From Eledone cirrhosa (taxonomy: Eukaryota), in the NCBI GenBank assembly GCA_964016885.1, contig CAXHJY010000514.1, positions 186,001-250,000 of the forward strand: a stretch of DNA of 64,000 nt. The letters run 5' to 3'. Below, one piece after another: positions 1 through 64,000 of this stretch. Position 1 is the stretch's first letter. Every line of letters starts with the position of its first letter. Both the position numbers and the translations under genes were made by a program. Under the pieces are notes generated by a model. It was not told the origin of the DNA and made no database searches. It was given only the letters and a program-made list of their open reading frames with translations.

Positions 1-205
1 TCTTGACAAAGTCTCTCCACAATTTATGATTTTCCATTGCTCCTGGCTACTTCCCTCTACTGAGGTTTGTATCATTTGAGAGTTGATTGATGAAGGTTCA
101 AGCTAGTTTTCCTCTATTGCATCTCCCGTATGTTGGTTCCCACAATAGTAGCTTGTATATAACTTCCTGCTTATTTCTCCAGCAATGTCCTGCAAATCTT
201 AACTG
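1..205 (-). mobile_element. Degraded RTE-clade LINE, 3' end of ORF
   Basis: The minus strand translates to LRFAGHCWRNKQEVIYKLLLWEPTYGRCNRGKLA*TFINQLSNDTNL...AMENHKLWRDFVK, a typical RTE C-terminus. It is homologous to 4490-4655. Confidence 0.75.
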
Positions 206-1879
206 TTCAAATTAGCAACTGAAAAACAGACAGTGACATGTAATTACTAAGAATATAAAATCAATCCTTTTCATATGATATAATGTGAGGAGTTATCAAG
301 CAGACTGCCCAGGGGTTAAACAAAAAAAAAAACATGAAAATCTACATTTGATCCACAAATGTAGTTGTCTTCTATGTTCTCTTAATGAATCCTTATTTCT
401 TATGGCTACCCAATTGAAGACTAATTTATCTAGGTAACACAGTCTAAAAATATTGACTCATTACTGTCTGTCAATGATTTTTATTCAGCTTTCTTGTACA
501 GTTAATTGCATTTTAGGGTTTTTTAATACTTCTATTACCATATTTCTAACAAATACATACTACTTTTGTGTTTTAATTATCAAAGTAATCAATGATTTTG
601 AAAGGTTTAGTGAAACAATTGACTTTCAACTTAGTAATATAAGGCAAATATTTAATTACTGAAATCTAATATTATTTACAATCTTATAGCAAGATTCATC
701 CCAAGATTGGCATTGAAATTTGAACCCTTCGACCAGATTTCGGCCAGGTTGATGCTTAAATAAATAAATAGATTTGCAATAATGTAAACGAGTAATCAGT
801 TGTTTGAACCACTGAATTATCTGCCTCTGAAATTAATGTGTAAATGGCTGAGTATTCCACTGCCCTTTGAAAATAATAAAACTCAATCTTTTATTTCATA
901 AATATGTAGTCAGTGCTTCTTTATAATTAAAGTATTGATTAATCCTATTCATCAGCACTAATTAATGTTTTGTAAAGTTTGGTTATTACAAGGCCAATAA
1001 GTAATGGCAAAGAGTATGATTTCACAGACAATAGCTAAAAACCAGAAACATTTGGAATTGTCTTATTTGCTTGTTCATCTAGAGAAAGTGTTAGCTAACC
1101 TCTAAATATTATTTCCTAAACCCTGTATTTAACTATACTGTGATTTTTTTTTTTTTTTTTTTTTTCCGCAATAACTTTCAGAAAAATAGTTAATGTGGCT
1201 GTCTTCTTGTTGAAGTATTTATTGTTAACTGGTATTTTTTGTTTTAAATATTTGAAGATCAAGGTGTCTATATATTTGATATCTTGAAGAGGATGTCATA
1301 TTCTCGTAGGTATTTCCTCTGGTGGCAACTACTCAATAAACGTATCTTCACGGGGAAGTAAAACTTCTTCTCTTACCAAATTATAGTGAATCATGTGAGA
1401 ATATATCTATAGAATTTGACACACTTCGACTTAAATGAATTACTGAAATTTATTCCAAACTCTACATTACTAATAGAAAATCATTTATCTTGATGAGCTG
1501 TCTTTATACCTTAATTTACACAAAGGTCAGAAATAGGAAGATTCAGCCAGCTTTAAATTTACATTCAAGTGTTTTATGGATGAAATTGGTGGTTTAATAA
1601 CTTTACACTAAGAGCAAGTTGATTCTAAGTGATATAATTTTTGTTTCTGAAGAAGAAATGTTTAATAAAAGTGAATATTCAAGTACAAATGAAATAGAAA
1701 CCTAAAAATAAATGTTAAACCCAGTGTAAATAATTAACGTTGAAAATAAAGATATTACATCTTTTTTTAATATGTCAAATTTGCACTGAAAAATTGTCCA
1801 TATAAATGTAGCCGAGTAAAATATTTATTGAAAATAATCTGACATTAAAAGTAACAAGTTACAAAATGGTAATTTGGTC

Positions 1880-3860
1880 TTGAAACATCTCAACCAAATA
1901 TAATTGAATAACGTCCAATTTGCACTGCAGTTCTTGTCTTGCACATCCTGTACTCTGGATATCTATTTAGGTGCAATAATGTTTTCTCTCTGTAGGTTTT
2001 AGGATAGTTCTTTTGACAAAATCCATCCTGCATACATGGGGAAGGATTTTTAGAACAACATTTCCTTTGGGTCAAAAGCTTTTTAACCTGTTCATGTAGT
2101 ACTGGATCGTTTTCCAATGCAGAAATTCTGTCAATGTTTTCTCTGTTTTGAAGGTTGTGTTCATTTCTTAAAATGGCCAACATATGCCAATGAGGAAGAC
2201 CTCATCTTTTGGAATTAAACACATGAACATGAGCCACTAGCACACGAAGAATGTGTCTTTCTTTGATATTTTTCATCATTCCAGAAGGCTGAGCCTTAAA
2301 AGTCCTGGCAACTAAATCTGGTCTGTTTTCTCCTGCTTCATTTTGATTTAGATTATTTTGAATATCAGAGCATTTAGGATAGCATGTATAAGTTATAAAA
2401 AGATCTGGTTTGCCATATTTTGCAACAATTGGCATGGTTCTTGAGTTCCCAGTGAAGGATGATGGCAGAATAAACTTGCACCCTAGGCTCAGTGTTATCG
2501 TATGCTCCTCTGTTTATATAATCCATTGAACCATTATATTCATCCACTCACAATTGGGCTTGATTGTTCCTCAAATATTGAATCCTGCAGCCCTCATTCA
2601 CATTGGCATACACTGAATACTGCTGAAATAATTTGTCTGCCCTATGTATCACACTAAATCATCATCTATATGTTATACAGTATCAGTAATACTCCTGCAT
2701 TGTCAGTCTATTGCTCGCATGGGTCCTGTGTTCCTCTGCATGCTGCATGTCACTATGCTACCCAACTTCACCATGTGGAAGCAATAAAGAATAGATCATG
2801 TCCAAGAGGCATGAAGTATATGATATTTTCTCAAGAAGGTGGTCTTTATGGTAGATGGCACTATAACTGTGTACAGATAGGGCACCATCTATCCCCACAC
2901 AAACAATAGCTATTTTATTGCTAGTTGTTAAATTATAGCATCTCGTATCTGATCCTCTTTTAAATTTTAATTCACAATTCTGTACAAGATGATTTTCTCT
3001 TTTCTCTTTTTGCTGCTTTTCTCGTTCAATAGCATGCATAGTTTTGTACACTTCCATATGCAGATTACATTCATGCAACTCTTCATTTATTATAGTGTTG
3101 TTTGCAGTGAGCAGTCATTATTTGGTGGTGCTTCAAATCTGTGCTGCACAGCTTCATTCACCTCAATAACATAACTGGTCATAGTGTTGTGTATTTTCTG
3201 CAGGGTACAGAGTATGGTGTAGTGATATGTTTGACCCTTAATACGAAAACAATATGGGTCTCTGCCAAGTGGTAAGACAAGTGTAGCACAAAATAAAGTG
3301 AAAGAAAATGCACAATTGTAATTGTGGGTGTTCCCGTAAAGTGCAACTGCTTAGGGTATATTTGTAATGAAGGCAGCACAACTTTCCCATTATCACAACT
3401 TTCATTTCAAAATGTCAAAGCACCAAAAGGATCGCACAAAACATTCATATTATCAATACGCAATTCTTCTACATTACCATTAGTATTAATTGCTGGGCTA
3501 TTTCAATTTTACCTAAGATGCTCATTATGCATTCCATTCTGTCTGAAATTGAGCAGTTCTTCAGCATTCATGTTTTCTATTCGAAGTCTGCATACCTCTT
3601 TCTGCTGCTCAAGAAAATATGCTCGTTCATTCTTTTGGATATGATCTCTCCTTTCCTCTTGTCCTAGTCCATCATGCTCCAAATATTTTTGATGCTCCTC
3701 TTGTTGCATATTATCTCTTCTTACTTGTTGTCTGAGTGTTTGTACCTCTTGATGTTCATCATGAAGCATAATATCTCTTCTCTTCTGTTGCCTATTCTAG
3801 CTTGCTTTAACTATTCTTGACTTTTTTCCAATTTACTCTTTTACCTGTTTCAGCCATCCG
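1880..3860 (-). mobile_element. Helitron Rep (HUH) fragment, pseudogenised, no helicase visible
   Basis: Fragments LFQQY, ILPSSFTG, YGKPDLFITYTC, RPDLVARTF, GLPHWHML (HUH, ~2175-2200) and PCMQDGFCQKNYPK are present. There is an N-terminal Q/E/R-rich coiled region (3509-3769) and many stops and frameshifts. Confidence 0.9.
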
Positions 3861-4489
3861 GCTCTCTTTTCTAGGTTGCTTTAAAATGAAACTCCTCTGT
3901 TCACCATTCATTTCAACAAATCTCTGGTATCATATTTTTTTATTTTTATTTTATCTTTTTTCTCTGTTCCTGACCGATCCTTGTTCTCTATCTGTACATC
4001 CTTTCTCAAGCAACTTCTAACCACCTTTCTTGTGAATCCATAGTTTGTATAGTTATAAGTCTGTCTATCTGTGTTTTTACTGCTATAAAGACTTAATATT
4101 TAACATGAAAAATATAGAGGTAAAAACAATGATGATGAATATTGGTTCAAAATTTCAACAAAAGAATTGCTTGAAGTTTTGGGCAAAGAGCTTAACTTAG
4201 TTGTTGGTTGAATTAATTCTCATTTCTTATTGTCTATATTTTAGGTAAGTGTAATGAAATAACAAATAGTGAATTACATTAAATATAACATAAGCAGTAT
4301 GAAATATGAAAACATAAAAAAATAAAATAATCTAAATCTTAATAATTTAAACACTTAAATGAAAGTTTACTTAACAGAATATTGGGAAGAATTAATCAGG
4401 TGGTATGGATGAAAATATCTGTACAGAGGTTTATTGATCAAGCAATCATTACAAACAGAAATTGGGTTTATCAGCATCATCATTGAGAC

Positions 4490-4655
4490 CTCAGTCAAAC
4501 ATTCGTAACAAGGTCCCTCCACAATTCACACTTTTCCATTGCTCCTGGCAATTGCTCCCTTCTGAGGTTGGTATCAGCTGAGAGTTGATTGATGAAGGTT
4601 CAAGCAGGTTTTCCTCTACTACATTTCCCATGAGTTGGTTCCCTGAATAAGTCAT
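4490..4655 (-). mobile_element. Degraded RTE-clade LINE 3' fragment
   Basis: Translates to DLFREPTHGKCSRGKPA*TFINQLSADTNLRREQLPGAMEKCELWRDLVTNV, the same family as 1-205. Confidence 0.75.
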
Positions 4656-5454
4656 TTCTGTAGAAGATATAGAAAAACAAGACTTTGAACTATTTCCCTT
4701 TATCATTTAAACACTTGGCCATGGTGCCCTGCAGTGGCATAGAACCTGAAACTATGTGGTTACAAAGTGAATTTATTAACCACAGAGCCATGCTTGCACA
4801 TTATCACGAACAGAAATTCTATTTTAAAAATAGTAGTAACTAATCCATTCAGGTTATATGAGAGTTAACCATAAAAATTTCTTAAACTTTAATGAGTAGA
4901 TTAAACATGTTTTCCAATAAATACTGACAGTCATTTAATGTCACATTAATCAGATTTTAGTAGTGATTATAATTAGATTAGCTCATACTCTGATTGAAGA
5001 ATTTAAGATATACCCGAAGATCTTATTTTTTTTTTATTTCATACTAATCAAAGGATTGCTGCCGTGCTGGGCACCACATTCAAATGGTTTATGCGCTCAT
5101 ATCTATGCTCAGTACTGATTTTAGTTTATACTCATTTTATCAGTCTCTATTTAGTGAATGAGCATGCTTTACCTTTTGGGATGTGAAGGGACACAGGCAG
5201 ATGCTTAACATTACACTGGTGTACAGAAACGTAGATATACACATACACCGATATACACAAATTTATTCAAAGGGCTTGTAATGAAAGTATGGTATAGTCC
5301 CATAACTCATTGTGGAGTCATAAGGGTGCCATAGGAATATACAGCGTTTCTTGGCCATTATAATCTTGCTGGAGCCCATCACTCTCTAGGCATGAGTACA
5401 GCAGAATTCTTCCATAGAAGGATTGAAAGTGAGATTGGAACCTAGTACTAGGCT

Positions 5455-5593
5455 GATACTTTTATTTTCAACCTGGAATAGATGAAATGCAAAGTTGACC
5501 TTGGTGCAATTTAAACTCAGAGAGCAGAGAAGCAGAACAAATACCACAAAACACTCTATCCAACATTCTAATGACTCGGCTTATTCACCGCCT
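5455..5593 (-). mobile_element. Old Meta-domain tRNA-SINE remnant
   Basis: gatgaaatgcaaagttgacc...aactcag...ttcaccgcc aligns with the younger copies at 15584 and 58523. Confidence 0.6.
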
Positions 5594-6162
5594 AAATGAA
5601 ATTAGCCATCATCAAATAAGGTACTGAAAACACAATAAAATGCAGGGGATATATATATTTACTAATACATAACATGTTTTATGGAGTGAATAGTAATATT
5701 CAGTTTCTTTACCAAATTTTAACAAAGTCATGATTATGTGTGTGTGTGTGTGTGTGTGTGTCCATACACACACACACAGACACACACTCACATGGACACA
5801 TGCTTGTGTAGCTTTATTTACTTTTACAAGACATCCTGAGCAGCCAGATTTATTTGTATATACCCTGTAATTGTTATAAACCTTTGACTCTCTCTCTCAC
5901 ATACTTTCAAAGTGCAAAACACCCCATTTTTAAACTTTTGGCCCGCAACCGTTTTTATTTTACATTTAATTGTATTTCATTAAATCTAAATGTATAGTTT
6001 GTATTCTGTAATATTTTCTGGCCCTCTGTACTAACAAATGTTAACCAGAAAATAGATAATTTGAAAAGGAAAAAATAGAAAAAAAAGCTCAAATATTGAT
6101 ATATACAGTAAATTGAAATTAAGTGAATACAAATGTGTATGAATTTCTACAATTACTGCTTC

Positions 6163-6354
6163 AACCCTTTTGTTATAAAACCTTCTAAAACCACTCCTGG
6201 TGCTCCAACACAAATTTGTTTGATCTAAAATGTTAATCTAAAAATCGTTCATCCTATTCTATGTTTAAAAAAATTGATTTAATCATGAGAAATTCTTGAT
6301 AAATTTCAAAATGAGTAGTACCTTTCGTAAGAAATATGGTAAGGAAAGGGGTTA
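6163..6354. mobile_element. Possible piggyBac-type MITE remnant
   Basis: Ends read aaccctttt... and ...aaaggggttaa. A related TTAA-bounded relic lies at ~6850-7054. Confidence 0.35.
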
Positions 6355-6357
6355 AAA

Positions 6358-6620
6358 CATGAGCGCACATGGTCTAATGGTTTGGATGTTTGATGTATGA
6401 CATTGGTTCGATTCCTATATTGTGTTCTTAAGAAAAACACTTTTTTCATATTGCTCCAGTACACTTAGCTGAGATGTGTACCAGTAGCTGCAGCTGGGAA
6501 ATTAAACCTGCGATAGACCAGCCTCCTGCCCAGGTAGAGTCTTATACTCTCAGTTGCTTATATCAAGGAAACCATGGATAAGCATCAGCCTGATGAGCCT
6601 TCAGTTTAGAACAGACTTAT
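6358..6620 (+). mobile_element. Old CORE-type tRNA SINE
   Basis: tRNA-like head (tggtctaatgg; ggttcgattcc) followed by a decayed CORE segment (tgtgttcttaagaaaaacactt...ttgctccagt). Confidence 0.55.
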
Positions 6621-8529
6621 ACTAACAAGGCTTTAACTAACAATGACTTAACTTTTGACTATGTCCTATGATGTTGAGTGTCATACATGAACTTAAGTTT
6701 GCCCTAAGATATCTTTAGGAAGAGAAATTTGGACTGAGGGATCACAAAACAGAAAACTAACAAGATCTAGGAAAAATTAATTTTGCAATGATTTTATATT
6801 CTTTCATGTGAAAAACAAAAACGTCTAGTACAATCATCATGACATAGATTAACTCTTTTGTGACCATTTTTCTAATGAGAACTCTCTATTTCAATTAACT
6901 CGTGAAGAATGTTATTTCCTTGTTAAGATAACTTGACATGTATTTCTTATATAAAATTATGTTTGAAGAATTTAAATAGAAATTATTAAAAATGAGTGGA
7001 TATGTTTCATAAAACTGAAATCAATTTTGGGCATGTTTAGTATGAAAATGGTTAATATTAATGATTACCAACAAATTATCTCTTTCATTCCACTGAATAT
7101 ACCTCATGAATAAAACTTTTAATCAAATTAAAGTAATATATAGTGAACACCCATGGAATAATCTAGAATACATGGCAACAGATTAAGAGTGGTTGGTTAT
7201 TTCTATATCAAAGTGGTGTGTTGTCACTCCTTAGATCACCAGATAGAATGTTAGCAGTATTAGTTCCAGTTCTCTGTGCTGTGTTCAAATCACACACAGA
7301 TTAACTTTGCTTTCTATCCATTCAAGGTCAATAAATAAAGTACCAGTCCAGTAATGGGTTGATTCTCTTTCTCTCTGTGGAAGAAATCAGCTGTGTTTTG
7401 ATATGGAGAAAGATGGGCTCTACCAGGTTTATAATACCCAACACCTGGCATGTGTCAGGATAATGTCCTATAACCCCAAGAGTGGAAGATCTTTTTTCTT
7501 CTAGTTGTATGTCAATGAGATTTTTGTTTCTTGGTTTAGAATGATTTAAACAAATCAATTATTTGAAAATATATATAGAAATGAGTGTAGATAGGAAGGC
7601 AAGAGGGAGTGGTGTATCAGTAGAAAGATTAGAGATGTTGAAAGAGAAAGATAGATATAAAAGTCATCTGTTATGAAAACAATGAAGAAAGATGTCATAT
7701 ACTATAACGAGTATTTTAAATGCCACAGGAATTTGTTTACTTGAATAAAATAGGTTAAAATATATGGAAAATGTTATTCAGGTTTTAAATAAACAGAAAA
7801 GTGAGAACATAATCCCTATATATATTACAGTCAAAGGTAAAATGTAACAACCTAAGACTTTGTGGAACTAAGTAAAAATATATTGAAGATGTATAAAATA
7901 GATTCTCTATAGGCAGTATGATTTATAATTTACAAATCATTATCTTACATCATTTCATTTCCCATTTCCATATTGGCATGGGTTAGACAGATTGTTATGG
8001 TCTAAAACCTGATGGGTTGTAACTACTGATCTTGCTCATTATGTTCAATATTTGCCATAGTTTTTATGACTAGATTACTTTCCTAGTACCATCCACTTTA
8101 CTGGCTGAGCTGGGTGTACTTTCCATGACACCAGCACTATTTACAGAGTGGACAGGGTTTATTCTATCATAATCCCAACACTAACACTTGACAGGGTGTA
8201 GCAGATGCATTTTATTGTTAAAGAGGTTGTCACATGTTAGGTTAGACTGGAGTGTCCTATCTAATCAATATGGTCTCCATTCAATTTTGATTGTCAGCTT
8301 CTGGTCAGTCTCTATTTTAGTTTTAGTGCAATAGCACTTGTACTGGTGTTTGACATATCTTTTTGCATATCTTACAGAAGCAGTTCAGTAACAATGGAAA
8401 TCATTATATACCTGAAAGCCAATTGGCACTTCACTAAACTGTACAAAAGAAAGTGTTGGTCATGAAATATATATATATATATGTGAAAATATAGATATAA
8501 AAGAAGGGAAGTAGGTGTAAAAGCCAAAC

Positions 8530-8945
8530 TCACTATCTTTTATTTAGCATTCATGCCAGCCTTTCTTTATGGTCATGAAACATGGGTAATGAGCGAAAGA
8601 TATGTTTGTGAATACAAGTGGTCAAAATAGGATTCTTCGAAGGGTCTTTGGAGTAATGTTACTAAAAAACGTGTGTAGCTCAGAGATCAGAGTATTGCTC
8701 ATGGTGGAGCCGCCACTTCTCCAAATCGAGATATCATGGCTCCAATATTACGGACAGGGGATTAGAATATCTAAGGAAAGAATCGCTGGATGGTAAAACC
8801 AACCGCCAGGAGACCCAGGGCTGGATAACATAAATGAGCTCAACTGGTCTCATTTGGGGATCCAGGCAGATCAATCAGAGATGGTTACTTATGAAAGGGC
8901 CTGATGGAAGGCATGCTTAAAGATTCTGCCTCCACGACCCTCAGT
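8530..8945 (+). mobile_element. Degraded RTE-clade LINE 3' fragment
   Basis: Frameshifted peptides LYGHETWVMSE, SSEIRVLLMVEPPLLQIEISWLQYYG and WKACLKILPPRP. Confidence 0.6.
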
Positions 8946-9954
8946 AGGCAAAGAAGTTATTTTTACTTGAAGTGAAATAAATAGAAAATAAGACTTAGTT
9001 AATAAAGCAAAGAATGAAGTCAGTGGTGAATTGTGTGTTGTTAAATGTAAAAAAGATATTATCACCTTACAAGGTGAAATTATCTTTTCTATGTTTACTG
9101 TATCAAATCTTCAGCAAATAGTTTTGTTCCAATGTCGCCAGAAAACAATTTACAGGAAAAAAAGACATTCCATTTAATATAAGTCTTATAATATCTATTC
9201 ATTCTACAACACTGCTGTTGATCTCAGCAAACATCCTACTACCAAAACGTATATAGTATACACGAACAGTGTGCTCTCTTTCTATAATGAAAAGTATAAG
9301 ATGTAAGAGCAATAACCCTATACAGATGACAAAGTAATATTAAATAATCTTATACATTAATTAATATCAACAGCTCTTCCTTTTATTTTGTTTTGATATG
9401 AACAGAGGAATCATTATACACATCATTATCCTAAAAGCATTTAAAATATTGACAATTTGATAACCTTGGGAAATGATCACATTGATTCCTACTTAGCCAT
9501 TCTCAGAGAAATTTAGAATATCTCATTTCTTAATATTTTCTTTAGCTTCAGTCTAGATAACAGTAAAATCCAGAATAAGCAGTTTTGCAAGTTATGCAAT
9601 TCATTGATAAGTCACATATAGCAATTCACTAAGACATGTCTTATCTGATCTGAATCAACAAGATCCCAGGCTTCATTTGCCTATCGAGGGTGGTGGGGCT
9701 AGTCTGATTGGACCAAGATACAATGTTTTCATTGGTCTTTCCAATTGCTCATACTATCTACTGATCTCAACCCCTGGCAGAACCTGTCCTATAGAAGACA
9801 TTAACTTTGGCTAGATCTTCCATTGCCAAAGTTTTTGCCAAAGACCTTGGAGTATATTTGTCAAAGACCTTGGAGTATTAAAAGTCATAACATTTGACAT
9901 TTGGAAAACACATGACAAAATGTGTAAATATTTATGAAATATGATTTTGGTGTA

Positions 9955-10155
9955 CGGTGGTCACCTAAAAAAGTTAATAGGCTGACTACGAAGTTATTGA
10001 TGCTAGAGCTGTAAAATCTTGCATGCATTAATTTCAACTCTTTTTATTAGTAACTGAATTGTTTCTTTCCCAGGAACTATTTTGAAAAATAAAACTTGTT
10101 TGGTCATTCCATGAGAATATCTTGGTCAGCCTATGAAGCTTTCAGCTGACCCCAG
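9955..10155. mobile_element. Mariner-type MITE
   Basis: TA-flanked, with ~30 bp imperfect TIRs: cggtggtcacctaaaaaagttaataggctgac and gtcagcctatgaagctttcagctgaccccag. Confidence 0.65.
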
Positions 10156-10726
10156 TATCATTAGTTTAGGAGTCTTTATTATTTTAAGTTTATTACTGTA
10201 GATTTAAGTAAGCAAGTGGACTTTTATATTCTCTCCAAATATTAAGAATCAGTTAAATGGCAGAGAAATTATTTGCTATTTAATCCAGTATCAGTTGTTA
10301 TAGTGTAAGGTCTTAAGTGGCTAGGATTCATATGATTAATATTTCTTTTCAATAGCTGGCAGATAATATCAGCAAGGGGTGATTTTAATACTCATGTAGC
10401 TCTTGATAATAATGGATATTTTGTGCATATTACTTGCTGGATGAAATTAGGCATGTGGATTTACAAAATGGTTTAGATATTGATAAATGAGAATAAATGG
10501 TAAAGTGTCTTTTGAAGATATATCTCTAGAATTTTATTTGTGAGTATGTGACGAAAGTTTAAGATGACATTTGCTGCAGTTAAAAAGAAAAGAAACCTTG
10601 ATGTGTTACATATTGGAATGCTGTGTGAAGTAAAATATATATTAACAATTCTGTTCAAGGGCAATTTCATCTCACCTTACGCATTAAAATACACTTTTGA
10701 AAAAGATCTAATGAAATACTTAAGGT

Positions 10727-11066
10727 ATAAAGTGTCTTGCTCAAGGAAGCAAGACCGGGTGATGTGTTGTTTCCTTGACAACACATCACCCGGTCTTGCT
10801 TCCTTGAGCAAGACACTTTATTTCACATTGCTCCAGTTTACTCAGCTGTAGAAATGAGATGATAGGGACTGGGCCCTTATCATTCCACTGCAAAGTGGTC
10901 GTGGAGGTGCCACGGCAGAAAACCACCCAGTACTCACTTTAAATGAGGTTGGTGTTAGGAAGGGCATCCAGCTGTAGAAATCAAGCCAGAATCAGTTCCC
11001 GTCCCACCCTTGCAAGCAGGGAAAAAGCGGACGTAAAATGAAATGATGATGAATGATGAATGATGA
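10727..11066 (+). mobile_element. CORE-SINE with RTE-type tail and rearranged (fold-back) 5' end
   Basis: CORE segment ttccttgagcaagacactttatttcacattgctccagtttactcagctgtagaaatgag, then ggtgttaggaagggcatcc, then a (GAT)n tail. A perfect 44-bp hairpin spans 10727-10821. Confidence 0.85.
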
Positions 11067-12107
11067 TATTAAATTGAAGTTCTGTTCTTGTCTCTATATA
11101 AGTGACAATCATTTTCAGCAATGACATGGAAATTTAATGATAAAAATATAACCTATAGATATAAAAGGCATGTTTGTTGAAATCTACTGAAGTAATAGTA
11201 ATATTGAAAAGTTGCTACATAAATGTCAATAAATGAAGTAAAATTACAATATCTTCATTATTTACATGCCTGTTTTCCATGCTTGTATATGTTGTATATA
11301 TTTTTGAAGCAGTCTTTTATGTTTGGTTGCATTTCCTGACATAAACCATTTTCGACACCTCTTGCAACATGTAAAAATGCAGTCATCTATTCTAAAAGCT
11401 AGGATATATACATAATATTTTGTTTTATGCAAGTTTATTTGGCTGTAAATGGTTGATACAAAATTACCATCAATTTACTCTTTACTTTTTGTCCAATTAC
11501 TGTAATTATCCTTAGAATTTATTGAAAAGGTCTTTTACACTATTTTCTCAACCTTTCCTATCAGGAGGTTTCCTTGAAATGCAGCACTTTTTCATGATCT
11601 TCCATTTGCTTTCTAAAGCTACAATGAAGTTGTCAATAATTAAAGGTTTACTAATTTCTTTAAAAGATGCATTGGAATGGCAGTCATTAGAAAATCTGAT
11701 GGAATATTTTGTGGTTTTCATTCTCACCCTCTTTTCTCTGAGTTCAAATCCTGCTGAGGTCAACTTTGCCTTTTATCCATTTGAGGTTGATAAAAAAAAG
11801 TACCAGTCTAGTATTGTAGCTGATTCTTCCTCTATATCTCTTTCCCACTTTTTTTCCTCACTAGCAATCCTTCTTTGGTAGAAATATGCTGTATTCAGAG
11901 CTGGAGAGGGATGGTCCCTGCCAGATTTAAAATGCACAAGAAAGGATGCATGTCACTACAGTGCTCCTACAACTTCAAAAGGGGTTATGGGACCATACAT
12001 ACAATATATTTAAAAATGTATTTCTGAAATTTTACATTTCTACCTTTTTCCCAAGTGTATTTCAATATGTTGTCTCTATTCTAATCTATTAGAAACCAAT
12101 TTTCTTA

Positions 12108-12275
12108 AGGATACCAGGTGTTGTGAGATATTCTTGAGACAGCCTTGTCACTTCTACCATAATCTAAAGAGTTGCTGCATGCAATGCAGGAGAGAAAATT
12201 AATGAATAAGTACCAGTCATTGGCAGGCAAATTCTTCTTTGTACCAGATGCTATTGCGACGGCTAGGGGTCCTCA
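12108..12275 (+). mobile_element. Relic of a restriction-like endonuclease domain (CRE-clade non-LTR element)
   Basis: Frameshifted DTRCCE...VAACNAGEK / KYQSLAGKFFFVPDAIATA resembles the WDxTxxD...AExxKxxKYxxL...FxPxAxET RLE motif. Confidence 0.45.
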
Positions 12276-13074
12276 TTTCTTGGACTGAAACTTTACTTTG
12301 CATCCTTGATGCAGTGGATGTTGCTGGTTGTTCTTCATGACAACACTTTTGCCACCTTGTCTGTTGGATGTAGCTGAAATATGCTATTTAATTGAGAGTA
12401 TGGAACTTTCTTGTGTGTTTTTTTTTTGTTTTTTGTTTTACTTTTGCTGTGTATATCTAAAATATGTCGCTAGTAAAGTAAATTTATCAAGTATAAACTA
12501 CAGTACTAGAGTGGACAAGTATTTTATTTCACTTGTATACAATTAATGCAATCAGTATAATGTTCTTTGCTGTTTCTTCATAATAATGGGAAATAATTAT
12601 TGTTTGTAGAAGCTGACAAGAATTATAGCCACAAATGCATTTGTTTTATTCTCTTTTGAAAGTAAATAATTTTAATTGTTTGAAATATTTCACTATTAGG
12701 AATTACTTCATTGCTAACAAAAGATGATAATTTCATAACAAAGTATATGAAAATTTTAACTCTTTCTATTGGTTTTTCAACTAAAATCAATTAAGAAATT
12801 TAATCTCTTTAAGGCGTCTATGTCTGGCATAAATCTCATAGAAGCTACACCATGACAACAAAGTTATGGCATTTGTTCAATAGTCTTGGTAGTAAAGTCA
12901 TGTACTAATACTGTATAATTGCGAACTTATTATGGAACTATGAGAGCTTTATTCACTTGATTATTATTAATTTTGTTAGCTGACATAATTACTTAAAGCA
13001 TAGCAAACCAACACTATAATGTATATATATATATACACACACATACACATACATATATGTATATACATACATAC

Positions 13075-13440
13075 GTATATGTTATATCGAACATCAATAT
13101 TAATATTCGATTCATTTGCAAGCAAATGAACCAATTAAAGCTGTGCGTGCCGATGACCAATTGTCATCTGTTTGTTCAACACTGGCATCGGGGAACAATC
13201 AGTTTGTTTCCCGGTCATTACCCTTCATTAGGACTATTTCCCTCTCTGCTAATCTGTTGAACAGTTGAAAATATATAGTATTTTCTGAAGCATACATCGG
13301 CTGAGTAGCCTCATTTGAATACCAAGTGAGTTACGTCTAGCCTTGCCGAATATTAAAAATAAGATTATGATTTTATTTCTCGCTCTAGCACAGTTGATAC
13401 ATAAATGTAAGTATGTATACATACACGCATACATATATGC
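13075..13440 (-). mobile_element. Old divergent copy of hammerhead-bearing retrozyme-like family A
   Basis: Aligns with 57110-57350 (tttgttcaacactg...; cggctgagtagcctcatttgaataccaagtgagtt). It contains a degenerate hammerhead at 13191-13242 and is flanked by TA-rich microsatellite. Confidence 0.7.
13191..13242 (-). ncRNA. Degenerate type-I hammerhead ribozyme
   Basis: ATAGTC-CTAATGA-AGGGTAATGACCGG-GAAA-CAAACT-GATTGT. It occupies the same position as the intact ribozyme in other family A copies, but with different stem sequences. Confidence 0.55.
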
Positions 13441-14726
13441 ACATATATAAATATACACAAACATATATACATGATATGTATATGTATGCATATATGTGTG
13501 TATATATATATGTATTTATGTATATACATATATGTGTATATGCATATATATATATATATCATCATCATTATCATTTTACGTCTGCTTTTCCCTGCTTGCT
13601 ATAATTAGAAATGAGTTATTTTATGAAAACTACTATTGCATTATGGAAAAACACGTGGTAAACCTTACAGAAATGTTTTTGGAATCAAAATTTAGATGCT
13701 ATATTGCTGATATTGATTTATTACTTTTAACTAGGGTTATAACACCAAGATATCTAACTTTAATGTTGATGTTAAATAATAATGATGATGATCATAGTGT
13801 AAAATTCAGGTTAAAACCATAACAATAGACATGAAACCAAAGAAAATTTAAATGATATGGGTGACACTTTCCTTCCATTAACATTCCACTGCTTTGATTT
13901 TCAAATGAAGTATTTGTAGGTTTTTATTAATATGATTAACATACTCATTATTTAACTGGAATTAATATAACCTCTTAAAGACAATTATGAAGGAAGGTGT
14001 TCAACTCCAATATGGTGCGGAAATCAAAAAAGGTATTTATTTATTTATTTTATCAATGTAAGACTCCTTATAGAGCTAGTAAGCCATGGCAGAATTGGGG
14101 AAGTATCTAGTACTTCTTACAGTTGAGAAATAAAAAAACAAGATCTAGGGAGATAAGCGAATATAAAAATTAAAATTAAAATGGGACAAAAAAAATATGT
14201 AGACACTTTAAAATAATCAGTTTTCCATCATATGACTATGCTCAGTTTATTATTAAAAAAGTTAAAGTATAGCTGTGATTGTTTCAAATCTAATAATAGA
14301 AGATGCCAATATGATTGCAACAATAATCAAATTATATGACTTCTGTAATAATTAGTACTAAGTACTTATGTTGCATTTCTCATCTTTAGATACTTTTGTA
14401 TAATTATTTATGTGACATCTGCTATCTTTCTGGCTTTTACTAGTTTCTCATTGGAAATATATAGACTTTTGGCCTGTGTTATATTATGCTTTTCATTGTG
14501 TAAACTGGTATTATAAGAGAATGAAAGAATATGATTGTTACCAAGACTGTTCTCAAAATATTGACTATAACTGCAGATATAATTGTGTGGTTAAGAAGTT
14601 TGCTCTCCTACCATATTATTTTGGCTTTGATTTACTGTGTCACCTTGCACAAATGTATTCTGCTATAGTCTTGAGCTGACCAACACATGGGATGTCTATT
14701 TCATCAGGAACTGCACAGAAGCCCAT

Positions 14727-14764
<38 letters not shown>

Positions 14765-15583
14765 AATATATAAGGCTGAAACCGGTAAAACTAAGCAAAA
14801 ATATATAAATATTTATCAAATTACTTGGCTCATGAATACAGGCAAGAGTGTAACGAAAAATGTTTTAAAAAGGTTGTAAACAGCTGAAACTGGTAAAAGT
14901 AAACAAAAGTATATAAATAATCAATAAATTACTTGGCACATGAATACAGAAACCTTCCAACTAACCAAAAGGTCAATCATTGTATGTAATCCCTATATTC
15001 TTCTCTAACATATTTTATTTAAATATGAAGACTTAAAAAAATATTAGAAAATAGAATTAGCTTGTTGGTGTTGGGTGTTATCAAAAAGGATTAATCCTCC
15101 ATTTTGTATGATTGCTCACATATGTCACTGTAATGTAGTTATGCCTGATCAATCAATCAGCAGACCAATTATATAAGACTTTGTAACCATTACAATCTTG
15201 TTTTTTCCTAGTACAGTGCACTTAGAAGCACATTATTCAATGTGTCCTTTTCTGAGATTGTAGTATGTAATCTGAGGGTGATTTAGCTGCTAATTCTAGC
15301 TAGTTCAGGACTGGTGAAACAGCTTTCTCCCTGAATTGAATGTGTCTGTCTTTAATTCTTTCTCTTCACATGTTCTATCATAAATCAGCACAGATGAAAT
15401 CTTTCATTCTAGAGTTTGTCCTTTTTCTTTTAAACACAAAACCATCACTTTTTTAGGCTTCTTATTAACTTTTCCAATATCAATATATTAGTTATGATTT
15501 TAAAAATTATAAAGAAATTGTGAGATTTACTAACGTAACTACCTTTCTCATTATGAGGCTCATGTTAGGCATATAACTTAATA

Positions 15584-15769
15584 ATTGTTTCTACTTTTGG
15601 CACAAGGCCAGCAATTGCCCAGTACATTAATGGTACTTTATTTTATCGACCCTGTAAGGATGAAAGGCAAAGTTAACCTCGGCGGGATTTGAACTCAGAT
15701 CATAAAGGGACGTAATTCTATGCTTCAAAGCATGGTGTCCGACTCTCTACTGATACTGCCAATCCACAC
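15584..15769 (-). mobile_element. Meta-domain tRNA SINE with TSD
   Basis: B box gagttcaaatcc and Meta core aactttgcctttcatcc...gtcgataaaataaagtacca. Flanked by the direct repeat acttaataat (15576-85 and 15768-77). Confidence 0.85.
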
Positions 15770-17681
15770 TTAATAATGTTTCTTACATGCAAATATGATG
15801 GAAGGATTTAAAATAAATATAAACATTTAGAAATAGACTCTTTTGTATTATAGAACCAGGGACAGTTTCAGGCAATTTAGTGTCAAGATGGCTAAATATC
15901 TTTTTCCACAATCTTTCTGCCTTCAGAGAACTCTCACATTCTCCATTCTCTAACTAACATATCAAAGATAAGAAGAGGAAAAGAAAGAAAACTAAAAATG
16001 CATGCAACTACCTACAATAAATTTAATCAACTTCATGGGACTAAAAAAAAATAACAACTTGATATCTGTTTTTGTATTTGATGCCTTAATTAATAATTCA
16101 AAATATCAATTTATATTAAGTGGCGTAAAAAAGATTCCTTTACATCTCAAATTAAGAGTATTAATTTAAGCTGTTGGAAAAATAAATATTTAATATTTTG
16201 TTAATTTGCTCAATAGGGGTTGGGGATATTGAAAATCAATTTATCTGTTGCCAAATATCCTTTGTTTTGATTCTGATTGGATACTACTTCTGAATCTAGT
16301 GATTAATAGAATGGTATTAGTGTTTTCTCCATATGTTAGTTTTGGTGTATCTGTTGAAAGTAGTATAAATGTTGATTTATAACTTAGGTACAAGGGCACA
16401 AATATTAAGTGAGGAAGCAGTTAATTGTACCTACCCTTATATTTGATAGCTATTTTATTGACTCCAAGAATGATAAAATGCAAAATAAACTTCATTGGGA
16501 ATAGAACTCAAGCATAAAGAGACAAACTAAAATGGGGTGATCTACTAATTCTGCTGCACCACTATACTTCTTTTACATTTTGAATCATCTATTACTATCT
16601 AGAAATCATTTCTGGCTTTCATGGTAGATTTTGTGTTGAATAGTATTTCTTTACTCTAATGCTTCTCATAATTATACAATGCAATTCAATATTTTCTTAC
16701 TATGGATGTATGGTTAGTATGTGGGCCATGCTGTGTGCTTCTTAAAATTTTAGCTTCATGATGCAAACTTTATATTTGCTTCAGGAAATGTTCGACTTTT
16801 GTTTACAATGAAAGTAATAAACTGTATATGTTGCTCGCATAAAAAGTGTATTACCTTTTCTATTAGTACATTTATTAAAGTGAAATTTATGTAGAAAGGA
16901 TTAGCTACTTCCTAGGTTACATCAATATTTGCTTATGTATTGTTGAGGAAGAAATTTAGTTCAGAAGTCCAAAGATTACATTATAGAAATATTTTGAAAA
17001 TATATTCTAAAGTTCAATAGGCATGTAGTTATGTTTGTTCCTTATCGTCGTCATCATTGTTGCCATTATCATCACTGCTGCTGCTGCCCAGCTCATCCTT
17101 GTTTTCCTCTTCCTTCTTTTCTCCTTCATCTTTCTTCTTCTTTTTTCTTCACCAACTTATTTATGCAAGGGTCGAGGGGCAGTCCTAAACAATTCTTGCA
17201 GCAGGTTTTGTCATAAGCAGCTGTCTGCAATTGATCTGGTTGGATTTCCGAACAAAACAAGTCAAGCTCCTGGTTACATAAAATATTGGTATGATTGAAC
17301 AGGCTTGAGAGCAAATGAATTCTAGCAATGACCATACTACTTTATTTTATCCCTTACAGAATGTATCTAGGTCTATAATATAGTATTTTCCTATAAAAAT
17401 TGTAGTGTAATTTGAAGGTTATTTGACTGATATTACAAACTGGTCAAATAAGCACTAAAAAGATTCCCCCATTGGCTCCTACATAAAATAGATATTGTGA
17501 ATATTTTTGCATATGTGCATTCTGTAAACATAAATTCAATCTTGCTGTGTTAATAGAGCTTGTTGGATTTATTTTGTTTTTTCATAGATGTTATTTCTAT
17601 ATTGTTTATTCACTAAACAGTTCTATATACATTATACTATCTAGTGCACAATCCTAATGGATCTTCCATCATTATTTTGTA

Positions 17682-17886
17682 TAGGGAGTTTAAAAAATTA
17701 GATATCATTTGAGATGAAAATATCCCTGAAACTATTACGTTTAGGACAATGAGACTGAGTAGGTGTAATTTTGAGCAACATAAGATTTATTCCTCAAAAT
17801 TTGTCAACATTAAAACACTAATTCATTATATATAGTTTTAGGAATATTTACATCTCTAATGATATTTAATTTTTTGAAACACCTTG
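17682..17886. mobile_element. Tc1/mariner-type MITE
   Basis: TA-flanked, with ~55 bp imperfect TIRs: tagggagtttaaaaaattagatatcatt... versus the reverse complement caaggtgtttcaaaaaattaaatatcatt... Confidence 0.75.
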
Positions 17887-18183
17887 TACAATGGAATCTA
17901 TGTTTTACTGATAATGTTATATGAAGACCAAAGTATGTCTGGTGTTGTCTTCCTAACTTATGCAGTGGTTTAACCGCAGTCTATTTACATACTGAAGCCA
18001 AATGTATATTTATCAAATATACATAGGGGAACTTATACACAAGTTATCCCCCCACAAAGTGTCTCATTGTTTTGGTTATTTTATAGAGGCTACCAGCAAA
18101 TTTGCTAATATATACTTGAGTAATATCAGTGCCCGTTACTCATATTTTTTATAAGTAGCTCTATGTTGCTTCCTCTTGCACAG

Positions 18184-18283
18184 GTAGAAGCTCTTGACAG
18201 TAGCCGATCAAAATTAGAGGAGGCATTCCTGAGAACATTCTGCAGAGACAGCCATGTTGTTTAACAACAGCGTCATTTTCTTA
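18184..18283 (+). other. Candidate host exon (100 bp)
   Basis: Polypyrimidine acceptor ttgcttcctcttgcacag| and donor |gtaagt. An internal gccATG at 18254 gives MLFNNSVIFL to a phase-0 junction. Not recognisably repetitive. Confidence 0.3.
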
Positions 18284-20609
18284 GTAAGTCAGAAGTATGG
18301 TTATCAAATGCATGCATGTGAATTTATTCACAATTTATCCACATAGATACATTCTTTGTTTCTCTTATAAGATGTTATATTTTAAGTAGGCTTCCAATGC
18401 AAACCAAAAGTTACAACAGAAGTCGATATGTTAGCAGTATTTTTGAGTTAAATAAAATAAGTTGAAAATGTGATGAAAATTTGATTATGTGCACTGAAAG
18501 AAACTGTTTGTTGAGTTGAAACAAAGGATCCAAAGTTTATAAGATATAGATTATCTGTTTCTAGTTCTGTCTCTCAGGGGAACAAAAGATCTATGACAAA
18601 AAAAAAAAAAGTATGGCATACAAATAAAAAAGGGTGAGTTTTAAGTCATTGCATGAATATTTTTAATTATGTTATTGCAATAGATATTTTAGGAAACTTA
18701 TCTCTGATGTTTTAGTTTATTAAGATGAATCTTAGAATTTGGTCATCTTTTATTTGCAAATGGTGCTTCTCAAATCTTTCTCATTTCTATAATTTATATT
18801 TATTTTACATAAAGGCAAGACAAATAATATTTAACATGTGAAAGCTTGATTTGGTAGACATAGCAAATTCTCTCTCATATCACTTTCTACCTTTTTAGAA
18901 AAAAGGAAGAATTCAGCAATGTAATCTTAGTTACATTATGCCTGAAAATTAGACATTTAATCATAGATCTATGTATTGTTTTGCAACAGGTCAGTCCTAA
19001 ATAAAATCATAAGGGCTGTAAATTAGAAGATATGATTGACAGATTTGAATGTCCAACGATATTTAGTTTAAACTGTTTACAATTAATGCTGCTGTTATTG
19101 TTATTTAAACCTAGGCCTGTCATGATCAAACATGTATAAAGTCATTCTAACTGTGACTATTTCAGCTGATGTTAGGCATTGTGAACACTCGATAGAATAA
19201 TCCAACATGTCCCTTTACTAAGATGCTATATAAGTTCAGGAATATTTGATGACTATTTCCTACTAGTCAATCAACTTACCATATGAAATTTCCTGCAGGA
19301 AGTGTGTGTGATTAACTCAAGAATACACATTGCCTTTAAATATTTGGCCTGTCTCTATGTGTGAAATAGTCATTATCAAGGCATTGGAATGGTAGAAATA
19401 ATAGGCTGCTTCCACAAGAAGTGCCTTAAAGTCCTTTTTACACTTTGAAGTCAAATTGTGCTAAGGTTATCATAATCTTTAATCTTTTTACTGTTGAAAA
19501 CATAATTAGAAGTTAGGTACTGGTGATGAATCAAAATATTACTCTCTACACTTAAAATTATGGCCATGTACACAAGGTTGCGAAGTGTTGTTACATGATC
19601 ACAAAATTATTGTCATGTAAGTGAAGGTGCATGGTTTACTGGTTAGAGAATTGGATTTGAAATCAACAGGTTGCAAGCTCAATTGTAGACTGGGTAATGA
19701 ATTGTGTCCTTGAGCAAGACACTTGCACTCCCCATTGCCCTTTCTGTCAGGAGCTGTGACCAATAGATAGTATCAGCAATGAAAAAAAAACAATGAAAAC
19801 ATTGACTCCTTGGTCTGATTTGATGAGTTCCACCCAACACAGTAAGCAAACAATGTCTGGGATCTTGTCGATCGTTAATGATAGAAGGTAGAAACCATTA
19901 TTGTGATACAGCTTTAATCTTGATTAAATTTCTTTCAACATATGTATACATTTAATGTAAGTTGAGATGTGTTAGCCTAAATAGTACTCCAAATTTAATG
20001 ACATGACTTATAAATCAAGATAATTATATATAAAAAAAAAAAACTGTCCAACAGTTGCAATATTTGGTTATCAGTTTTATTTCATATTCCCATTAGTTAT
20101 GTCTTAATGGTATTAAAAACTAGACACACATTCTGAAATACAAATAGAGTACTACTAAATGCTTTTATTGACAACATTTTGATAGCATCAATTTCCATGT
20201 CGGAGAATTCAAATAAACTAACTTCAATTATTGTCAATATTGAAAACCAATGGGTTTATTCTTAATGTTATAGAGAAAAATGTAAATTTTTATATCTGAG
20301 AAATCAATTATCTGGGTTTTATATCTGTGGACAGATACACCATATTATTACACAAAATCATAGCGAATTAAGGTCAATTGTTTTTGCTAGTTGTAGGTAA
20401 ACTGATGCTCAGAAAAATTGCAGCCAAATTGAGTGAGAGGCTCTTGCATTTCATAAATTCTATTATTATCTGGCTATCATTACTAATAACAAACCATTAA
20501 AGCACTTATTAATGCATTTGTGTCATATTGTATAGTGATATCAATCTTGTGACATAGTTTAATTATTTCTGTCTATTTGTCATTATCATAAATAGGGAAG
20601 TCATAAAGC

Positions 20610-21510
20610 AAAAATGTTTGGTCAAACTGGAAAAAGACATGCCTATGATAACAACTTAAAGTTAAATTTAGCAGCATATACAAATAAACACAAGAAAAAC
20701 AACGAAGCTATTCATTAATTTAATGTGGTAGAAAAACAAGCTAGAGATTGGAAGAAATTAAATGCTTGAATAGCAGAACTATAAATGATACAGAAGGCCT
20801 AATATGGGTTCATAAAAAGCCAATGAAGCAGATGATGGGCACTACGTGACAGGTGCTTAGAACACAGATAAAATGGCTTTGTAACTTGAAGTCCTATTTG
20901 AGTTCAAGCCCAGAGCATCCTCTGGAACCTGAAATTAAAATGTTCATTGGTGTACAAACACCATGAATAATCAAAGCCTGTCTGTACGAGTACACACCAG
21001 AATCAATTTGAAGCTTTCCATGTACTAGATAATAAAATATCCAGTTCCATCCCCATGTGATCAAAGTGAGAATAACCGATGGCTATAGTTACACCTGCAC
21101 TGCTGGACTTATCTATAAGCTAAATAACTGAATGCATACTGCCCACTTTACCAAACTCAGAAAACTGGACATGTATATGTGATTCCAGAAAGTGGGGCTC
21201 TTTCATTCTGAGGGTGTAAGAAAACAATGCAACATATTGCTGTAATAAACTTTCCATGCATATCTCATAAGAGATTTTAAAAAGCACACATTTTATAATT
21301 ACTCTAGTGATTTGATTGTGATTCCTGGGGAGTGGAGGGGATCTAAATGCCCTAGACTCAATGATATATTCAAGTGAGCAGTGGAGATTATAGCTTGTTA
21401 GTAGACAAGCTGTAGTAATCAATGCAGGAAAATTAGTAAAGCACAGTTTGGGAGTAGTTGCAAAATCGACAGTGACATAGTGATATGCTTTAAGTGTAGA
21501 ATAAGCAAGA
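20610..21510 (+). mobile_element. pogo/Tigger-like transposase relic
   Basis: KRHAYDNNLKLNLAAY...FNVVEKQARDWKK (N-terminal HTH), WCTN.MNNQSLSVRVHTRI (CENP-B-type HTH) and KIDSDIVICFKCRIS (C-terminus). Heavily decayed and internally deleted. Confidence 0.55.
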
Positions 21511-21977
21511 TGTGGTATTTTGTGGCAAGAGTCTAATAACCAAGCAACACACTAAGAATATAAAGAGCTGAAACATATACTGCAAGGACAACTTCCCAGT
21601 GCTCTAAAGATTAGGCAATGTTTATATCACTAAATTTAACTGACAAGGCATTAATCAAATTGAGGCTATAGTAAAGGAATCTTGTCAAAGGTCGTACACA
21701 TTGGAAATGGAATGAATACCAAAACAATGTTGTTTCTAAACAAACTTTTTAAATCATTCAGCCATGCCTATATATATATATACTGTAGTATAGGTTTGGT
21801 AGATATATTCAAAGGTAAGAGCACTCAGTCAATAGGTTAAGTATAATTAGTTATACAAATAAAGATGGCCACTATCCTAAGGCAGTGGTGATCTTTCTTT
21901 ATACGACAGATTAAATGAGTTGGGGCGTATAACCTAAAAACTTATGTGCCTGTATATGTCACTGTTGTAACTAATTA

Positions 21978-22237
21978 GGTGGTCGTGGAGGTGCCACGGC
22001 AAAAAAGCACCCAGCCCACACTGTAAAGTGGACGTGTAGGCGCCACGAAAAAGCACCCAGCACTCACTGTAAATGAGGTTGGTGTTAGGAAGGGCATCCA
22101 GCTGTAGAAATCAAGCCAAATCAGTTCCTGTATGAGCAATGCATGGTCAGCCCACCAGACACTGCCCACAATAGGACAACCCGTCTAACCCATGCTAGCG
22201 TGGAAGAACGGACGTAAAACGGTGATGATGATGATGA

Positions 22238-22281
<44 letters not shown>

Positions 22282-22375
22282 TCATTTAACGTCCATCTTC
22301 CACACTAGCATGGGTTAGACGGTTTTGTTCAATTTGATGCGAGAATGGTTGGGAGACCCTGTCTCACCCGCAGAA
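21978..22375. mobile_element. Two RTE-tailed SINE/LINE 3' ends, tail-to-tail across (TA)n
   Basis: The + copy (21978-22240) ends ggacgtaaaacggt(gat)n. The - copy (22279-22375) begins tcatcatttaacgtcc. Confidence 0.75.
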
Positions 22376-22466
22376 TATATATATATATATATACATATAA
22401 CGGCATTCCTGTTTTAACGACATCACAACTTTCTCCGCTTAGCCTGTTCCCCCCCTTTTGGAACTT

Positions 22467-22502
22467 TCCCCCGTTGATGGGCGTGAGCCCGAAATATTGG
22501 GA
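22467..22502 (+). ncRNA. Degenerate minimal hammerhead
   Basis: TCCC-CCGTTGA-T-GGGC(GTGA)GCCC-GAAA-TATT-GGGA. Stems I and II are intact and the core has two substitutions. Confidence 0.5.
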
Positions 22503-25282
22503 TTAAATCTCCACTACGGTAACCCTTCTACCTTTGTTTTGTTTTCATCTTTGTCTCTCTCAATTTTCACTTTCTCCTATTTCTCCTATCTATCATTCAC
22601 TTCCTACCTCGAGATTTCCCTCTGCATTGTTGTGGCTTTCTAAACTACGTATATATACATATATATATATATTCTGTGATATGGGAACTGCAAAGACCAC
22701 AAATCAGAGAATTACTTGATACATGGTCGGATGAAAAATGTATCTGGCTGAAACTGCCTGCGCTTGTGATTGATCCTCTACATCACTAATATATATATAT
22801 TGAAAAATTATATCATTTTCAATTTTCAAACTACCTTTTCATCCTTTTTAGTTTTGGTAGTTAGATTGAGATTTTAAAAAATTCTTTAAAATGTTTTCTT
22901 TTATTTTTTCTCCATCAAAACATAATTTTTCACTTTTTTCACTAACATTTTCTGATATGTGATAAGTATATTATTTATTACTTGAAATTTACAAGTTGAT
23001 TTTGCAGATAAACTGAAAACTATTCAATACCGAATCTTGGAAATCATTGGCAATTCAATTTGAATAGATTTTAAATCATTAAATTGCCACAATAAACATT
23101 AATTTCTTTCTAATTAAGAAATGCTGATCATGTTAATATAATCTATGTTGATAAGACAAAACTGTCACTAGAAAAATTTCTTCACCTCTGATTTTGTCAG
23201 CTCTTGTAGAATATTACACTCTCACGCGATATAGTTGAAGGAAAAAATTAAATGTTTAAAAAAATATATATAAGTGTGTAAAATGATAACACTGAAACTT
23301 CTGAAGTTCTGTGATTATAGCTGAACTGTAATTGAAAAAAATTATTTCATATTCATATTATTAATTCTTTCAAAGAATATAATAAAAATGTAACCATTTA
23401 TTTATACATCAATCATGTATTATTATTGTTGTTGATGTTGTCATTACTATTATTATTATTGCTGCTGCAGTTGTTATTCCTTAGCATCGTTAAGATTGCT
23501 GTCACTGATGATGTTAATGTTTATAGGTATTGGTGAAAACCAGAAAAAGTTAGATAAACCCAAAAGGTAGAACTAATTTATCGAATATTTCATAGCAATG
23601 TTAAGGTAAAACAAAAACATACACACAAAAAAAAAAAAAAGCAAAAAGACAATTCAATGACATTATGGAGTTATTTGAAAAAACAAAAAAACAATTAAAT
23701 AAATGAATATTCAGATTTCATTACTTCTAATCAGGATTGAGATTAAAGTTAGTGGAATAGCTATAAGGATCATATAAAATTTTATGTATTTCTGAAACTT
23801 CACATATGTCTAATTTCACCATTAAATTAAATGCTTCTCTTGATTAGGAAAAACAAATAAATATAAGATAATTTATTATATATATATATATATATATGCG
23901 ACATGCTCATATTTCACTCACAAGTGTAGATCATTTTCAATTTAACATGAATATTGATTGAAAGTAAAAATGTTAATATCATTCGTTTTGTTTTTTCTAT
24001 TTGTCTTAATATTTCATTTATAGCATAACTTCAAATATGCATAGATTATTTTAGTTTTAAAATAATTTTTAAATCTCTTCTTTACTTGACAAATATTCAA
24101 TTCATTTGACAAGACCCAACACCAACTTTTGTAGATTAAGATGTATGGCTGAATAAATTAATTTTAGAATGATTACTTTATTTACCACTCTCAAAAGAAA
24201 AGTAATAAAGTAACATTGATGAAATTTAAAATTTGAAGAGAGAAGGTAAGAATTCAATATTCTAATATATTTCATATAGCAGAGTTCTGCTCTGTCTATC
24301 TTCATGACTCATAGTTCTCTAAAACACTAGGGAAGTTATCATGTCTTTAACAGTGACGAAGCGTCCTCCATACCAAATCATTCAAAGGACAAAAAAAAAA
24401 GCCCTGCTAATCTAACTGCAAATATGGTCTATTAGGCAAGATAAACTGCTACAGCAACACAACAGTAGAACTGTAAATTTGGCAAATGGTTTCTTACTTC
24501 CAGTTAACCGTTCCTGGGATTATGGCTTGAAGATTTTACTGGAATATACCAGTTGGATTTATACCAAGATAAACTAAAAGTGTCATTAGAACATTTGATA
24601 GGATGCTTTGCCATATCTTTCTCTGGCTGCCTGAGGTCAACTTTGCCTTATATCCTTCTGATGTCAATAAATATCTTACTGCCATGTAAAGACTCCTTCA
24701 CTGGTTACTTCAAACCTGTGGTCTCACTATTTAGCATCATAGTTCTTACTTGTTTTGCCTGATGAAGGAAGACCTTTTTAAACTTCTATTCCCTTTCTTA
24801 CTCAAGCTTCTATTACTGACACACTAAGTAACACTGACACTAATTCCACCACATAAAATATCGGTCAGTCATGTGTCATTTCAACAATGTGATGACTTCC
24901 TTTATAAATAATCTCATACATTTGCCGCATCTTAAATCTGGATTCTCTCTATCACACTTCACCTTTTTTTGTTATACTTACAATGAAATTTGAATAATTT
25001 TTACTGATCATTAATTATTTTTTATTTGTCTTGTTTGTTTAATATCATTATTATTATTATTATTGGCGACCTACGTAGGAAATCGTATCATCGTGAGCTC
25101 CGCAAACGTTTGTTGTTTTCGTTTGTTTAAAATTGTCAATTATGGAAAATTTTTGGTATTAACTATTTACAAGGTCACAACATTTGCTTTCGGAAAAGGT
25201 CACTCAAAAAGATTGGGGCCTTGAGCCCAAAATTTAAACTTTTATAATTATATAACAAAAATAAATTTCTTTGAAAAAAAGC

Positions 25283-27202
25283 ATGGACGACTAACAGTCA
25301 CAAATTCCTCACAAACTAACATCTCACACAGACACCACCATTGTAAACATTACTACGTTTGCCAACACTAAAAATATAAGCAGTAGCAATAATTTAAATT
25401 TGTCTCATGCAGACATTCATTTCCCGCCATTACCAATGACTGCAGGTGTTGAAACCGCCACCACCACCATCACCACAGCGACAACAGAAACAAAAGAAAA
25501 AAATAAATGATCTCGTGACATCGAAATAGATTCACCCAGAATGAACTCTTCCACACCGAACACAACTGAATCCACCAGAACCACAACTGAAACTAAAAAT
25601 AACAATAACAAAAATAACGATAACAACAACAGCAACAACAACAATGAGAATAAGAAAACCACCCTGTCTTTTGCCAGAGTAGCAAAAAAGTGCTAAGCAA
25701 TCCAGGTAACTCAGGAGGAATTAGATGAAGCCAAGAGAATGGTAAAGAAAGATGGATACAGGGTCAGCCTCACCCCCACCTAATAAAATGGAGCATCGGC
25801 GCCTATTCATCGTGTCTTATCCGACGATTAACATAAAATCGCGCCGAGCGGAACGGGCATCCGAGTCCCAAATCCAAAAAGCTTTGGGACATGTGTGGGC
25901 AACAAAGACCCACATCAGACGTGGGCAGAAATATGGAGCCGTGGACGTGTACTTTAGAACACCACAAGAGGCCAGAGAACACTCCATGTCCCCATTAAGA
26001 AGTGACGACTTCACACTCGTCCCAAGCTATTGTGTCCAGAGACTCGTGAAGATCAGGGTGACCCACGTTCCACCAGCCATCGAAATTCCCTGGCTAATGG
26101 CTGCCGTCCTAGTCGGCATCGAGGCCAACACCAAGATAATCGAAATAGCGAAAGAAAAGTAGGATAACTGGTCCGGATCTGGGATGGAGCTCCTGATCCA
26201 AGCGGACTAGAAAAGTATTGAGGAGATCCCAGAGGTAATAGACCTAACTGACGGCAGCCACCTCACCGTAATCGTCGAGGGCAGAAGACCTAGGAGTGTC
26301 GTTTGTGGTGAAGGAACCCACCTAAGGGCTTTCTGCCCTCAGGCTAAAAGGTTGAGGCCACCTCTCTTACCCACCCAGTGACTCAACCATCAACACCACC
26401 AGCAGCAGAAATGGCAGCAACAACTGTAGCAGCAACAACAGAAGCAACTGTAACAGCAACAACCCCAGCAACAGTAGCAAAACCAACACCACCACTACCC
26501 AACGCGACAGAACTAGCACCAGCGCCTACACCATCCACCACGACACAACCAAAACCAACGCCTGTGGAGGAATTTCCATTCCACGACCTATCGCAACTGG
26601 AGACAGATTGTGACGACGAGGAGTGAGAAACGGTATCAGGAAAAAAGAAAAAAAAGAAAAAGAAACCAAAAAGAAAAAATCCACTTCCTTCTCCCTCCAA
26701 AAATGAAATACAGAGGGAAACAAATAAACTATCAAACAAAAAAGTTAGGACAGATATGCCACCATCCACACCAGAATCACCAACCCCATCACCACAAACA
26801 CCAACACCATCATTAACCCCAACACCACCATCACAACACCACAAAAGTCACCAAAAAAGCGAAACAGAAACAAACCCACAAACAAAACAAAACAACCAAA
26901 ACGATACACACTACACAACATTAAATTTGAACAACAACCAATTATTACACTACATCCAACACAACACCAGCATCACAGAAAAAGAGTGCATAACAACCCA
27001 AAAGTTCACACCACCTCCACACATACAAATAACTCGCATCACACGGAAAACGTACACGACACTAAAACAAAAATTCCCCAAAGACATCGGAGACTTACGA
27101 CAAACACTCTCCAGGAGGATTTATAAAGACATCCTTCCGGAGGAGGCCACTTGCAGTGAAAAGGATGGACAAACCATCCTTCCTCTACGAGAAGTAAGGT
27201 AA
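25283..27202 (+). pseudogene. Tx1 ORF1 (disrupted): RNA-binding region, zinc knuckle, low-complexity tail
   Basis: Pieces at 25752-26162, 26378-26626 and 26756-27202; the last two are in the same frame, split by a probable W-to-stop. RPRSVVCGEGTHLRAFCP is a decayed CX2CX4HX4C knuckle. The start position is approximate. Confidence 0.7.
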
Positions 27203-27236
27203 GTGGTCTTTCCCATCTTTTCCACTCCATTTCAAC

Positions 27237-30200
27237 ATGACCTCACTCAGAATAGGCAGCAAAAATGCGCGTGGCTTGGGGTCGTCATGGAAGCAGGGCC
27301 ACCTGCTCAACGACCTCAGGTCACTAAACATAGATGTAGTGGCCATTAGCGAAACCGGAATCTCCGAAGCACAGGCTTTCGCACCGATCTTCGGCGGCTA
27401 CGATGTGTACGCATCTCCCAGCCGTCCGGGATCGGGGGGAGGAGTTGCTGTGCTTTTTCGGAGAGGTTTGGATCTCGCCTTACGGGCCATCTTCCTGGAC
27501 CCAGAAGGTAAGTTGGTGGTGCTAGACAGGACCAGCGGAGACGGGCAAGCTTTCAGACTAGTGGCCGTGTATGCTCCAACGGGAGCAGGGCGGCCTGATT
27601 TCTTCCGGCGTCTGGAGAGCTTTTTTGGAACGTCCTGCGCTTTAGTGTTAGTGGGCGACTGGAACAGGATCTTAGATGCACGCTGGGACTGTGTGGGATT
27701 AGCGGATAGGGGAGGAGGGTGCAAGAGCCTCGCCAACCTGCTCAGGTGTTTTGAACTGTCTGACAGGTACCGATTGGATTGCCCGAATGTGTCAATGTGG
27801 ACTTGGACAAATGGCATAGGGTCATTCAGATCATATCTAGATAGAGTATTTTGTAGGGAAATAGATAGGTCTAGCATAGGGTGTCCACAATTCAAGATAG
27901 TCAGTTACACGGACCACAAATTCGTGATCTGTGTGCTTGATTTAGATAGGCTTCATAGACGAGGACTCGGCTACTGGAAGCTAAACGCGTCCTTACCAGC
28001 GCGCAAGGCCTACAGAGACCGGATTAGCGAACTAGTTAAGCGGGCGTTGACGGGGGCCATCGTCAACAACAAGTGGTGGTTTGCTCTGAAAAGAGCAATT
28101 AGAATAGAGTCCATTAGGTTTAGTAAGGCTTTAGCAATAGAGAAAAATAGAGCAGAGGGAGAATTAGTTAGAAAATTAGACGAGGCGCTTAGCAAAGGCA
28201 TCGCGACCGACGTACTTGCGGCAAAATTGGCCCTTGACCAATTCTTCAATGCAAAGCACGAAGGCTGCGTTGTCAGAGCTAGGGTGCGTGCTCTCAGACA
28301 CGAGGGAACGAAAGCCGTTCAATGGGCCCGAGTGGCGGAGGCGCGTCGTGGCAACAAAGCCACGATCCGGTCTTTGGTGGACTACGACGGGCGCATGCTA
28401 CTCGATCCCGGGCAAATGTGTGAAGCTTTTTAGCGACACTTCGCACAGCTTTTCGGGGGCAGCGGCGGGCTTGATCGAGGGATGGACGTTAGTGTCTACC
28501 TCAACGGACTGCCGCGGCTCTCGGCCACTGAAGCAGAGTGTTGCGAAAAGCCGATAACAGCCGCTGAAGTACGGGAGGCAATGACTGGCTGCACAAGGGG
28601 TAAGTCACCTGGTTTGGATGGTCTGCCCTATGAACTTTGCGTACAGATGCCAGACTTGTTCGGAGGCCTCTTGGCGGACGTCTACTGCAACTGGTAACAG
28701 AATGGGAGAATTCCCTGCCCTGTGAGTTAAGGAGTTGTGGCGCTGCTGATAAAGGATCAGAACAAGGGGGATAACATAGATAATTCCAGGCCCATAACTC
28801 TGCTAAACAACATAAAGTTCAACATTTTGGCCAAGGTGCTAGCAAAGAGGTTGGTGCTTGTCGTTGGTGGTCTGGTGGGAGAGGCACAGACATGCGCCAT
28901 TTCCGACAGATCCATCCACGACAACCTCCACCTCATGCGATACATCGTAGAGAGGGTAGCTAGGGAACCTGGCACGGGTGGGTCCTTGATCAAATTAGAT
29001 CAGTCGAAAGCTTTTGATAGGGTCGACCATCGTTACCTAGCGGCAGTCCTGAGGGCGGCTGGCTTTGTGCCTGTCTTCAGAGGCTGGATCGCTGCCATGC
29101 ACAGCGACATCTGCTCTGTGGTGAGAGTGAAAGGTCACCTTTCGGAACCGTTCAACATCATGCGCTCAGTCCGTCAAGGATGTCCCCTCTCGTCGCTCTT
29201 GTAAGTATTGACTCACGAACCAATACTGCACAAACTGGAGACATTGAGGGGGGTCCCGCACGAACTAGGATGCGGAAGATCCGTGTCAGCATATGCGGAC
29301 GATGTCACCGTAGTGGTGGCGAACGCCAAACACATCGAGGCGATCGGCACTACACTAAGAGAATACGAAGCGGTGACAGGAGCAATGATCAACAAGGAAA
29401 AGTCAGTGGGCCTGCAACTCGGCACCTGAAGAGGCAGGTCCATGCCGTCCAACAGCGTCGTCGGGCGCTGGACTGACAGACCGGTTAAATTGCTAGGGTC
29501 TGGTTCGGTCCGGACCTCCAGACGGACAAAAACTGGGACGAGGTGACGAGCAGGGTGGCTTCTCTCACCCAGAAATGGGCGGAGGGGAAGCTATCCCTGA
29601 AAGGTCGAGCGGAGGTGGCTAACGCGTATATCGCGTCCGTCATCTACTACCGCCTGTCCGTCGTACCTTGTCCTAAGCCCCGCCTGACTGCGCTGGAGCG
29701 TTTGCTCTTTCGCTTTTTGTGGAAGGGACGCGCTCTGATGGTCAGGCGGTCCATCTGCTGTCAACACCCGCTACGTGGAGGGCTGGGCCTGCCGTGGCTG
29801 ATGATACGCAGACACGCGCTCAGGCTACAACATCTCCACCTCTTCCTCGACGTTGATCAGGTGTGGTCGCCGTTTGCTAGACACGTCTTTCCCCAGCTCG
29901 TCTCCTTGACGGAGCTGCAGTCCTGGGTCAAGCGAAGTCCGAGAGGGAGCGCTTGCAGACTTTCATGTCTTCAGGCGCTCACAGCCCTCGACCAATCGGG
30001 CAATGTGAACGGTGGAAACTCCACCTTGGCCTTCTATAGAGAATTAGTGGAGGGGAAGAGCGAGTACGTACTTGGAGAAACTCTAGGCGTCGACGAAAAT
30101 CAACTAGCCAATCTCTTCGGAAGGACTTTTTTGGCCGGGGCCTGTGGACAACTTCCAGAAATCCCTGACCTGGCAGTGCTACCGAGGAGCTTTGCGAGTT

Positions 30201-30600
30201 CGGGATAAACTCTAGAGGCATGGAGGTGCCGTCAGCCGGCATGTCCGAGATGCGCGCAGGGTGACGAAACCGTCCTTCACGCACTAGTCCAGTGTCCGAG
30301 CATTGCTGACTTGTGGGTTTATGTCGAACACCTGCTGTGGGTTTATGTCGAACACCTGCTGTCACGTGTAGGACGGATCCAGCTGAGTCCATCGTGAGGA
30401 TTGCCCCGCCTTCTTCCTTTAGCCGGGAAGGGCAGGCAGTTTTTATCTGTCTGGTGGCCATGGCGAAAGAGATAGTATGGTGGACACGTTTGAAAGGGAA
30501 AATCAGGATAGAGAGCATTTTGTTGAAAGATGGGTGAGAGAAGCAAGTATGGCTCTGAGTATGTGTCTGTAAATTAAAGGTGGAAAACTGGGAGAGGGCA
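27237..30600 (+). pseudogene. Tx1 ORF2 (APE endonuclease + reverse transcriptase), disrupted
   Basis: SKNARGL, ISET, VYAP, GDWN, SYLDR and YTDH (APE); KSPGLDG, RPITLLN, DQSKAFDRV, VRQGCPLS and YADD (RT); C-terminal CPRC...ETVLHALVQC. Several stops and frameshifts. Confidence 0.92.
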
Positions 30601-30829
30601 CTTGCCTTGGTGGTCAGGGTCACTGTGGCCTTTTAATGGGCTTTCTCCACAAATGTCCTTCGGGAGTCTCCCCCCCCCACACACACACCCTATTGGGGAA
30701 TTTTTCATTGTTATTTTTATTACATCCTCTGTTTTTTTACACGCAGAAATGCCCATTTGTACCGTCCTGTATTGTCCTGCACTGTCCTTAATGTCTACTT
30801 TATGTAAACCCTTGTGGTTAATAAAGAAA

Positions 30830-30869
<40 letters not shown>

Positions 30870-30870
30870 A

Positions 30871-31051
30871 GGGCGGTGGATTAGCAGTATCGGTAGAGCG
30901 TCAGACGCCTTGCTTTGCAGCAAAGAGTTACGGCCCTTTATGATCTGAGTTCAATCCCGCTGAGGTTAACTTTGCCTTTCATCCTTCCGGGCTTGACTTA
31001 ATCGACTTTCCCCTCCCGAAAAATTGCTGGCCTTGTGCCTATATAAGAAAC

Positions 31052-31052
<1 letters not shown>
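30871..31052 (+). mobile_element. Meta-domain tRNA SINE in (TTA)n
   Basis: A box tagcagtatcgg, B box gagttcaatcc, Meta core aactttgcctttcatccttcc, tail gctggccttgtgcc...agaaac. Confidence 0.85.
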
Positions 31053-31084
<32 letters not shown>

Positions 31085-31085
<1 letters not shown>

Positions 31086-31209
31086 AGGATGAAAGGCAAA
31101 GTCAAATCCCGCCGAGGTTAACTTTGCCTTTCATCCTTCCGGGGTCGATAAAATAAAGTACCAGTAATGCACTGGTAATTGCTGGCCTTGTGCCAAAAGT
31201 AGAAACAAT
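31085..31209 (+). mobile_element. 5'-inverted Meta-SINE in (TTA)n
   Basis: aaggatgaaaggcaaagtcaa is the reverse complement of the adjacent ttaactttgcctttcatcctt. The tail is normal. Confidence 0.8.
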
Positions 31210-31903
31210 TATTATTATTATTATTTGAGGACACATTTTAAGAGAACAAAAATATAATCTGAGTTTTGCATTGTCAAGTAGGTTGCTAAAGAGAGAAATA
31301 TATAGACAAACTTACATTTGATATATTGATGTATAAGGACGTTCTCTATTTCTATTTCAGTCTTGCATTAGCTGCAGACTATGAATAGATACAATAGATT
31401 GATTTTGTTCCATACAAAAATGTTTTTTCAAGAAGAACTTTTTTCTATGGTTTTCTTTTCCTATACTTGAAGTTTTATATCATGGTAGGCTTTAAAGAAA
31501 AACATGTCTAACAATCACTAGTTGATCAGCCCAAGTGTAAAGAAAAAAAAAGCATTGCTGAATATAGACAAAAAAAGAAGACCCACATAACTTTCTTATA
31601 TTAATAATTAATAACAGTTGATTTAACATTTATAAACTAACAGTTGTAAGCTGTCTTGTGAATGACTGATTTATGGTTATTTTCAGAGGCCTGAAAATTT
31701 GTAAATGGTAGGGAGAAATGAGAAGATAGTGATTTATTGAATTTCTCAGACAAACGAAAATACTGAGTACATATGTGGAAATGTATACCGTCATTTGTTA
31801 GAGACTGGAAACAAATCTATTATATATATATATATATATATAGTTAGAGAACGGTCGTAAATACCTGGATTAAATCCTTCTCTTAATGCTTACCTGTGTT
31901 TTC

Positions 31904-31968
<65 letters not shown>

Positions 31969-32004
31969 ATATATATATATATATAAAATGTATATATATA
32001 TAAA

Positions 32005-32043
<39 letters not shown>

Positions 32044-32297
32044 AAACGTGTATATATATATATATATAAAATGTATATGAATGTATATAAATATATATGT
32101 ATATAATAAATGTATATATATATATATATAAGGAAAAAAGATGAAATCGAAAATGCAATTGGAGTCTTTTTTTTCTTTTAATATATTTATTTGGTTTCTT
32201 TACTGGTATTGCAGTTCTTTTGCTTTTCAAAAGTAGGATTGAGATGGAGGGTTTGTGGTTTTTCTCACATCATATATATATATATATATATGTATAT

Positions 32298-33663
32298 AGA
32301 TGAAAATGGCAGAAATGATATTAGCACAACTAATTAGAGAAAATGTCAAACTAGATGAGATGCAGTTTGGTTTTTGTGCCTGGGAAGAGTGCAACAGATA
32401 CCATTTCTTGGTGAGACAATTACAAGAGGTTCTTAAATAAGCCACTATACTAAGTTTTTGTTGACCTAGAGAAGGCCTTTGCTGGATACCCCAATCTGTC
32501 ATCTGGTGGTCCCTAAGGAAACTAGGTGTTGAGGAATGGCTTGTGCGGACAGTAAAGTTGGGGTAGGAATGGAGTTTACTGAGGAATTCCAGATACAAGT
32601 GGGAGAACATCAAGGTTCGGTCCTCAGAGGATATTAGTACTACAAGCCATAACAGAGGAGTTTCAGACTGGCTGTCCATGGGAACTTCTCTATGCTGACG
32701 ATCTGGTTCTTATAGCAGAATCAGTAGAGGAGCTAGAGAATAAATTCAGGTTATGGAAACAGCAGTTGGAAGCAAGAGTATTGAGAGTGAACCTAGCTAA
32801 GAGAAAAATGTTGATGAGTAGAAAAGAGGACAAAACTCTGATACCGTCAGGGAAATGGCCATGTTCGATATGCAGAAAAGGAACTGGCATAAATTCTATG
32901 AAAGGCACACAATGCAGATCCTGGGTACACTAAAGCTGTAGTGGGATAGCAGGCAAACTAACAGGTAGGGAGAAATACGTATGCAGTAGATGTACAGGGA
33001 AATTAGACAGTAGAAGTTGCATTGATAGACACATTTTTCAAATACAAGCGAGTGCTATAAAAGTGGTAGATAGCTTCCGGTACCTAGATCAGATTAGCAT
33101 GGAGGAGGGTGTTCCGAGGTCATTTTATCTAGAGTAAGGACGGGTTGGAAAACGTTTAGGGTGCTGCTACCTCTGCTGACGAAGAAGGATTTCTCCCTGC
33201 GTACGAAAAGGCTGTTATATGATGCCTGTGTGAGGACGCGATGCTGCATGGTAGTGAGACATGGGCAGCAACTGCAGAGGATATGCGACAACGGGAGAGA
33301 AATGAGGCAAGCATGCTCCGTTGGATGTGCAATGTCAATGTGCGTGAACGACCAAGCATAAATGTGTTGAGAGAGAAACTCTCTCTGAGAGGGATAGAAT
33401 GTAGTGTGCGAGAGAGGAGACTGAGGTGGTATGGACTTGTGATGCGCATGGAGGATGTGCCAGGAAATGCCAGTTGAAGGAAGACATGGAAGAAGAAGAC
33501 CACGAAAAACATGCACGGAGATGGTGAGAACAGACCTCAGATCGCTGAAGCTCACGGTGGAGATGATGAAGGACCGTGACGAGTGGAGAGATGCTGTGCT
33601 GAATAACACCCGTCCCACCCTTGCAAGCAGGGAAAAGTGGACGTAAAATGATGATGATGATGA
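32298..33663 (+). mobile_element. 5'-truncated older RTE LINE
   Basis: LDEMQFGF, PWELLYADD, GKWPCSICRKG and MLHGSETW...LRWYG, ending in a (GAT)n tail. Many lesions. Confidence 0.9.
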
Positions 33664-33666
33664 TAG

Positions 33667-33700
<34 letters not shown>

Positions 33701-33763
33701 GTATATAAATATAAATATGTATATAAATATATATATGTATATATGTATATAAAAATATATATG

Positions 33764-33885
<122 letters not shown>

Positions 33886-33898
33886 CATATATATATAC

Positions 33899-33989
<91 letters not shown>

Positions 33990-34046
33990 AAAAGGTTCAG
34001 GATTCCGACAGCAGTGCACAAGCAATTTCAATAGCTATTTCTGGAG

Positions 34047-34139
<93 letters not shown>

Positions 34140-34146
34140 TATATAC

Positions 34147-34228
<82 letters not shown>

Positions 34229-34243
34229 GTGTGTATATATATA

Positions 34244-34282
<39 letters not shown>

Positions 34283-34414
34283 GGACCCACACCCCACCCA
34301 CCCACACCAAAATTAGACTTATCGTCCCCCTACTTTTGCTTTTTACTCTCTTTACTCTTTGTTCTTGAATGTTTGGTTGGTAGAGTCCATAACACCAATC
34401 AAACCCCTTTTATA

Positions 34415-34459
34415 GCTCTGACCAATCCTACGGTTACGTAAAGAAGAAACATTGTAAGC
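34415..34459 (+). ncRNA. Type-I hammerhead with one core substitution
   Basis: GCT-CTGACCA-ATCCTACG(GTTA)CGTAAAGAA-GAAA-CATTG-TA-AGC, followed by AATAAA. Confidence 0.6.
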
Positions 34460-34711
34460 CAATAAAAATCTGTTGATGTTGTAGACGCTCTTGTGTTCTT
34501 TATCATATATGTATATATGTATATATGTGTGTATATATATATGTATATATATATATATGTGTGTATATATATATGTATATATATATGTGTGTATGTGTGT
34601 ATATATATATATATGTGTGTATGTGTGTATATATATATATATATATGTGTATATATATATATATGTGTATATGTATATATATATATATATGTGTGTGTGT
34701 GTGAATATATA

Positions 34712-36316
34712 CAGTGCCCCGCAAAAGTTTACAACACATTAGGAAAAATGCGGTTTTAGGTATTTTTAATAAAGTTAGGGTAATGAAAATTTAACTACCG
34801 ATAGAACATATAATGAGGCATTTAATGATACAATCATAGTTTTAAAAAAATGACAAGGAAATAACTCATGAAGAAAAATCAATATTTTTATAACGCAAAA
34901 GTTTACAACACATTTATTAAATGATCTCTTAATATTTCGTAGCGTAACCTGTCTTGCTAATTACAGCCTGTAGGGCGTTTGGAGAAGCCTCCTACAAACT
35001 TCTTACATGTTTCTTGGCTTATATTTATCCATTCTTCACAACAAATTTTCTTTAGTTCAGGGATATTTTGTGGTTTCCTTTTTTGAATTGTCTCCACAAA
35101 TTTTCGATCGGGTTAAGATCTGGCAAGACTGACATGGTCATTTTAGAACATTTATTCCATTCGTACTTAACCAAGATTGTGTTAGCTTTGCAGTATGCTT
35201 TGGATTGTTATCTTGTTGAAAAAACCAACCTGGCTTTAAGCTGAGAGAATGTGCTCTTTGATGTAAATTCCTTTGGAAAATACCTCTATAATAAGTGCCA
35301 CCCATTCTTCCTTCTATTATTTCAATATTTCCTACTCCTGTGGCACTAAAGCAACCCCAGACCATGATTGATCCACCTCCAAATTTTACAGTTGGAATAG
35401 TATTCTTCACCGAATATTCAGTACCTTTTTTTCTCCAGACTTTTGCCACAGCATTTCGACCAAAATGTTCAATTTTTGTTTCGTCCGACTAAAGTACATC
35501 TTCCCAAAATGACGCAGATTTGATGAGATGCTCATGTGCAAAGTTTAATCGATGAAGAACGTGTTTCCTCGTAAGAAGTGGTGTTTTCCTTGGAGACCTC
35601 GAGAAGATATTATATCGATGTAGTGAACGACTAATTGTATCTGTGCTCACTTTTACTCCGCTTTCTTCTAGGTCATCCTGAAGATTTTTAAGAGTACACC
35701 GGGGTTCGTTGCCAACCTTTCTCGACAATAGCTGAGTTGCACGTTCCGTTATCTTTCTTGGACAACCAGAACTAATTAGAGGACAGATGGAATGATGAGA
35801 TTTCCAGTGACGAATTATTCTACCAACTGAACTCAATGGCACATTTAACTGACAAGATATCTTTCTATAACCAACACCATTTGTATGAAGGTCTACAATG
35901 CGTTTACAGAGGTCTTGATCAATCAGTTTATTTTTCCCCATATTGTCCATGTTTACAGGACGGTTGTCAATGTTTACAGGATGGTTGTCAGACAAATAAT
36001 GATGTAATATTTTTAATAGTCCTTAGAAGTTACCTTAAACCTAATCTAGAACATTCTACTGAATTTTAAATCTGAAAATTTAAGAATTTTCTTGAAAAAA
36101 GCGATAAATATAAAATGTGTTGTAAACTTTTGCGTTATAAAAATATTGATTTTTCTTCATGTGTTATTTCCTTGTTATTTTTTTTTAAATATGATTGTAT
36201 CAGTAAATGCCTCATTATATGTTCTATCAGTAGTTAAATTTTCATTACCCTAACTTTATTAAAAATACCTAAAACTGCATTTTTCCTAATGTGTTGTAAA
36301 CTTTTGCGGGGCACTG
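34712..36316 (-). mobile_element. Tc1-family DNA transposon, IR/DR type
   Basis: TA TSDs and CAGTG...CACTG ends. The ~204-bp TIRs (34712-34915 and 36113-36316) each carry two copies of gcaaaagtttacaacacatt. Confidence 0.95.
34929..35941 (-). pseudogene. Tc1 DD34E-type transposase, disrupted
   Basis: MGKNK paired-like HTH, SGCPRKIT, VL*SDETK, KFGGGSIMVWGCF, FQQDNNPKH, PDLNPIENLW and GYATKY*. Two W-to-stop changes plus frameshift(s). Confidence 0.92.
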
Positions 36317-36320
36317 TATA

Positions 36321-36826
36321 TCATCATCATCGTTTAACGTCCATTTTCCACCCTAGCATGGGTCTGGACGGGAATTGTCCCACTTGAGGCAAGATTGGTT
36401 GTCTTGCTCGTATAGGACTGTCTGGCGTGTTTTCTACGGCTGGATGCCCTTCCTAACACCAACCACGTTTACAGTGTGGACAGGGAGGTTTCTACTGTGT
36501 TACCCACGCGGCCACATTACAGCGTGGACTGTGTGTTTTTTTGTCGTGACACCTACACGACCTCATTTATTTAGGACTGGATGTTGTGGTACCAACATAG
36601 CTTTACTTCGAAAGGGGTGGTGTAGATGGCAGTGGGGGTAGGGTTAGTGGGACAGGGGTGTATTTTGGTTAAGAGGTGCCTACTGACTGTAGGTTTCGCT
36701 TTGTACTTAGACAAGGCGGGTCTTCTGTATTACTACGTAACGCCAAAGATCTCGGTCCAGTGACATTGTCTTGGAGAGGGGTAAGTGTGTGAGGTCGGAT
36801 TTTATCAAGTCGTCCCAGTTTTTCTG
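36321..36826 (-). mobile_element. 5'-truncated RTE LINE (ORF end + 3'UTR)
   Basis: [27 protein letters not shown]; the 3'UTR matches 43047-43408. Confidence 0.9.
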
Positions 36827-37001
36827 ATATATATATGTGTGTGTGAATATGTATATATATATATATATATACATGCGTGTGTGTGTATATGTATATATAT
36901 ATATAGGGGTGTGTATATGTATATATATATATATGTGTATATGTATACATATATGTGTGTATATATATATATGTGTATATATATATGTGTGTGTATATAT
37001 A

Positions 37002-37057
<56 letters not shown>

Positions 37058-37216
37058 AGAAATAGGATTTCGCTTCAAGCATAGCTTTATACAATATGTA
37101 TAATTATTTTGTATCTCCAAGAAAATACGGTTTTAGGAAGCCGTGGCTGTGCAAACACCGGGAGGGGGGTTGGGCTAACGCCCTCTGGTGATGTCCAGCA
37201 GAAGCACGGGGGACAA

Positions 37217-37256
37217 CGTCTATGCATTTCAGGCTTAACTGGACTTCGTCAGGACG
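37217..37256 (-). ncRNA. Minimal type-I hammerhead ribozyme, intact core
   Basis: CGTC-CTGACGA-AGTCCAGTTAAGCCT-GAAA-TGCA-TA-GACG, with palindromic stem III (ATGCAT). Confidence 0.8.
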
Positions 37257-37386
37257 GTCCCTCCCACCGCTTGCGACTGCTGGACAAGAAGACAGCGGAG
37301 AATATATACATTTCTCGTCTGTGTAAATGAGGTGATTAATCTATATATATATGTGTGGTGTGTGCATATGCGTGTATATATATATA

Positions 37387-37420
<34 letters not shown>

Positions 37421-37427
<7 letters not shown>

Positions 37428-37956
37428 ATACTTGGGGAGGGACATATTTGTGTAATATTGCCAGAATTAATAACAGAACACACTCACTGTTTGGTTGGTT
37501 TTCGCTTTTCGCTTCTGTGTCCTTTATATCGGTAATCTAATTTATTCGGTCCTCAATGTTGCCATTGACTGACCAACAGTCAAAAATAATACAGATACAA
37601 TATAGACACAAACACATATATATAGTTTATTAAATAAATAAATAAATATATAAACTGACTAAATAAAGATGGCGTAAACATACAATGTAACGGGAGGAAA
37701 CAATAGCACCACTGACGATGTTGCAGATGTGCAACGAAAGAACTTTGATAAACTATATATATGTGTTTGTGTCTATATTGTATCTGTATTATTTTGACCG
37801 TTGGTCAGTCAATGGCAACATTGAGGACCGAATACATTAGATTACCGATATAAAAGACACAGAATCGAAAAGCGAAAATCAACCAAACAGTGAGTGTGTT
37901 CTGTTATTAATTCTGACAATATTACACAAATATGACCCTCCCCAAGTATAACAATA
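37421..37956. mobile_element. Solo inverted pair of Penelope pseudo-LTRs
   Basis: ~210-bp imperfect inverted arms (37421-37634 and 37744-37956). The + part aligns with 63175-63500, the 3' end of the Penelope element. Confidence 0.88.
37708..37749 (+). ncRNA. Hammerhead ribozyme in Penelope pLTR
   Basis: ACCA-CTGACGA-T-GTTGCA(GATG)TGCAAC-GAAA-GAAC-TT-TGAT. Confidence 0.72.
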
Positions 37957-38011
37957 TTTGTTTCTGCACACGATTTCATATGAAAAACCTTGCAAAACTA
38001 ATTGATCGCCG

Positions 38012-38067
<56 letters not shown>

Positions 38068-38095
38068 TTGTATATATGTATGTATAAGTGTATAC

Positions 38096-38130
<35 letters not shown>

Positions 38131-38132
<2 letters not shown>

Positions 38133-38608
38133 ATGGAATAGAATGAAACGAAATTTCATTTCTCACTCTTAGTACGGCACATACTGAAATGTAAGTGCCG
38201 TACTAAGAGTGAGTAATTAAATTTCGTTTCATTCGATTCCATTTATCCTTTTCGGTGTGCCCGGCCGACTGAACTCACTCGATATGCAAATTAGGCTGCT
38301 CAGTCGTTAATATGCATATGGAAAGTATATACTTTCAGACGTTCAAGCATCTGGCACGAAGGTATACGATGCTGACAATAGCTAATAAGTTTGAAACTAG
38401 TACATCGTTCCTGTGTCAGTGTTGAACAAAAAGGTGATGTGATTGCCTAAACACCGTACGGCGCAATTCGGGCTGTTTGATTGTTTACAATCAAACAAAC
38501 CGAGCATTATAATATATATATATGTGTGCATGTATGTATATATATACATACTACTGTACGTCTGTATACATATATGTATGTACGTATACGTACATACATA
38601 CTTAGACA
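38131..38608 (+). mobile_element. Retrozyme-like family A copy with ~50-bp 5' inversion
   Basis: Hairpin ...tctcactcttagtacggcac / gtgccgtactaagagtgag..., then a body colinear with 57355-57915. No coding potential. Confidence 0.8.
38366..38408 (+). ncRNA. Hammerhead (family A), G8A
   Basis: ACGATG-CTGACAA-TAGCTAATAAGTTT-GAAA-CTAG-TA-CATCGT. Confidence 0.7.
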
Positions 38609-39577
38609 TATATATATATATATGTTTGTGTGTGTGTATGTATATGTTTATATCTATCTATGCATATGTATGTTTTTAATGGAGTATCAAATATAATTAT
38701 ACCTCTATCTATATATGTGAATATATATACTTTTGTGATCTAAGAAAATTATGCGTTTTGACTATATGTCAACATGCATTTATCTGAGTTTGATTACTTA
38801 TACATAGACACACTTTTTATGGTGCATCATACGCTATATTAGACTATATACAATGTACCATACTGTACTATATTATATTACATTATATTATATTTTTATA
38901 TTATATTTTATTATCTTATTATAATTTTCATCTTTTAATATACTATCCTTCCTCTTCATGACCAGTATTTTACCTATCTATATTTATCCTAGTTATCTCT
39001 GTATATTTCATATTTACTTATTTTTATTCACGTAAAAATTCCATACAAAACAACTCAACATTTAATTTTTACATTCCTTTTTAAACTTCATTCCACCATC
39101 TACATTCAACTAACATATAACAATCCCTTTCTCCTCATGGGTTCTTTATAGTAATTCTATTTTTAAGACCATTCAACCATTCCTTTCAAAAGGTCATGAC
39201 CTCAACTAAAGTGAGTAATATTTCATCTTAACATATGGCAAAAGTGCATTTGATTGGTTTGTTCTTCAGCTACCTCCAAATAAAGTCATAGAACTCAATT
39301 TACTATTGATTGAATACAATTTGCATTGCTTTTGACAACGGCTGATGATATACATCTAGGTAAATATATTCCTGGTCTAATATTTTGTAACTAACCCTAC
39401 ATGGATCGATAACGAAATGTGCGTACGATGTATTATTACCTAGAAACGATCGTAAAGCAGTGAAGTTTATTTCTAATGACTTGATTTTTTATTTCATTGT
39501 TTTAACTTATATATATATATAATATATAGTGACGAGACGAACATAAGTCAATTGCATGAACTCATAATCCTTTATTT

Positions 39578-39633
39578 ACTGCTATATATGTTTCGATGAT
39601 AGCCATTGGATGGCTATGACCTCATCAGGCAGT
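39578..39633 (-). ncRNA. Type-I hammerhead ribozyme
   Basis: ACTGC-CTGATGA-GGTCATAGCCA(TCCAA)TGGCTATCATC-GAAA-CATATA-TA-GCAGT, followed by AATAAA. Confidence 0.8.
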
Positions 39634-39914
39634 TAGTCAGTTGTTAGATATGCCACCTCTGTGATTTTGGTGTTGATGGGATCAGAACATTGGGACATAA
39701 GGGCATGTTAGGGATAATTTAATGTTGTCAGCAGGAATAATTTTAATTCTCATTGTGTATATATATATATGTATGTGTATATATATATATGTGTATGTAT
39801 ATGTATATATATATATATATATATATGTGTGTATATGTATATATATATATATATATATGTATATGTATATATGTGTATTTGTATATATATGTATGTATAT
39901 GTATATATATGTGT

Positions 39915-42900
39915 CTCTTTGTTTCGTCCGCGGATGGCTAACATAACCCTATCTCCTCCCGCCCCCCACCACCCCCACCCTCCAAACGCAACCCAAAACT
40001 TCAGAGTTGGTACCATAAATGTAGGCACCCTAAAGGGTCGCGCTAACAAGGTTGTAGAAATGCTTGAACGTAAGGAGGTCGATGTTTGTTGTATTCAAGA
40101 GACCAGGTGGAGGGGTGGGTCTGCTAGATTCATTGAGGGTAAAAAACGATGTTATAAGCTTTTCTGGGTGGGAAACGACGATGGGCTGGGTGAAGTAGGA
40201 ATCATGGTAGCAGAAAAGTGGGCAGATAAGATAATAGACGTAAATAGAGTGAACGACAGAATAGTTAAAATAAGACTTGTCCTCAATAGAACTACGGTGA
40301 CAGTAATATCTGCGTACGCACCCCAATCCGGACTGCCCGGCACTATAAAAGACAGATTCTATGAGACACTGTTGCTAACTACCTCCCAAATATCTGACAG
40401 TGACTATATAATTATTGCAGGCGACCTAAATGGTCACGTTGGACAACATTGTGACGGCTACGACGAAATCCATGGAGGCTATGGGTTTGGTACTAGAAAT
40501 GAGGAAGGCTCCAGAATCCTGGAATACTGTGATGCAAATAACCTAACTATCTGTAACACTAACTTCAAAAAACGTGACAATCACCTGATCACCTATAGAT
40601 CCGGGGAACACACAAGCCAGGTAGATTATATCCTTACCAGAAGACGTGACAGAGTGTCTGTTGTAAACACTAAATCCCTCCCCCATGAAGAATGCACCTC
40701 CCAACATAGACTGATAATTAGCGACCTCATAGTCAGGACGAGACGTACTCGACAGCAGAAGAGGACTATCCTCAGGAGGAAAATATGGAAACTAAAGGAC
40801 CCCACAGCCAGAAATAAATTTCAAAGCATATTACTTGATGCTTTCGACAGTAAGGAAGAGCATCTAGAATCGGACAATATAGAGTGACAGTGGGAATTTC
40901 TGAAAGCAAACCTGCTGTTGGCGACAGACGAAGTCTGTGGCTGGAGCAGGCCTGTAGGCAGGAGGAGAGTAACATGGTGGTGGAACAGTAGGGTGGAGGG
41001 GTCAATTAAGGCCAAAAAGCAGGCTTGGAAAGTATGGCGGGATGGGGGAAGTAGAGTAGACTATCAAGTGGCCAGGAGGGAAGCTAGGAGAGAAGTGTAC
41101 TTAGCAAGAAGGGAAGCTGAGGAAAGAAAGTTCAAGCATGTTCTACAACGCGATGACCAAAAACGTGAGGTGTTCAGGATTGCCAGGCAATGCGTCAAGG
41201 AAAACCGTGATATTGTCGGGGAGAAGTGTGTACTTAACGATGATGGCATACTTGCCATCACCGACACTGATAAGAAGGTAGCTTGGAAGTGTCACTATGA
41301 AAGGCTACTAAATGAGGAGAATAAATGGGAGAAAGACAGTCTCCCCCATATCGACCCGATAGAGGGACCAGCAGTGTTAGTCGAGGGGAGTATAATAAGT
41401 AAGGCAATCAAGGATATGAAGACTGGTAAGGCGGCTGGGCCTTCGGAAATAGTTGCTGAGATGCTGAAGGCATCTGGCACGGTGGGACACACCATGGTCA
41501 CCCGCATAGTTAACCAAGTCGTACAGAATGGGGTTGTTCCGAAGGACTGGCATAGCAGCATCATCGTTAACTGTTATAAGGGTAAAGGAGACGCCCTAGA
41601 TAGGAGTAACTATAGAGGCATTAAATTAATCGACCAGGTCATGAAGGTCACGGAAAAAGTAATAGCGCAACTAATCAGAGAGAGAATTGATCTAGATGAA
41701 ATGCAGTTCGGGTTTGTGTCAGGCAAAAGCACCACAGACGCTCTTTTCATAGTACGACAACTACAGGAGAAGTACCTAGCTAAAGGTAAACCCCTCTACT
41801 TAGCTTTTGTCGACCTGGAGAAAGCCTTCGACAGAGTCCCCCGCTCCATTATCTGGTGGGCTCTTAGAAAACTAGGCGTTGACGAATGGCTTGTGAGGGC
41901 TATACAAGCCATGTATAAAGAAACAGTCAGCAAGGTTAGAATTAACAACGAATATAGTGAAGAGTTTTGCGTAAAAGTTGGCGTCCATCAGGGCTCTGTT
42001 CTCAGCCCCCTACTATTTATTATTGCCCTTCAGGCTATAACAGAGGAGTTCAAGACAGGCTGCCCATGGGAACTCCTATACGCAGACGACCTGACACTCA
42101 TAGCGGAATCAATGGCCGAGCTAGAGAAGAAATTCCAAACATGGAAGCACGGCCTAGAGTCAAAAGGACTTAAAATTAACCTGGCTAAGACCAAAGTTCT
42201 AGTTTGTAGGAAAGAAAACAAGGCGGCGGTCCCTTCTGGGAAATGGTCGTGCTCGGTATGTAGGAAAGGCGTAGGTAGAAACTCCATCTTATGTCCTAAA
42301 TGCAAAGTATGGGTGCATAAAAGATGTAGTGGGATCACAGGTAAGCTAACTAAGAACATAGACTTTACACGTGGCCGGTGTTCTGGTGCAATAAGTAGCA
42401 GCAAGTGCCCACAAATACTAGCTCTTTCAATTGCGCAGAGGGTTCTATAGAAATAGTGGACAGCTTCCGTTACCTGGGCGATAAAATCAGCAGTGGGGGA
42501 GGGTGCTCTGAAAGTACTGTAGCTAGAGTCAGAACTGGTTGGAAAAAGTTCAGAGAGCTTATACCACTATTAGCTGCTAAAGGGTTCTCCCTAAAAATGA
42601 AAGGCAGGTTGTACGATGCCTGCATACGAACAGCAATGTTGCATGGTAGTGAGACCTGGGCATTGTGTGCAGAGGATATACGCAGACTAGAGAGGAACGA
42701 AGCTTGCATGCTCCGCTGGATGTGTAACAGTAATATACGTGTACGGCAAAGCATAAACGAACTAAGGAAAAAATTAGAGATAAGAGGGATCAGATGTTGT
42801 TTACTCGAGAGAAGGCTGCGTTGGTATGGACACGTGATGCGCATGAAAGTCGATAGCTGTATTACAAAGTGCAGGGCAATAAAGATAGACGGTAGCCACG

Positions 42901-43408
42901 GAATAGGCAGACCTAGAAAATCATGGGATGAGCTGATAAACTCCGACCTCACACACTTATACCTCTCCAAGACAATGTCACTGGACCGTGACCTTTGGCG
43001 GTACTCAGTAACAGAGAAGACCCGCCTTGCCAGTAGGCATCTCTAACAAAATACACCCCGTCCCGCCACCACCCCCACCCCATCCACACCACCCCGTTCT
43101 ATGTAAAGTTATGTTGGTGCCGCGCCATCCAGGCCGAAACAAATGAGATCGTGTAGGTGTCACGACAAAAAAACACACAGTCCACGCTGTAATGTGGCCG
43201 TGTAGGCAACACGGTAAAAACCTCCCAGACCCACACTGTAAATGTGGTTGGTGTTAGGAAGGGCATCCAACTGTAGAAAACCTGCCAGACAGTCCTATGC
43301 GAGCAAGACAATCACTCTTGCCTCAAGTGGGACTACCCCCGTCCAAACCCATGCAAGCGTGGAACACGGACGTTAAACGTTGATGATGATGATGATGATG
43401 ATGATGAT
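39915..43408 (+). mobile_element. Near full-length RTE-clade LINE
   Basis: Single APE-RT ORF and a 3'UTR ending ggacgttaaacgtt(gat)n, inserted in TA-rich microsatellite. Confidence 0.95.
39934..43046 (+). pseudogene. RTE ORF (APE + RT + Cys/His finger); one stop (40885-87) and one frameshift (~42410)
   Basis: TINVGTL, IQETRW, SAYAPQ, GDLNGH, SQVDY; NYRGIKL, DLEKAFD, GVHQGSVLSP, LYADD; CSVC...CPKC...HKRC. Confidence 0.93.
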
Positions 43409-43653
43409 ATATATATATATATATATGTATATGTATATATATTTATTGTTATACTTTGGGAGGGTCATGTTGCCAATAACAAATTGAGAAACGAAATATA
43501 TATATATATATATATATGTACGTATATGTATATATATATATGTATATGTATATATTTATATGTATATGTATATATATGCGTATATGTATATATATATGTA
43601 TATGCAGTGGCGTAGCTAGGGTAAATGGCGCCCAGGGCAAGTATATGTAGATA

Positions 43654-43735
<82 letters not shown>

Positions 43736-44039
43736 TATATATTTGTATATGTATATATATATATATATATGTATGTATATATATATATATATATATGTGT
43801 GTTTATATATATATATATGTATGTGCGTTTATATATATATATATATATATATGTGTATATATATATATGTGTGTGTTTATATATATATATGTGTATATAT
43901 ATATGTGTGTGTTTATATACATATATATATATATATATGCGTATATAAATATATCATCATCATCATCATTTCACGTCCGCTTTTCCCTGCTTGCATTGGT
44001 GGGATATATATATATGTGTGCGTATATAAATATATATAT

Positions 44040-44798
44040 GGAGGCACATGGCTTAGTGGTTAGAGCATTGGCCTTGCAATCTAAAGATTGTGAGTTCAAT
44101 TCTCAGGTGAGTTCAATTCTCAGGTGATTTGTTGTGTCCTTGAGCAAGAAACTTTATTTCACATTGCTCCAGTTTACTCAGTTGTTTACTCGAGAGAAGA
44201 CTACGTTGGTATGGTCACGTGATGCGCATGAAAGACGACAGCTGTATAAAAAAAGTGCAGGGCGATAAAAATAGACGGTAGCCACGTGTAGGCAGACCCA
44301 GAAAAACCTGGGACGACTTGATAAATTCCGACCTCACGCACTTACCACTCTCCAAGACAATGTCACTGGACCGAGATCTTTGGCGCTACACAGTAATACA
44401 GAAGACACGCTTTGCCTAAGGACAAACCGAAACCTACAGTCAGTAGGCATCGCTAACAAAAATACACCTCTGTCCCACTACCCCCACCCCATCCAAACCA
44501 CCCCCTTCAATGTGAAGTTATGTTGGTACCACAACATCCAGTCCGAAACAAATCAGGTCGTGTAGGTGTCACGACAAAAAACACACAGTCCACGCTGTAA
44601 TGTGGCCGTGTAGGTAACACGGTAAAAACCTCCCAGTCCACACTGTAAACGCGGTTGGTGTTAGGAAGGGCATCCAGTCGTAGAAAACCCGCCAGACAGT
44701 CCTATACGAGCAGGAAAACCAATCTTTCCTCAAGTGGGAAAACTCCCGTCCAAACCCATGAAAGCGTGGAAGATGGACGTTAAACGATGATGATGATG

Positions 44799-44800
<2 letters not shown>
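44040..44800 (+). mobile_element. CORE-SINE 5' half joined to a 5'-truncated RTE 3' end
   Basis: tRNA head (tggcttagtgg, gagttcaattc) and CORE run to ~44181, followed by [15 protein letters not shown]... and an RTE 3'UTR with (GAT)n. Confidence 0.85.
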
Positions 44801-44831
<31 letters not shown>

Positions 44832-44884
44832 CTTATATATATATATATGTGTGTGTGTGCGTATATATGTATTTACTCTTTTAC

Positions 44885-45975
44885 TCTCTGGATGTGTGCA
44901 AGTGGTGAGATGGAGAGGTGCCCCCGCATGACTAATCGCAGGCAAACATTGTAGTTATAAGCTTTTCTGCGTGGGTAATGATGATGGGTTAGGTGGGGTG
45001 GGCACATTACTGGCTGAGAGATTGATCAATATGACAATAGAGGTAGTTAGAGTTAGCAATAGAATAAATAAGCTTAGATTAGTTGAAGACTACACACTAC
45101 TGACACTCATCTGTGCCTATGCTCCCCAGGCAGGCCTGGGTAAAGAAGAGACAGACTGCTTTAATGAGCAACTTTTACAAACAGTCTCAATGACAGAGGA
45201 CAGAGACATCGTTATGCTAACGGATATGTTGGACTGCTCCAGTATGGATACACTGGAGTACATGGAAGGCACAGTTACGGCTCAAGAAATGAAGGAGTGA
45301 GGCTTCTTGAATTTTGGGATGCAAATGCACTAACCATTTACAACACTAACACTCAGAAGCCTACCAACCATCTAATAACCTACAAATCAGGCGAGCACAT
45401 AATCTAGATTGACTTCCTGCTAGTTAGACACCGAGACAGACAGATGGTGTCTAATACTAAGGCATGCCCCGGGGAAGAATTGTACCCCGCACCATAGGTT
45501 ATTCGTTAGTGACATCACAGTATGCAAGGGAAAGAATGAGACATACAGGAAGATGCGGAAAAGAAAGGTCTGGAAGCTAAAATACCTTTCATTAAAATAT
45601 AAATTTAGCAAAGCCCTTCAAGATGTGTATGACGAAAAGGAAGACGATTTAGAATTGTATGACATAGATGATAACTGGAATTTGCGTGACAACTTACTGC
45701 AGGCTACTGAAGAAACTTACGGTTGGGGCAGAAATTCAACCAGACAGAGAGTGACTCGGTGGTGGAACAGCACGGGAGATAGGGCCATTAGAGACGAAAT
45801 ACTGGCATGGAAGGCTTGGAAAATCGGTGGGAGTAGAGAAGGATGCACAGTCACTAAGAGAGAAGCTAGACGTCAGGTGTACTTAGCACGCAGGGAGGCT
45901 GAGAGTAGGAGGTTTGCCAATGTTCTGCGATGGGAAGAACAGAGACGTGCGGCATTCCGCATTGCAAGGTAGTGT
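44885..45975 (+). mobile_element. Degraded RTE APE-domain fragment
   Basis: GNDDGLGGVG, ICAYAPQAG, RKVWKLK and RVTRWWN. Confidence 0.85.
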
Positions 45976-46389
45976 GTCAGTACACATACTCACACACATA
46001 ACATTTTTATAGTCACTCTTTTTATTATAACCTGAGATGGATGATAATTGTTTCTAGTAAGTGGGGTACGCAATTCTATGACTAGATGCTCTTTTATGTG
46101 GTACACATATTGGTACTTAGTGGAAAAGTTATATGTGCCCAATGCAATGACAAAAAAAGTTATATTTATTTTAAGAAAGCATATCATCTAATCTTATTTT
46201 CAAGTTTCAAACTACAGTGGAAGATGTCTAGAAGAATTTCTCAAATCATTGTAATAGATTTAACAATAACATAATGACAGCACAACTACTGCAATTGGTG
46301 GAAAGAGAAGCAGGAAAAGTAGGATTGCACTTCCGTTTTCTTTGTTTTTAGGTATGGTGTTCCATTGTAGTCCACTTGCCGTAACATCT

Positions 46390-46965
46390 AAAACAAGAGT
46401 TAATATCAAGGAAGTGGACAACTTCAAATATCTCAGTGCTTGAACATTAAGCCATGAAACAGATTTTCAGAAGAGAAAGGTGCTTGCTTGGTCTGTGTGC
46501 CAGAAGTTGAAGAGGATATGGACATCACGGATGAGCAGAAAGCTTAAAAAAAAACATTTTTATTGCAACAGTGGAGTCTGTTCTCCTTTATGAATAAGGG
46601 CATGGAGCATAACAAAACAACTAGAAAAGAGAATTGATTGCTTCTATACAAGAATATTGCATATGCCACTTAATGTGTCATGGAAACAGAAAAATTCATC
46701 ACCATCTTCCACCAGTAACAGAAAAAGAAAATGCAGGGAAGAATGAAAATTGCTTGTCATGATGAGGAGATATCTAGTGATCTTGTTCAATGGCAAACAT
46801 CAGATGGTTACACAAAAAGGGGTAGAAGGAAATAAATTATATTGATAACCTGCTGGAAGACACTGGAGTAGATCGTGTAGGAGAGTTCAGAATGCAGATA
46901 ATTGATAGAAAACTTTGGAATGCTTATGTAAAAGCATATTGCAATTGGCATAGATAGACAGATAG
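46390..46965 (+). mobile_element. Old RTE-clade 3' fragment (different family)
   Basis: IKEVDNFKYL, AWSVCQKLKRIW, ATVESVLLY and YIDNLLEDTG, with a (TAGA)n-like tail. Confidence 0.75.
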
Positions 46966-47627
46966 ATTCTATTGTATATCCTTCAATATTAAAAACCTGC
47001 TGGGTGTTACTGGATTAGTGTAAGAAAGCTCTGAATGCAGATGGTGGATAGAAAACTTTAGAATGCATATGTAAAGTTATATGGCAGTTGTCATAGATAT
47101 ATAGATAGTCTATAATAGTTCCTTCAATATTAAATATACCTTGTTTGAATACAGAAATATATTTAAAAGAGAAAAGAAAACTAGGCATTGTCTGAATACA
47201 TGTAGTAAGTATAACTAGAGAAAGACAAGACAACGGAGCATCAGTAGAATATGTTCAATGATGATTAAATTAAAACAGTTCAAAGCAGATAAATTTTCAG
47301 TAAAACAAGTATAATTTTATAACAGTAATAAATTGAATGAAGTTGATTTTAGAATTCAAAGCAATAAATTAGAGATTTTTGTTTCTGCAGATCATCGTGA
47401 CCTCTAAATGTCAACCTATGAACACCTGAGGGCAATGTAGATATCATTAATGTAGTATTTAAATGAGTTGTGCTTACTGTTTCTTATTAAAAGAATGTGC
47501 ATCTCAATATATGTTAATAACTCTGTTATGAAGTGAGCTGTTTTTCTTTTGCTCTAGGTCAGTTCTGATTGAGGAACAGATCTATAATTAAAGACCTTTC
47601 AGCTGTGATTTTTCTGTCTTTTTAAGT

Positions 47628-47895
47628 TTATGTCGAGGTAGCAAATATTTTGGATAACATTAAGATGGCGAATTTTGGGAATTACACTGTGGTGGAAAAA
47701 ATATTACGATTACATTAAGGAGGAAAAGTTTTCAGATTACATTCAAGTGTCACATTTTTAGGATTACATTGAGGGGCAAATTTTTAGGATTATATTGAGG
47801 TGGCAAGTTTTTGGGGTTACATAGAGGGAGCAAATATTTCAGATCACATAAAGTGGAAAAGTTTTTAGATTAAATTGAAGTGGCAAATTTTCAGT
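47628..47895. repeat. Degenerate ~27-bp minisatellite, ~10 units
   Basis: Consensus approximately GATTACATTGAGGTGGCAAATTTTTAG. Confidence 0.8.
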
Positions 47896-49005
47896 AATTA
47901 GCATATTGAATTAAATGTAATGTAGCATTGTTTTGGCTCACTGTGCTCTCAGTTCAAGTCCTACCAAGGTTATTGTTGCCTTTTACTTTTTTAAGACTGA
48001 TAAATGAAGTACCAGGCTAGTGTGATAGATTGACAGAATTCTAAGAGCATTGAAAAAGATGCTTTGTGGTATTTGATTTGGCCTGTGACAGCTCTGAGGA
48101 AAAGATGTATTGATCATTGCCTTCCCTGACACAAAATCAGTGTCCTGGCTCAGGAAATCTTGTGTGCATAGATAGCGGCTAGTCTTCTAAATAAATATGT
48201 ATTCTTGCTGCTACCTTGAGGGAAGGACTCGCTCAGCATAGATCTACAGTCTAATGAAACAAAGGTGGCCCTATTATTTAGTATTTCATTCCCTCTTTTA
48301 AGACAGTGTGGTGGGAGAGGATTTGAGAGAAATGTGGCTGTGATTTCTAGTAGGTCACTTGTCTCACTAGATGCTCCCCTATGGGCTCATGATGAAATCA
48401 TTAGAAATTGATGACACCTTAATTTAACAAAAGCATATTTGCATGAATCCACACCAACTACAAAGTTTCATAGTGAAGTTGGTGATGCAAGAGAGATTTG
48501 AACTCAGAACCTTAACAGACAAAACTTCCATAGCAAACTGCACTTCCATAGCAGCATTTAATATTGAACTCTACGTTTTCTTTATCATCTGCCACTAATA
48601 TAACATTCGCTATAATAGTGATCTTGGTAATAATGGTAATGGCTTGTAATGGTAATTCTACTAATACAATGTAATAACTGATTAAGTTAAGTTAATTAGA
48701 GACTAGTAATGAGGCAATACGAATTGATATAATAGTTTTAAATAAGAGGAAACAAATGTGTCTTTTCCTTTTGTAATGTTGCTTCCATTTATCCATATAC
48801 ATATATAAGCTTATATGTATATATACATAGACATATATATATAAATATTACTACTTCTATATATATATATATATTTACATTTAGGTTTGTGGTTCACCAA
48901 GTCTTCAAAGCGGCCGACCGAACTAGAAACTGTTAAATGTGTGGCCGCCTTCTTGTCTCTCTGCCTTTTCAGACACATGAATTATATTCCTTTGTTAAAT
49001 TTCGA

Positions 49006-49063
49006 ATACCTGATGATGTCACCGGATTCATACTGAACCCGGTCGTTGAACTGTACATAGTAT
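49006..49063 (+). ncRNA. Degenerate hammerhead
   Basis: ATAC-CTGATGA-TGTCACCGG...CCGGTCGTT-GAAC-TGTACA-TA-GTAT, followed by AATAAA. Confidence 0.55.
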
Positions 49064-49125
49064 AATAAACCTTTAAGGAATTACACCAGTCCAGCCTCCT
49101 GTATATATATATTATATATATATAA

Positions 49126-49518
49126 TCATCATCATAATCAGCACCATTTTACGTCCGTTTTTCCATGGTAGCATGGGTTAGACGGATTGTCCTGTTGTGG
49201 GCAGTGTCCGGTCGGCTGACCTTGACATGCTCATACGGTAACTGATTCTGGATCGATTTCTACAGCTGGATGCCCTTCCTAAAACCAACCTCATTTACAG
49301 TGAGTGCCGGGGGCTTTTTTTCCGTTGCGCCTACACGTCCACTTTACAGTGGAATGATAGGGAGCCCAATCCTATCATCTCATTTCTACAGCTGAGTAAA
49401 CTGGAGCAATGTGAAATAAAGTGTCTTGCTCAAGGAAACAACACATCACCCGGTCCGAGACTTGAACCCACAACGTTTCGATTGCAAGCCCAATGCTCTA
49501 ACCACTAAGCAATGCACG
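49126..49518 (-). mobile_element. Full-length CORE tRNA-SINE with RTE-type tail
   Basis: Head ttgcttagtggttagagcattgggcttgcaatc...gggttcaagtc, CORE, aggaagggcatccagctgtag, and tail cccatgctaccatggaaaaacggacgtaaaa. Confidence 0.9.
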
Positions 49519-49587
<69 letters not shown>

Positions 49588-49861
49588 CATATACGGATAA
49601 AATGAAACGAAATTTCATTTCTCACTCTTGGTACGGCTGTTACTTAAATATAAGTATGTATACGAACATACATATATGTATACAGACGTACAGTAGTATG
49701 TATATATATATATACATACATGCACATATATATATATATGTACGTATGGATTCACCGAACATTTATTATAATGCTCGGTGTGTTTGTAAACAAACATCCC
49801 GAATTAAGCCGTACAGTGTCTAGCAAACATCGTTTCTCATTTGTTGAACACTGACAAAGGA

Positions 49862-49904
49862 ACGCTGTACTAGTTTCAAGCGTATTAGCTATCGTCAGCA
49901 ACGT
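49862..49904 (-). ncRNA. Hammerhead ribozyme (family A), intact core
   Basis: ACGTTG-CTGACGA-TAGCTAATACGCTT-GAAA-CTAG-TA-CAGCGT. Confidence 0.85.
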
Positions 49905-50070
49905 ATACCTTCCTGCCAGATGATTGAACGTCTGAATGTATATACTTTCCTTATGCATATTAACGGCTGAGCAGCCTAATTTGCATATCGAGTGAGTTAA
50001 CCGGCCGGGACCACCGAAAACGATAAATGGAAAAAATGAAACGAAGTTCAATCATCTGGCAGGAAGGTAT

Positions 50071-50113
50071 ACGTTGCTGACGATAGCTAATAAGCTTGAA
50101 ACTAGTACAGCGT
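50071..50113 (+). ncRNA. Hammerhead ribozyme (family A), intact core
   Basis: ACGTTG-CTGACGA-T-AGCT(AATA)AGCT-T-GAAA-CTAG-TA-CAGCGT. Confidence 0.88.
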
Positions 50114-50464
50114 TCCTTTGTCAGCGTTGAACAAATGAGCAACGATGGTTGCTAGACAATGTACGGCTTAAATCGGGATGTTTGTTTACAAACACAACGA
50201 TTGTTATAATAAATGTTCGGTGAATCCATACGTACATATATATATGTGTGCATGTATGTATATATATATATATACATACCACTGTACGTCTGTATACATA
50301 TATGTATGTACGTATACATACTTATATTTAAGTAACAGCCGTACTAAGAGTGAGAAATGTAATTTCGTTTCATTTTTTCCGTTTACGGATGGCTTCCAAA
50401 AATAATGGTTGCATTTTAATAGGGTACGTCAAAGCTTATTTGTAAAACTGTTATATATTGTATT

Positions 50465-50518
50465 TTGTCTGATGAAGGCATACCATAATTTAATTTGGTA
50501 TCCCTTAAATATGTATAA
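50465..50518 (+). ncRNA. Degenerate hammerhead
   Basis: TTGT-CTGATGA-AGGCATACCA(10 nt)TGGTATCCCT-TAAA-TATGT-ATAA; G12 is lost. AATAAA follows. Confidence 0.5.
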
Positions 50519-50579
50519 TGAAATAAATATGGTTTTATAAATATAGTTTCCATTTATTAATATCGTATATATATATAAT

Positions 50580-51120
50580 ATTAGGGATACTATTTATGGT
50601 TATGTATATATTAAAACGTTTTATAGTTATGTATATTTTAAACCCTAAACAGTGAAGGTCAGTAATTTATTACTACCGTGTTACCAGTAAGATAAATAGC
50701 TCAATGTAATAAAAGCAGTTGTTCTACAGAGCAGTTATATAGAATTCAACAAGAATAAAAGCTATGTTCAAAGCATTTATTTATTCACAATCAAAATCAC
50801 AATCAAAATCAAAATCAAAATTTAAAACAAATCAAAATTAAAATACATTCGGCAGATAACACAGATAATGCAAGAGGATAGTTTGATAGTCAGGTCTAGT
50901 AGGTAGTGTATGCGTTAGTTACACGTGGAACATGCAAGTGTGTCTCATTTGTATACTATTATTGTGTGGCAGGGTGTTACACGTAATGCAAGTGGGTAAG
51001 GAGGTTAATTATGTGTACAAACATTGAAAAATGCTCCGAAGACTCCAAGCCTAGGTTTGGATGAAACAATTGTAAGTGAATAAATGCTTTGTACATAGCT
51101 TTGATTCTTGGTAATTCTCT
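50580..51120. mobile_element. Non-coding pLTR-like element, family B, inverted arrangement
   Basis: 50580-50788 aligns with 60051-60260, and 50830-50990 with 60480-60620. 50745-50788 is the reverse complement of 51076-51120. Confidence 0.75.
51032..51078 (+). ncRNA. Hammerhead (family B), CCGAAGA core
   Basis: TGCT-CCGAAGA-C-TCCAAGC(CTAG)GTTTGGA-T-GAAA-CAATTG-TA-AGTG. Confidence 0.7.
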
Positions 51121-51216
51121 CTCTCTATATATATATTATATATATATATATATTTGTATATTATTTATATATATATTATATATATATTTATATATATTAT
51201 ATATATATATATATAT

Positions 51217-51248
<32 letters not shown>

Positions 51249-51256
51249 ATATATAT

Positions 51257-51289
<33 letters not shown>

Positions 51290-51344
51290 GTATATATATA
51301 TATATATATAATATATATAAATATATATATAATATATATATATT

Positions 51345-51377
<33 letters not shown>

Positions 51378-51404
51378 TAAATATATATATAATATATATA
51401 TATT

Positions 51405-51459
<55 letters not shown>

Positions 51460-51642
51460 ATTATATATATTATATATATATATATATATTATATAATTTA
51501 TATATATATTATATATATTATATATATATATATATTATATAATTTATATATATATATATATATTATATAATTTATATATATATATAATATATTATATATA
51601 TTATATATATATATATATATATTATATATATTATATATATAT

Positions 51643-52162
51643 GTGTTTTAAAACCTTATTTATACCAATCTTAAATTCAAAATCTCCGTTTATCTCTATG
51701 ATTTTAAATTACTATTTTCATGTTTTTAATATATCTCAATCTGTTGGAAGGACCTTTTCCTAAAAACTAAACTTCCCCTTCTAGTATTGTTATTAACTAA
51801 TTATTCTAGAACCTTCTTGCATCTCGCTCGCAACCTTTGTAAACACTTTGCTCTTCTTTCACCCCCCCCCCCTCCCCGCCTGATCGCCTGATCGCAAGTA
51901 TAAAATAATTATTGCTGGCTTCCAACGACAGAATTTATATTTCTAATCTATTTTAAAAACGATCTGTCGATTTTGAGAATGTAAGCAAAACCTGTCTTCT
52001 CTTCATTTGCGTAGTCTTCTCATTTAAGCAGTGTTTTAAAATCTTATTTATACCACTCTAAAATTCAAATTCTCCATTTATCTCTCTGATTTTAAATTAC
52101 TATTTTCATGTTTTTAATATGTCTCAATCTGTTGGACCTTTCCTAAACACTAAACTACTCCT
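51643..52162. repeat. ~135-bp direct repeats, period 388 bp
   Basis: gtgttttaaaaccttatttatacc...aaactaaact occurs at 51643-51779 and again at 52031-52162. Confidence 0.85.
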
Positions 52163-52403
52163 AAAGTCACCCATTTCCCGCTCTTCCACCCCCATTGCTA
52201 TATGGTCCAATCATAACTCAGCGGCTTTAGTAAGTTCTCTAACAAATCACTATAGCAAAGTTATCACCCCGGTTACTACTCCTTAAGTTTAGACCTGTTT
52301 GATGGGTCGACTTCGGATATTTGAAAAGTCTAAGCACTCAATGACAATGTCACAGATAAAGATATATTCACCTCCCGCTGCAAGACGAGAATACAAGGAC
52401 CCC

Positions 52404-55400
52404 CTCTTTGTTTCAGACACAGATGGCCAACAAAATCCCGTCTCCTACACCCCTCCCTGCCCCTCCAACCCATCCATCCCACCCTCTCAACTTCAGAGTT
52501 GGTACCATAAACGTAGGCATATTGAAAGGTCGCTCAAATGAGGTTGTAGAGATGCTTGACCGTAAAGAAGTTGATGTTTGTTGTATTCAAGAGACTAGGT
52601 GGAGAGGGGGGTCTGCCAGACTCATCGTGGATAAAAAACGATGCTATAAACTTTTCTGGGTGGGAAATGACAATGGACAGGGTGGTGTAAGAATTATGTT
52701 AGCTGAAACATGGATATATAAGGTAATGACAGAATAATTGAATTAAGACTAGTTCTAAATAGAACTACTGTGACAATAATATCTGCTCATGCACCCCAAT
52801 CTGGTCTACCTGATGTTATAAAGGACAGGTTCTGTGAGATGCTAATGCACACTACCTCCCAAATAACCAACAGTGACTACTTAATTATTGCTGGCGATCT
52901 AAACGGTCACGTTGGACAACATAGTGATGGATATGATGGAATCCATAGAGGCTATGAGGTTGGAAATAGAAATGAGGAGGGCTTCAGAATCGTGGAATTC
53001 TGTGACGCAAATAGCCTCACTATCTGTAACATAAACTTCAAAAAATGTGAAAAACACTTGATCATCTATAGATCAGAGGAACACGCCAGCCAGATAGATT
53101 ATATCCTTACTAGAAGACGGGACAAAATGTCTGTTGTAAACACTAAATCCCTTCCCCGTGGAGAATGCACCTCCCAACATAGTCTAGTAGTTAGTGACCT
53201 CATAGTCAGGAATAGACGTACTCGGCGACAGAGGAGGCCTACCTTGAGGAGAAGAATATGGAAGTTGAAGGACCCCATAGCCAGTGACAAATTTAAAAGC
53301 CTATTACTTGATCCCTTTGACAATAAGGAAGAGAAATTAGAGACGTGCAATATAGAGGAACAGTGGCAATTCTCGAAGGTGAACCTGCTGAAAGCAACGG
53401 ATGAAATCTGTTGCTGGAGCAGACATATTGGCAGGAGGAGAGTAACTTGGTGGTGGAACAGTAAGGTGGAAGAGGCAATCAAGGCCAAAAAGCAGGCTTG
53501 GAAAGTATGGCATGATGGGGGAAGTAGAGAGCACTATCAAGTGGCCAGGAGAGTTGCTAGGAGACAAGTGTACCTTGCAAAAAGGGTAGCAGAGGATAGA
53601 AAGTTCAAGCATGTTCTATAACGTGAGGACCAAAAACGTGAGCTGTTCAGGATTGCTAGACAATGTGTCAAGGAAAGCTGGGATATTGTCGGGGAGAAGT
53701 GTGTCCGTAATGATAATGGTGTACTTGCGCTCACTGATACTGATAAGAAGATAGCCTGGAAGTGTCACTACGAGAGACTATTAAATGAGGATAATAAATG
53801 GGAAAAAGATAGTCTGCCCCAAATCGATCCAATAGAAGGACCAGCGGTGCAAGTTAAAGGTAGTATAATAATTAAGGCAATCAATGATATGAAGACAGGC
53901 AAGGCAGCTGGGCCTTCGGAGATAGTTGCTGAGATGTTGAAGGCATCTGGTATGGTGGGACATTCTATGGTCACCCGTATAGTTAACCAAGTAATACAGA
54001 ATGGGGACATACCGAAAGACTGGCGTAGCAGCATCTTCATTAACTGCTACAAGGGTAAAGGGGATGCTCTAGATAGGGGAAACTATAGAGGCATTAAGAT
54101 AGTTGACCAGGTCATGAATGTCACAGAAAGAGTTATAGCGCAACTAATCAGAGAGCGAATTGATCTAGATGAAATGCAGTTTGGGTTTGTGTCAGGTAAA
54201 AGTACCACAGACGTTCTTTTCCTTGTACGACAACTACAAGAGAAGTACCTAGCTAAAAGTAAACCCCTCTACTTAGCCTTTGTAGACCTGGAGAAAGCTT
54301 TTGACAGAGTCCCCGCTCCATTATCTAGTGGGCTCTCAGAAAACTAGGTGTAGATGAATGGCTTGTGAGAGCTATACAAGCTATGTATAATGAAATAGTC
54401 AGCAAGGTTAGAATTAACAATGAATAATGTGAAGAATTTAGTGTAAAAGTTGGCGTCCATCAAGGCTCTGTCCTTAGCTACCTCCTATTTATTATTGCCC
54501 TTCAGGATATAACAGAGGAGTTCAAGACCGGCTGCCCATGGGAACTCCTATACGCAGATGACCTAACGCTCATAGCTGAAACAATGGCTGAACTAGGGAA
54601 GAAATTCCAAACATGGAAGCATGGCCTAGAATCAAAAGGCCTTAAAGTTAACTTGTCTGAGACTAAAGTTCTAGTTTGTAGAAAGGAAAATAGGGCACAA
54701 GTAACCTCAAGGAAATGGCCATGCTCAGTGTGTAGAAAAGGAGTAGGCAGAAATTTCATTTTATGTCCCAAATGTAAAGTATGGGTACATAAAAGATGTA
54801 GTGGGATCACAGGTAAACTATCTAAGAACGTAGACTTTATATGTGGCCGATGCTCAGGTGCAATATGTAGCAAGTGTCCAAAGGATACTAGCTCCTTCTA
54901 TTGCCCAGATGGTTCTATAGAAAAAGTAGACACTTTCCGTTACCTGGGTGACAAAATAAGCAGTGGTGGAGGATGTTCTGAAAGTACAGTAGCCAGAGTC
55001 AGAATGGGATGGAAAAAGTTCAGAGAGCTTATACCGCTGTTGGCCACAAAAGGTTTCTCTCTAAAAATGAAAGGCAGATTATATGATGCCTGTATACGAA
55101 CAGCAGTGCTACATGACAGTGAGAGAAAGGCATTACGTGCAGAGGACATACGTAGACTGGAAAGGAACGAAGCATGCATACTCCGTTGGATGTGTAATAG
55201 TAATATACGTGAACGGCGAAGTATAAATTAACTATGTGAGAAATTAGGAATAAGAGGGATCAGATGCTGTTTACTTGAGAGAAGACTACGTTAGTATGGT
55301 CAGGTGATACGAATGAAAGACGACAACTGTATAAAAAAGTGCAGAGCAATCAAAATTGATGGTAGTTACAGAGTAGGTAGACCCAGAAAAACCTCGGTTG

Positions 55401-55914
55401 ATCTGATAAATTCCGACCTCACACACTTACATCTCTCTAAGACAATGTCTCTGGACCGAGATCTTTGGCGCTACGCAGTAATACAGAAGACCCGCCTTGC
55501 CTATGTACAAAGCGAAACCTACAGTCAGTAGGCACCTCTTAACCAAATATACACCCCAATCCACTACCCCTACCCTATCCTCCCACTCCCACCAACAGCA
55601 CGAGATAATGAGATCGAGATCATGTAGGTGTCACGACAAAAAACACACACAGTCCACGCTGTAATGTGGTCGTGTAGGTAACACGGTAAAAATTCCCAGT
55701 TCCAAACTGTAAATGTGGTTGGTGTTAACAAGGGCATCTAGTCGTAGAAAACCTGCCAGATAGTCCTATATGAGCGAGACACGGTCAACCGACCAGCCTT
55801 GCCTCCAGTAGGACAATGCTAGCGTGGAAAATGCCTCCAGTAGGACAATGCTAGCGTCTAACCCATGCTAGCGTGGAAAATGGGCGTTAATCGAAGATGA
55901 TGATGATGATGATG
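52404..55914 (+). mobile_element. Second near full-length RTE LINE (more decayed)
   Basis: Colinear with 39915-43408 from ctctttgtttc through the ATG at 52423 to the (GAT)n tail. Multiple stops and frameshifts. Confidence 0.95.
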
Positions 55915-55928
55915 GTATATATATATAT

Positions 55929-55968
<40 letters not shown>

Positions 55969-56037
55969 TATATATATATATATATAATTATATATATATA
56001 TAAATATATATAATTATATATATATATAATTATATAT

Positions 56038-56081
<44 letters not shown>

Positions 56082-56085
<4 letters not shown>

Positions 56086-56849
56086 AAGGATGAGTATTTT
56101 AGACTTTATTTTATCATGAGTTAAGGCTCTATTGATTTTTCCCTGGATTTCACTAAATTCTGTGGATGAATCTATATCCTGATTCTCTTTGAGATGAGTT
56201 TGAATTATTTTTCCCACATCTCACGTTAACTATTTTTCCCATTTTGACGCTATAGTCACTTATATATTATGGTATACTGTTGGCTTTTCGCTACAATGTT
56301 TTCTATACCTTTCATTTATATATTTATACTCGGATTTCTTTCCTAGAGTGGTTAAATTATTTGTGACTAATTCCGGTATTTTTTTTATAAAAAACCGCTA
56401 TAACATTGCTTTTTGCTGAACTCCTTATTGTAGAGTTTTTTTCGGAATGTTTTTTGACTGTTGTTTCTTGTAAACAAACATTCGTCTCATACTGACGTCA
56501 CCAGACCTGTCTTTCCAGATGTGCATTTTATTTTTCATAATCACGCACGATGGTTAACTAGCCTGTTTTAAATTAACTTTTTGGCATATTAATCTGTGAG
56601 AATCTTGGTTATCGAGTTGAGCTCTGCTGAGGATCGAATTCCAACCGTGACCATCTCCACTGAAAGTTTTCGTGAAATAGTCCTTAAGATACAGAGCATT
56701 TAAAGTTTTTCCAAATTGAAGGATGAGTATTTTAGACTTTATTTTATCATGAGTTAAGGCTCTATTGATTTTTCCCATTTTGACGCTATAGTCACTTATA
56801 TATTATGGAATACTGTTGGCTTTTCGCTAAAATATTTTCTATACCTTTC

Positions 56850-56853
<4 letters not shown>
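56082..56853 (+). mobile_element. Non-coding element with terminal direct repeats and hammerhead-like motif (family C)
   Basis: 56082-56322 is repeated, with a ~95-bp deletion, at 56715-56853; period 633 bp. Bounded by (TA)n. Confidence 0.72.
56621..56697 (+). ncRNA. Hammerhead-like motif with long stem II
   Basis: GCTCTG-CTGAGGA-TCGAA...TTCGT-GAAA-TAGTCCTTAAGA-TA-CAGAGC, with a perfect 6-bp stem I. Confidence 0.6.
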
Positions 56854-56916
<63 letters not shown>

Positions 56917-56987
56917 TATATAAGTATGTATGTATACGTACATACATATATGTATACAGACGTACAGTAGCATGCATATATATATAC

Positions 56988-57040
<53 letters not shown>

Positions 57041-57202
57041 ATATATACAAACAGGTACACATACATATATGTACGTATCAGTTTAGCGGACGCTTATTAT
57101 AACGCCCGCTTTGTTCGTTTGTAAACAAACCGAACAGGCTGAATTTATGCCGTACGGTGTTAAGGCAACCACGTCACCTTTTTGTTCAACACTGACACAG
57201 GA

Positions 57203-57245
57203 AAGATGTACTAGTTTCAAGCTTGTTAGCTATCATCAGCACCGT
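57203..57245 (-). ncRNA. Hammerhead ribozyme (family A), intact core
   Basis: ACGGTG-CTGATGA-TAGCTAACAAGCTT-GAAA-CTAG-TA-CATCTT. Confidence 0.85.
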
Positions 57246-57539
57246 ATACCCGTCTGCCAGATGGTTTAACGTTCGAAAGTATATACTTTCCTTATGAAAA
57301 TTAACGGCTGAGCAGCCTAATTTGCATATCGAGTGAGTTCGGCCAGGCCTACCATACATATATACTTACATTTAAGTAAGTGCCGTACTAAGAGTGAGAA
57401 ATGAAATTTGGTTTCCATTTAATTACAACTTATCGTTCTCGGTACGCCTGGCCGAACTCACTCGATATGCAAATTAGCCGTTAATTTTCATAAGGAAAGT
57501 ATATACTTTCGAACGTTAAACCATCTTGCAGAAGGGTAT

Positions 57540-57582
57540 ACGGTGCTGATGATAGCTAACAAGCTTGAAACTAGTACATCGT
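57540..57582 (+). ncRNA. Hammerhead ribozyme (family A), intact core
   Basis: ACGGTG-CTGATGA-T-AGCT(AACA)AGCT-T-GAAA-CTAG-TA-CATCGT. Confidence 0.88.
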
Positions 57583-57730
57583 TCCTGTGTCAGTGTTGAA
57601 CAAAAAGGTGACGTGGTTGCCTTAACACGGTACGGCATAAATTCAGGCTGTTCAGTTTGTTTACAAACGAACAAAGCGGGCGTTATAATAAACGTCCGCT
57701 AAACTGATACGTACATATATGTATGTGTAC

Positions 57731-57799
<69 letters not shown>

Positions 57800-57949
57800 T
57801 GCTACTGTACGTCTGTATACATATATGTATGTACGTATACATACATACTTACATTTAAGTAAGTGCCGTACTAAGAGTGAGAAATGTAATTTCGTTTTCA
57901 TTTTATCACAACTTATATAATTATATATAATTTTATATATATATATATA

Positions 57950-58029
<80 letters not shown>

Positions 58030-58416
58030 TATATAATTATATATATATATATATATATAATTATATATATATATATATATATAATTATATATATATATAT
58101 AATTATATATATAATTATAAATTAGCGAGAATCGTATTTCGACTATTGGTAATTACCGAAAAACAACTTCCGAGATGTTTGGCACGCACTCCATAGAAGC
58201 TAATAAACTAGAGTTACAACAGAAGTTAAAAGGACAAACACACTGAGACGATGGTTAAACCATTATCCGCACAGCCATAGAAACGACCAAGTAATTCGGG
58301 TCAAACAAATAACATATGATTGAAAAACCATACCCGGACCCCTGGAAGGTTGGTAAAATATCCAGCATTTGGGTTTCTGCTCTACTAAATCAAGTACTGT
58401 CCGCTAAGACAAATAA

Positions 58417-58708
58417 GTGTTTCTACTGTAGGCACAAGGTCCCGTAAAGGGACGTAACTATGCTGGAAATCATGGTGTCCGACTCTCTACCGATACTGCC
58501 AATCAACCACTAAGACAAATAATTGTTTCTACTTTAGGCACAAGGCCCGCAATTACCCAGTACATTACTGGTACTTTATGTTATCGACCCCGTAAGGATG
58601 AAAGGCAAAGTTGACCTCGGCGGGATTTGAACTCAGACTTTAAAGGGGCGTAATTGTGCTAGAAAGCCTGGCGTACTTCCCTCTACAGATACTGCCAATT
58701 CACCGCCC
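58417..58708 (-). mobile_element. Two tandem Meta-SINEs (one internally deleted)
   Basis: Copies at 58417-58510 and 58523-58708, bounded by three copies of taagacaaataa. Confidence 0.85.
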
Positions 58709-58940
58709 TAAGACAAATAATGTTAAGCTTTGGGTAAGATGATTGAACAAGGAAGTCACTTTCTCAACACAGGCTTTCAGTTCAAGTGCCAACTGAAGGA
58801 CTGACCGTTATCAAAAGACAATGAGAACATATATATATATATATATATAATTATTATAATTATATATATATATATATATATAATTATTATATATCCCACC
58901 CTTCCAAGCGGGAAAAAGCGAACGTAAAATGAAATGATGA

Positions 58941-58977
<37 letters not shown>

Positions 58978-59000
58978 TTATATAATTATATATATATATA

Positions 59001-59338
59001 TCATCATCATTTCATTTTACGTTCGCTTTTTCCCGCTTGGAAGGGTGGGACGGGAACTGATTCTGGCTTGATTTCTACATCTGGATGCCCTTCCTAACAC
59101 CAACCTCATTTACAGTGAGTGGTGGGTGCTTTTTTGCCGTGGCACATCCAGGACCACCTTGTAGTGGAATGATATGGACCCCAGTTCCTATCATCTCATT
59201 TCTACAGCTGGGTAAACTGGAGCAATGTGAAATAAAGTGTCTTGCTCAAGGAAACAACACATCACCCTGTCTGAGAATTGAACTCACAACCTTTCGATTG
59301 CAAGCCCAATGCTCTAACCACTAACCATATATGTGCCT

Positions 59339-59340
<2 letters not shown>
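59001..59340 (-). mobile_element. CORE tRNA-SINE with RTE-type tail
   Basis: Same structure as 49126-49518 and 10727-11066. Confidence 0.9.
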
Positions 59341-59378
<38 letters not shown>

Positions 59379-59416
59379 AGGCACATTGCGTAGTGGTTAG
59401 AGCATTGGGCTTGCAA

Positions 59417-59463
<47 letters not shown>

Positions 59464-59501
59464 GTATAATCATATATATATATATATATATATGATTATA
59501 C

Positions 59502-59538
<37 letters not shown>

Positions 59539-59576
59539 TTGCAAGCCCAATGCTCTAACCACTACGCAATGTGCCT

Positions 59577-59660
<84 letters not shown>

Positions 59661-59698
59661 AGGCACATTGCGTAGTGGTTAGAGCATTGGGCTTGCAA

Positions 59699-59733
<35 letters not shown>

Positions 59734-59773
59734 GTATAATCATATATATATATTTATATATATATAATTATAC

Positions 59774-59824
<51 letters not shown>

Positions 59825-59829
59825 TATAC

Positions 59830-59918
<89 letters not shown>

Positions 59919-60010
59919 TATATATACATATATATATAATTATATATATAATTATATATATATTTATATAATTATATCTATATCTATATCTATACATATA
60001 TATAATTATA

Positions 60011-60050
<40 letters not shown>

Positions 60051-60053
<3 letters not shown>

Positions 60054-60630
60054 TTAAGGATACTATTTATGGTTATGTATATGATAAAACCTTTTATGGT
60101 TATATATTTTTTATATATAAATCCCAAATAGTGAAAGATAGTCATTAATTACTATCTTATTACCAGTAAGATAAATAGCTCAATGTAATAACATCAGTTG
60201 TTTTACAGAGCAGTTATATAGAGATTACATTAGTCAAAGTTCAGTTTAAATCATTTATTTGCTTACAATTGTTTCCTCCAAACCGATGTTTGGATTCTTC
60301 GGAGCAACTATTTAGTGATCTATAACATACTTGACCTCCTTTTCAACACAAGAGACATATAAAAACATATGCATATATTGACCCACAGTGGGTTGACATC
60401 CATCATAATGATATAGCATGGCAATTTACATATAAAGGTTAAAGGATTAAAATAAAAATTAAAATAAAAATAAAAATAAAAATAAAACATTGGCAGTTTA
60501 TGAAGATAAAGCAAGAGGAAAGTTTAGAGTAGTCAGTGTATGAAACAATCTCACGTGTGGCATGCACGCGTGTCTTATTTATACAGGATTAGAGTGCGGC
60601 AGATTGTTACTTGTAGAATCAGGCAGTTAA
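60051..60630. mobile_element. Non-coding pLTR-like element, family B, second locus
   Basis: Minus arm 60051-60343 includes the ribozyme. Plus segment 60445-60630 is homologous to 50800-50990. Confidence 0.72.
60259..60307 (-). ncRNA. Hammerhead (family B), CCGAAGA core
   Basis: TTGCT-CCGAAGA-A-TCCAAAC(ATCG)GTTTGGA-G-GAAA-CAATTG-TA-AGCAA. Confidence 0.75.
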
Positions 60631-61167
60631 AGCAGGCAATCAATAGTATCATGTGGGCCGTATTGTTAAATCATTTTTTCGCATGCACCTGTACGATATA
60701 CAATCCCGAATGTAGAGAAACACCAGAATATCAAAAATATCAAACATATTATAAAACATATTATAAAAGAGGCAAAACAGCACCACTGTCTTCGCACACA
60801 CCACCACTCACACAATCCATGAAATGCAATATATAGACGACAGGTCTATCACACATTCCACGATGATTAGGTGTCTGGAGAACCAAGTTGTAAACCATAT
60901 CTTGTCGTTTCTTAATTTGATTAATAGATCAGGTTGTTTTAGTTGTGTGAGATGACATTGTATTATATTCCGGAAGTGTGTGTGTGACTAAGGGGAGTTA
61001 ATGCGTAAGGGGAGGTAACTAGCTGATTTTCATAGTTAAATTTATTATCCTAACTTACATTAATGGTGTTTCAAATGAGTCCCTATCATATGAGGTTATA
61101 ACCAATTTCTAGATTATGTTACTTACCTATAGGTTACAGTGTTGTCTATTAAGCTAATATAGCTAGT

Positions 61168-62987
61168 AACTACAGGATCTCCTACTTCCTATCAATGGAT
61201 ATACGCCCCATAATCAAGATGTCTCCGGATGTATGTGACAGTACAGAGGACCTCCTAAGCAGAAGCAGTGAGTGCAACAAAAACAGGAACCTATCCAACT
61301 GCATAATAGGCAGCATGGATGTGGTGTCACTGTACCCATCTATTAACATTGATTTTGCTGTGGAAAAATGTGTGGAGATGATCATTGAGAGTGAGGTGGA
61401 GTTCGGCGACGTCGTCACAGACGAACTGGGCCTCCTACTTAGACTTACCTACGACACTGACTACCTGGAGAGCCATGACCTTAGACGTTTCTGCCCTAGT
61501 AGACCCATAAGAGGTAGACCCCCCACCATAACCTCAATGGCAAAAAAGACTCCCATGGGAAGGTGGATTGGGTGGACCAAAGCTATACGGACCCCCAAAA
61601 CAATAATCAGGTAAGAAAAATGGTCGCACATGCAATAGGGGCTAGTATCAAAACTACCCTCAAGGGCCTCATATTTAAGTTCAACGAGAAGATCTACACC
61701 CAAAATGAAGGAGCAGCCATTGGCGTCAGCATAGCTGGTGATGTTGCCAAACTTTTCATGGTATGGTGGGAAAGGAGACTTAAATATCTCCTTAATGAGA
61801 GCTCCATATACCTCATCATGTACTCTCGTTATGTAGACGATATCAATATAGTTATAAGAACATCCCCACTAGAGAGCACTAACAAGTTTGATTTAGAACG
61901 TAGCACAATGGAAAACATCCAGCAGATAGCTAATTCCATACACCTGAGTATAACTGTAACTATCGACTTCCCTTCCAAACACCCTAACAATAGACTACCT
62001 GTATTAGACACAGAACTCTGGATTAACACTATAGCCGAGAGGGCACAAATTCTCCACTCACACTATGCTAAACCCATGGCCTCCAAATACCTGATATTCA
62101 AAATCTCAGCAATGTCCAGTAGTGCTAAGTTTAATATTCTGATCGCAGATTTGGTACGAGTGATGAAGAATGTGTCCCGCATGTGCGACCCAACAGAAAT
62201 GGAAAGACTCATCCAACACTTCATCAACCGCATGCAGTTCTCTGGCTACAACCAAAGAGACAGAGTCAGAGTATACGAAGGAGCCATGGAAAAGTATAAG
62301 ACCCTCATAGAGCTGGACATGAAAGGAATTTGCCCATTATACAGGAGCAAATCATGGAATAGCTTAGATAGGGCTAGACATAAGATAGGGAAAGCCACCT
62401 CATGGTACGACAACCAGAGATACCAGAGTGCCATGTTTGTGGACGCTACCCCTGGAGGGAAATTAGCTAACCAGTGTAGAAAGGCCCTGAGAAAGACCCA
62501 CTTAAAAATTAAGGTGGTAGAAAAGCCAGGAACCACCATAAATTCCCTGATCAGCAAAACCTACCCTTTAAAGAAAACCCACTGTACCAATAGGAAATGT
62601 ATCATATGTAAGATAAACCCCCGGATAAACTGTAAAACTAGAAACGTAGTCTATAGCATAAGATGTACAGACGGTACCTGCAGAAACAGGACAACAACAT
62701 ACATAGGTGAGACAGCGCGTAGCATAGGTGAAAGGATAGAGCAACACTGGGGGGAACTAAAAGGACGAAAAAACGGGTCAGTACTATACGAACATGCCAG
62801 ACAACAACATGGCGGTAACATAGACAACATAGAAATTAGAATAATATTTAAACATAGAAATGACCCAGCAGATAGGCAAATCAGAGAGGCCAGTGAAATA
62901 GAACTTAGAAGACCAAGACTAAACAGAAAGAATGAATGGAATAACAACAACACCCAAACAAACAACACTGACCTAAGAGAAGTATAA
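61168..62987 (+). pseudogene. Penelope RT + GIY-YIG endonuclease (one frameshift ~61600, N-terminus missing)
   Basis: GSMDVVSLYPSI, YTQNEGAAIG, RYVDD, LPVLDT; Cys cluster CTNRKCIIC; NVVYSIRC...TYIGETARSIGERIEQH...RQIREA...LN. Confidence 0.93.
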
Positions 62988-63253
62988 ATATGTAAATAAA
63001 ATAAAATAAAAAATAAATGAATAAATAAATAAATAAATACATACACAAGCACAATAACAACAAACACATAAACACACATTAGTCACCCAAACACGAACAC
63101 ACATCACACATCAAACAAAATCCTATACACACACAAACGCACGCGCAAAGAAAATAAAATAAAATAAACAAACAAGCAAATAAATAAATAAATATATAGA
63201 CCGACTGAATAAAAATGGCGTAGCTATACAATTCAACAGTAGGAAACAATAGC

Positions 63254-63295
63254 ACCACTGACGTTGTTGCAGATGTGCAAAGAAAGGTTTATGAT
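63254..63295 (+). ncRNA. Hammerhead in Penelope pLTR (mutated copy)
   Basis: ACCA-CTGACGT-TGTTGCA(GATG)TGCAAA-GAAA-GGTT-TA-TGAT, positionally equivalent to 37708-37749. Confidence 0.6.
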
Positions 63296-63526
63296 AAACT
63301 ATATATATGTGTTTGTGTCTATATTGTATCTGTATTATTTTTGACCGTCGGTCAGTCAATGGCAACATTGAGGACCGAGTATATTAGATTACCGATATAA
63401 AAGACACAGAAGCGAAAAGCGATAACCAACCAAACAGTGAGTGTGTTCTGTTATTAATTCTGGCAATATTACACAAATATGACCCTCCCCAAGTATAATA
63501 ATATATATATATATATATAATTATAC

Positions 63527-63640
<114 letters not shown>

Positions 63641-63733
63641 AGGAAGTTATGGTTCACTTGAAACATTGTGTAGTAAGGTATAAACGTTTGTATATGTATA
63701 ATAAAGCCAAACAATGCAGGTATGCAGATAGAA

Positions 63734-64000
63734 TAAAGAATGCAAATGCAAAAGATATTGTTGACAATTCGTCTTTTATCTTAGATTTATTTAAATGTCC
63801 TTAATTTTCGAGATAATATCTCTTCTTCGGGGGGAAGTAAAGCGGTTAAACGAGTGTTCTAAACAAGCTATTTAGAACACTGGTTTAACCACTTTACTTC
63901 TTTCCGAAGAAGAGATATTATCTCGAAAATTAAGGACATTTAAATTAATCTAAGGTAAAAGACTAATTGTCAACAATATCTTTTGCGTTTGCATTCTTTA
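63734..64000. repeat. Long imperfect palindrome (arms >=130 bp, 7-nt loop) with two divergent hammerheads
   Basis: Centre gtgttctaaa-caagcta-tttagaacac. The motif CCGAAGA-A-GAGA(TATTA)TCTC-GAAA-AT-TA-AGGA occurs on + (63900-63936) and on - (63798-63834). The palindrome runs off the window end. Confidence 0.88.

What the first reader, a model, noticed from the sequence alone, without database searches (positions are those of the whole stretch)
49593..57915. Non-coding hammerhead-bearing retroelement family (retrozyme-like family A) at four loci
Seen: a ~450-490 bp unit with no real ORF occurs at 13075-13440(-), 38131-38608(+), 49593-50385(-/+) and 56922-57915(-/+), always among TA microsatellites. 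It carries a minimal type-I hammerhead (CTGAYGA...GAAA-CTAG-TA), intact in four of six copies. The plus copy at 57355-57915 is terminally redundant by ~60 bp, and the minus copy at 49593-50045 also repeats its end. Established: non-autonomous retrozymes and Penelope pLTRs use such ribozymes to cut monomers from multimeric transcripts, and the monomers can circularise. Inference: this is a cephalopod-type retrozyme family, copied more than once round a circular or tandem RNA template by a Penelope RT. I cannot tell from here whether it has been described.
Basis: partly seen in the sequence, partly recalled or inferred. Interest (0 to 1): 0.9.

Follow-up and report, generated by a model that had tools for sequence, protein, structure and literature searches.

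The report
Ribozyme-bearing parasite of Penelope retrotransposons
A 430-480-base non-coding repeat with a conserved hammerhead-ribozyme fold sits at tens of thousands of places in this (likely octopus) genome, inserted in the pattern Penelope-like retrotransposons leave; it is likely a new, still-active family of the known 'retrozyme' RNA parasites, and a predicted small-nuclear-RNA-type promoter just in front of the ribozyme would explain why it needs to cut itself and form circles.

Summary
In detail: six copies at four loci, hammerhead core intact in four. The family is huge (38,572 exact core matches, control 0) and young subfamilies have identical copies. The hammerhead is kept by compensatory changes across subfamilies. 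Insertions have two fixed 3' ends (with or without a 55-70-nt tail) running into (TA)n, variable 5' truncation, partial tandems and back-to-back arms. Exactly one arm carries the tail in 35 of 39 such pairs. This is the Penelope-like-element (PLE) signature. The unit was not the terminal repeat of any autonomous PLE sampled, and many PLE families are present. New here: an octamer plus TATA-like box upstream of the ribozyme, matching this genome's U6 promoters in motif though with 4-6 nt shorter spacing. Best reading: a non-LTR retrozyme moved in trans by a PLE enzyme, likely through a self-cut monomer circle. Cleavage, transcription, the circle and the helper's identity are untested; uncut multimeric RNA as template is not excluded. 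The class is known; no cephalopod report was found.

The parts
57355..57916 (+). Subfamily A1 arm, 1.16 units: tail module - promoter-like block - hammerhead rod - hairpins - internal (TA)n - tail, ending in (TA)n
57466..57505 (+). Octamer block (57466-57477) and TATA-like box (57500-57505); this copy has a 9-bp deletion between them
57515..57601 (+). Hammerhead (57540-57582, predicted cut after 57576) inside an extended, interrupted helix I
57857..57916 (+). Optional 3' tail between the two fixed 3' ends; also present internally at about 57375-57433
56922..57352 (-). A1 inverted arm without tail; octamer 57317-57328, TATA-like box 57280-57285, hammerhead 57205-57243 (helix I 4 bp)
49593..50050 (-). 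Subfamily A2 arm with tail; octamer 49976-49987, TATA-like box 49939-49944, hammerhead 49862-49904
50042..50385 (+). A2 arm, 5'-truncated 65 nt before the cut site (no promoter block); hammerhead 50071-50113, predicted cut after 50107; tailed
38132..38196 (-). Short inverted arm made of the tail module
38191..38608 (+). A2-like arm without tail; octamer 38283-38294; hammerhead core broken (38372-38397)
13075..13440 (-). Older subfamily A3 copy; octamer variant 13310-13321; hammerhead broken (13206-13231)
61153..63500 (+). Not part of the unit: 5'-truncated autonomous PLE ('W', RT plus C-terminal GIY-YIG-type domain, recognised from recalled motifs and homologues); one candidate helper, with a different terminal repeat

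Best explanation
This is a non-coding repeat family with a conserved hammerhead fold and Penelope-type insertion ends, likely a non-LTR retrozyme that borrows the reverse transcriptase/endonuclease of an autonomous Penelope-like element and likely travels as a self-cut monomer circle. Steps. (1) Inferred: an snRNA-type promoter (octamer 88 nt and TATA-like box about 46 nt upstream of the ribozyme core) starts transcription some 10-16 nt before the core; being external, it is not in the RNA unless transcription runs on into the next unit. (2) Predicted: in loci with two or more units, paired hammerheads (palindromic helix III) cut unit-length RNA whose ends are held together by the extended helix I, and a host ligase would close it. 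(3) Inferred from the ends seen and from in-vitro PLE work: a PLE protein nicks (TA)n and primes cDNA at one of two fixed sites 55-70 nt apart; priming from both sides of the break gives back-to-back arms, one tailed and one not. (4) Seen: copies run through the cut site and the promoter block, often for 1.2-4 units, which a linear cut monomer could not template; going round a circle would restore promoter-before-ribozyme order. (5) Seen: some insertions are later enlarged into 20-50-unit arrays showing DNA-level duplication.
For: Hammerhead covariation over 34 distinct sequences: 97.3% of cells paired, 8 of 12 pairs with double changes, helix III palindrome kept through a double change (counts lean on three related subfamilies). 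Extended helix I conserved. Cut-to-cut monomers fold at z -8.7 to -16.7 in 6 of 6 (partly due to the internal TA run). 94 of 104 outer ends followed by TA repeats. One tail per back-to-back pair in 23 of 27 after hand correction plus 12 of 12 resolved further pairs. The same features are described for PLEs and shown by autonomous W here. 49 5' ends spread from -146 to +94 around the cut, none at it. Units of one insertion share variants: A1 59 variants in all covering units against 9 in some; L303 shares 17 across 7 units. Octamer intact in 128 of 150 units; the same 12-mer (one with a single change) lies at -76 to -78 of three U6 promoter types; 8 of 9 occurrences in 400 kb of sample lie in hammerhead repeats, each with a TATA-like box 43-44 nt on. 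No family-A core within 1.2 kb downstream of a PLE ORF on the same strand in any locus held; no homology to W's terminal repeat or to 60 other PLE loci except one opposite-strand insertion and one 35-nt match.
Against: No cleavage, transcript or circle has been shown. In A1-A3 the first pair of helix II is U.U or A.A, not the conserved G-C (Cervera 2014), which may lower activity; A5/A6 have G-C. Li 2026 saw cleavage in 1 of 9 predicted retrozymes; Frangieh 2024 found cleavage unnecessary for insertion in vitro. Only 14 of 104 loci hold two core-intact hammerheads in tandem. Pairwise alignments of the unit with 7 snRNA promoters are mostly not significant and controls score as well; octamer-TATA spacing is 41-43 nt against 46-50 in U6; sense-strand T4-T6 runs would hinder Pol III read-through. 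The helper is not identified and PLE sampling was not exhaustive.
Confidence: 0.6

Rival explanations
1. Same non-autonomous, PLE-mobilised family, but the template is an uncut multimeric transcript of tandem arrays, primed internally at the tail; the hammerhead does another job (trimming the 5' leader, protein binding) and circles are absent or incidental.
For: In the anole PLE, unprocessed RNA was the dominant substrate and no reads ended at the cut. Homogeneous 20-50-unit arrays exist that could be sources. Imperfect helix II in A1-A3.
Against: It needs DNA-level amplification of a variant monomer to found each homogeneous subfamily, and gives no reason for the palindromic helix III and the end-joining rod to be kept by compensatory change.
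Confidence: 0.27
2. The copies are 5'-truncated terminal repeats (pLTRs), or internal deletion products, of an autonomous PLE that was not sampled.
For: All integration marks are those of PLEs; PLE pLTRs carry hammerheads; other hammerheads here do sit in pLTRs (L257 and, degenerate, W). Li 2026 derive frog retrozymes from pLTRs. An ancient origin of this kind remains likely.
Against: Upstream of a unit there is another unit, an inverted arm or (TA)n, not an ORF. The relic-ORF search found only an unrelated repeat protein. At least five subfamilies of different ages (A1, A2, A3, A5, A6) are all ORF-less in the loci seen.
Confidence: 0.1
3. A DNA-level repeat: MITE with terminal inverted repeats, Helitron-type non-autonomous element, or satellite.
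For: Back-to-back insertions look like long inverted repeats; hairpins, an internal microsatellite and long arrays with local duplications are present.
Against: No fixed 5' end, arms of unequal and variable length, many single-arm copies (35 loci with one outer end), two alternative 3' ends, and RNA-level covariation on one strand.
Confidence: 0.03

Closest known systems
Metazoan non-LTR retrozymes (Cervera & de la Pena 2020, PMC7229834; Li, Clavereau & Pollet 2026, 10.64898/2026.07.22.740005)
   Same: Non-coding unit of a few hundred bases, GC under 45%, type I hammerhead in each unit, tandem and dispersed copies, highly self-paired monomer, coexisting PLEs.
   Different: Slightly longer than the 150-450 bp quoted in 2020; most loci are 1-4-unit insertions with explicit PLE ends; no target-site duplication readable in (TA)n; no parent pLTR found; circles not shown; no cephalopod in the parts of either study read.
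Endonuclease-bearing Penelope-like elements and their pLTR hammerheads (Cervera 2014, PMC4209133; Craig 2021, 10.1101/2021.04.23.441226; Frangieh 2024, PMC11167929)
   Same: 5' truncation, partial tandems, inverted 5' arm, optional tail usually on one end, (TA)n targeting, hammerhead with palindromic helix III.
   Different: No ORF; tail 55-70 nt rather than 30-40; both 3' ends carry 2-4 nt matching the (TA)n target; helix I longer and helix II shorter than in typical PLE min-HHRs; carries an octamer block absent within 200 nt upstream of W's hammerhead (0 of 63).
Newt satellite 2
   Same: Tandem hammerhead repeat with internally looped helix I extension and dimeric cleavage (passages in PMC6155905), transcribed from an snRNA-type promoter (citing sentence and title in PMC2220036).
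   Different: No sequence relationship tested; the primary papers were not held; polymerase type for family A is undetermined.

Membership tests
non-LTR retrozyme | Type I hammerhead motif in each unit, conserved as RNA structure | tested here: met
non-LTR retrozyme | Short non-coding unit, no LTR | tested here: met
   units 422-507 nt; frames not conserved; PBS/PPT not searched for
non-LTR retrozyme | [quoted passage not shown] | tested here: met
   14 of 104 loci; arrays of 20, 31 and 50 units; not met at the four loci of this window
non-LTR retrozyme | Self-cleavage of the transcript | not testable with these tools
   needs in-vitro transcription
non-LTR retrozyme | Accumulation as circular RNA | not testable with these tools
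   no raw RNA reads were available to lay
non-LTR retrozyme | Highly self-paired monomer | tested here: met
   6 of 6 monomers, 67-75% paired, z below -8; the internal TA run inflates this
PLE-mobilised element | Fixed 3' ends with optional tail, usually on one end only | tested here: met
   35 of 39 back-to-back pairs
PLE-mobilised element | Variable 5' truncation, partial tandems, inverted 5' arm, microsatellite target | tested here: met
autonomous PLE / its pLTR | Unit lies directly behind an RT-GIY-YIG ORF | tested here: not met
   sampling of PLE families incomplete
MITE / TIR transposon | Fixed two ends with terminal inverted repeats and target duplication | tested here: not met
snRNA-type promoter-driven repeat (newt satellite 2-like) | Octamer and proximal/TATA elements upstream of the ribozyme, in register with host snRNA promoters | tested here: inconclusive
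   octamer 12-mer shared with U6 and TATA-like box at fixed spacing; spacing differs by 4-6 nt; pairwise alignments not significant; no start-site data

The most novel reading that the evidence does not exclude
A long-lived, still-jumping lineage of circular-RNA parasites that has no coding parent left, carries its own captured snRNA-type external promoter, and keeps a hammerhead because only self-cutting and circularisation lets it copy that promoter back in front of itself; it is inserted by a non-homologous Penelope enzyme priming both sides of a break at two different RNA sites. This would be genomic proof that retrozyme circles are PLE templates and give the ribozyme a definite job.
Probability: 0.4. 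Interest if true: 0.75.

Novelty: new member of a known kind. Interest (0 to 1): 0.55.

Why it matters
That PLE enzymes mobilise animal retrozymes through circles was proposed but not shown, and the role of PLE hammerheads is called unclear. This genome holds a very young retrozyme subfamily (identical copies) and very young intact PLE families, so template, helper and promoter can be tested directly. It is also a major unannotated component of the genome (at least 38,572 intact cores; roughly 60,000 loci by sampling), and two cephalopod repeat papers contain no mention of ribozymes in their main text.

Tried and rejected
Rfam: no hammerhead family at threshold. Pfam: no family for the window's PLE ORF pieces. 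Expression: no RNA holder listed. Laying contigs of 4 runs showed the family in X1 and X6, nothing laid in X4 and X5, and no joints or ends; contigs cannot show circles. Relic-ORF idea (the tail translates like a PLE N-terminus): frame not conserved, no hit among 112 PLE homologues (whose query ran on into microsatellite), one unrelated repeat protein among 1.84 billion; unsupported. Helper search: W, a canonical Penelope-type query and GIY-YIG loci gave many PLE families, none with this unit as pLTR; a tail-like motif in one family (L228 type) is too short to count. Long arrays as proof of rolling-circle RT: rejected, since they carry periodic and mosaic shared variants. A recurrent A>T site in the 50-unit array as an RT mark of a modified base: rejected, absent from the other A5 units examined and from the array's own inverted arm. 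Fold-back origin of the inverted arm: disfavoured, as the untailed arm can reach further 5' than the tailed one (L263, L267, L270). Variants shared by mirror units of two arms (L011, L089, L270) could mean a heterogeneous multimeric template or later conversion within the palindrome: undecided. The first tail classifier was faulty (it matched the tail hairpin on both strands) and was replaced; there L009 was misfiled and L025 counted twice, so 25 of 28 became 23 of 27. The pattern had a wrong spacer and is not used. Pairwise promoter alignments were not significant as a set. Six of 49 5' ends cluster at -62 to -65 from the cut; too close to the TATA-like box for a start site, probably a structural pause. 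Earlier-findings look-ups by place and by sequence were empty.
Full report
Observation. The four loci are as described. A descriptor scan finds four intact type I hammerheads, with cuts predicted after 50107 and 57576 on the + strand; the copies at 38131 and 13075 have broken cores. Three of the four loci are back-to-back pairs. Rfam does not recognise the motif at threshold. The host is a 3.0-Gb animal genome; the best protein hit of the neighbouring retrotransposon is an Octopus vulgaris protein at 69%, so an octopus is inferred.

Size and age. Forty evenly spaced 10-kb samples held 8 clusters (12 units) of subfamilies A1-A3 in 400 kb, which scales to roughly 60,000 loci (my Poisson range about 26,000-118,000; samples came from 13 large contigs). 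An exact pattern of the family's core gives 38,572 matches, control 0. Subfamilies differ in age: best-matching A1 copies lie 0.7% from the majority letters, A2 3.0%, A3 7.6% (biased to good matches). A sister subfamily A5 (469 bp), found in a flank, has identical copies at many places; A6 (466 bp) is close to it.

Ribozyme. In 34 distinct core sequences (chosen from 63 pattern-matching ones), helix I, helix II and the palindromic helix III are kept with double changes: 97.3% of cells paired, 8 of 12 pairs with changes on both sides, far above slid controls. These counts rest on a few subfamily-level events, and the sequences were selected for an intact core. RNAalifold on 23 copies extends helix I by three further helices, which would hold the two ends of a cut monomer together. 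Six cut-to-cut monomers fold far more stably than shuffles. Caveat: A1-A3 have U.U or A.A where canonical hammerheads have G-C at the base of helix II; A5/A6 have G-C.

Insertion anatomy. In 30 A1 and 30 A2 loci arrays end at one of two fixed points 55-70 nt apart and run into (TA)n (94 of 104 ends). 5' ends are variable: 49 measured, none at the cut (main arms were selected for spanning it, so only second arms and sample loci inform this). In back-to-back insertions exactly one arm has the tail in 23 of 27 after hand correction (binomial P about 2e-4 by my arithmetic) and in 12 of 12 further resolved pairs read by eye (L272 left out as unresolved). Craig 2021 describes this anatomy for PLEs (passages), and Frangieh 2024 shows that the tail is the stretch between two internal RT start sites of a protein that cuts and extends both strands (main text). 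The autonomous PLE W in this window shows the same two kinds of end. This is the strongest result: the family is inserted by PLE-type machinery.

Independence from a parent. W is abundant (45,133 first-look candidates) and young, has its own degenerate hammerhead and a tail inside its ORF start, and its terminal repeat is unrelated to family A. Sixty loci of other PLE families showed no family-A terminal repeat. No family-A core lay within 1.2 kb behind a PLE ORF on the same strand in any locus held. Sampling was by best hits and is not exhaustive; the helper remains unidentified.

Promoter-like block. Across subfamilies the unpaired region before the ribozyme keeps an octamer (motif name recalled) and a TATA-like box: octamer intact in 128 of 150 units, 88 nt before the core in A1/A2 (100 in A5/A6), TATA-like box 41-43 nt further on. 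The genome's own U6 genes have the same 12-mer at -76 and -77 (one change at -78 in a third type) and TATA at -30. A3 also resembles the U2 proximal region by eye. In 400 kb, 8 of 9 occurrences of the 12-mer lie in family A or in a more distant hammerhead family G with the same spacing. Against: pairwise alignments with 7 promoters are mostly non-significant and controls reach similar P values, although 19 of 42 best alignments fall in register with a start 7-25 nt before the core (pairs not independent); the spacing differs from U6; and T runs argue against easy Pol III read-through. Newt satellite 2 is a precedent for an snRNA-type promoter driving a hammerhead repeat (citing sentence only).

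Mechanism. If the promoter is external, a one-unit transcript lacks it, and a linear monomer cut at the ribozyme could template only about 275-320 nt from the tailed end. Most copies instead include the promoter block and often more than one unit, and units in one insertion share variants. The template must therefore be a circle or an uncut multimer. I favour the circle (0.6), because it explains why the dimer-type ribozyme and the end-joining rod are conserved and why subfamilies are homogeneous. The multimer route (0.27) is not excluded: long arrays exist and have grown by DNA-level duplication. Shown: structure conservation, ends, copy number, absence of an adjoining ORF in the loci seen. 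Inferred: promoter function, cleavage, circle, helper.

Prior art. Cervera 2020 (passages and section 14) defined non-LTR retrozymes, with circles in coral, mussel and axolotl and PLEs as candidate helpers. Li 2026 (parts 1-3 of 5) linked them to PLE pLTRs in 35 species without molluscs; its supplements are closed. Cervera 2014 (parts 1-2 of 4) described PLE hammerheads. Searches listed no cephalopod retrozyme paper and none joining 'retrozyme', 'promoter' and 'octamer'; two cephalopod repeat papers (passages) have no 'ribozyme' or 'hammerhead' in the main text. Their repeat libraries, Dfam and Repbase were not seen and may hold the family under another label.

Verdict. Real; a new member of a known kind, unusually large, active and mechanistically legible. 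Interest 0.55; most novel reading probability 0.4, interest 0.75.

Noticed in passing
window 61153-63500; solo terminal repeat 37632-38010: Autonomous PLE family W: about 4.1-kb unit, intact ORFs above 1,000 codons elsewhere, identical copies and tandems, short first coding stretch followed by a probable intron, degenerate hammerhead in its terminal repeat.
   Followed up: partly
window 50463-50530; L132, L134, L146, L151, L160, L162, L169: At least six other hammerhead-bearing repeat families; 25 descriptor hits in 400 kb would scale to about 190,000 motifs genome-wide. One is the terminal repeat of an autonomous PLE (L257); the others were not traced.
   Followed up: partly
L139:9380-10000: Distant hammerhead family G, also back-to-back, with the same octamer and TATA-like spacing as family A.
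   Followed up: partly
G000:C1:127,664,000-127,689,000 (L292-L297): One A5 insertion with 50 tandem units plus a 3-unit inverted arm; near-identical units, one array-specific recurrent variant.
   Followed up: yes
G000:C1:14,044,000-14,051,000 (L298-L300): A5 array with two-unit periodicity in which every second hammerhead palindrome is broken; fits a dimer circle or DNA duplication.
   Followed up: partly
L303 (G000:C1:5,538,001-5,546,000): About 25 bp of flank appears after both arms in inverted orientation, suggesting copying of target DNA during insertion.
   Followed up: no
window 63734-64000 and L211/L224: Palindrome made of another PLE family's terminal repeat with a variant hammerhead.
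   Followed up: no
window 39915-43575 and 52404-56083; 25746-30205; 35141-36022; 44042-44115: Two LINE copies (RT plus PHD finger), an L1/Tx1-like element (endonuclease domain; family label from recall), a Tc1-like transposase remnant (label from recall) and tRNA-derived SINE heads.
   Followed up: no
L310-L344, L330-L341: U6 promoters here are compact (octamer at about -77, TATA at -30); U2 promoters examined lack an octamer in the upstream stretch scanned and have an AT-rich proximal block from -58.
   Followed up: partly
L084, L006, L065: Family A arms abut W or W-like PLE fragments directly or across a short TA run; nested insertion or template switching not distinguished.
   Followed up: partly
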